Below, piece by piece: positions 1 through 32,000 of a stretch of 32,000 nucleotides of DNA. The notes beneath the pieces were generated by a model. It worked only from the letters and a program-made list of their open reading frames with translations. It was not told where the DNA came from and did not search any database. Positions within the stretch are counted from its first letter, which is position 1; every line of letters begins with the position of its first letter. Where the stretch lies: assembly GCF_003284895.1 (NCBI RefSeq), contig NZ_QMDV01000002.1:805466-837465 (forward strand), read 5' to 3'. Origin of the DNA: Pontibacter arcticus. Its GTDB lineage: Bacteria; Bacteroidota; Bacteroidia; Cytophagales; Hymenobacteraceae. A program made the position numbers and the translations under genes.

Positions 1-3000
1 AAAGCTTTGGCGACCGCGTGGTCATCAATTTTGATGAAGGTATAACAGGTATTGTAGGGCCAAACGGGTGCGGAAAATCCAATATTGTGGATGCCATCCG
101 TTGGGTTTTAGGCGAGCAACGTACACGTAATCTCCGCTCCGATAAGATGGAAAACGTGATCTTTAACGGTTCCAAAACGCGCCGTCCGGTGCAAATGGCG
201 GAAGTATCCATCACGTTTACCAACAACAAAGGCGTGCTACCAACCGAGTACTCGCATGTAACGGTTACGCGCCGTTACCACCGCAGTGGCGACAGCGAGT
301 ACCTGTTAAATGGCGTTACTTGCCGCCTAAAAGACATCAACGAACTTTTCCTGGATACCGGCATCGGTTCTGACAGCTATGCCATTATCGAGCTAAAAAT
401 GGTGGATGAGCTCCTGAACGATAAGGAAAACTCGCGCCGCTTGTTATTCGAGGAAGCTGCCGGCATTTCTAAATTCAGGGTACGCAAAAAGCAAACGCTT
501 AAGAAACTCGAAGAGACGGATGCCGACCTGGAGCGCGTGGAAGATGTGCTGTTTGAGATTGGCAAGAACATGAAAACGCTGGAGCGGCAGGCCAAACAGG
601 CCATCCGGTATTTTCAGTTAAAAGACGATTATAAGAAGCATAGCCTCGCTTTTGCGCGCCGGAACATATCCCAATACCAGCAAGTTTTGCAGCGACTGGA
701 GCAGGATATGCAACAGGAAACTTCGCTTAAAGATACGTATGTAGGTGCCGTAACAGCAGCTGAAGAGGCTATTGCAGACCAGAAAGAAGAACTGAACCAA
801 ACGCAGGAACAGCTTGGCGAAATGCAGAAAATGATGCAGATGCAAACTGCCAAACTGCACCAACTGGAAAACGACATTAAATTACGCGCCGAACGCAGCA
901 CTTTTCTAAAAGAACGCATGCTGCAACTGCGCCAGCAGATAAGCCAGGACACCGCCAACCTCGACCACACCCAGGAAAGTATAAGCCAGCTGCGCGAAGA
1001 ACTGGAAACGGTACAGGATAGCTTTGCCACCGCTGAGGAACAGGTTACCAACCTGAAAGATGAACTGCAGGAAGCAAACGAACAAAAGCTGGAACTGCAG
1101 GAAGCATTTCAGGAATTGTCGCAGCAACAGCGCGAAAAGCAGCAGGCCGTTTTCCAGCTGCATAAATCGTTGGAGATAAGCCAGATCCAGATTCAGAACC
1201 TGAACCAGGAACTGGAACGTTTGCACCAGCAGCAGCAAACCGCTGATGAAGATGGCCTTGCGCTGCAGGAGCAACTCCAGGAAACACAGTTTATTGTAGA
1301 AGAGAAAACATCTGAACTGGTAAAACTACAGGCTCACGAAGAAACACTTTCAGAACAAATAACGGCTACCGAGCAGGAAATTGAAACGCAGAAAGCACAA
1401 TTGGTAGAGCTGAACCGTAAACTTGATGCCAGGCAAAACCAACTGAACCTGACCCGATCGTTGGTTGAAAACATGGAAGGCTTTCCGGAAGCAATTAAGT
1501 TTTTGTGCCAGACAGACAGCTGGTCGAAGCCCGCTCCACTCCTTTCCGATATTATTGTTAGCAAGCCTGATTACAAGCCGCTTATAGAAAGTTACCTCGA
1601 GCCATACATGAACTTCTTTGTAGTGGAAACGCTACAGGACGCCATGGAAGCAACAGCTCTTTTAAAAGCAGAAAACAAAGGCCGCGCTAACTTCATCATA
1701 CTTTCTGAAATTGAAGAACTAGAGCCAACTGCTACCTTTAACGATGGCAAACTGGTTGCAGCTTTCGAGGTTGTTTCCGGAGATAAAAAGTATAGCAACC
1801 TGCTCAAGTACATGCTCAGCAATGTGTACATCAGCGAGGGTTCTGACGATGATTTCTCTTCGGAAGATTACCGCACCATTATCTTAAAAGATGGCTCAGC
1901 CATTAAAAAGCCGCTTAGCTTATCAGGTGGTTCGGTAGGTTTGTTTGATGGAAACAGGTTAGGCCGCAAGCAAAACCTGGAGCAACTGCAGCAGGAAGTC
2001 GAAGCCCTCGCCCACCAGGTTGATCTGGCGCAAAGCCGCATCAATACCCAAAACCAAAGACTGCTGAATTATAAAGCCGAATCAGAAAAGGAAAGTATAA
2101 AACTGCTCGAAAAAGAAGTTACCAAACAGCAACAGGAACTGCTTACCGTACGCATTCGTTTTGAGCAGCACCAGCAAAACCTGCGCAACTTTGATCAGAA
2201 GAAGGCAGAATTGCATGAAAGGCTAACGGAGTTGCGCGAGCAAAGTATAACTATCTCGCCGCAGGCCACCGCCGACCAGCAGGAACTGAAGCAACTGGAA
2301 GAAGAACTGGCCGTTTATACTTCGCAACTTAACCGACAGCAGGAACAGATCACGGTTATTTCTGGCATGTATAACCAGGAAAATATCCAGTACCACCAGC
2401 TAAAAAACCGGTACGCCAGTTTGCAACAGGAAATCAGTTACAAGCAAAAAACGGTAGAAGCTAACCAGGAGCGCATCGAGGGTTTAAAACAGGAATTAGT
2501 TAAAGCGGAAGACGAAATTGCCCATACAGCTGCTTTCATCGACGAGAACGAGGCCGTAGTAGAAACCATGACGGCGGCCCGCAAGGAGTTTGGCTACGAA
2601 TTGGAAGAAGTAGAAAAAGCATACTTTACGTTGCGTGGCGATCTGAATGAAAAAGAAAAAACGATCCGTGAGTTGCAGCGCAAACGCCAGAATGCCGATG
2701 AACTGCTCATGCGGATGCAGCAAACCATTAACGATACTAAAATAAAACTGGTTTCGGTGCAGGAGCGCCTGGCGGCTGAGTTTAATATTTCAGAGGAAGA
2801 TTTTGCCTCGCCGGTACCGGAAACAGAGCTATTAATTGAACTGAGCAACGAAGAACTAAGCAGGCACATTTCTGAAGCTAAAACGGCACTCGATAAAATG
2901 GGTCCGGTAAATGCCATGGCCGCCGAAGCTTATACTGAAATTGAAGAGCGTAACAAATTTATAACCGAGCAGCGCAACGACCTGGTGAATGCTAAAACCA

Positions 3001-3503
3001 TGCTGATCGATACGATTAACGAGATTGACACAGTAGCGAAGGAAAAATTCACGGAAGCTTTCAACCAGATAAAAGGCAACTTTAAACGTGTTTTCAGAAG
3101 CCTGTTTACCGAAGAAGATAACTGCGACTTGGTTATTGTAGACCCAAGCAACCCGCTGGAGTCGCGCATTGAGATCATGGCCCAGCCAAAAGGCAAACGG
3201 CCGCTCACGATAAACCAGCTTTCGGGCGGCGAGAAAACTTTAACGGCCATTTCGCTTCTGTTTGCTATTTACCTACTGAAGCCTGCTCCGTTCTGTATTT
3301 TTGATGAAGTGGATGCGCCGCTTGATGATGCAAACATTGATAAATTCAACAACATCATCCGTACTTTCTCCAACGACTCGCAGTTTATTGTGGTAACGCA
3401 CAACAAACGCACGATGGCTTCAACGGATGTGATGTATGGCATCACGATGATCGAGGCCGGCATCTCAAGGGTAATTCCGGTGGACCTAAGGCAAATTGCT
3501 TAA
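1..3503 (+). CDS. smc: Chromosome segregation protein SMC; 5' end cut by the window edge
   Basis: The frame is open from base 3 (SFGDRVVINFDEGITGIVGPNGCGKSN, containing Walker A GPNGCGKS). It has a long Q/E-rich coiled coil, a central hinge, the C-terminal signature LSGGEKTL and Walker B FCIFDEVDAPLD. The N-terminal ~15-20 residues lie outside the window. Confidence 0.95.
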   Translation, partial: SFGDRVVINFDEGITGIVGPNGCGKSNIVDAIRWVLGEQRTRNLRSDKMENVIFNGSKTRRPVQMAEVSITFTNNKGVLPTEYSHVTVTRRYHRSGDSEYLLNGVTCRLKDINELFLDTGIGSDSYAIIELKMVDELLNDKENSRRLLFEEAAGISKFRVRKKQTLKKLEETDADLERVEDVLFEIGKNMKTLERQAKQAIRYFQLKDDYKKHSLAFARRNISQYQQVLQRLEQDMQQETSLKDTYVGAVTAAEEAIADQKEELNQTQEQLGEMQKMMQMQTAKLHQLENDIKLRAERSTFLKERMLQLRQQISQDTANLDHTQESISQLREELETVQDSFATAEEQVTNLKDELQEANEQKLELQEAFQELSQQQREKQQAVFQLHKSLEISQIQIQNLNQELERLHQQQQTADEDGLALQEQLQETQFIVEEKTSELVKLQAHEETLSEQITATEQEIETQKAQLVELNRKLDARQNQLNLTRSLVENMEGFPEAIKFLCQTDSWSKPAPLLSDIIVSKPDYKPLIESYLEPYMNFFVVETLQDAMEATALLKAENKGRANFIILSEIEELEPTATFNDGKLVAAFEVVSGDKKYSNLLKYMLSNVYISEGSDDDFSSEDYRTIILKDGSAIKKPLSLSGGSVGLFDGNRLGRKQNLEQLQQEVEALAHQVDLAQSRINTQNQRLLNYKAESEKESIKLLEKEVTKQQQELLTVRIRFEQHQQNLRNFDQKKAELHERLTELREQSITISPQATADQQELKQLEEELAVYTSQLNRQQEQITVISGMYNQENIQYHQLKNRYASLQQEISYKQKTVEANQERIEGLKQELVKAEDEIAHTAAFIDENEAVVETMTAARKEFGYELEEVEKAYFTLRGDLNEKEKTIRELQRKRQNADELLMRMQQTINDTKIKLVSVQERLAAEFNISEEDFASPVPETELLIELSNEELSRHISEAKTALDKMGPVNAMAAEAYTEIEERNKFITEQRNDLVNAKTMLIDTINEIDTVAKEKFTEAFNQIKGNFKRVFRSLFTEEDNCDLVIVDPSNPLESRIEIMAQPKGKRPLTINQLSGGEKTLTAISLLFAIYLLKPAPFCIFDEVDAPLDDANIDKFNNIIRTFSNDSQFIVVTHNKRTMASTDVMYGITMIEAGISRVIPVDLRQIA

Positions 3504-3521
3504 AAGTAAAACGTATAAAAA

Positions 3522-3551
3522 AGCCGCTGTAAAAATTACAGCGGCTTTTTT
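3522..3551. terminator. Bidirectional intrinsic terminator between convergent smc and the yjbR-like gene
   Basis: Perfect 9-bp stem agccgctgt (3522-3530) / acagcggct (3538-3546) with a 7-nt loop. An A-run lies upstream (3514-3521) and a T-run downstream (3547-3551). Confidence 0.8.
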
Positions 3552-3565
3552 ATACTTCAATAGCT

Positions 3566-3910
3566 TTAGTTATCAATCTCCTTCTGTGTCTTTTTAGGAA
3601 GTTTATACTTTACCAACTCATAAGATTGGGTAACATAATATTTCCACTCTTCATCGGTCAGCCTATCCCATTGCTGCACCGAAATCCATTTATTGCGGGC
3701 CATATATGGTGCGGGTATAATCTGGAGTGAATTAGCCAACGAATCAAACTCTTCTGGAAGCACCTTAAAAGAAACCGCATGTGGCGGATCTATACTTGTA
3801 ACACAGAACATTTTGCCGGCTACGGTAAAGCACAGGTCGGCTCCCCATTTTATATCTTCTTCAACACCCTTAAACGAAAGGCAAAGTGCATGCAAGTCTT
3901 CAATGTTCAC
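3566..3910 (-). CDS. MmcQ/YjbR family DNA-binding protein
   Basis: 114 aa with the family-typical pattern: LCLSFKGVEE..KWG..LCFTVAGKMFCV, PAPYMARNKWISV, SYELVKYKLPKK. GTG start. Confidence 0.75.
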   Translation of the reverse strand: MNIEDLHALCLSFKGVEEDIKWGADLCFTVAGKMFCVTSIDPPHAVSFKVLPEEFDSLANSLQIIPAPYMARNKWISVQQWDRLTDEEWKYYVTQSYELVKYKLPKKTQKEIDN

Positions 3911-3942
3911 TTTTTAAACCTCTAACTCTTCAACTTTCTAAC

Positions 3943-4494
3943 TTATCTTACTCCGTTCTCAGGGAATTTTGCTGTCTTGGTTCTGTAGAAAGCAAGTATA
4001 CTTTCCATATCTGCTTCAATATCGCCGGTTGGGTAAAAGGTCGGGCCGATGCCTGCTTCTTTTTTAGCGTAATCCAGGTAACCCAGTACAATCGGAACGC
4101 CTGCTCCTATTGCCACATGGTAAAAACCTCTGCGCCAGCGCGGCTGGTATTTGCGTGTGCCCTCGGGTGTCACCATCACGCACATATCTTCTTTATGCGT
4201 TTTAAAAATGTTGATCATCGCATCTACCATGCGCGTGTTCCTGGAACGATCGATCGGCAACGCACCCATACTTTTAAGCAAGCCGCCAAACGGGAAACGC
4301 ATAAATTCCTTTTTGATCGTAAAGCGGATCGGTGCATCCATGAGGTAAAATGCGGCCCTGGCATAAATAAAGTCCCAGTTGCTGGTATGCGGTGCCGCAA
4401 TCATCACACAACGGCGGTTGTCCGAAGTTAAATTACCTACCAATTTCCAGCCGCTGAGTTTAAAAAATAGCTTTGATATAATTTTACCAACCAT
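3943..4494 (-). CDS. 1-acyl-sn-glycerol-3-phosphate acyltransferase family protein (PlsC/LPLAT superfamily)
   Basis: 183 aa with the H-x4-D acyltransferase motif (HTSNWD) and a PEGTR block. ATG start. Confidence 0.8.
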   Translation of the reverse strand: MVGKIISKLFFKLSGWKLVGNLTSDNRRCVMIAAPHTSNWDFIYARAAFYLMDAPIRFTIKKEFMRFPFGGLLKSMGALPIDRSRNTRMVDAMINIFKTHKEDMCVMVTPEGTRKYQPRWRRGFYHVAIGAGVPIVLGYLDYAKKEAGIGPTFYPTGDIEADMESILAFYRTKTAKFPENGVR

Positions 4495-4611
4495 GCGTAA
4501 TGTATAAACGAAGTATAAATCCTTTCTGAAAGGGGCAAAAATGAAACTGTATATTTACATACAATTGCTCATATAGACAAATTATAAGCGCAATTGTAGG
4601 CAGGTTGCCGA

Positions 4612-5388
4612 TTAAATCCGGGCGCTGGATTCGGCTAGCTTCCGTAAAGCGGTTTCATGTTTTAACGCATGCTGGTAACCAACCTCAAAAATTTCGTCGG
4701 CTTTTCTAAAACTCGTTAACCGATAATTAACCAGGGCTTCCGGCTCTAAAACGAGGTCGCATTGCGGAAGGCGCAGCTTTACATTATTGTTTACAGCCAG
4801 TTGCAACGTACGCTCGATCATCCCACGCATCGTGGTGATCTTCGCTTCTTTGTTGATCGGGTTAACATGTACCCCAATAATTTTGTCGCAGGATTCCCGG
4901 ATGGGGTCTATAGGCATGTTGTTCAGTAAGCCACCATCCTGCAACACTTTATCTTCGAAAACAACAGACTTATAAATAATAGGTGCTGCTACCGATGCCA
5001 GTAGGGGTTGAATGATACTTCCTTCAGAAAAGTAGATAATCTCCGCTTTGTTAATTTCAGTTGCAGTAACTGTAACCGGAATACGAAGCTGCTCAAACGT
5101 GCGGTTTGCCCCCAGGTATTTACAGAAGAGTTTTTCTATTTCATCCAAATGCATAAACCCGACCTGCCTTAATGTAGGTCTTATAATCTGGAAAAGGCTC
5201 AGCTCTTTGATCAGTTTCAGGATTTCGGTCGGTTTGTAGCCGGCTGCATAAAATATTCCTGCTACTGCACCTGAGCTCACCCCGGAAATCGCATCTATTT
5301 TAATATTAAATTCATCGAGTGCTTTCAGAACTCCCAGGTGGGCTATTCCGCGAGCAGCTCCTCCGGAGAGAACAAGACCTATCCGCAT
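4612..5388 (-). CDS. Patatin-like phospholipase family protein
   Basis: 258 aa with the oxyanion GGAARG motif, the lipase serine motif G-V-S-S-G (GxSxG) and the catalytic Asp in DGG (QDGGLLNN). Confidence 0.9.
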   Translation of the reverse strand: MRIGLVLSGGAARGIAHLGVLKALDEFNIKIDAISGVSSGAVAGIFYAAGYKPTEILKLIKELSLFQIIRPTLRQVGFMHLDEIEKLFCKYLGANRTFEQLRIPVTVTATEINKAEIIYFSEGSIIQPLLASVAAPIIYKSVVFEDKVLQDGGLLNNMPIDPIRESCDKIIGVHVNPINKEAKITTMRGMIERTLQLAVNNNVKLRLPQCDLVLEPEALVNYRLTSFRKADEIFEVGYQHALKHETALRKLAESSARI

Positions 5389-5389
5389 A

Positions 5390-6232
5390 CTATACTTCGC
5401 TTAAGGAGAATGTTTGGGCCAGTCTTACGCCTTTCTCGGTCTGCTGCACGGTGCAGCATTCGTTAACTGCATCATGTTCAAAGAAAAGGATATAGTCCTC
5501 AGCGGCAGCTTTATTCAGAAATTGAGACTTCTCTTCCAGCGTTATAAGCGGACGTGTATCGTAGCCCATCACATAAGGTAGCGGTAAATGGCCTACAGAA
5601 GGCAGCAAATCAGCCATAAAAGCAATTTTCTTGCCTTTATAAGGTATGATCGGCACCATCATCTTATCAGTATGGCCATCCGCATAAAAAATATCGAACT
5701 GCGAAAAAGGAGACGGTTGATTGGGATTGATGAATTGCAGATGTCCGCTTTCCTGCATCGGAAGTATGTTTTCTTTCAGGAAAGAGGCTTTCTCGCGGGC
5801 ATTTGGTTCAGTAGCCCATTTCCAGTGGTCGGCATTAGACCAGTAGGTAGCGTTCGGGAACACGAGTTCCAGCGCACCATCGCCATTTTTATACTTAACA
5901 CCGCCTCCGCAATGGTCAAAATGCAGATGGGTCAGGAAAACGTCTGTAATATCAGCTGCAGTAAAGCCAGCTTTTTTTAAAGAACCATGAAGTGAAGCAT
6001 CACCGTTGAGGTAATAGTGGCTCATGAATTTAGCGTCCTGCTTATCTCCGATCCCATTATCGATCAGGATAAGCCTGTTGCCATCCTCTATCAGCAAACA
6101 GCGCATTGCCCAGTTGCAGAGATTATTCTCATCGGCTGGGTTAGTACGTTGCCAAAGTGTTTTAGGCACAACACCAAACATCGCACCGCCATCAAGCTTA
6201 AAAAAACCAGTATCTATTACGTGCAGCTTCAC
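5390..6232 (-). CDS. MBL-fold metallo-hydrolase
   Basis: 280 aa with the HxHxDH motif (HLHFDHCGG) and a later His/Asp ligand pattern. GTG start. Its stop lies 1 nt before the patatin start, so the two are probably co-transcribed. Confidence 0.85.
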   Translation of the reverse strand: MKLHVIDTGFFKLDGGAMFGVVPKTLWQRTNPADENNLCNWAMRCLLIEDGNRLILIDNGIGDKQDAKFMSHYYLNGDASLHGSLKKAGFTAADITDVFLTHLHFDHCGGGVKYKNGDGALELVFPNATYWSNADHWKWATEPNAREKASFLKENILPMQESGHLQFINPNQPSPFSQFDIFYADGHTDKMMVPIIPYKGKKIAFMADLLPSVGHLPLPYVMGYDTRPLITLEEKSQFLNKAAAEDYILFFEHDAVNECCTVQQTEKGVRLAQTFSLSEV

Positions 6233-6285
6233 CGTTTTAAGAGTTAGAAAGTTAAAAGTTAGATAGTTTGGAAGTTTTGCAGGTG

Positions 6286-6337
6286 AAGTTAAAAAGTATA
6301 GAAGTTAAAACTTTCTAACTTCTATACTTTTTAACTT
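6286..6337 (-). terminator. 22-bp perfect AT-rich hairpin immediately after the accA stop codon
   Basis: aagttaaaaagtatagaagtta (6286-6307) is the exact reverse complement of 6316-6337, with an 8-nt loop. It starts 2 nt after the accA stop (6339-6341). There is no clear U-tract on the minus strand. Confidence 0.55.
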
Positions 6338-6338
6338 T

Positions 6339-7289
6339 TTAACCTTCCAGCACTACGCCCATATTCGAGAACTTCTCAATGCGCGTCATGATTCTATCCT
6401 CGCTATCCATTGCTTCAAGTTCATCCAACAGTTTGATCAGCTCTTTCTTTAACGTGCGAATCATTTTTTCAGGTTCTGTGTGCGCACCACCCAGCGGTTC
6501 CTTTATAATACCATCGATCAGCTTATTCTGAAGCATATCTTTAGCTGTCAGTTTAAGGGCTTCGGCAGACTGTTCTTTATAATTCCAGCTGCGCCAAAGT
6601 ATGGTAGAGCAGTTTTCAGGAGAGATTACAGAGTACCAGGAGTTTTCCAACATCATTACTCGGTCGCCGATGGCAATACCCAGGGCACCACCGGATGCAC
6701 CTTCTCCGATAATCACACAGATAACAGGCACTTTCAGCATGAACATTTCCTTCAGGTTACGGGCAATAGCCTCTCCCTGTCCGCGCTCTTCGGCTTCCAG
6801 CCCCGGGAAAGCACCTGGCGTATCGATCAGCGTTATGATCGGTTTACCGAACTTCTCTGCCATTTTCATCAGGCGAAGTGCTTTGCGGTAGCCTTCCGGG
6901 TTTGCCATACCAAAATTCCGCAGCTGGCGCTGTTTGGTGTTTCTGCCCTTCTGCTGGCCAATAAACATCACGCTACGGCCTTCGATCTCTCCGAAGCCGC
7001 CTACCATCGCTTTATCATCTTTCACGGTACGGTCGCCGTGCAGTTCGAAGAACTTATCAGCGATGCCGTTTATGTAATCTAACGTATAAGGCCTCTCCGG
7101 GTGGCGAGACAACTGCACGCGCTGCCAACGGGTAAGGTTAGCGTAAGTTTCCTTTTTAAGGATCTTGATCTTCTCTTCCAGAGCTTTTACCGCATCCGAA
7201 ACATCTACCTGGCTATCCTGTGCCAGATTTTTCATTTCCTGTAATTTGCCCTCGAGGGCGGCAATTGGCTGTTCGAAATCTAAAAGCAT
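6339..7289 (-). CDS. accA: Acetyl-CoA carboxylase carboxyltransferase subunit alpha
   Basis: 316 aa with the typical AccA sequence: [53 protein letters not shown]. Confidence 0.95.
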
Positions 7290-7312
7290 AATCGTATCGC
7301 TAGTTTCTGATG

Positions 7313-7320
7313 CAAATTTA
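7313..7320 (-). promoter_or_regulatory. Candidate Bacteroidota -7 promoter box (TAaaTTTG on the minus strand) for accA
   Basis: Plus strand caaattta equals minus strand TAAATTTG, matching TAnnTTTG. It lies 24 nt upstream of the accA ATG. No clear -33 TTG was found. Confidence 0.35.
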
Positions 7321-7443
7321 ACAGTTTCCTTTATCTCTGCTGAAAAAGTATGGCTTAAAGATACGGATAAAAAATAATCATTTTGGAAATGAGCCTTTTA
7401 CAGATTTATATCAAAAATATAGTAGCAAATAAGTACCCTACGC

Positions 7444-7474
7444 TTGCAGAATTCAAATTATCGCTCTACATTTG
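7444..7474 (+). promoter_or_regulatory. Candidate promoter for the tRNA-Asp pair (-33 TTG and -7 TAcaTTTG)
   Basis: TTG at 7444-7446 and TACATTTG at 7467-7474 with a 20-nt spacer. The motif ends 26 nt before the first tRNA. Confidence 0.4.
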
Positions 7475-7499
7475 CATCACCTTAACAATAAGGATAAAC

Positions 7500-7573
7500 G
7501 GTCCGGTAGTTCAGTTGGTTAGAATGCCGCCCTGTCACGGCGGAGGTCGCGGGTTCGAGTCCCGTCCGGACCG
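7500..7573 (+). tRNA. tRNA-Asp (anticodon GTC), copy 1
   Basis: The cloverleaf can be read directly: acceptor GGTCCGG/CCGGACC, anticodon stem CCGCC/GGCGG, loop CTGTCAC, T-arm GCGGG-TTCGAGT-CCCGT, discriminator G. It closely resembles canonical bacterial tRNA-Asp. CCA is not encoded. Confidence 0.95.
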
Positions 7574-7630
7574 CAGATTATTCTGCGGTCATATCGTAAA
7601 AAGAGCAACAGGCTCTTATCTTAAAAATTT

Positions 7631-7704
7631 TGGTCCGGTAGTTCAGTTGGTTAGAATGCCGCCCTGTCACGGCGGAGGTCGCGGGTTCGAGTCCCGTCCG
7701 GACC
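7631..7704 (+). tRNA. tRNA-Asp (anticodon GTC), copy 2
   Basis: 77 nt (7631-7707) are identical to 7500-7576, giving a 131-bp tandem period. Confidence 0.95.
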
Positions 7705-7708
7705 GCAA

Positions 7709-7738
7709 AAGCCTGAGAAGTTATTCTCAGGCTTTTTT
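7709..7738 (+). terminator. Intrinsic terminator after the tRNA-Asp pair
   Basis: Stem agcctgagaa (7709-7718) / ttctcaggct (7723-7732) with loop gtta, followed by a T-run. Confidence 0.8.
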
Positions 7739-7856
7739 GTTTTATAGCCCTTCTCTACCTTCGAAACAATCTACCGTTTTCAATTTCATAGACTAAACTT
7801 GCTGTTGTTGGTGTTTCACCGACAACCATACTTTTACCAATTAGTGCTTGCTGGTG

Positions 7857-7876
7857 AAAACACGCAGCAAGGGCAA
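7857..7876 (+). repeat. 20-nt exact direct repeat, left copy (aaaacacgcagcaagggcaa)
   Basis: Identical 20-mer to 31475-31494 in the same orientation. Both copies are intergenic. This copy forms the 3' half of a 7-bp hairpin (cttgctg 7847-7853 / cagcaag 7865-7871). Confidence 0.8.
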
Positions 7877-8024
7877 GATGTATTCTTTAAATTTAAGAGT
7901 GCTAATAGTCCCTTCAATAGGCTAACATTTAGTTATTGTGAAAACACCAAAAACTAAATGCCTGGTCAAAGTATAAAAATCTTAAAACTATACTTTAATA
8001 CTTTGGACAATGCACTCTAAAAGT

Positions 8025-8057
8025 AAAAGGCCAGGCATTTAACATACCTGGCCTTTT
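8025..8057. terminator. Bidirectional terminator hairpin downstream of the last gene of the polysaccharide locus
   Basis: ggccagg (8029-8035) / cctggcc (8047-8053) with an 11-nt loop, flanked by aaaa (8025-8028) and tttt (8054-8057). It lies 23 nt beyond the dehydrogenase stop codon. Confidence 0.7.
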
Positions 8058-8079
8058 ACTTTTTATATTTAACTAACTA

Positions 8080-9405
8080 TTACAATCTACCGTCTACCAT
8101 TTCTCTGTCGAGGCAGGCTTTGGTATCAAAAATAACGGCGTTGTTATTGTCTTTATACTTTTTGAAATCTACCTTCTGGAACTCGTTATGCGCTACAGCT
8201 ACAATGATGGCAGTATACGGTACGGTTTCATCCAGTTCAGGTATAATGTCGATGCCATACTCATGCTTCACCTCATCAGCATCCGCCCATGGGTCGTAAA
8301 CATCTACATCCATACCAAATTGCTTTAGCTCATGGTAAATATCCACTACACGGGTGTTACGCACATCAGGGCAATTCTCTTTAAACGTAACCCCCATAAT
8401 GAGCGCCTTAGCACCTTTGATTTTGTGCTCTTTGTTGATCATGAGCTTCACTACTTTGTTAGCTACAAATGACCCCATGTTATCATTTACTCTTCGGCCA
8501 GAAAGTATAACCTGCGGATGGTAGCCTAATGCTTCCGCTTTGTGCGCCAGGTAATATGGATCCACGCCAATGCAATGTCCGCCTACAAGGCCGGGCTGGT
8601 ACTTCAGGAAGTTCCATTTGGTGCCGGCTGCGTCCAATACATCGTGCGTATCGATTCCGATCTTATCAAAGATCAGGGAAAGCTCATTTACAAATGAAAT
8701 GTTTACGTCGCGCTGTGCATTTTCAATCGCTTTAGAGGCTTCCGCCACTTTTATACTTGGTGCTTTGTGCGTGCCTGCTTCAATAATGCTACGGTACAGG
8801 TCATCCACACGCGTTGCAATTTCTGGCGTAGAGCCGCTGGTAACTTTCTTGATCTTGGTCAGGGTGTTTACTTTATCGCCCGGGTTGATGCGCTCCGGAG
8901 AATAGCCGGCATAAAAATCCTGGTTAAAAGTAAGACCAGAGAATTTTTCCAGTACAGGTACACAATCTTCTTCCGTACAGCCCGGGTAAACCGTAGATTC
9001 ATAAATTACAATGTCCCCTTTTTTAAGGACAGAACCCAGCATTTCTGAAGCTTTTAGCAACGGAAGCAGATCCGGCGCTTTAAACTGATCGATGGGCGTT
9101 GGAACCGTTACAATGAATGTATTATACTTGCGTAGTTCTTCTTTATCAGCTGAAAAATGCAGTCCCAGTTTATTTTCTCCGCTTTCATTTCTTTTGGAAA
9201 TTACGAGTTGAAGGTCCTCAAGATTAGCTTCGCGCGTACGGTCTTTCGCTTCGCTGAGCTCCTGAACACGATCTGTATTGATATCGAATCCAAGTACATC
9301 ATATTTCTTACCGAATTCGATGGCCAAAGGAAGGCCTACATAACCTAAACCAATAATAGCGATCTTTGCGTCTTCTACTAAAATATTATTCCCGGTAGTA
9401 TTCAT
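8080..9405 (-). CDS. Nucleotide-sugar dehydrogenase, TviB/WbpO/CapL-like (probable UDP-N-acetylhexosamine 6-dehydrogenase)
   Basis: 441 aa with an N-terminal Rossmann motif [14 protein letters not shown] and the catalytic Cys context [12 protein letters not shown], typical of the UDP-HexNAc dehydrogenase branch of the UDP-glucose/GDP-mannose dehydrogenase family. Confidence 0.85.
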
Positions 9406-9428
9406 TTTATGCTTACTATAATTTATGG

Positions 9429-9436
9429 CAAAATTA
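9429..9436 (-). promoter_or_regulatory. Candidate -7 box (TAatTTTG on the minus strand) upstream of the dehydrogenase gene
   Basis: Plus strand caaaatta equals minus strand TAATTTTG. It lies 24 nt upstream of the ATG at 9405 and abuts the stop codon of the upstream GT2 gene. Confidence 0.3.
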
Positions 9437-10180
9437 CTAAAAAAACTGACTTATTTTTCTGAGTGGCTTTAAAAACCGGGTGTAAAAGCGTGGTTGCAGC
9501 TTATTAATTACCCATGCCTGATAATCTTCTTTGTTTGCTCTGATTCTGTTCTTAAGCGTGACATTACTTTTACCTCCCACCCGCATTCTAACCAAATACT
9601 CAGGCAGATAGGCTGTGCTGATCTTATGCTTATACAGATAACGTAACATGAGTTCGTAATCTGCCGCACTCTTGAAAGTTGTATTATAAAGGCCCAGCTT
9701 CTGGTAAATCTCTTTTTTTACATAGAAAGTGGGGTGAGGCGGCATCCAGCCATTTTTAAAGCTGCTGTGCCTGTACTCTCCTGACTTCCAGTTTCGGATA
9801 ACCTTATCCGGGTTCTGTCTGTCAACATAAACCAGGTCGGCATAAATACTATTGGTCTTATTCTGAGCGAACGCCTCTACTACAGAAGCCACGGCATTAT
9901 CGTTGTAGAAAATATCATCCGAGTGCAGAAAACCGATCACATCGCCGGTAGCCAGCCGGACACCTTTGTTCAGGGCATCGTATAAACCGGCATCTTTCTC
10001 AGATACAAATGTGCTGATTCTATCTCCATAGCCTTTAATAATATCAATAGTGCCGTCCTTAGAAAGGCCATCCACTACAATGTATTCAATATTAGGGTAC
10101 GTTTGCGCCAGCACAGAATCTATGGCATCAGCAATCGTATCACGGTTATTATAAACGATGGTAATGATAGAAACTTTCAC
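9437..10180 (-). CDS. Glycosyltransferase family 2
   Basis: 247 aa with the GT-A N-terminus [41 protein letters not shown] and a DxD-like HSDD. It is similar in size to WcaE-type GT2 enzymes. GTG start. Confidence 0.85.
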
Positions 10181-10261
10181 GGAATTGACTGTTAGGTATT
10201 AGTTTTATATTAAGAAAAAGTAAAATAAACGGAAGTGACTCCCCATTTTATACTTTACTTT

Positions 10262-10831
10262 CTAAGCAATCATTTTGCGCTCACGTTTCGGTTCGGCCGG
10301 GTTCCCCTGGTAAATGGTATAGGGTTCCAAATCTTTTGTTGCGACCGATCCGGCTGCCAGCACACTATGGGTACCACACACTACACCCGGGCAAACAACG
10401 GCCTTCGCTCCTACCCAAGCACCTTCTGCTACTGTAATCTCACCTGTCAGGAGATCAAAGGTACTTCTTTTATAATCATGGCTACCGGTTAAAAGCATCG
10501 CTCCCTGCGATACGGTTGTATTGCTTTCCAGTTTTACTTTCACCAGGTTATCGATCCAGACATATTCCCCGATCCAGACATGATCGCCCACTTCCAATAG
10601 CCACGGATATTTTATATTAACAGAAGGCTTAATAACAACGCCTGCTCCAACTTTTGCCCCGAACAGGCGCAGCAGGACCACTTTAATTGAACTCACCGGG
10701 TTAAGCGGATTCAGGAAAAAGAGGATGTTCACGAAATACCAGATGGTACGCTTTAAAACTCCTGCCCCCGGGTTATACCAACTGTTGTTGAAAGAAGAAA
10801 GTTTAACTTTCAGTATCGGATCGATTGCCAC
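10262..10831 (-). CDS. Hexapeptide-repeat O-acetyltransferase, WcaF-like
   Basis: 189 aa with an N-terminal hydrophobic segment followed by left-handed beta-helix repeats (VGAGVVIKP, VGDHVWIGEYVWI, GAWVGAKAVVCPGVVCG). GTG start. Confidence 0.8.
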   Translation of the reverse strand: MAIDPILKVKLSSFNNSWYNPGAGVLKRTIWYFVNILFFLNPLNPVSSIKVVLLRLFGAKVGAGVVIKPSVNIKYPWLLEVGDHVWIGEYVWIDNLVKVKLESNTTVSQGAMLLTGSHDYKRSTFDLLTGEITVAEGAWVGAKAVVCPGVVCGTHSVLAAGSVATKDLEPYTIYQGNPAEPKRERKMIA

Positions 10832-10834
10832 TTT

Positions 10835-11995
10835 TTATACTTCAAACATCAGCCTGTTAAGCTGAACTGGTTCTGCGTTGTTAATAAATTTATTTCCGTA
10901 AAAATACGCTCGTTCTGACCAAATATTATACTCTTGCTGGTCCATTTGAGTTAACTGCTGTATGGCCTGCCTGAATTTGTTTGGTTCAGCAAGAGGGAGG
11001 TCAAAACCAAGTTTATCTTTTTCCAGGTTTCTCCAAGGAGTCTGATCACTTATGATAACCGGACAGCCTGCTGTAAAACTTTCCAGAATTATGTGGCCGA
11101 AATTCTCCCCTTGAGTAGGTAAAAACAAAGCATGATAATGAGAGAGTGTTGCTGCAACTTTATCGCTTTGCACGCTGCCTTTATACTTAACTTTTATATT
11201 ATCCGGAAGCTGCCTGATCACTTCCTCACATGCCTGCCAGTAGTCGGCATTATAAACAGGCCCGTAAATATCAAAGTTTATATGCTCACTGCCTTTATAA
11301 TCCGCTAACAACGCTAAGGCATACTTCGTATTTTTTTCCGGTGAAATCCGGGCGATAGAAACCAGGTTAAGCTGGCCGCGTTGCTTATTACGCAATACAT
11401 GCGCAACCTCATCAGTCAATTTAGGCAGATTAGGAGCAATAACCACATTTGCTGTAGGGCTAATGGCATTACCTATTGCCTTTTCTTCTTCTTCATTTGT
11501 AGCATGAAAACGAATGCCTTTATATAAGCCTGAGGCCTTAATAGCTTTTAGAAACAACTTCTTCTTGCCACCTTTTACATTTATTGCACTTTGAGCTAGC
11601 ATACCACGCGCTGAGACAATGATCTTTTGGTGGTTTAAACGCTTAAGGATGAAAAGAGGTAAAATGGAAAAGTAAAGCGAGTAAATCCCATTAATAAAAG
11701 CGACATCAGGCCCAACTTGTTTTATAACATTAAAAAGACTTTTATACTTGAGATGAGCGGCAGAAAAATAAAATACCTGCACATGGTCTTCTAGCTTGAC
11801 CCAGGTATTTGGCTGTATATTTTGATACGGTACTGTTTCGCAATAATCCGTATCGCGCGTCAGTATATAAAAGTCGTAGTCCGGCTTCAGATGCTGTACC
11901 AGGTTGGCACAGGATTGTATCGGACCGCCGGCTTTATATCCAGGTAAAAACCAGTCGATTGTTACGAGAATCTTTTTCCGGTTACTCAATTTCAT
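10835..11995 (-). CDS. Glycosyltransferase family 4 (GT-B)
   Basis: 386 aa with a C-terminal E-x7-E motif (GENFGHIILESFTAGCPVI). Confidence 0.8.
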   Translation of the reverse strand: MKLSNRKKILVTIDWFLPGYKAGGPIQSCANLVQHLKPDYDFYILTRDTDYCETVPYQNIQPNTWVKLEDHVQVFYFSAAHLKYKSLFNVIKQVGPDVAFINGIYSLYFSILPLFILKRLNHQKIIVSARGMLAQSAINVKGGKKKLFLKAIKASGLYKGIRFHATNEEEEKAIGNAISPTANVVIAPNLPKLTDEVAHVLRNKQRGQLNLVSIARISPEKNTKYALALLADYKGSEHINFDIYGPVYNADYWQACEEVIRQLPDNIKVKYKGSVQSDKVAATLSHYHALFLPTQGENFGHIILESFTAGCPVIISDQTPWRNLEKDKLGFDLPLAEPNKFRQAIQQLTQMDQQEYNIWSERAYFYGNKFINNAEPVQLNRLMFEV

Positions 11996-13862
11996 TCTCC
12001 TCTAACCAGTTTTCCAATACAACTAAATACCAGATGCGTGACCAGGTAACCGTAGCATCTCCCCTTCTGAATTTACTCCATAGTTCCTTTAGTTCATCAG
12101 CATTAAAAGCACTTCTATCTCCAAGGTTGTTAAGTTTCTGATCTGCAAAGCTAAACATCTCTTCTTTCAGCCAGTTTTGCCACGGAAGTACAAAACCCAT
12201 TTTAGGCCTGTTTATAATATCCATCGGCAAAAGATCCCCCAATGATTCAGTTAAAAGTCTTTTGGGTGATGTTGGGTATTTATGCTCGTCTGGTACACCA
12301 AGCACATACTCGACCAGTTCATAATCCAGGAAAGGTACTCTTACTTCCAGGGCATGCGCCATACTCATCTGGTCTGTATCGCGCAGTAGCGTGTTCTGCA
12401 TATACGTACCTATCTCAGCTATGGAAACCTGGCTGAGTAAGGGGAGCTTATGAGGCTGTAAAGCTTGTAACTGCCTGCTTTCCGCTACTAATTGCTGCAC
12501 CCGGTTAGGCTCCAGTTTAGATTGGTTAGTTAATTTCTGAAGGTAAGCATCAGAAAGTACCTGCCTGGTAATCGGATACGTATAGTTCAGTTGCCAGGAC
12601 GGTAGCCGAAGCAACTCATCAATCTTAGCGGAAGCCACAGAAGGTTTTAAAGTATGAATAGCCTGACCTGCCAGTTTACGGGCAGCTAAAGGTAATCCTG
12701 CAACCCACTGGTTTTTCTGTAAGGTCAGCATACGCTTAAAAACATCGTAACCGCCAAACAATTCATCTCCTCCCAAACCTGACAGGGCCATCGTGATACC
12801 GGCTTCTTTCGTTACTTTGGAAACGACATAGGTATTGGGACCATCGCCACTCGGGTGATCCATAGCTTTTAAAGCAGCTGGAATCAAACCAAGGAAATCG
12901 TTGGGTGTAAGCCTTATTTCTGTATGTTCTGTATTAAACTTTTTCGCGATGGCAGCCGCATACTTTGCTTCGCTGAAAGCTTCTTCTTCAAACGTAACGG
13001 CAAAAGTCTTCACCTTCTTTTTTGCCACCTGGCTCATCAAGCCTACAATGGCACTCGAATCAATGCCGCCAGATAAAAATGCGCCAAATGGTACATCTGC
13101 AATCAACCTTCTTTCTACAGCACTGAGCAACAGCTGCTGCACGTTCTGCTTTATCTCCTGGTAACTTTTGCCTTCCGCTTCGCGGCTGTAATTCTTCTCC
13201 GGAGACCAGTACTGGAAAAAAGTATAAGCTCCATTCTTTATATGGATACCATGCCCGGGCATGAGCATCTTTACCCCTTCCACCATTGTTTCGGGGGCAT
13301 GTACCGTCTGGTAGCGCAGGTAATCTGAGAGAGCAGCTTTGTTTAATTTACGGGGAACGTACCCACTGGAAAGCAGCGCCCGCACTTCTGAAGAAAAAAG
13401 CAGCAGGTTATCGTGCTGGTAATAGTAAAGTGGTTTAATACCTAAGCGGTCGCGGAAAATAAAGATATCGCCGGCAGCTTTATCCCATAACACAAAGGCA
13501 AACATGCCATTGAAATGATGTACACATTCGCGGCCCCAGCGCTTATAAGCTGCCAGTATAACCTCTGTATCGGTTTGGGTTTGAAAAGGATACTCTTTCA
13601 GTTCCTGTTTTAGCTCCAGGAAATTATAAATCTCGCCGTTAAAGATCAGAACCAGATTTCCGTCTGGACTGATCATAGGCTGATGGCCGGCACAGGATAG
13701 GTCAATGATGGACAGGCGACGTTGCCCGAGGGCCACTCCTGCCTCCACAACACCCCCGCTATCATCAGGGCCACGGTGCGCAATGGCTTCGTTCATTCTA
13801 TCGAGAACGGGACCTGCTTCTGCAGACGACTGGATTCCTATGATGCCACTAATACCACACAT
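11982..13862 (-). CDS. asnB: Asparagine synthase (glutamine-hydrolysing) family amidotransferase
   Basis: 626 aa with the N-terminal nucleophile MCGI and the PP-loop SGGIDSS. It overlaps the next gene by 14 nt. Its polysaccharide-locus context suggests a sugar amidotransferase rather than housekeeping AsnB. Confidence 0.9.
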   Translation of the reverse strand: MCGISGIIGIQSSAEAGPVLDRMNEAIAHRGPDDSGGVVEAGVALGQRRLSIIDLSCAGHQPMISPDGNLVLIFNGEIYNFLELKQELKEYPFQTQTDTEVILAAYKRWGRECVHHFNGMFAFVLWDKAAGDIFIFRDRLGIKPLYYYQHDNLLLFSSEVRALLSSGYVPRKLNKAALSDYLRYQTVHAPETMVEGVKMLMPGHGIHIKNGAYTFFQYWSPEKNYSREAEGKSYQEIKQNVQQLLLSAVERRLIADVPFGAFLSGGIDSSAIVGLMSQVAKKKVKTFAVTFEEEAFSEAKYAAAIAKKFNTEHTEIRLTPNDFLGLIPAALKAMDHPSGDGPNTYVVSKVTKEAGITMALSGLGGDELFGGYDVFKRMLTLQKNQWVAGLPLAARKLAGQAIHTLKPSVASAKIDELLRLPSWQLNYTYPITRQVLSDAYLQKLTNQSKLEPNRVQQLVAESRQLQALQPHKLPLLSQVSIAEIGTYMQNTLLRDTDQMSMAHALEVRVPFLDYELVEYVLGVPDEHKYPTSPKRLLTESLGDLLPMDIINRPKMGFVLPWQNWLKEEMFSFADQKLNNLGDRSAFNADELKELWSKFRRGDATVTWSRIWYLVVLENWLEENEIE

Positions 13863-13872
13863 GGTTTGGGTG

Positions 13873-13907
13873 ATTAGAAATTAAAAAATTATGAATTAGA
13901 AATTAAA
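13873..13907. repeat. Two 13-nt direct repeats (attagaaattaaa) 22 bp apart, upstream of the asnB-like gene
   Basis: 13873-13885 and 13895-13907 are identical. They lie in the 113-bp gap between the GT4 stop (13976) and the asnB-like start (13862). Confidence 0.6.
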
Positions 13908-13975
13908 TACCTTTTAGTGACCTTGTGAAACGGGACGTCTTCTAACTGGTTTTTAAAGTATAAGTACGTATTATG

Positions 13976-15028
13976 TTAGACCAGTGCCATCAGTTTGGCT
14001 GCCCATTTAGAGGGTGTATTCTGTAGGGCTAACTCCACGCTTTTCTGTCCCATCTGGTAAAGCGCTTTACCGGGTAAATTCATGATGTTTGCCATCCCCT
14101 GTTTTAATGCAGGTATGTTACCGGCCTCAAACGTATAGCCATTTACGCCATTTTCAAGAAAAGCTGTAGCTGCGCCTACTTCCCGGCTGCATAACAATGG
14201 AAAGCCGGCTGCAGCAAACTCGTGTACCACCACACCCCAAGGTTCGTAAAAGGAGGGCAAAACGAAAACCCCTGCTTCCTGTATATACCGGCGCATTTCC
14301 TGAGGCTGCACAAAGCCAATATGTTTTATTTTAGGATGTTTCGTTGCGTTGCTTTCCAATGGGCCCGTGCCTAAGCACCACAATTCCCATTCGTTTGGCT
14401 TTTCTTCCTGCAACTGTACAAAAGCCTCCCACATGGTGTCAATACCTTTCTGAGGAATATAGCGTCCTACATAAATAAACCGCTTTGGAAAGTTTTGCTC
14501 CTTTAGAGCCTCAACTTCTTTTCCTGCTTTCCGGAATAAGTCTACATCAGCAGCATAATACCCTGATACTATCTTATTTTCTGGAAAGCCTAGTTTCCGG
14601 GCATATTTTTGTTGCGGAAGACCAGCAACAAACGCGTGTGTAAAGAGGCGTTGTAACGTAAAAGGCGCCACCAGACGAGCTATCTGTTGCTTCGCTGTAC
14701 CGAACCAATGGTTATCCATTCCTACCAAAACAGGGATACGCTTCCTGAAAGAACGCACAACGGCCAGGTAATCTTTATCGATCCAGCCACTGCAGAATAC
14801 CAACAAAGGTTGAATATCCTGACACAAACTAACCAGTTGTTCCCGGGTATAGTCCTGTTTCTCGTATAAGTTTATGTTTTCTGGAATTTCGAACTTAAAG
14901 GGCGCTTCTTTATTAACAGGCCAGCGTATAATATGAACTTCTGCCTGATGTTCTGCAGCAAGTGCCTTTACACAGGCCAGAAAATATTCAGCCAGTTCAG
15001 TGTATAAGAAAAGGATTTTTGGTTTCAT
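13976..15028 (-). CDS. Glycosyltransferase family 4 (GT-B)
   Basis: 350 aa with the E-x7-E motif (YEPWGVVVHEFAAAGFPLL). Confidence 0.8.
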   Translation of the reverse strand: MKPKILFLYTELAEYFLACVKALAAEHQAEVHIIRWPVNKEAPFKFEIPENINLYEKQDYTREQLVSLCQDIQPLLVFCSGWIDKDYLAVVRSFRKRIPVLVGMDNHWFGTAKQQIARLVAPFTLQRLFTHAFVAGLPQQKYARKLGFPENKIVSGYYAADVDLFRKAGKEVEALKEQNFPKRFIYVGRYIPQKGIDTMWEAFVQLQEEKPNEWELWCLGTGPLESNATKHPKIKHIGFVQPQEMRRYIQEAGVFVLPSFYEPWGVVVHEFAAAGFPLLCSREVGAATAFLENGVNGYTFEAGNIPALKQGMANIMNLPGKALYQMGQKSVELALQNTPSKWAAKLMALV

Positions 15029-15052
15029 TTATAACATTAGCCTTACAGCAAA

Positions 15053-15060
15053 CAAAGGTA
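15053..15060 (-). promoter_or_regulatory. Candidate internal -7 box (TAccTTTG on the minus strand) upstream of the GT4 gene
   Basis: Plus strand caaaggta equals minus strand TACCTTTG. It lies 25 nt upstream of the ATG at 15028, in the 48-nt gap after the Wzy-like gene. Confidence 0.3.
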
Positions 15061-15076
15061 AGAAAATTATACTTAC

Positions 15077-16477
15077 CTAAGACCGAAGAACAGGAAATGG
15101 CGCAGTTGCTTTGGGGTTGGCTTTTAAAACGGGCCCTGCTGGCTTATCTTTTACAATATAGATCAGGAGCGTCAGGATCATAAGCACTTGTATGGTAAAC
15201 GGATTTAGAGAGGCCACCAACCAGGACTCTACCATATTAGAAGTAATAAGGGCAAAAGCTATGGGCAATGCCATATAAGAGTTTTTAGCTGCTTTGAAAA
15301 ATAAAAATCCCCAACCAATAATAAATAACAGTAATCCAATTAAACCAGTATCCAGCCATACTGTTAAAAAAGCATTATGCGCATTTCCTTCATGCCCGCG
15401 CAGACTCAGTTCCCAATAATTTTGCCTGTAGATCCATTCGGTATAGCTAAAGCCACGCCCCACCCAAAAGTTCTTTTGTATCTGCTCCCAGGCAAATTCA
15501 CGGGCTACTACCCTGCCACCACCTGCGTCCAACGTATCTACACGCAGATACTCCTCAAAACCTAAAGCCTGCGCAATGGCTACGATATCCAAATCAATAC
15601 TAACCAGCATGATGCCTAAAAATGCACTAAGTACCAAGCCAACAATCTGATTTCTTTTTGATAGATATTGCGTTATCAGAAAAATTAAGACAGATAAAGA
15701 TTGGCCGCGAGAACCGCTCCAAAGCAGCGAAGAAATAATAAGCGCAAAAATAACGATGTTCTCCCGTTTAGAAAACAGCGTCGGAAAATAGTGCCGGATA
15801 ACAAAGTATAACAAAAAGAATAAAAAGCAAAACATCCCCAAACCATTCGGGTTACCTAATGCGCCAGAAGAACGGCCGCCTTCGTTGTACATCACAAGCA
15901 TCGGGTTAGCCAGGTACATCAGATAACCGGCTATGAGCACAGCTACGCCCAGATAAATAATAGCTTTTAAAAAATAGGTATGGTAAGTTATATAAAGACT
16001 ATAGAACAGAATAGGTATGATAATAAAGAGCAGTGAATAGGAAAGTGTTTTTTGAAAAGCTGTAAAGGGTTCAGGGCTAAAGACAATGCAGAAGAATGCA
16101 AATAAACTAAACGCTAGCAAAGGCTGCACAAGTGACTTTGTATTATCCACCCACAGTGTACTTCTTCTATTAAAAAGCAAAGGCACCAAAAGCAGAAGCA
16201 TCATGACCGTCTTCAGATTTTGTGAAAAAGACAATGCATATATCCGGCTGTCTGAAAGGATAAGCGTAAAAAAGAAAACAATAAACAAGTATAAGTGCCG
16301 ACCTTTATTCTGCAAATACAGGGCGAATAAAGCTAATAAAGGAATTGCGACAACACCCAGGGCCATGCCTGTAACCAGCCAGCCAACAAGAAGCAAAAAC
16401 AGTTGTTTATAACTGGCTGCACTATAACCAGCTTCCGCTCGTGCCGATTCTATGTTATGTTCTTGATTTATTAACAA
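15077..16477 (-). CDS. O-antigen ligase / Wzy-type polymerase family membrane protein
   Basis: 466 aa, hydrophobic along almost its whole length with many predicted TM segments, and a Wzy_C-like region (LLWSGSRGQSLSVLIFLI). The ORF-track start is TTG and overlaps the upstream gene by 23 nt, so the true start is uncertain. Confidence 0.7.
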   Translation of the reverse strand: MLINQEHNIESARAEAGYSAASYKQLFLLLVGWLVTGMALGVVAIPLLALFALYLQNKGRHLYLFIVFFFTLILSDSRIYALSFSQNLKTVMMLLLLVPLLFNRRSTLWVDNTKSLVQPLLAFSLFAFFCIVFSPEPFTAFQKTLSYSLLFIIIPILFYSLYITYHTYFLKAIIYLGVAVLIAGYLMYLANPMLVMYNEGGRSSGALGNPNGLGMFCFLFFLLYFVIRHYFPTLFSKRENIVIFALIISSLLWSGSRGQSLSVLIFLITQYLSKRNQIVGLVLSAFLGIMLVSIDLDIVAIAQALGFEEYLRVDTLDAGGGRVVAREFAWEQIQKNFWVGRGFSYTEWIYRQNYWELSLRGHEGNAHNAFLTVWLDTGLIGLLLFIIGWGFLFFKAAKNSYMALPIAFALITSNMVESWLVASLNPFTIQVLMILTLLIYIVKDKPAGPVLKANPKATAPFPVLRS

Positions 16478-17603
16478 TGGATTTAATTGTTTCTATTGTC
16501 GTGCTTATAACCGAATCCCAGGTATAAGAATTCTTAACTAACTGTAAAGCTGCCTCTTGCTTCTGTGCTAGTTCTTCCCCATCTATACTGATAGCTTTAA
16601 CTATCGCTTGCTGGAGTGCGCTTTTGTCGGCTGCCGGAATGAGCCAGCCTGTCTCAACAGATACAAGCGCGCTAACAGCGCCCACATCCGTAGCAATTAC
16701 TGCCAGACCGGAAGCCATCGCCTCTAATATCACCGTGGGCATTCCTTCTGAGTAGCTTGGGCATACCAACACATCACTTGTCTTTAGGATTGCTTTGATT
16801 TCCTGTTCATCTCTAATCAGGCCATGGTAATCAACCTCGTCGTACTTCAACTGCTTTTCAGCAGGTATAGGGCCAATAAAGCTAACCTTAAAATTATACT
16901 TTCCGGAAAGGTGCTTTATAACTTCCTGTAGTTCCTCTATGCCTTTGCGTCTTTCATAGCGCCCGATAAATACAAATTTCCTGATTTTATTTGCCTTTAC
17001 CAACTGGCTTTGCTCTAACCAATGTGGCTCAATACCGATTGGGATTTCCAGAATTTGCTTTGTTGTAATACGCCTTTGAATGGGTGTTAATTTGCCTCCA
17101 AGTGAAAATACATAATCAGTATTATGTAGTATATACTTTACAGGCGGACCAAACAAAAGATGCTGAAGCTTAACATTGAAGTTTGGCGCCTGCTGAAACA
17201 TTTCAACACCATGAAAATTGACGCCTATTGGTGGTAAAGCTTTGCCTTTCTTCTTTTCAATTATTGTTTTCCAGCCGGTAAAACCCTGTGCATACACAAA
17301 GTTTACGGGTTCATTTTCTCTGAACAGTTGGTATACTTTTGCGGAATATAAATAAGATTCAACTACATAGTGCCCAGGCAGCTTTCTTGTAGACGGAAAT
17401 AATACATAATAAGGTGTTATATAAGAAAGCTCTTCTTCCGTAAAGTCTAATAACCGCGGTGTATCGGCATCTTTGCCTCCAGTGTGGTATAAATCTACAT
17501 ATACACCATTTCGCGCTAAATATTTAGCTAAATAGTAAGAGTGCTTTTGCATCCCGCCCAGCACATAAGGGTATATTCCGTCTGTTAGTAAGGCTATCCG
17601 CAT
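16455..17603 (-). CDS. Glycosyltransferase family 4 (GT-B), here called GT4b
   Basis: 382 aa with the E-x7-E motif (SEGMPTVILEAMASGLAVI). Its first 19 codons plus 16 nt upstream are duplicated at 19030-19102. Confidence 0.85.
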   Translation of the reverse strand: MRIALLTDGIYPYVLGGMQKHSYYLAKYLARNGVYVDLYHTGGKDADTPRLLDFTEEELSYITPYYVLFPSTRKLPGHYVVESYLYSAKVYQLFRENEPVNFVYAQGFTGWKTIIEKKKGKALPPIGVNFHGVEMFQQAPNFNVKLQHLLFGPPVKYILHNTDYVFSLGGKLTPIQRRITTKQILEIPIGIEPHWLEQSQLVKANKIRKFVFIGRYERRKGIEELQEVIKHLSGKYNFKVSFIGPIPAEKQLKYDEVDYHGLIRDEQEIKAILKTSDVLVCPSYSEGMPTVILEAMASGLAVIATDVGAVSALVSVETGWLIPAADKSALQQAIVKAISIDGEELAQKQEAALQLVKNSYTWDSVISTTIETIKSIVNKSRT

Positions 17604-17619
17604 GTAATAGAGCTAATCA
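17547..17619. repeat. 73-bp duplicated junction, functional copy (GT4b start region plus the GT2b stop codon)
   Basis: 67 of 73 positions are identical to 19030-19102 at a constant offset of 1483 bp with no indels. Confidence 0.9.
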
Positions 17620-18540
17620 ATGTTTAAATTTATAATATAGTGCCCAGAAATTTACTGGATTTAATACCTGAATTGCTATCTTTTTGAATAAAGAAAAATC
17701 TCCCTTCCAGATATTGTATCTTCCTTCGCTATGATACATTTTTTTGGTTTCTATAAATCCTGCATTTAAATATAACTCCTCTAATAAATAGAAAAACCGT
17801 GTCGTTAGTAATTTTTCATATTGCTTAAAGTTATTCTGCTCGAGCAAATGCTGCTTAATTTTACCCAAAAAAATAATAAGATTGGATTGTCTATCCTTTC
17901 TCATTGTTGTATTGGATATTGATTGGTCATGAACATTTTTTTCGAATAAGGGCTCGTTTAATTGAGCATGTTTGTATCCTTTCACTAATAACCTAAATAT
18001 TAGGTCTTTCTCCTGATTAGAATTAAGCAAAATATTAAACCCTCCTACATTCTCTAAAGCCTCTTTTTTAAAAAGAGCAGAACTGGTAATACCAATTGAA
18101 CCAGTTATTAATCCTTGCCAAGTATCTTTAAAATCTCTTTTACTATATCTTTTTTCACCATTTATGATTGCAAAGTTTTCAGCTGTGATAAAATCAATCT
18201 CATGATTTTGCTGAAAGAAGTTTACTTGTTTTTCAAGTTTAGAATTTATCAAGAAATCATCTGAATCCAAAAATTGAACATAATCGCCCTTGGCAATACT
18301 GAGTCCAGAATTTCGTGCATAAGGAGCTCCCTGCCTATTTTCAGTTAAAATTTTAATATCCCAATTATGCTGAACTTTTAAACTTTTGATTATATCCACT
18401 GAATTATCCTTTGAATTGTTATCTACACATATAACTTCAAAGTTATTGTAAGTCTGCTTAAAAACAGACTTTAGCATTTGCTCTAGGAACTGAGCGGAAT
18501 TGTATACAGGAATTATTACTGAAACTAGGGGAAACGACAT
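17617..18540 (-). CDS. Glycosyltransferase family 2, low-GC, here called GT2b
   Basis: It contains VSVIIPVYNSAQFLEQMLKSVFKQTYNNFEVICVDNNSKDNS and LDSDD, and is collinear with the GT2 at 20264-21193. The ATG at 18540 is preferred; the ORF track extends to a TTG at 18561. Confidence 0.85.
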   Translation of the reverse strand: MSFPLVSVIIPVYNSAQFLEQMLKSVFKQTYNNFEVICVDNNSKDNSVDIIKSLKVQHNWDIKILTENRQGAPYARNSGLSIAKGDYVQFLDSDDFLINSKLEKQVNFFQQNHEIDFITAENFAIINGEKRYSKRDFKDTWQGLITGSIGITSSALFKKEALENVGGFNILLNSNQEKDLIFRLLVKGYKHAQLNEPLFEKNVHDQSISNTTMRKDRQSNLIIFLGKIKQHLLEQNNFKQYEKLLTTRFFYLLEELYLNAGFIETKKMYHSEGRYNIWKGDFSLFKKIAIQVLNPVNFWALYYKFKH

Positions 18541-18895
18541 TTCTAATATTTTAAATTTCAATTTAAAAAATTTAAAAGTTACTAATTAAAAGTAAGCTTA
18601 TAAAACGTTAATATTCTTTGCTGTCAAATTCTGATGCTTTCCTAAATTAAAGTTCTCAATTCATTTTCTTTATTTATATAGCATATCATTTAGATCTAAT
18701 GCTTTAACATAAAGAATTATAAGCTACATCAATAATATGATTATATTAAACATTAGAGAAAAGTCGTCTATTCAGTAGAAATAATCACTTTTAAAGAAGC
18801 AATGGTTTAATTGTCTAATTTAACGGGTGATGAGTTACAGTCTAATATAGGCTGTTCCTTTAAAAGTATAAATTATTCTGCAATTACTAAGTGTA

Positions 18896-19015
18896 ATTTG
18901 ATATCATTTGGTATTACATATTGTATATATATTTGCTCCTAATTATTCTATTAAACGATAAAATTAATTCGACTTAATGACATAAGAATAAGAAATTTAA
19001 GATTTGATATCATTT
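18896..19015. repeat. Two 14-nt direct repeats (atttgatatcattt, core palindrome tgatatca) 106 bp apart in the AT-rich spacer
   Basis: 18896-18909 and 19002-19015 are identical. Confidence 0.6.
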
Positions 19016-19026
19016 AGGATAGGTGG

Positions 19027-19086
19027 CTATTGCATCCCACCCAGCACATAAGGATAAATCCCATCTGTTAGTAAGGCTATCCGCAA
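19027..19086 (-). pseudogene. Ghost 5' end of a GT4b-like gene (start ATG changed to TTG, 19 codons, then TAG)
   Basis: The minus strand reads ttg cgg ata gcc tta cta aca gat ggg att tat cct tat gtg ctg ggt ggg atg caa tag. After the first codon this encodes RIALLTDGIYPYVLGGMQ, identical to residues 2-19 of the gene at 16455-17603. Homology stops at the TAG. Confidence 0.8.
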
Positions 19087-19102
19087 GTAATAGAGCTAAT
19101 CA
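19030..19102. repeat. 73-bp duplicated junction, relic copy (overlaps the 3' end of the GT4 gene 19077-20267)
   Basis: See 17547-17619. The six differences are at 19039, 19054, 19057, 19060, 19063 and 19086. Confidence 0.9.
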
Positions 19103-20267
19103 CCTTTTCCGCATTCTTAACCCAGGTATAGTTCGTTAACACCAGGCGCTTAAAGGCATGGGCACAAGATTCCCTGAGCGATTTATTTTCAATGAATTGA
19201 TTTAAGGCAGTTTTTAAGCTATCTACATCAGGCTGAATCAATAATCCTGTGATTTGATCATGCATTACATCTTTTACCGGAATATTATCTGGAGCAATTA
19301 CAGCTTTGCCCATCGCTGCATATTCAAATATTTTAACAGGAGAGCCATACCAGTTAGAAGTTGGCATTACACAGATATCCATACAGGCAATATAATTAAA
19401 TACATCCTGATGCTTAATGTTGCCGGTAAAGGTAATAACATCCTGCAGCTGCTCCTGTTGAACCAGATTTTTTAAGAGCGGTAAAGTTTCTCCATCCCCA
19501 ACAATAAGTAAATGCAGCGATGAATCTGAAGCTGATATTGTCTTAAATGCTTTTATCAGTAAATCTATTCCATGCCAGGGAAAAATGGAACCTACAAAGC
19601 CTATAACAGTTTTATGCGTAATTTTTAACGCTTCTTTTATATCTGAGGCCCTGTTAAGAGAGTAATTAATATGGGCAGGATTGATGGCATTCGGAGTTAA
19701 AATAAATTTATCAGCCTCAATGTGGTAAGTTGTTGACAAGTGCTTTTGAAGTGCACTCGATACAACAGCAATTTTAGTACTTCCTTTTAAAAGCTTTTTT
19801 TCTATCTCTACCCCTTTGCCTGCATAAAAGCTGTTCCCCTGCATCTGTACTCTTTCTTCAGCATATGGTGCATTAACTTCCAATACGTGCTGTATACGGT
19901 GCTTAACAGCGGCTTCAACGCCAGATGTCTGCAAATAAGCTGCCCTTTCATAAATTAAGTCAGGCTGAAATTGCTGTATTTCTTCTTCCAGAATTTCAGC
20001 AGCATATTTATCAAATTTAAGTAATTGATGATCTTTGGCTGTTTCCCATATAAAAGAAGGCACCATCGAAGCAGCCATTTGCTTTAAAGGGCTTCTGCCT
20101 TTTATACTCAGATCGCCTTCGTTTATAGTGGTACCCCCCATTATAACCGGTTTTACGTCATGGCCTAGTTGCCCAAAAGCATGTATCATTTCACGTATGT
20201 GCGTGCCATAACCTGCAGGACTAGCTAAATTGAGATGTGGATGTGAGGAGTAATAAAGGATTTTCAT
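19077..20267 (-). CDS. Glycosyltransferase family 4 (GT-B), here called GT4a
   Basis: 396 aa with a GT-B C-terminal motif region (GSPVKIFEYAAMGKAVIAPDN). Its ATG overlaps the upstream stop codon (ATGA). Confidence 0.8.
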   Translation of the reverse strand: MKILYYSSHPHLNLASPAGYGTHIREMIHAFGQLGHDVKPVIMGGTTINEGDLSIKGRSPLKQMAASMVPSFIWETAKDHQLLKFDKYAAEILEEEIQQFQPDLIYERAAYLQTSGVEAAVKHRIQHVLEVNAPYAEERVQMQGNSFYAGKGVEIEKKLLKGSTKIAVVSSALQKHLSTTYHIEADKFILTPNAINPAHINYSLNRASDIKEALKITHKTVIGFVGSIFPWHGIDLLIKAFKTISASDSSLHLLIVGDGETLPLLKNLVQQEQLQDVITFTGNIKHQDVFNYIACMDICVMPTSNWYGSPVKIFEYAAMGKAVIAPDNIPVKDVMHDQITGLLIQPDVDSLKTALNQFIENKSLRESCAHAFKRLVLTNYTWVKNAEKVISSITCG

Positions 20268-21193
20268 TTAATTAATTTCCTTAAAAAGTCTTTACCTGCT
20301 TCTGTATACTTAAAACCTATTAAGGAATAACTTATAAGATAGAATTTACCGGTTATAGCAGTTAAACCGGGTTTAAAACCAGCAGGTATAAGCTCATTGT
20401 ATAATGCGATTCCCAGTCCAGCATCATAGGTATAAACTTCTCTTATTTTATTGAAGATAATCTGCAGAATAGCGTTTACCACCTTACTATCATACTTTAT
20501 CTTAACTAGGTAAGTATAGATCGTGTGCCTTAACCTGATATAGCGTTCCAGATTACTGGTTATATTTAATTGAGAAATCGAACCCGATGCCCGTTCACGT
20601 ATAACAGTTAGTGGTTTACCATCAAAAAACACGATAGCTCCACGCTGCAACAACCTGAACATCAAATCTGTTTCCTGGCTGCTTTGTAAAGCCTCATTCC
20701 AGCCACCTGCCCGCAACGCAGCATCTATCCGGAATAAATTAGCAGAAGTTATTCCCAGCTTGTTTGCACATAATGCAAACCATACATCTTCCTGCTTAAC
20801 AATACTCTCTTGCCGGATGCCGCCCAAACTTAATTTAATAGAGCTAGCCGCAATAAAACTGATATCTGCATTGGAGAGAATCAAAGCAACCTGGTGCGCA
20901 ATTTTCCCCGGTTCCAGCAAATCATCCGCGTCCAGAAATTGTACCCATTCCCCATTTGCTAATTGTAAACCTTTATTGCGCGCTGCATTTGCGCCTTTTT
21001 TAGTCTCAGTACAAAGTATAAGCTGCGGATACTTTTCCTGAAGAGTAAGTAACACGCTAGCAGTACCGTCTGTTGAGTTATTATCAATACAGATAACTTC
21101 TATACTTGGGTAAGTTTGCTTATAAACGCTTGCCAGGCAGTCTTCAATGTACGCCTCAACATTATAACAAGGTATCAGGACAGAGACCAGCAT
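20264..21193 (-). CDS. Glycosyltransferase family 2, here called GT2a
   Basis: 309 aa containing VSVLIPCYNVEAYIEDCLASVYKQTYPSIEVICIDNNSTDGT and LDADD. Confidence 0.85.
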   Translation of the reverse strand: MLVSVLIPCYNVEAYIEDCLASVYKQTYPSIEVICIDNNSTDGTASVLLTLQEKYPQLILCTETKKGANAARNKGLQLANGEWVQFLDADDLLEPGKIAHQVALILSNADISFIAASSIKLSLGGIRQESIVKQEDVWFALCANKLGITSANLFRIDAALRAGGWNEALQSSQETDLMFRLLQRGAIVFFDGKPLTVIRERASGSISQLNITSNLERYIRLRHTIYTYLVKIKYDSKVVNAILQIIFNKIREVYTYDAGLGIALYNELIPAGFKPGLTAITGKFYLISYSLIGFKYTEAGKDFLRKLIK

Positions 21194-21201
21194 AACTGCA
21201 A

Positions 21202-22011
21202 TTATAGTTTAGATTTAATTACAGATTTCAGCTTCATCCAGGGTGTTATTGGTTTGTAAAAAGCATAAGGCTGCCAACAATCATCAAGTTTAATTTTCTT
21301 AAGGCCATTGATGTATAAGCTAAAACTAGGCATCGTATTGTTTCTCCAATTGCCAAAGCTGCTTAGGTAAAGCTGATAAGAGCGGATAGCAACCGAAAAA
21401 TCTGCATTATCTTTATTACTGAGACCTGCCGTTATGGAAGTAGGAGAAATAATCCTTAAATATAAGGGCTCACTTCCAGCTGGTAAATATGTTAACTTCT
21501 TATCCTTATAAAACAAGTGCCATGCACTATGGTCAGTAGACAGCAAGGTTCCCTTACTATTTACTGTAACAGCATATTCAAATTTGTGAATAACTGTATT
21601 TGGAATCCAGTCCCGCTTTTGCAAGGAGGTAAGTTCTGAAACCATATCATAGTAAGCATGATAGCGATCAGATAAACAATCAAACTCCAGCTTAGAAGCT
21701 GTTTCTAAAACAGAAGGATTTATGATATCATCATCATCTAACCGGATTACATAATCTGGCTTTTCAAGCTTATTACCTATCTGCTGTAAAGCATAAGTTA
21801 CTTTTTCTCCTTTGCGGCGTGCAGCAGATTTTACATAGAGAATATTGCCTTCTTCGTGGTCAAAATCCGTCACAACTATTGCTCTCCAATTTGCATAGGT
21901 CTGATCCTGAAGCGATTTTATAGTAAGCTCAAATAACTTATCGCGCAGCGGAGTTCTAAATTCTTCAGGCGTATGCGGTATTATATATAGGAATGATGGA
22001 GAATGGATCAT
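21202..22011 (-). CDS. Hypothetical protein, possible GT-A-fold glycosyltransferase
   Basis: 269 aa with an acidic DxD-like stretch (VIRLDDDDIINP) after an alpha/beta-looking N-terminal region. No confident family recognition was possible. Confidence 0.4.
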   Translation of the reverse strand: MIHSPSFLYIIPHTPEEFRTPLRDKLFELTIKSLQDQTYANWRAIVVTDFDHEEGNILYVKSAARRKGEKVTYALQQIGNKLEKPDYVIRLDDDDIINPSVLETASKLEFDCLSDRYHAYYDMVSELTSLQKRDWIPNTVIHKFEYAVTVNSKGTLLSTDHSAWHLFYKDKKLTYLPAGSEPLYLRIISPTSITAGLSNKDNADFSVAIRSYQLYLSSFGNWRNNTMPSFSLYINGLKKIKLDDCWQPYAFYKPITPWMKLKSVIKSKL

Positions 22012-22034
22012 GTTGGTTCTGAAAAGGAAAGCGC

Positions 22035-22952
22035 TTATTTTAATTTAAATGAATGGTAAACTCCTCGGTAAAAATGAAGATTAAGGTAGGATCCGGCTAA
22101 TTTCTTTTTTGAAAAAGTAAATAAATTTAATAGTAGAAACAGCACCTCTTTCAGAACAACTCTGGTAAACATAACTGGCGTAAAAAAACTTTTACTCTTT
22201 AAACCAGCACTAATTCCTGCCTTAAATTTTCTGTTTATTAACCAGTTAAATGTAGCTCTTTCTTTGGGCACGTAATGCCATACTTTTGCATCTTCTACAT
22301 ACCAAGGATTTATGCCCAGATTATCTAGCCTTACCATCATATCATGCTCCTGCCCGGTTGCACCGGTTGCAGAGTTAGGCCCAAAATTGATGTCAAAACC
22401 ACCTGCTTTTTTTAGTTGTGAGCTATGAGCTGCCCAGTTGAATCCTATTAAATCGATGGGTGACAGTTTTTTGTTTTTTGCTTTTTCCCAGCCACTTGCT
22501 GAAACAGGCATAAAGTCTATATAGTAAGGCTCAGGGCGTAGCTCGTAGTCTACTTGATAAGGCCCTCCGTAAAAATAATCAAGCCCATACTCCTCAAAAG
22601 CAGAAGCGTAAGCTGTAATTACTTCAGGAGATACCCTGATATCGTCATCAAAGAAAATAATAAAAATATCATTCTCTATTGTATCCAGTGCTTTGTTAAG
22701 GGCATCGCTTTTATTAGCCTGTGCACTGTATTGATATTCGCAACCAATGTTTTTATACTTACTGCATACAATTTCAGCATCACCTTTCTCCCCATTTTCA
22801 ATAACAATGGTTTTTAGATAGTTTGACGGAAAAACGCATTTGCTTAAACTTTCTAAAGTTCTGTTAAGCAGAGAACCCCTGCCATAAGTTGGTATGACAA
22901 TGATAATACTATCTTTTTTATTTAAAGTCTCGGACCTCATACTTCCAGTCAC
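22035..22952 (-). CDS. Glycosyltransferase family 2
   Basis: 305 aa containing IIVIPTYGRGSLLNRTLESL and FFDDDI. The ORF-track start is GTG at 22952, with an alternative ATG at 22940. Confidence 0.8.
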   Translation of the reverse strand: MTGSMRSETLNKKDSIIIVIPTYGRGSLLNRTLESLSKCVFPSNYLKTIVIENGEKGDAEIVCSKYKNIGCEYQYSAQANKSDALNKALDTIENDIFIIFFDDDIRVSPEVITAYASAFEEYGLDYFYGGPYQVDYELRPEPYYIDFMPVSASGWEKAKNKKLSPIDLIGFNWAAHSSQLKKAGGFDINFGPNSATGATGQEHDMMVRLDNLGINPWYVEDAKVWHYVPKERATFNWLINRKFKAGISAGLKSKSFFTPVMFTRVVLKEVLFLLLNLFTFSKKKLAGSYLNLHFYRGVYHSFKLK

Positions 22953-22992
22953 AATCTAAAATGGTAAACGAATTGCCAGAATCCAATTTCTA

Positions 22993-24162
22993 TTAAATTA
23001 TGTTCTTCGTCTTTGCTTCGTGCTTATCTACAATGGCTTGGATATCTTTTATAAATTTATCATTATTTGAGATATCATTCAGCTTATTATATAAAGCCCT
23101 GTTATGCATACAATCCGCTAAACTTAGTTGAAGCTTATTATTTTTTAAATCATCCTCTAACTGGCCTTCTATTGAAAAAATAATAAACCCCAAGTTTTTT
23201 AACCATTTTAAAGATGGGTTCTTGACAGATAGATATACCTTAACTCCATTTATCAATGAAATTAAGACATTCCCTAAGGCCATCTGCCTATAAGAATTGA
23301 AAACAGCAGTTGAACAATTACCAATTAAATTGACATACTCATTGAAAGGGATGAAATCTTCAAGAAGTTCATAAGGGTTAGGTAAACTCATTAAGTTACT
23401 TTTAAGCTCATTCCCATAAGTTTCATTCCCCGGTGTATAACTATAGGGTATTATCAGAGGAATTTTATTATTACTGGCTAATAATATATCTAATATATCA
23501 AGATGATTATTACTAGGTGAACGCGAATTACCTAATATGATTCCTGATTTCTTCGGTTTTGAAAGATCAACTTTCGGAACAGGTATAGTTAAAGGAAGAG
23601 CTAAGAACTCTGGCAAATAATGAACCTTCTTCTTTAACATTTTATATTCATTATAATCAAATGCTAAAAAGAAATTAACTCTTTTAATGGCTCTTTCACT
23701 AATCTTATCTTCAGTATTTCTAATTCTGCCCGTAAGAACATCCTTGATAGTAGCTTTTGTTTCAATATAATTAAGCTCAAGTTTTTTAAAGAATACATTT
23801 TTTATACCTAATGCTTTTTTTGTTAAGTCTGAGTATATATCATATCTATACTTTATCATATGATAGACTTCAGCACCAAAAAAATGCCATATAACTTTGA
23901 TATTAGGATCTAAACTGTTAATTAACTTCGCTTTAGTTAAGTCAAGGTGATAGATTATAACGCAATCAAATACCAAGGCCTTTTTCGCTAAAGCAGCTAG
24001 GCTTTCCGAAGTGGGTTTAATCCACTCAATGCTATTTATATATTTACCATTATAGGTAAATTCTTCTTTAAGAGAAACGATATGATTTTCGCAGGTGGTA
24101 TACCTTAATAAGTGACCATCAATAAATTTATCATCACTAACGACATGAAGTATTTTGAGCAT
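22993..24162 (-). CDS. WecF-like glycosyltransferase (GT56, TDP-Fuc4NAc:lipid II 4-alpha-N-acetylfucosaminyltransferase family)
   Basis: 389 aa with blocks collinear with my recollection of E. coli WecF. ILHVVSDDKF matches LIHVLGSDIP, VIWHFFGAEVY matches FFWHIWGADLY, IILGNSRSPSNNHLDIL matches ILVGNSGDRSNEHIAAL, and IPYSYTPGNETY matches VPMGYPPNNEAY. The comparison is from memory, not an alignment. Confidence 0.65.
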   Translation of the reverse strand: MLKILHVVSDDKFIDGHLLRYTTCENHIVSLKEEFTYNGKYINSIEWIKPTSESLAALAKKALVFDCVIIYHLDLTKAKLINSLDPNIKVIWHFFGAEVYHMIKYRYDIYSDLTKKALGIKNVFFKKLELNYIETKATIKDVLTGRIRNTEDKISERAIKRVNFFLAFDYNEYKMLKKKVHYLPEFLALPLTIPVPKVDLSKPKKSGIILGNSRSPSNNHLDILDILLASNNKIPLIIPYSYTPGNETYGNELKSNLMSLPNPYELLEDFIPFNEYVNLIGNCSTAVFNSYRQMALGNVLISLINGVKVYLSVKNPSLKWLKNLGFIIFSIEGQLEDDLKNNKLQLSLADCMHNRALYNKLNDISNNDKFIKDIQAIVDKHEAKTKNII

Positions 24163-24215
24163 TATTATACTGAAGATTAAATTAATGTTGAAGCTAATTC
24201 TACTTTCAAAGCGGC

Positions 24216-25223
24216 TTATGCTCTTGTAATAGTTAAATCTTTCAAACCTTTCACGCCTATTTCCGGTTTGAAGTCATTTTCATTAATTTGTTTATCATTT
24301 AGCCAGGCTATAATTGCTCCTGGTAAATTTACGCCTGCTAAATGTGAAAATGGATACCCTCCACCAAATCGGGCATTCATTTCCAAAACATAAGGAACAT
24401 TATCTACTAAAAACACATCGGTATCCAGGTTAGCGATATGCTGAAGCGCTTTACTCATTCTTTCACCCAGCTCTAACATAGCAGGTGAATGAACAGTTTC
24501 AGCACTATCTGTTTCTCCGGATCGCATGGCTATCTTCTTTTTCACTATAGTAGCCTGGTACTTTCCTTTAAGGTCATTAATAATATCCAGGCCATATTCC
24601 TGGCCTTTTAGTTTCTCCTGAATAAGGATACAGTTATCGTTATCCTGTTCTGATTCAAAGGATAAATAACTTCTAAAAATTTCCCGTTTTACTTTTGTGT
24701 ATAAAATGGCAAGCTCTTCCTCATTATCAGCTTCCTGTACAGCAATAGAACCCATACCCCACCTTGGCTTGATGATAAGAGGGTAATTTATTTTCTTCTG
24801 AGCTATAGCTTCTACCGCATCAGCTACACTCAAAAATGTAGCTGGTGTATTAAACTTGTTTTTTACTAAGAATTGATATGTTTTCCATTTATCATTACAG
24901 ATATCAATTACACGCTCATCCGAAACAATCACCTGCGTACCAATTACTTCAAAATCCTGCTTATGATTTGCTAAAATAGGTAAGTCAATATCAAAAAGTG
25001 GTATTATAGCCTTAATAGCGTGTTGCTGGCAGTATTCCAGCAGAAAACTTATATAATTGGTATCATAAATCAGGGGCGTAACGACAGCCTTGTCCGCTAC
25101 TCTCAAAGCCGGAGCATCCGGAGAACTATTAGCTGCATGCACTTCACCAATACTTTTAAGTTCTTCTTTAAAATATTCGATTAAATAGCTTCTTCTACCA
25201 GAAGAAGTGAATAATATATTCAT
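24216..25223 (-). CDS. ATP-grasp domain protein (carboxylate-amine ligase type)
   Basis: 335 aa with N-terminal ILFTSSGRRSYLI, a central YPLIIKPRWGMGS, and C-terminal LEMNARFGGGYP, typical of the ATP-grasp Mg/ATP site. Confidence 0.8.
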   Translation of the reverse strand: MNILFTSSGRRSYLIEYFKEELKSIGEVHAANSSPDAPALRVADKAVVTPLIYDTNYISFLLEYCQQHAIKAIIPLFDIDLPILANHKQDFEVIGTQVIVSDERVIDICNDKWKTYQFLVKNKFNTPATFLSVADAVEAIAQKKINYPLIIKPRWGMGSIAVQEADNEEELAILYTKVKREIFRSYLSFESEQDNDNCILIQEKLKGQEYGLDIINDLKGKYQATIVKKKIAMRSGETDSAETVHSPAMLELGERMSKALQHIANLDTDVFLVDNVPYVLEMNARFGGGYPFSHLAGVNLPGAIIAWLNDKQINENDFKPEIGVKGLKDLTITRA

Positions 25224-25289
25224 GATTAGCTAATTAGTTGATGTTATTAAATAACTTAAAGTGCTTTAAAAAATCGCTGAAGGTTTATC

Positions 25290-25745
25290 TTAAAATATAA
25301 GTGTCATGCGCGCAGTCATATCATTCTGCCTGTCGTTTACCAACTCCGTAACACGAAAACCCAATGAGTTATATAAATGTATTCCTGCAGCATTCCCAGC
25401 CCAGGTTTCTACTTTTATAGAATTCATATTAGCTTCTTGGCACTGCGCAATACAATTCGATAATAGTTTGCGGCCTAGTCCTTTACCTTTATGTAAATCA
25501 TCTATAGCGAAGTATGAGATATAAGCTTGTTTGCTGTTAAAATCATTACAATAAAAAGCGATCATACCAGCAATAACATTTTCATTTACTGCAAAAGCCA
25601 AAGATGCTTGCTCCAGGAGCTTTTCGGAATACTCTTTTAAATTAACCTTTGAAGCGATTGCAGGTACAAAGAACTTTTCTTGATGAAGTATAAATACTTC
25701 AATTTGTTCTGCTGTCAGATAACTTTTATCAGAGCTTATTTTCAT
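25290..25745 (-). CDS. GNAT family N-acetyltransferase
   Basis: 151 aa with acetyl-CoA binding motif A (HKGKGLGRKLL) and motif B (LYNSLGF). Confidence 0.85.
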   Translation of the reverse strand: MKISSDKSYLTAEQIEVFILHQEKFFVPAIASKVNLKEYSEKLLEQASLAFAVNENVIAGMIAFYCNDFNSKQAYISYFAIDDLHKGKGLGRKLLSNCIAQCQEANMNSIKVETWAGNAAGIHLYNSLGFRVTELVNDRQNDMTARMTLIF

Positions 25746-25816
25746 GTTAGCATTAAGAAACTTATACTTAATATATCAAACACCTATTAGAAATTTTAAA
25801 ACAGCACTTTAAACAG

Positions 25817-26899
25817 CTAATTATTTTGAACTCGTAGTAAGTGTCTGCAAATCAAATCTACCTCTTCCACTGAAAGGTCAAAGTATAAAGGCAAACATAG
25901 CACTCGTTTTGCGATGTCGTCTGTAACTGCTAAAGATTGTGGCTCCAAATAAGGTAAAGTATTTGCCAGGGAAGGATAAAAATAGCGTCTGGTAAATATT
26001 TCCTTTGTTTTCAGGCTTTCGATACACTTTAACATCAACGCTTCGTTTTCAAAAACAAGTGGGTAATAAGCGTAGTTGTTTTCAGAAGCTTTATGCCATT
26101 GCGGCCGGCGTGCCTGAAAGTTTCTTAAATTATGATCGAACCGCTCTGTCAGGCTTTTTCTTTTTAAGTGAATCTCCTCTATATAAGCCAGATTAGTTAA
26201 GCCCATCGCAGCATGGAACTCAGAGTTTTTACCATTGATGCCTAATTCTGCAAAAGACTCCGGCCCATTAAAACCGAAATTACGGATATAAGCCAGTTTC
26301 TTTAAGAGTTCAGGCTCTTTTGTTATGATCAAGCCCCCTTCCCCTGAATGGTATAATTTAGTAGCATGCAGGCTGCAGGTTGTTATGTCACCATATTCAA
26401 AAATTGATTTTCCATTCACCTGTACTCCAAATGCATGAGCGCCATCATAGATTACTTTCAGGTTATACTTATTAGCAATCCCATCAATCGCTTCCACATC
26501 ACAGGGGTTACCATACACATGCGTAGCTAATATGGCTGTGGTTTTATCAGTAATAGCAGCCTCAATTTTGGCAGCATCAATATTCAGGGAGCCCGGGTCA
26601 ATATCTACAAACACAGGCTGGCAGCCCTCCCATACAATAGTGCTGGTAGTAGCCACAAAGGAGAAGGGTGTTGTAATAATTTCTCCTTTTAAATTCAATG
26701 CTTTTATAGCCATCTGTAAAGCTACCGTACCATTTGTTACAAATAATAAATGCTTTACACTTAAAAACGCTTTCAGCTGTAACTCCAGTTCATTCGCTAA
26801 CGGCCCCATATTGGTTAACCACTGGCGTTTCCAGATACCGTCTAAATACTTGGTGTATTCTTCTTGAGGAGGTAAAAAAGGTTTGGTTAAAGGGATCAT
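25817..26899 (-). CDS. DegT/DnrJ/EryC1/StrS family PLP-dependent sugar aminotransferase
   Basis: The N-terminus MIPLTKPF, NGTVALQMA, and the PLP-lysine context CSLHATK resemble 4-aminotransferases of 4-keto-6-deoxy sugars. The ATG at 26899 is preferred; the ORF track extends to a TTG at 26911. Confidence 0.85.
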   Translation of the reverse strand: MIPLTKPFLPPQEEYTKYLDGIWKRQWLTNMGPLANELELQLKAFLSVKHLLFVTNGTVALQMAIKALNLKGEIITTPFSFVATTSTIVWEGCQPVFVDIDPGSLNIDAAKIEAAITDKTTAILATHVYGNPCDVEAIDGIANKYNLKVIYDGAHAFGVQVNGKSIFEYGDITTCSLHATKLYHSGEGGLIITKEPELLKKLAYIRNFGFNGPESFAELGINGKNSEFHAAMGLTNLAYIEEIHLKRKSLTERFDHNLRNFQARRPQWHKASENNYAYYPLVFENEALMLKCIESLKTKEIFTRRYFYPSLANTLPYLEPQSLAVTDDIAKRVLCLPLYFDLSVEEVDLICRHLLRVQNN

Positions 26900-26963
26900 A
26901 CAGAGGGGCAAAAAATGATTTGTTTAATTTAAATGCAACTTACACAAAATGATTACCAACCTC

Positions 26964-28745
26964 TCAGGAAGATAATGCTTTTTCCGAAAGGCTATCATAG
27001 CTATGCACCTGCTTTACTAAGCCATTCTCCAGTTCGATAATAGCGTTACAATATTTAAGCGTGGTATAACGGTGCGCTATAATCAGCATGGTAATATTTT
27101 CTTCTGAAAGGGCTTTGATGGACTCGGTGATCTCGATTTCGGTTTGTGTATCAAGTGCACTGGTAGCTTCATCAAAAACAAGAATCTTAGCACCCGAATA
27201 AATAGCCCGCGCAATGCCGATACGTTGCTTTTGGCCGCCTGATAAAAGGGAGCCCCTGTCGCCAATGCGGGTATGAATGCCATTCGGTAGTTGAGAAGCG
27301 AATGTAAGCATACTGGCAGATTTCAGAGCATGTTCCACTTTACTAAGATCAATTTCTGAAGCAGGAATACCGAAGGCAACATTTTCAGCTATAGTTGCAT
27401 CCAACACATAAACATCCTGCTGCACATAGCCAATTAATTTCCGGAAGCTTTGTAAATTATCAGGGGTAACAACAGTATCATCAACAGATATATAACCTTC
27501 TTTCGGATACAGAAATCCTAGTAAAATATTAATTAAAGTACTTTTACCCGAACCTGAACGCCCTATAATACCAATAGAGGCCCCGATAGGAATAGATAAA
27601 TTGATATGCTGTAAAACAGGCTTTTTGTTATCGTAAGCAAATGAAAGATCGCTTATCTTAATCTCATTCTGAAATGGAATGATCTGTTCAGAAACGGGCA
27701 CGGCGGCCTCTTTTACTTCTTCCTGGTTAATTTGAGTAATAACCTCCAGCGTATACTGATAGCCTTTTATCCCTATCAGTGCAATCATCAGGCGGTTAAC
27801 CGATGGCAGTACCCTGTAAGCTGCTAAGGCAAAAATGGTCAGCAAGCCGGTCAGGTGGCTTTGATTTTCAAGAAATAGGGTTCCGTATAAAGCTACCAAT
27901 ACAATAGCCGCTATCATAGCAGATTCTATCACTTTAGTTGGTGCCTGCTGTATGACCTTATCCTTCGCTTTTAACAAGGTGGCACGGTGCAAATACGTAT
28001 CATGTATCTTTTTAAAATACAGTTCCGTGTTAGTCATCTGCACATCTACATAACCATAAATAGACTGGAACATATTTTTGCCAATCTTTGGGTTAAGCTC
28101 ATTTAATTCGTTTTGTATGCTCGATGCTTTATTCTTGACAGAACGATACAAAATACCAAAAATGGGTACCACAAACACCAGCAGCAGTACAATTACCAAG
28201 GGATCGTACAGTAAAATCCCTATTACAATTAATATCAGGATCAGTAATTCATTGATAAAATTAAGTAAATTACTTACGAGGCTATTAGAGAACTCTGAAG
28301 GTATACTATTGATGTTGCGGGTAATTTTATTCGGATTGTTCGATTTAAAGAATAAAAATCCCTTCCGATAATAGTAACTGAATAAATGAGAGGAGAAATA
28401 TTTATACAGACTTAAGGTATAGGAAGCTTGCTTCCTTATAATTAATAAGCTGGCAATATTTTTTAGTATGATAAAAACCAATACAAATACAGCCAGACTA
28501 ACTATAAATGCTTTAATAGATGTAAATCCCAATATGTTATAAGCCATTGAGAGGTATTTACTTTCCGTAACAGCATTTTCCTGAAGCATGATCGTAATAA
28601 TCGGAAAAATGGCTGCCAAACCAAGAAGCTCCAGTATAGAGTTTAGAAACAGCAGCACCATCACCCACAAAGATTGTTTTCTGAATGAAGGTGGCAGGAT
28701 GTTATAAATTCTCTGAATAGTAGAGAAAATAATATTTCTGGACAT
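26964..28745 (-). CDS. Fused permease/ATPase ABC exporter (MsbA/PglK-like architecture)
   Basis: 593 aa with an N-terminal ~6-TM domain followed by an NBD carrying Walker A GRSGSGKST, the signature LSGGQKQR and Walker B ILVFDEATSALD. Confidence 0.9.
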   Translation of the reverse strand: MSRNIIFSTIQRIYNILPPSFRKQSLWVMVLLFLNSILELLGLAAIFPIITIMLQENAVTESKYLSMAYNILGFTSIKAFIVSLAVFVLVFIILKNIASLLIIRKQASYTLSLYKYFSSHLFSYYYRKGFLFFKSNNPNKITRNINSIPSEFSNSLVSNLLNFINELLILILIVIGILLYDPLVIVLLLVFVVPIFGILYRSVKNKASSIQNELNELNPKIGKNMFQSIYGYVDVQMTNTELYFKKIHDTYLHRATLLKAKDKVIQQAPTKVIESAMIAAIVLVALYGTLFLENQSHLTGLLTIFALAAYRVLPSVNRLMIALIGIKGYQYTLEVITQINQEEVKEAAVPVSEQIIPFQNEIKISDLSFAYDNKKPVLQHINLSIPIGASIGIIGRSGSGKSTLINILLGFLYPKEGYISVDDTVVTPDNLQSFRKLIGYVQQDVYVLDATIAENVAFGIPASEIDLSKVEHALKSASMLTFASQLPNGIHTRIGDRGSLLSGGQKQRIGIARAIYSGAKILVFDEATSALDTQTEIEITESIKALSEENITMLIIAHRYTTLKYCNAIIELENGLVKQVHSYDSLSEKALSS

Positions 28746-28758
28746 AATATGGTATAAA

Positions 28759-28798
28759 AGGTGCTCTCTTTATCTATAAAAATCTAAAGAAAGCACCT
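28759..28798 (-). other. Intercistronic hairpin between gmd and the ABC exporter gene
   Basis: aggtgctctcttt (28759-28771) pairs with aaagaaagcacct (28786-28798) at 12 of 13 positions, with a 14-nt loop. It could be a partial terminator or an RNA-stability element. Confidence 0.35.
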
Positions 28799-28819
28799 AA
28801 GGAAAAAGCTTCAGAAAAA

Positions 28820-29932
28820 TTACTCGTGATAATTGAGCACCCGGTGCCCGCCTTCTTTTAAATAAGTATCACGCTTAAACAATTCCAGGTCGGCCTGCAT
28901 CATATCTTTTACCAAAGCCGGAAGATCATACTTTGGCTGCCAGCCTAATTTGGTATTGGATTTAGTAGCATCACCGATAAGCAGCTCTACCTCCGTAGGT
29001 CTGAAATAATTAGGATCTACACTCACTACTTCTCTGCCAATCTGGAGCTGGTATTCAGGATTGGTGCAGGCTGCGATATAGCCTTTCTCTTCTACGCCTT
29101 CTCCTTTAAACTCCAGTTCAACGCCTACTTCGGCAAAGGCCATCTTAATAAAATCACGCACGGTTGTGGTAACCCCAGTAGCAATTACAAAATCTTCAGG
29201 CTTATCCTGCTGCAATATAAGCCACATGGCTTCTACATAATCCTTGGCATGGCCCCAGTCACGTTTCGCATCCAGGTTACCCAGGTATAGTTTATCCTGC
29301 AGGTTAAGTGCTATACGGGCTGCCGCGCGGGTAATTTTACGGGTAACAAAAGTCTCCCCTCTCAATGGTGATTCATGGTTAAACAAAATACCATTGCAGG
29401 CAAACATATTATAAGCTTCGCGGTAGTTAACCGTGATCCAGTAAGCATACAATTTGGCTACAGCGTAAGGTGAACGCGGGTAGAAAGGCGTCGTTTCAGA
29501 TTGTGGAACAGCCTGCACCAAACCGTATAACTCAGAAGTAGATGCCTGGTAAATACGGGTCTTCTCGGTCATGCCAAGTAAGCGAACAGCCTCTAGGATA
29601 CGCAAGGTACCGATACCGTCTGCATTAGCCGTATATTCAGGCATATCGAAGCTCACTTTCACGTGGCTCATAGCAGCGAGGTTATAGATTTCATCGGGCT
29701 GCGTTTCCTGGATGATGCGGATCAGGTTGGTCGAATCTGTAAGGTCGCCATAATGCAGTTTGAAATTTATATTTTTCTCATGCGGGTCCTGGTACAGGTG
29801 ATCTATACGATCTGTGTTCAGCATAGAACTACGACGCTTCAAGCCATGTACTTTATATCCTTTGCTTAAAAGCAGTTCTGCCAGGTAGGCTCCGTCTTGT
29901 CCGGTTACACCAGTTATGAGCGCTGTTTTCAT
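28820..29932 (-). CDS. gmd: GDP-mannose 4,6-dehydratase
   Basis: 370 aa with [19 protein letters not shown], the STSELYG catalytic region and YAVAKLY (YxxxK). Confidence 0.95.
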
Positions 29933-30003
29933 TTTATGTCTTTTTGTAATTGATACTTTGTATTTTGTCCCTTTTGAAGACAGGGCCTTTATATTCTATT
30001 TTT

Positions 30004-30101
30004 TTGTCATCCTGAAAGGATCTTGTTTAAAGAGGGCCTCTACCCCCGCCAGTAGCGAAAGCTTAACTTCCCACGTACCAAGTTGCTTAACAGAATGACA
30101 A
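30004..30101. mobile_element. 98-bp MITE-like / palindromic repeat element candidate in the fcl-gmd spacer
   Basis: It has 11-bp terminal inverted repeats: ttgtcatcctg (30004-30014) and cagaatgacaa (30091-30101), matching at 10 of 11. An internal mini-hairpin atcct-gaa-aggat is present. tattct occurs in both flanks, but the left copy does not abut the end. Confidence 0.3.
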
Positions 30102-30128
30102 TATTCTTTTAGCTTCAGATAGTAGAAC

Positions 30129-31094
30129 TTAACAGCCCTTTCCAGTTTGGGATAGAGCTTGAATAGTGTGCTTCTCCTTAAAGTCGTTATAAGCCATGGC
30201 TATGCCCTCTCTAAGCTCTACTTTATGCTTCCATCCTAAGCTATGGAGTTTTGATACGTCCATTAATTTACGGGGTGTTCCGTCAGGTTTAGAGGTATCG
30301 AACACCAGCTCCCCTTCATAATCCGTTACTTCTTTTACCAACAGCGCAAGTTCCTTAATCGTTACATCTTCGCCTGTACCAATATTAACCAGTTCTCGTC
30401 CCGAATAGGCTTGCATCAGAAATACGCAGGCTTCTGCCAGGTCATCGGCAAACAAAAATTCGCGCATCGGGCTACCTGTTCCCCACACAACAACTTCCGG
30501 AGCATTGTTTAGCTTCGCTTCATGAAACTTACGGATCAGTGCCGGCAGCACATGTGAGTTGTTCAGGTCGTAATTATCATTATAGCCATACAGGTTAGTA
30601 GGCATCACACTGATAAAATCGCAACCATACTGATCGCGGTAGGCTTCGCAAAGCTTTATCCCGGCAATCTTTGCAATTGCATACGGCTCGTTTGTAGGCT
30701 CCAAAAGACCTGTTAGCAAATAATCTTCTTTTAAAGGCTGAGGTGCCATTTTCGGATAAATACACGACGAACCCAGAAACTGCAGTTTTGTAACGCCTGC
30801 CATATAAGCAGCATGGATCACATTTGCCTCCATCATCAGGTTGTCGTAGAGAAATTCTGCCCGATAGCTGTTATTTGCCTGTATCCCCCCTACTTTGGCA
30901 GCAGCCAGGAAAACGTATGCCGGCTTTTCTGTAGCGAAAAAATCTAAAACAGCCTGTTGGTTCCTTAAGTCGAGTTCAGAAGAAGTCCGTGTTACTAAAT
31001 TGGTAAAACCGGCTGCTTGCAGGTTTCGGCAAATTGCTGAACCTACCATGCCTCTATGACCAGCTACATATATTTTAGAATTTTTCTGCATCAT
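30129..31094 (-). CDS. fcl: GDP-L-fucose synthase (GDP-4-keto-6-deoxymannose 3,5-epimerase/4-reductase)
   Basis: 321 aa with [15 protein letters not shown] (Rossmann), GSSCIYP and YAIAKIAG (YxxxK). Confidence 0.95.
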
Positions 31095-31346
31095 AATTAA
31101 TATGCATTATACTTTACTTCTTTTTTATAAAGAACCCACCCCTAACCCCTCCGAGGAGGGGAATAAAATCTACGCATGCCGTAAGTTTAGCGATAGTGTA
31201 ACTTCTGGCTACACTTTGAAGCCAGTTTAAAACTGGCGATTACCACTATCATACCTTCTCCAGCTACCTTGTCGCGGAGCATTTCGAGTAAACTTGCTGC
31301 CATACTAAACCACAAGTTACTGCTGCACTTATACATGCGATATATT

Positions 31347-31379
31347 ACGAATGAAGCCATCTCTGGCATCTTCATTCGT
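31347..31379 (+). other. Terminator-like hairpin oriented for the plus strand inside the wzc-fcl spacer
   Basis: 10-bp stem acgaatgaag (31347-31356) / cttcattcgt (31370-31379) with a 13-nt loop, followed on the plus strand by ttaatttcc. Confidence 0.3.
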
Positions 31380-31474
31380 TTAATTTCCTTCTTGGGAAGT
31401 ACTATTAGTGAGTGAATAGCTACTAACTCCCATAACTTACTTAAAGGCTGTTTGCCGTTTTCGATTAAAGTCGC

Positions 31475-31494
31475 AAAACACGCAGCAAGGGCAA
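31475..31494 (+). repeat. 20-nt exact direct repeat, right copy (aaaacacgcagcaagggcaa)
   Basis: Identical to 7857-7876. It is flanked here by agtcg/cgact, which could close it into a loop. Confidence 0.8.
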
Positions 31495-31533
31495 CGACTA
31501 GAATTTTATTTTATAACGTTAAACAGCTCCTTT

Positions 31534-31561
31534 ATGTCCTGCTTACTTCTAAGCAGGACAT
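31534..31561 (-). terminator. 12-bp perfect hairpin directly after the wzc-like stop codon
   Basis: atgtcctgctta (31534-31545) / taagcaggacat (31550-31561) with loop cttc. It begins 6 nt after the stop (31567-31569). There is no U-tract on the minus strand. Confidence 0.45.
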
Positions 31562-31566
31562 AAAAC

Positions 31567-32000
31567 TTAAAATTTGAAATGCCACCACGGAGATTTTTCA
31601 TTATCCTCCGCATAATAGCCATACCCGTAACCATATCCATAACCATAGCCGTAGCCATAATTTAACTTCTGATAATCCACGTCATTCAGGAGTATGGCTG
31701 TATTACTTATTTTTCCTTCTTCCACTTGCTTCTGGATGTTATTCAGGAAAAACTTTAATGTATAATTCTGGCGAACCAGGTAAATATTGGCGTCAGATTG
31801 TTGCATTAACTCCAATCCATCCGATAAAATTCCGATAGGAGGAGTATCTATGATTACATAGTCATATCTGCTTTTCAAATCCCCAATCAAATCTGTCATT
31901 CGTTTATGCAATAATAACTCAGACGGGTTTGGCGGAATATCACCGGAAGGAAGGATATGAAAATTATCCTGAATGGTAGGATAAATAACATCTTCGAGTG
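31567..32000 (-). CDS. Polysaccharide biosynthesis tyrosine autokinase (Wzc/BY-kinase), C-terminal part; 5' end outside the window
   Basis: The frame stays open to the window edge (LEDVIYPTIQDNFHILPSGDIPPNPSELL...). It has Walker B-like YDYVIIDTPP and a C-terminal tyrosine cluster (YG)7YY. The ORF-track start at 31911 is an internal TTG. Confidence 0.9.
   Translation of the reverse strand, partial: LEDVIYPTIQDNFHILPSGDIPPNPSELLLHKRMTDLIGDLKSRYDYVIIDTPPIGILSDGLELMQQSDANIYLVRQNYTLKFFLNNIQKQVEEGKISNTAILLNDVDYQKLNYGYGYGYGYGYGYGYYAEDNEKSPWWHFKF

Follow-up and report, generated by a model that had tools for sequence, protein, structure and literature searches.

Gene remnants at junctions have been described in the galactose-initiated O-antigen clusters of Salmonella (PMC3715488), and homology-facilitated illegitimate recombination (HFIR) has been proposed for the displacement of T6SS effector-immunity modules in V. 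cholerae, a process that leaves immunity genes orphaned and in a single instance also left the 3′ end of a displaced effector (PMC5361080). Here we analysed a window of 32,000 nucleotides from Pontibacter arcticus, the whole stretch of DNA to which all positions below refer. Its surface-polysaccharide cluster carries what is very probably a recombination scar, in which a block from a foreign locus lies in the formerly overlapping junction of two glycosyltransferase genes, GT4a and GT4b, and allelic exchange probably stands behind the synonymous differences between the two copies of that junction. The scar is of a known kind and reveals no new mechanism. It offers a base-pair view of an environmental Bacteroidota polysaccharide locus gaining a glycosyltransferase gene with two overlapping neighbours left unbroken, and it adds a well-documented example to those known before from O-antigen and capsule loci of pathogens.

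The polysaccharide biosynthesis cluster extends over 8080-31094 and encodes glycosyltransferases, Wzy, AsnB, UGDH, GMD, an aminotransferase and an ABC exporter; the features around the junction are given in Table 1. GT2a overlaps the start of GT4a by 4 nt, and its orthologues in P. silvestris and P. harenae are 50% and 46% identical, respectively. GT4b is the first gene of a module conserved in Pontibacter (GT4b-Wzy-GT4-AsnB-...), with orthologues in Pontibacter loci that are 75-57% identical and downstream synteny that is conserved, and its 3′ end is overlapped by the Wzy-like gene. Three non-functional fragments were found at the junction, namely a relic of the GT4b start, a relic of the GT4a tail, and X′, a fragment of an uncharacterised gene family referred to here as family X.

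Table 1. Features of the GT4a-GT4b junction and its surroundings in P. arcticus (window positions)
Feature	Coordinates	Strand	Evidence
GT2a, family-2 glycosyltransferase	20264..21193	-	ORF; Pfam PF00535, E 5.5e-33
GT4a, family-4 glycosyltransferase, 396 aa	19077..20267	-	Pfam; 100% identical to P. arcticus protein P0001
Repeat copy 2: functional GT4a 3′ end (19102-19077) + ghost GT4b start	19030..19102	-	
X′ pseudogene fragment	18777..19007	-	tblastx, tblastn, family HMM
AT-rich remainder between X′ fragment and GT2b start	18541..18776	-	no detectable similarity
GT2b, intact family-2 glycosyltransferase, 307 aa	17617..18540	-	Pfam PF00535, E 1.3e-34; 100% identical to P. arcticus protein P0121
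Repeat copy 1: GT4a last-8-codon relic (17619-17594) + functional GT4b start, first 19 codons	17547..17619	-	
GT4b, family-4 glycosyltransferase, 382 aa	16455..17603	-	Pfam
Wzy-like polymerase/ligase, context for conserved module	15077..16477	-	Pfam PF04932; 78% identical to L001

A repeat search and self-BLAST agree on one direct repeat, 17543-17619 and 19026-19102 (offset 1483), which is identical at 70 of 77 positions and contains the ungapped 73-nt core that an earlier sequence-only reading of this DNA had pointed out (67/73 identical); the probability of a match of this type arising by chance at a given offset is ~1e-30. Each copy comprises the final codons of GT4a overlapping codons 1-19 of GT4b, and copy 2 includes the last 26 nt of the functional GT4a. 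Codon-level alignment resolved the six core differences into a change of start codon, the ATG of copy 1 (17603-17601) pairing with TTG in copy 2 (19086-19084), and five third-position changes at copy 1 positions 17580, 17577, 17574, 17571 and 17556 (D, G, I, Y and G), all of them synonymous as the reading had held, with no nonsynonymous difference computed. Its further observation that the loss of the ATG is silent in the frame of GT4a holds as well, since ACA becomes ACT and threonine is kept. The ghost start runs from the TTG at 19086 through codons 1-19 to a TAG at 19029-19027 and translates as LRIALLTDGIYPYVLGGMQ, followed by the stop. Homology ends at an AAG/TAG mismatch, a boundary that had been placed correctly although the 3 nt beyond it (GCT) still match. 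The first 3 nt of copy 1 (17619-17617) do provide the TGA stop of GT2b, and the interval of 1410 bp between the copies (17620-19029), described before as GT2b and a spacer of ~490 bp, measures 921 nt of GT2b without its stop plus 489 nt.

This spacer had been taken for the AT-rich upstream region of an incoming cassette, an interpretation that needs correcting: it contains what is left of a truncated family-X gene, now decayed, with GT2b next in line, and no outstanding promoter signal. The X′ fragment matches residues ~239-317 of family X, whose members of ~375-390 aa normally lie directly upstream of GT4b, as seen in about 20 other loci, and it carries five in-frame stops and no frameshift. 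With tblastx it found its counterpart in locus L001 and in 18 further loci, each time at the corresponding place, tblastn adding to the evidence, and an HMM built from 22 family members scored the X′ frame at 30.7 bits (E 7e-12), compared with less than 0 in the other five frames and a maximum of 6.6 bits among 300 dinucleotide shuffles. Its decay looks advanced, with stops at 5 of its 77 codons and with 10 of the 16 residues conserved in the family gone, whereas the GT4b relic beside it has 0/18 residues changed. X′ probably begins at the junction at 19029, and the AT-rich remainder, in which no ORF, Rfam or HMM match was found, would have room for the last ~60 codons of the gene, in decayed form, and a short intergenic gap. 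Scans of the spacer for promoters and terminators, small ORFs and Rfam families found nothing; sigma-70-like matches are fewer than in shuffles, and the Bacteroidetes-type TAnnTTTG motif is absent from the gene strand. The spacer was also considered as a MITE or other mobile element and rejected, having only weak AT-rich inverted repeats and one direct repeat of 14-19 nt, of borderline significance.

GC content is 0.227 in the spacer, 0.302 in GT2b, 0.386 in GT4a, 0.406 in GT4b and 0.471 in smc, the last lower than the figure of about 0.50 estimated by hand, and the low-GC block itself is confirmed, with 0.23-0.30 as against 0.39-0.41 in both flanks. That GT2b is foreign agrees with this compositional break on both sides and with its having no close relative, its nearest other homologues being 51-53% identical and residing in unrelated loci, but low GC alone is not diagnostic, as GT56, another gene of the locus, has the same value (0.30). 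The description of GT2b as a paralogue of GT2a is right as far as homology goes; with 43% identity across the N-terminal 185 aa (E 1e-48) and 31% when the full alignment is counted, it is neither a close nor a recent copy. GT2b is full length and putatively active: its C-terminus falls where its homologues naturally end, and it retains the residues that are invariant in the family (alignment A1). A donor-type arrangement was not found in the contexts of five GT2b homologues, and adjacency of X and GT2b occurs in 0 of 91 loci.

In related genomes, all of other species than P. arcticus, the two flanking genes are found uninterrupted. GT4a directly adjoins GT4b with an ATGA overlap in P. silvestris (L085), and the same adjacency is present in five distant Bacteroidota loci (L035, L045, L062, L072 and L078). 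The C-termini of GT4a align as KVISSITCG in P. arcticus, KVIGAIQ in P. silvestris and LVLSAAV in L081, each ending at the stop, and since copy 1 carries a native GT4a tail homologous to those of P. silvestris and L081, GT4b must once have been directly preceded by GT4a, which together with the arrangement in relatives supports the ancestral overlapping order that had been postulated. A close relative of P. arcticus was not found in the databases, where the next GT4a is 67% identical, nor was the junction sequence found in the metagenome contigs scanned.

The order of events that we favour would begin with a lineage in which GT4a and GT4b were directly adjacent and overlapping. A low-GC block of 1.41 kb, from another polysaccharide locus of like architecture, would have entered their junction, bringing the 3′ part of a family X gene, truncated at about residue 232 and since decayed, and behind it a GT2 gene that is intact. 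The block would be joined illegitimately at either end, at the first joint with the X′ fragment meeting GT4b codon 19/20 and at the second with the last codon of GT2b meeting the sequence that begins 16 nt before the ATG of GT4b. Because the 73-bp junction lies on both sides, GT4a keeps its native C-terminus and stop, the native start region of GT4b is kept, and GT2b is provided with a stop codon. The joints show very little microhomology: AGC (3 nt) at 19026-19028, just after the AAG/TAG mismatch, and TGA at 17617-19 if this was GT2b's own stop. The block could have arrived in one step, as a fragment captured with a 73-bp target duplication, or in two, with GT4a first replaced and later regained from an uninterrupted allele. 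It is likely that at least one copy was exchanged by homologous recombination with a still-coding allele, at the event or later, leaving synonymous differences only. X′ looks far more decayed than the GT4b relic, a disparity that one event with neutral decay at equal rates does not explain; either copy 2 would have to have been refreshed afterwards, or the fragment would have been dead when it arrived. The gain of GT2b may in turn have changed the glycan, and with it the serotype.

The same anatomy could be read with the polarity reversed, an explanation that we consider unlikely. Here X-GT2b-GT4b would have been resident, and GT2a, GT4a and the foreign GT4b codons 1-19 would be the newcomer, joined illegitimately inside X, so that the ghost start marks the end of the incoming DNA. 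The body of GT4b is indeed closest to that of L001 (75%), whose upstream neighbour is X and not GT4a, making the locus more mosaic than a simple insertion predicts. Wzy, too, is closest to L001, AsnB is about equidistant to the compared loci (72-76%), and for the GT4 at 13976 L001 is not the closest match. X′ comes from exactly the family that natively precedes GT4b and looks older than the GT4b relic, and allele-like differences would be a direct outcome of such a replacement. What this reading does not provide is the GT4a tail of 16 nt, followed by A-type codons 1-7, found directly after GT2b in copy 1: the tail implies that this GT4b start already had GT4a in front of it by the time GT2b was attached, and an extra patch or conversion event would be required. 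The GC content of the block is, moreover, lower than that of GT4b.

Insertion of a foreign block is in keeping with how this site behaves elsewhere. L081 carries an insert of DUF6883 and DUF4926 genes at the same junction, which was examined for duplication and has none, and in other loci an acyltransferase, an epimerase or other ORFs lie between X and GT4b. The 5′ end of GT4b borders the variable region of the locus, and nowhere in the gene is nucleotide conservation as high as in its codons 1-30 (75% vs about 50%), the N-terminal 19 residues being near-invariant across orthologues. The different inserts, and the cyanobacterial scar described next, suggest that the upstream boundary of GT4b is a recurrent exchange point, at which, judging from its conservation, the GT4b 5′ end probably supplied the homology. 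An independent look-alike scar is seen at the GT4b boundary of the cyanobacterium Calothrix PCC 7103, where a GT2-like gene is inserted beside a relic of the GT4b 5′ end; within codons 2-19 of that relic 7/7 differences are synonymous, and in codons 20-50 there are 8 synonymous and 9 non-synonymous ones. Only two GT4b-start relics occur among 85 loci; the second copy of the N-terminal motif in L005 proved to be a relic and not a paralogue.

If the scar had a purely local origin, staggered-break capture or template switching during replication would have produced identical 73-bp copies, and all differences would have accumulated in situ, a second allele playing no part. Nothing simpler explains why the 16-nt GT4a tail is identical between the copies and why both share the unusual CGG codon 2; the informative sites number only five, and three of them have C in copy 1 and T in copy 2, as fits AT-biased decay of a relic. 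The differences do not cluster significantly in codons 8-19 (p 0.09), and outgroup polarisation runs into third positions too saturated to decide. Yet five synonymous differences out of five have p values of 0.013-0.023 under a mixture model that allows synonymous change in both copies and of 0.001-0.003 under pure relic decay, and the all-synonymous pattern, five sites at p about 0.01-0.02, would thus disfavour simple in-place drift. In a hand count, third-position C's make up 4 of 27 G/C sites, and each of the three C/T differences lies at one of them (p about 0.001). The far greater decay of the adjoining X′ and the Calothrix relic, likewise free of amino-acid changes over codons 2-19, speak against local origin as well, and we regard it as improbable.

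Selection might instead have preserved the ghost start for a function, either as a 19-aa peptide initiated at TTG or through an effect on GT4a termination or downstream expression, with amino-acid changes blocked. TTG is usable as a start codon, and neither the 18 codons here nor codons 2-19 in Calothrix contain an amino-acid change, but the start itself has been lost in both relics (TTG in P. arcticus, ATT in Calothrix), the near-invariance of these residues in orthologues lets an allelic origin explain the pattern equally well, and the rarity of such relics also counts against a function, which we hold to be very improbable. Insertion by a mobile element or a site-specific system, be it a transposon, an integron cassette or an integrative element, would make the repeat an attachment site or a target-site duplication. 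It is scarcely credible in spite of the flanking direct repeats and the repeated use of the site in other genomes, given that the Pfam scan of window ORFs of >=100 aa turned up no transposase or integrase, terminal inverted repeats are not convincing, target-site duplications do not resemble a repeat of 73 bp with 8% divergence, the insert at one end breaks off within a gene, and the L081 inserts at the same site came without duplication.

A bolder extension of the favoured reading, and by our estimate a long shot, is that the hyper-conserved first ~60 nt of GT4b may serve as a landing pad in more than one phylum (Bacteroidota and a cyanobacterium), with accessory glycosyltransferases swapped immediately ahead of it and ghost starts left over, and that the 73-bp repeats would make GT2b of P. 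arcticus excisable, a heritable switch between two glycans. Were this true, excision of GT2b by recombination between the repeats would restore an intact GT4a-GT4b pair.

Compared with O-antigen and capsule clusters that show remnants and sharp junctions, such as those of Salmonella, the P. arcticus locus is likewise mosaic, with a dead remnant between blocks that differ in origin and GC and with recombined glycosyltransferase content. It differs in that an overlapping-gene junction has been duplicated with both neighbours intact, in that no IS or H-repeat lies at the joint, and in its Cytophagia host (Pontibacter). With HFIR or sequential displacement, as in the V. cholerae T6SS and the Rhs/CDI orphan modules (PMC5361080), it would share a conserved segment serving as anchor beside a variable region, a non-homologous joint at the other side and orphan fragments of the conserved gene that remain. 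The orientation in P. arcticus is mirrored, however, the conserved part lying downstream and the variable part upstream; the microhomologies are of <=3 nt, where the HFIR joint criterion is short microhomology of about 3-10 nt, and, because of the 16-nt GT4a tail, the structure is not what HFIR would yield in one step. Insertions made by template switching or microhomology-mediated repair resemble this scar in the capture of foreign DNA, in a target duplication of tens of bases and in joints with little or no homology, and what sets P. arcticus apart from them is that its two copies are non-identical, with differences that look allelic.

Within the polysaccharide biosynthesis cluster of the window, the junction upstream of GT4b bears a genuine recombination scar, well preserved and of a kind already known. 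Existence of a repeat here had been claimed by the sequence-only reading, and a repeat search confirmed it (70 of 77 positions identical, start-to-start spacing 1483), while self-BLAST detected a single further direct repeat in the window, a pair of identical tandem tRNA-Asp (GTC) genes. Its 73-nt core matches at 67/73 positions, with a chance probability at a given offset of ~1e-30, and all genes around it are on the minus strand. Codon-level comparison likewise upheld every codon detail of that reading: the GT4b start ATG at 17603 corresponds to TTG at 19086 in copy 2, the remaining five differences are third-position and synonymous, the GT4b relic in copy 2 translates as LRIALLTDGIYPYVLGGMQ and then meets TAG, the ATG/TTG change is ACA/ACT (both Thr) in the GT4a frame, and copy 1 opens with the triplet that serves as the GT2b stop, TGA (17619-17617). 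In each copy the final 26 nt of GT4a, stop included, overlap the GT4b start codon and codons 1-19. Ahead of the ATG, both copies have the same 16 nt, encoding (V)ISSIT, which aligns with native GT4a C-termini (KVIGAIQ* in P. silvestris, LVLSAAV* in the metagenomic locus L081), so that copy 1 holds a genuine remnant of the GT4a tail and copy 2 one of the GT4b head. What was duplicated is a GT4a/GT4b junction.

Features of the window discussed in the text, with computed GC fraction
Feature	Position	Strand	GC	Remark
Polysaccharide cluster	~8080-31094			
Wzy	15077-16477	-		
GT4b	16455-17603	-	0.406	
Extended direct repeat	17543-17619, 19026-19102			
Repeat core, copies 1 and 2	17547-17619, 19030-19102			
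Inserted block	17620-19029			
GT2b	17617-18540	-	0.302	
Spacer			0.227	489 nt
X' (decayed fragment of family X)	18777-19007	-		
19-nt spacer repeat	18896-18914, 19002-19020			106 nt apart
GT4b relic	19030-19076	-		
GT4a	19077-20267	-	0.386	
GT2a	20264-21193	-		
GT56-family gene	22993-24162		0.30	GC3 0.27
Second low-GC island	~22800-24200			sliding profile
smc			0.471	
tRNA-Asp (GTC) genes	7500-7574, 7632-7706			
Intergenic palindromes	3513-3555, 6286-6337, 8019-8063, 31531-31564			34-52 nt

Besides locus L001, a translated search with the spacer matched 18 further loci; in many cases the matched gene lies directly upstream of GT4b. On the gene strand, the X' stretch aligns in a single frame to residues 239-315 of a 381-aa Pontibacter sp. 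E15-1 protein, with five in-frame stops and zero frameshifts. A profile of this family (X), built from 22 members, scored that frame at 30.7 bits (E 7e-12) and the other five below zero, and the best of 300 dinucleotide shuffles reached 6.6 bits. By these matches, the spacer is mostly a dead gene. Since no more than ~seven codons separate the fragment's start from the repeat, the block consists of X, truncated at ~residue 232 and decayed, followed by GT2b, with no prominent promoter or terminator signal, rather than of a GT2 cassette with its own AT-rich upstream region as had been proposed. Family X is uncharacterised but positionally conserved; it has no Pfam match and only weak WcaI-like (GT-B) similarity, and at ~375-390 aa it usually occupies the position immediately before GT4b in many Bacteroidota polysaccharide loci (L001 8850-9995 and ~20 others). 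The spacer also holds a 19-nt direct repeat (ATTTGATATCATTT exact) with a palindromic TGATATCA core, one copy of which adjoins the boundary of the large repeat; statistically it is marginal (3 matches with <=2 mismatches in the window, a count reached by 6/100 shuffles).

GT2b is full length, with family-invariant residues present, and its C-terminus falls at the natural end of its homologues, placing the downstream joint within a codon or two of the native stop. Its closest relatives are just 51-53% identical and lie in unrelated loci. It had been called a collinear paralogue of GT2a, which needs correction: the two share 31% identity overall (43% across the N-terminal half), so GT2b did not arise by local duplication of GT2a. 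The low GC of the block was borne out by computation, GT2b being below both neighbours; however, the GT56-family gene, in a second low-GC island, is equally low, so composition alone is weak evidence of foreign origin. GT4a and GT2b are 100% identical to Pontibacter arcticus proteins encoded on a 1.0-Mb contig. We infer activity of GT2b, transcription across the spacer and any change in the polysaccharide.

In P. silvestris, GT4a (58% identical) and GT4b (60%) overlap by ATGA, and in five distant Bacteroidota loci a GT4a-like gene is directly beside a GT4b-like gene (gaps 6-91 nt). The Pontibacter-like locus L081 (GT4a 68%) carries a DUF6883 and DUF4926 gene pair (9236-9814) between the two orthologues, at the same site as the window's insert and without duplication. 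As far as testable by such comparison, GT4a beside GT4b was the earlier arrangement. Searches turned up neither a close strain nor a donor; the next closest GT4a after P. arcticus is 67% identical, and the junction sequence was not found in the metagenome contigs searched. Four other Pontibacter species share much of the module GT4b-Wzy-GT4-AsnB-GT4-acetyltransferase-GT2-UGDH in the same order, the proteins being ~60-80% identical; individual loci lack some of the genes or have far more divergent versions. Everything upstream of GT4b differs among these species, which makes the GT4b start the border between conserved and variable parts of the locus. Pfam scanning of window ORFs of 100 aa or more detected no transposase or integrase. 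Four intergenic near-perfect palindromes are probably transcription terminators.

Two models fit the scar, and each requires two illegitimate joints. In one step, a fragment would have been captured with a 73-bp duplication, allelic exchange following later. In two steps, X-GT2b would first have replaced GT4a, leaving an 8-codon GT4a tail, and GT4a would then have been re-acquired from an uninterrupted allele via a joint inside X. The only homology at the joints is AGC at one and, perhaps, TGA at the other. Neutral decay running equally in both relics from one event onward does not fit: in the profile alignment X' has lost 10/16 family-conserved residues and carries 5 stops in 77 codons, whereas the adjoining GT4b relic has 0 amino-acid changes in 18 codons. 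Either later recombination with an uninterrupted allele refreshed copy 2, or X was already a dead fragment on arrival; the two relics appear to differ in age, or the GT4b relic to have been refreshed. The GT4b and Wzy bodies are closest to the X-type locus L001 (75% and 78%), making the locus a finer mosaic than a single insertion gives; AsnB lies at about the same distance from the loci compared, and L001 is not the closest for the GT4 at 13976. Drift of the copies in place is disfavoured but, at five sites, may still account for the pattern: ~27-30% of random substitutions in the relic's 18 codons would be synonymous, so that 5/5 has p 0.001-0.003 if only the relic drifted, and 0.013-0.023 if the constrained copy may change synonymously too. 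An unusual second codon, CGG, common to both copies marks them as close relatives.

Of all the loci retrieved and searched with the 30 N-terminal residues of GT4b, the window and L005 (Calothrix sp. PCC 7103, KB217478.1) alone have a second copy of this N-terminus, and the scar in L005 is an independent analogue. There, a ~170-nt relic of the 5' end of the GT4b orthologue (8602-8770; ATG to ATT, stop at codon 51) follows a GT4 gene and precedes a 329-aa GT2-like gene, with the intact orthologue 1399 nt downstream of the relic. Homology is absent upstream of the start codon, and relic and intact gene are also separated by a GC-rich hairpin region (8780-8850). All seven differing sites in codons 2-19 are synonymous, and of the differences in codons 20-50, 8 are synonymous and 9 non-synonymous; the probability that the invariant N-terminus shows zero amino-acid changes is ~0.005. 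The differences track how conserved the protein family is along its length, a pattern expected of allelic and not neutral divergence. Codons 1-30 are the most nucleotide-conserved stretch of GT4b (~75% identity to the window vs ~50% elsewhere, 71 orthologues), and short BLAST matches of 80-95% extend even to distant taxa; the conserved 5' end may plausibly serve as a homology anchor. In other loci, acyltransferase, epimerase or other ORFs sit between X and GT4b, which marks the position just upstream of GT4b as a recurrent exchange point.

The sequence-only reading described the locus accurately, and its interpretation holds in outline except on what the spacer is, how much GC weighs and how GT2a relates to GT2b. 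Among described processes, two come closest: homology-facilitated illegitimate recombination, which has been proposed as the source of orphan immunity genes and displaced effector fragments in the T6SS arrays of V. cholerae (PMC5361080), and the formation of gene remnants where blocks meet in Salmonella O-antigen clusters (PMC3715488).

Follow-up and report, generated by a model that had tools for sequence, protein, structure and literature searches.

A putative amino-sugar acylation and transfer module with an ATP-grasp ligase in a polysaccharide locus of a Pontibacter-like bacterium

Five consecutive minus-strand genes at positions 22035-26899 of the window (the whole stretch of DNA analyzed, 32,000 nt) encode a DegT aminotransferase, a GNAT acetyltransferase, an ATP-grasp ligase, a GT56-like GT-B transferase, and a GT2 glycosyltransferase. 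The question raised by this arrangement is what an amide-forming ligase contributes to a set of amino-sugar genes, and on which nucleotide-activated sugar it acts. A first-pass annotation had proposed a 4-amino-4,6-dideoxyhexose, possibly acylated on its amine by the ATP-grasp enzyme and transferred by a GT56 enzyme, and had left the nucleotide carrier open. When sequence comparison, structural models, and gene neighborhoods are combined, we favor, with moderate confidence, the reading that the genes at 22035-26899 tailor a sugar and transfer it within a Wzc/Wzy-type surface-polysaccharide locus of a Pontibacter-like soil bacterium; this grading is a joint one for the whole pathway proposed below.

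Results

All five genes named in the first pass are found at the stated coordinates on the minus strand, with intergenic gaps of 23-71 bp on the single strand. The low GC content ascribed to the module also holds, at 0.30-0.36 over 22.5-26 kb versus 0.42-0.49 in the flanks at 1-16 kb and 29-31 kb (1-kb windows). The upstream boundary of the polysaccharide locus is a Wzc-type BY-kinase (31567..32000, minus strand), whose C-terminus with a (GY)n tail is encoded before the gene runs off the end of the window. Its translation is open to position 31998 with no stop, carries the Walker-B-like DYVIIDTPP, and finishes with GYGYGYGYGYGYGYY; in the related locus L085, a 787-aa counterpart is found upstream of fcl. 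Neighboring GT2 and GT4 enzymes and a Wzy_C protein are also encoded in the locus.

The ATP-grasp amide ligase (24216..25223, minus strand) belongs to the PRK12767.1-3 subfamily on the basis of PylC-like_N (102 bits) and ATP-grasp_3 (65 bits) matches in Pfam, and scores 379 bits against NCBIfam NF009404 (cut-off 316). Its catalytic motifs are intact, with the E-M-N-x-R Mg/ATP motif (E281, N283, and R285) and K152 invariant or almost so among homologues. The AlphaFold2 model (pLDDT 91.8) has as its top structural match 2PN1 (TM 0.80/0.87), a structure without an assigned function. Across 80 genomes/loci with this family, a DegT gene lies within 10 kb of the ligase gene in 67, within five genes in 57, within three genes in 46, and immediately beside it in 26; Wzx is found next to DegT or the ligase in 42 and a GT56 gene in 13. 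The synteny with DegT, RmlA, RmlB, and Wzx spans several phyla, in a repeated cassette of GT, Wzx, PLP enzyme, ATP-grasp (with or without GNAT), DegT, RmlA, and RmlB. One form of it is carried between insertion sequences on E. coli plasmids in the order RmlB-RfbA-Wzx-DegT-GNAT-PLP enzyme-ATP-grasp-GT, with a ligase 51% identical to that of the window, and L007 has the order ABC-DegT-GNAT-x-ATP-grasp-GT2.

A precedent for the pairing of such a ligase with an aminotransferase is provided by Pat/Pyl. Pyl of Bacillus cereus is reported to be an ATP-grasp enzyme that ligates 2-oxoglutarate to a UDP-4-amino sugar (Hwang et al. 2014, cited in PMC8987622; PMC11626204). Over 318 aa, the window ligase shares 30% identity (E = 6e-48) with the B. 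cereus-group protein P0243, whose Pfam domain arrangement is the same and whose NCBIfam assignment is the sister sub-model PRK12767.1-4. P0243 is presumptively Pyl on the basis of its organism group and its gene context (CapD-like dehydratase-DegT-small PGT-ATP-grasp). The window ligase is predicted to form an amide between a carboxylic acid and the C4 amino group of a nucleotide-activated amino sugar.

The small GNAT N-acetyltransferase (25290-25745, minus strand, 151 aa; Pfam Acetyltransf_1, 54.6 bits) is predicted to cap an amine in this pathway, carried by the appended acid or by the sugar itself. It gives no BLAST match to E. coli WecD under E = 1e-5. WecD acetylates a sugar amine, and if the GNAT were to do the same, the ligase would be left without an amine acceptor on that sugar. 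It could be speculated that, parallel to enterobacterial common antigen synthesis, the GNAT forms dTDP-Qui4NAc or dTDP-Fuc4NAc by acetylating the C4 amine and the ligase makes another amide in the same polysaccharide, for example by coupling an amino acid or an amine to the carboxylate of a uronic acid. The polysaccharide probably does contain a uronic acid, since the locus has genes for a UDP-sugar dehydrogenase (8080-9405) and for an AsnB-type amidotransferase (11982-13862). ATP-grasp enzymes that amidate glucuronate also have a precedent in the capsule of Campylobacter jejuni (Cj1438). Weak similarity of the GNAT to the WecD and PseH models of NCBIfam points the same way, as do the 13 of 80 loci that lack a DegT within 10 kb, of which some are on short contigs and one (L071) has gmd-fcl and no DegT. 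We nevertheless consider this division of labor unlikely. The GNAT is far under the WecD cut-offs (17 vs 195 for TIGR02382; 38 vs 219 for PRK10975), and a UDP-sugar dehydrogenase occurs within five genes of the ligase in only 4 of the 80 loci, compared with the 57 for DegT; the minimal mobile cassette on the E. coli plasmids has no dehydrogenase. Pyl, as the nearest relative of presumptive function, acts on a sugar amine in the accounts cited above. In addition, a GNAT domain is fused to the ligase C-terminus in 6 of 80 loci (fused or within three genes in 21), and many fusions of 485-497 aa occur among the ligase homologues, which suggests consecutive steps on one substrate. Acylation of the sugar amine by the ligase is the reading that we retain.

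The aminotransferase (25817..26899, minus strand) is a DegT/DesI-like PLP enzyme (Pfam PF01041, 297 bits) with the PLP-lysine motif CSLHATK seen in the alignment. The listed TTG start at 26911 probably lies four codons too far upstream, as the ATG at 26899 gives 360 aa, equal to the length of all close orthologues, among them those of L086 (79% identity), L087 (73%), and L085 (63%). The enzyme is DesI-like and not a WecE orthologue: the top NCBIfam model is DesI (TIGR04427, 258 bits, under the cut-off of 650), and among PDB entries DesI (2PO3, 187 bits) scores best, versus 94 bits for WecE (4PIW). A neighbor-joining tree, built without bootstrap and with partly fragmentary reference sequences, places the window protein inside a clade of ATP-grasp-linked DegT proteins, with DesI as the sister group; WecE and Per, between which a decision had been sought, fall outside. 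Within that clade it groups with the DegT of L033, whose neighbors are a true RmlA (TIGR01207, 492 bits vs cut-off 361) and a true RmlB (TIGR01181, 446 vs 365). The window enzyme is predicted to be a dTDP-4-keto-6-deoxy-D-glucose 4-aminotransferase.

The carrier of the sugar is probably dTDP rather than GDP, because the orthologue in L087 sits in an operon with the order RmlB-RmlA-Wzx-DegT-...-GT56, in which the products of the two upstream genes share 55% and 64% identity with E. coli RffG and RffH. Together with the tree, this context moves a question that had been left undecided clearly toward dTDP, even though rmlA and rmlB are absent from the 32,000-nt window. The genes gmd (28820-29932, minus strand; TIGR01472, 597 bits vs cut-off 415) and fcl (30129-31094, minus strand; NF047922, 517 bits vs 500), which had been placed next to the module, are indeed nearby and on the same strand but are separated from it by one gene. 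In E. coli O157, a DegT-family enzyme acts on GDP-4-keto-6-deoxymannose, and it is conceivable that the window DegT similarly uses this Gmd product, with the ligase and GNAT tailoring GDP-perosamine. The position of gmd one gene upstream of DegT, repeated in L085 (fcl-gmd-flippase-DegT) and in L089 and L090 (gmd-Wzx-DegT), would fit such a route, as would the Caulobacter perosamine synthase (Per, 3BN1) as the third-best PDB match of DegT at 147 bits. We hold it to be improbable, given that gmd is paired with fcl and so completes a GDP-L-fucose pathway, that the same slot is held by RmlB-RmlA in L087, that the tree puts DesI, and not Per, next to the clade, and that the nucleotidyltransferase found next to this DegT clade is RmlA (22 of 80 loci). 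Furthermore, the donor-side, C-terminal half of the transferase is WecF-like, and the donor of WecF is a dTDP sugar. A separate GDP-L-fucose branch is probably fed by gmd-fcl instead, as the pair keeps its place in related Pontibacter-type loci whose tailoring genes differ; L090 also has a gene of the GT10 family, which comprises fucosyltransferases.

The GT56-like GT-B glycosyltransferase (22993..24162, minus strand, 389 aa) matches PF07429 at 62.3 bits, above the gathering score of 25, over residues 167-350 only. The collinearity with WecF that had been claimed for it stands for the C-terminal half and not, at the sequence level, for the rest: the C-terminal 156 aa share 24% identity with E. 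coli WecF, hhalign aligns the two proteins over columns 204-343 with a probability of 98.7%, and the equivalog models of WecF reach 41-77 bits where their cut-offs are 457-754. The AlphaFold2 model (pLDDT 90.9) shows two Rossmann-like domains, and Foldseek returns GT-B enzymes (TM 0.55-0.63). The protein is predicted to move the tailored 4-amino sugar onto a lipid-linked repeat unit. Directly downstream, after a gap of 40 bp, lies the GT2 gene (22035..22952, minus strand; PF00535, 53 bits), whose product is 96% identical to its counterpart in the sister locus L082. Because relatives of it are absent from the 80 ATP-grasp loci, it is probably a locus-specific backbone glycosyltransferase outside the conserved cassette. 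The gene between DegT and gmd (26964..28745, minus strand) encodes a PglK/MsbA-type ABC exporter in which TMD and NBD are fused (593 aa; ABC_tran, 106 bits), with scores of 285 bits for PglK (NF050066) and 259 bits for MsbA (TIGR02203), each under its cut-off. A homologue (53% identity) comes after GT56 in L085. The exporter is a candidate flippase, in the slot of Wzx in related cassettes.

Discussion

When these assignments are placed in order, a pathway can be proposed. RmlA and RmlB, presumably encoded outside the window, would supply dTDP-4-keto-6-deoxy-D-glucose, which the DesI-like DegT, an enzyme class assigned by homology, would transaminate at C4 to dTDP-4-amino-4,6-dideoxyhexose of gluco or galacto configuration. 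The ligase would then turn a carboxylic acid, for which amino acids (for example Gly, Ala, Asp, and Glu) and 2-oxo acids are candidates, into an acyl phosphate and from there into an amide on the C4 amine, as suggested by ATP-grasp chemistry, by synteny with DegT, RmlA, and RmlB, and by homology to Pyl. In the least secure step, the GNAT may acetylate the free amine of an appended amino acid to give an N-acetyl-aminoacyl group. The finished sugar could be passed from dTDP to an undecaprenyl-linked repeat unit by the GT56-like enzyme, and this unit would be extended by the GT2/GT4 neighbors, flipped by the candidate PglK-like ABC exporter, and polymerized by the Wzy_C protein.

As a whole, DegT, ATP-grasp acylation, GNAT, and GT56 transfer on a dTDP sugar form the pathway to which our moderate confidence applies. 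The core of the original proposal is strengthened by comparative genomics, through the DegT/RmlA/RmlB/Wzx synteny and the paralogy (30% identity) with the presumptive Pyl, and the label wecE/wecD/wecF is reduced to a functional analogy, with all three genes under the NCBIfam equivalog cut-offs. That the ligase and GNAT are passengers making a free dipeptide or N-acetyl-amino-acid conjugate, beside a glycan with a plain amino or acetamido sugar, seems very improbable: the best-scoring characterized structural neighbors of the ligase include the L-amino acid ligase 3VOT and biotin carboxylases, but the tight nucleotide-sugar gene synteny kept across several phyla, the operon-like array, and the homology to presumptive Pyl speak against it.

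The PRK12767.1-3 family is very widespread, the window ligase having over 6,500 homologues at roughly 60% identity, and we found no study of it in the literature. In the Bacteroidota loci examined, the GT56 homologue is always downstream of DegT, and in seven of them the two bracket variable tailoring genes: WbqC and GNAT; WbqC and LbH with or without HpcH/MaoC; WbqC, a methyltransferase, and an AsnB-like protein; sulfotransferases; or GNAT and ATP-grasp. Related Bacteroidota retain DegT and GT56 and exchange the tailoring genes in between.

Organization of the module and the surrounding locus

The five consecutive genes named in the first-pass annotation, encoding a DegT-family aminotransferase, a GNAT, an ATP-grasp ligase, a GT56-like protein and a GT2, are all recovered by Pfam on the minus strand, where they form an operon-like series with gaps of 23 to 71 bp. 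The DegT gene (25817-26899) matches PF01041 with 297 bits over residues 17-358, the GNAT gene (25290-25745) matches PF00583 with 54.6 bits, and the ATP-grasp gene (24216-25223) encodes PylC-like_N and ATP-grasp_3 domains. The gene for the 389-amino-acid GT56-like protein (22993-24162) and the GT2 gene (22035-22952, assigned by profile match) complete the series. The low GC content described for the module is also borne out, at 0.30 to 0.36 over 22.5-26 kb versus 0.42 to 0.49 in the housekeeping flanks (SMC, AccA). The placement of gmd beside the DegT gene stands in part, as the two are near each other but a PglK/MsbA-like ABC exporter gene (26964-28745, minus strand) intervenes. On the high-coordinate side of this exporter lie gmd and fcl, both on the minus strand and both above their NCBIfam equivalog cut-offs. 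At 90% identity or more, Gmd shares a cluster with its counterpart from Pontibacter pamirensis, which marks the source as Pontibacter-like and a member of the Bacteroidota.

The module is part of a long polysaccharide locus. A Wzc-type tyrosine kinase, present with its C terminus and (GY)n tail (from 31567 to the end of the window, minus strand), marks the upstream, high-coordinate edge; a listed 114-amino-acid open reading frame (ORF) is in fact this C terminus, the frame being open to 31998 and ending in the tail GYGYGYGYGYGYGYY. On the low-coordinate side of the module the locus adds three further GT2 genes and four of the GT4 family, together with genes for a Wzy_C protein, an AsnB-type amidotransferase, a UDP-sugar dehydrogenase and a hexapeptide acyltransferase. 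The presence of this dehydrogenase (8080-9405, minus strand) and of the AsnB-type glutamine amidotransferase (11982-13862, minus strand) in one locus suggests that a uronic acid is turned into a uronamide.

The ABC exporter sits where most related cassettes have a Wzx flippase, and three related Pontibacter-type loci (L085, L089 and L090) have Wzx plus a homologue of the ABC protein. It may be an ABC-type flippase for lipid-linked oligosaccharides within a Wzy-dependent locus. Promoter-like sites (45, versus 52.4 ± 7.1 in shuffles, in a scan not designed for Bacteroidota promoters) and terminator-like sites (16 versus 11.0 ± 4.0) show no clear excess, and the scan places no terminator-like site between module genes.

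An ATP-grasp family with a recurring gene neighborhood

The ATP-grasp protein belongs to NCBIfam PRK12767, with 379 bits on the sub-model NF009404 (PRK12767.1-3) against a cut-off of 316. By homology its catalytic motifs are intact: the E-M-N-x-R motif is retained, with no variation at K152, N283 or R285 and at least 90% conservation of E281. The predicted structure (pLDDT 91.8) finds its best fold match in 2PN1 (TM 0.80/0.87), a structural-genomics entry to which no function is assigned, and biotin carboxylases and an L-amino acid ligase rank next; beyond 2PN1 the fold search returned only such generic carboxylases and ligases, with no match pointing to a substrate.

The family is very large and its sequence strongly conserved. 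At E <= 1e-10 the ATP-grasp has more than 6,500 matches among database proteins, the top 120 of them about 60% identical to the query across distant phyla, and one scan found at least 589 relatives encoded in species-representative genomes. Relatives occur in Bacillota, Bacteroidota, Pseudomonadota, Fusobacteriota and other taxa, and many homologues are fusions of 485-497 amino acids that include a GNAT domain.

When the ORFs of the 80 best homologue loci are clustered, an aminotransferase of the window's DegT clade is found within 10 kb of the ATP-grasp in 67, within three genes in 46 and directly adjacent in 26. Within the same 10 kb, a Wzx flippase is encoded in 42 of the 80 loci, an SDR dehydratase (RmlB in the locus tested) in 27, RmlA in 22 and a GT56 protein in 13. 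A GNAT is fused to the ATP-grasp or lies within three genes of it in 21 loci, and a formyltransferase is present in 2. These genes recur as [GT2 or GT56]-Wzx-(PLP enzyme)-ATP-grasp(-GNAT)-DegT-RmlA-RmlB. The PLP enzyme, beside the ATP-grasp in 50 of the 80 loci, is of one of two kinds, belonging either to the ACC-deaminase/D-cysteine-desulfhydrase family (30 loci) or to the DAP-decarboxylase/N-citrylornithine-decarboxylase (FslC-like) family (20 loci). These two seem to be alternatives to each other; the window has neither. Their presence hints that, in other cassettes, they may act by deamination or decarboxylation on the acid itself or on an amino acid linked via its side-chain carboxylate.

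From this context a route can be proposed. By homology, the DegT protein is a predicted sugar C4 aminotransferase. Its substrate would be dTDP-4-keto-6-deoxyglucose, and the ATP-grasp enzyme would acylate the resulting C4 amine via an acyl-phosphate intermediate. If that acyl group is an amino acid, the GNAT might then acetylate its amine, and transfer of the finished sugar might fall to the GT56-like enzyme. The capping step is put forward because the fusions between GNAT and ATP-grasp suggest it, and it fits the N-acetylglycine carried by an amino-dideoxyhexose in the E. coli O121 O-antigen (PMC7685785). N-(N-acetyl-aminoacyl) O-antigens of this sort need one enzyme that adds the amino acid and one that acetylates, a requirement that ATP-grasp and GNAT together would fit. 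A 2019 review of E. coli O-antigens lists N-acetylglycine, alanine and N-acetylserine substituents and assigns no ligase to them (PMC7685785).

As the main alternative, the GNAT could acetylate the sugar itself, as WecD does, with the ATP-grasp amidating another target such as a uronic acid. The GNAT is a generic PF00583 member that lies far from WecD/RffC, reaching 17 bits on TIGR02382 (cut-off 195) and 38 on PRK10975 (cut-off 219), with no BLASTP match to E. coli RffC at E <= 1e-5. Against a uronic acid target, dehydrogenases are scarce around the ATP-grasp family (a UDP-sugar dehydrogenase within 10 kb in 9 of the 80 loci and within five genes in 4), and a related cassette on an E. coli plasmid has none. 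We consider this alternative unlikely, and acylation of the C4 amine by the ATP-grasp remains our preferred reading.

The E. coli cassette lies on plasmid pLAU-OXA3 (NZ_CP045280.1, 14436-32792) and on three similar plasmids of about 37 kb, from human isolates, with IS5/ISAs1/IS1 borders. It runs epimerase-RmlB-RfbA-Wzx-DegT-GNAT-ACC-deaminase-family PLP enzyme-ATP-grasp-glycosyltransferase, with 51% identity between this ATP-grasp and that of the window. It looks like a mobile, self-contained module for sugar decoration.

The aminotransferase and its nucleotide carrier

The first-pass annotation had left the carrier between dTDP and GDP and had proposed placing the aminotransferase relative to WecE and Per. 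The protein is a member of the DegT/DnrJ/EryC1 family by PF01041 and by its PLP-lysine motif, in which 'SLHATK' aligns with 'SFHATK' of DesI, a dTDP-sugar 4-aminotransferase. DesI is also its best NCBIfam model (TIGR04427), at 258 bits and far below the equivalog cut-off of 650. Among solved structures, DesI (2PO3, 187 bits) ranks ahead of Caulobacter perosamine synthase (3BN1, 147) and WecE (94). The WecE models are missed clearly (PRK11706, 188 bits versus 375; TIGR02379, 145 versus 435), and identity to WecE of E. coli K-12 is 29%. In a neighbor-joining tree of 78 sequences, built without bootstrap, with some references being fragments and Per represented by a single sequence, the window DegT clusters with those of two of the 80 ATP-grasp loci (L026 and L033) inside a large clade of ATP-grasp-associated DegTs; the sister of this clade is DesI, and both WecE and Per fall outside.

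Gene context is more telling for the carrier than these scores. The window DegT is 79% identical to the DegT of a Taibaiella locus (L086), 73% to that of an Ulvibacterium locus (L087) and 63% to that of a second Pontibacter locus (L085), each of which precedes a GT56 homologue. The Ulvibacterium operon reads RmlB-RmlA-Wzx-DegT-...-GT56, where the two leading genes share 55% and 64% identity with RffG and RffH of E. coli. The DegT of L033 is flanked by RmlA and RmlB, both above their equivalog cut-offs. On the basis of the DesI scores, the RmlA/RmlB context in L087 and L033 and the placement in the tree, we regard dTDP as very probably the carrier of the DegT substrate, with rmlA and rmlB, which the window lacks, presumably encoded elsewhere in the genome.

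The gmd and fcl genes are best read as a separate GDP-fucose branch. They occupy the same position in L085, L089 and L090 irrespective of the downstream tailoring genes, and L090 also encodes a member of GT10, a family of fucosyltransferases; the contig of a near-identical sister locus (L082) begins at fcl. A GDP-perosamine route, which the nearby gmd might bring to mind, is improbable, as Per falls outside the clade of the window DegT in this tree and scores below DesI, and as the 73%-identical orthologue of L087 belongs to an RmlB-RmlA operon. A nonulosonic acid (Pse/Leg) cluster, considered for the ATP-grasp in view of an SDR dehydratase and a DegT in its neighborhood, was also dropped, because the neighbors are true RmlA and RmlB and not PseB/LegB.

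The GT56-like transferase

Comparison of the 389-amino-acid protein with the GT56 profile, as proposed at first pass, gives 62.3 bits on PF07429 against a gathering score of 25, with residues 167-350 only matching positions 149-334 of the 358 in the model. About 60 homologues were found, mainly in Bacteroidota, and most carry PF07429 in their precomputed annotation. The described collinearity with WecF applies to the C-terminal half only. BLASTP aligns only the C-terminal 156 amino acids with E. coli WecF (24% identity), hhalign reports 98.7% probability over 139 columns only, and six WecF models give 41 to 77 bits versus cut-offs of 457 to 754, so that the protein falls short of WecF orthology.

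As a sequence search of solved structures returned no relative, the fold was tested with AlphaFold2 and Foldseek. The model (pLDDT 90.9, pTM 0.88) yields 315 matches in the PDB at E <= 0.001; the best 50 of these are all GT-B glycosyltransferases (BshA, HepE, OtsA and others; TM 0.55-0.63). By its modeled structure the protein is convincing as a GT-B glycosyltransferase with two Rossmann-like domains.

Comparison with the sister locus L082, which comes from a public sequencing run, adds a separate observation. The proteins encoded by fcl, gmd, the ABC exporter gene, DegT, GNAT, ATP-grasp, GT2a and GT2b are 96-99.7% identical between the two loci, but the GT56-like proteins are only 64% identical. 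Nucleotide identity, about 97% on either side, drops to 58-69% exactly across 23363-24262, a stretch that covers the first two thirds of the GT56-like gene, at its N-terminal end. The N-terminal domain of the transferase, presumed to be the acceptor side, has been swapped by recombination, and the WecF-like half, the presumed donor side, has been retained. Downstream of GT2c the gene content differs (window 16455-20267, L082 10901-16945): the window block holds GT4a and GT2d, whereas that of L082 holds genes for a UDP-GlcNAc 2-epimerase and GT4 enzymes, one gene lacking annotation and another that faintly matches a pyruvyl transferase. At GT4b (16624-17603), identity between the two returns to 98.7%. 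The polysaccharide locus is a mosaic of exchanged blocks. Between GT2d and GT4a, a gap of 515 bp (18562-19076) has no ORF of 80 amino acids or more, only two short ones of 38-43 amino acids, and the 1-kb windows around it reach the GC minimum of the window, about 0.27; it may be a junction left over from block exchange.

Variable genes between DegT and GT56

Each of the seven Bacteroidota loci read has a DegT gene upstream of its GT56 homologue. The DegT, of 357-360 amino acids, and the GT56 protein enclose a variable insert, which consists of GNAT and ATP-grasp in the window and L082, of WbqC and GNAT in the Taibaiella locus, of WbqC, a methyltransferase and an AsnB-like protein in L087, and of HpcH-MaoC-HpcH-WbqC-LbH acyltransferase in L085. 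L089 and L090 have WbqC-LbH, a different ATP-grasp and a pyruvyl transferase at this point. What had been described as an interruption of the module by an ATP-grasp gene is thus one option among several, and the variation shows the ATP-grasp to be one of the alternatives by which the same amino sugar would be decorated ahead of GT56 transfer. A clean replacement of WbqC by ATP-grasp, as in non-orthologous displacement, is weakened by the co-occurrence of WbqC and another type of ATP-grasp in L089 and L090, and a literature search on WbqC returned nothing informative.

In another of these Bacteroidota loci (L088, 5182-9149; genome GCA_006365075.1), sulfotransferase genes flank DegT on both sides and acyl-tailoring genes are absent, a hint that the amino sugar may carry sulfate, possibly on its nitrogen.

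Relation to known systems

A UDP-Yelosamine pathway using the aminotransferase Pat and the ATP-grasp Pyl was reportedly described by Hwang et al. (2014, J Biol Chem 289:35620). Bacillus cereus ATCC 14579 makes UDP-Yelosamine via Pat and Pyl, and Pyl is reported to join 2-oxoglutarate in amide linkage to the C4 amine of a UDP-4-amino-6-deoxy sugar (PMC8987622, PMC11626204). The arrangement seen in the window, earlier called not textbook, is indeed not a textbook one, but it has a published functional precedent in Pat and Pyl.

A B. cereus-group homologue, P0243, was reached by way of a Priestia plasmid homologue that was then used as query. Its context is CapD-like dehydratase-DegT-small phosphoglycosyl transferase-ATP-grasp-HAD, and we treat it as the presumptive Pyl because taxon and gene order agree with the description in PMC11626204. 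The window ATP-grasp is 30% identical to it over 318 residues (E = 6e-48); both consist of PylC-like_N and ATP-grasp_3 and fall into PRK12767, and each of the two polysaccharide loci pairs its ATP-grasp with an aminotransferase of the DegT family. However, P0243 scores best on the sister sub-model PRK12767.1-4 and the window protein on PRK12767.1-3. The partner of P0243 resembles LegC/PseC and comes after a CapD-type UDP-GlcNAc dehydratase, whereas that of the window is DesI-like with a dTDP context, and in place of the small phosphoglycosyl transferase and HAD hydrolase of B. cereus the window has a GNAT and a GT56-type enzyme. Given the 30% identity, the shared architecture and the differing partner aminotransferase, the window ATP-grasp is probably a paralogue of the presumptive Pyl, coupled to a dTDP-type rather than a UDP-type aminotransferase.

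The likeness to enterobacterial common antigen synthesis (WecE/RffA, WecD/RffC, WecF/RffT) lies in a shared logic, in which a 4-aminotransferase is followed by an N-acyl step and by GT56 transfer to a lipid-linked intermediate, with a dTDP-4-acylamino-4,6-dideoxyhexose as the donor there and a dedicated flippase nearby. The C-terminal, presumed donor-binding half of the window transferase is homologous to WecF. The label of a wecE/wecD/wecF-like module holds for this logic and fails for orthology, as the NCBIfam equivalog cut-offs for WecE, WecD and WecF are all missed widely, the comparisons with the E. coli proteins agree and none of the three genes is orthologous. The window also has the extra ATP-grasp step, and an ABC exporter takes the place of WzxE. 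The Taibaiella order DegT-WbqC-GNAT-GT56 parallels the DegT-GNAT-ATP-grasp-GT56 of the window.

For the sugar, the closest likeness is to DesI/VioA (dTDP-viosamine/Qui4N), with DesI as best model and best structure and with orthologues of the window DegT beside RmlA/RmlB; the window DegT nevertheless scores far below the DesI equivalog cut-off, and its product may have either the gluco or the galacto configuration.

Meaning of the proposed ligase family

In O-antigens, capsules and flagellar glycans, the N-acyl groups of amino-dideoxy sugars act as dominant epitopes, and to our knowledge the enzymes that attach amino-acid-type substituents are mostly unassigned. Our literature search recovered a single characterized ATP-grasp of the sugar-amine type, Pyl, which reportedly acts on a UDP sugar. 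The system discussed here appears to differ from Pat/Pyl in its dTDP-linked subfamily, its GNAT partner and its GT56-type delivery. We tentatively propose, with confidence just short of even, that the PRK12767.1-3 ATP-grasps form a large, apparently uncharacterized family of dTDP-4-amino-4,6-dideoxyhexose:acid ligases, which with optional GNAT, formyltransferase, ACC-deaminase-type or DAP-decarboxylase-type partners would give rise to N-aminoacyl or N-oxoacyl surface amino sugars. The pathway would be mobile as a self-contained cassette, including the IS-flanked E. coli plasmid copies, and its PLP variants would remodel the acid while it is on the nucleotide sugar.

To a specialist the chemistry would be mechanistically unsurprising, and the functional steps are all inferred. 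The scale and mobility of the family add weight, as does the outcome of the literature search, which found no published characterization and no paper describing the dTDP-linked ATP-grasp cassette, absence from that search not being the same as absence of a description. The cassette occurs in gut Lachnospiraceae, Bacillales, Bacteroidota and E. coli plasmids. Should these proteins prove to be dTDP-4-amino sugar ligases, one series of assays would annotate a widely spread cassette, and glyco-engineers would gain a modular route to sugar decoration.
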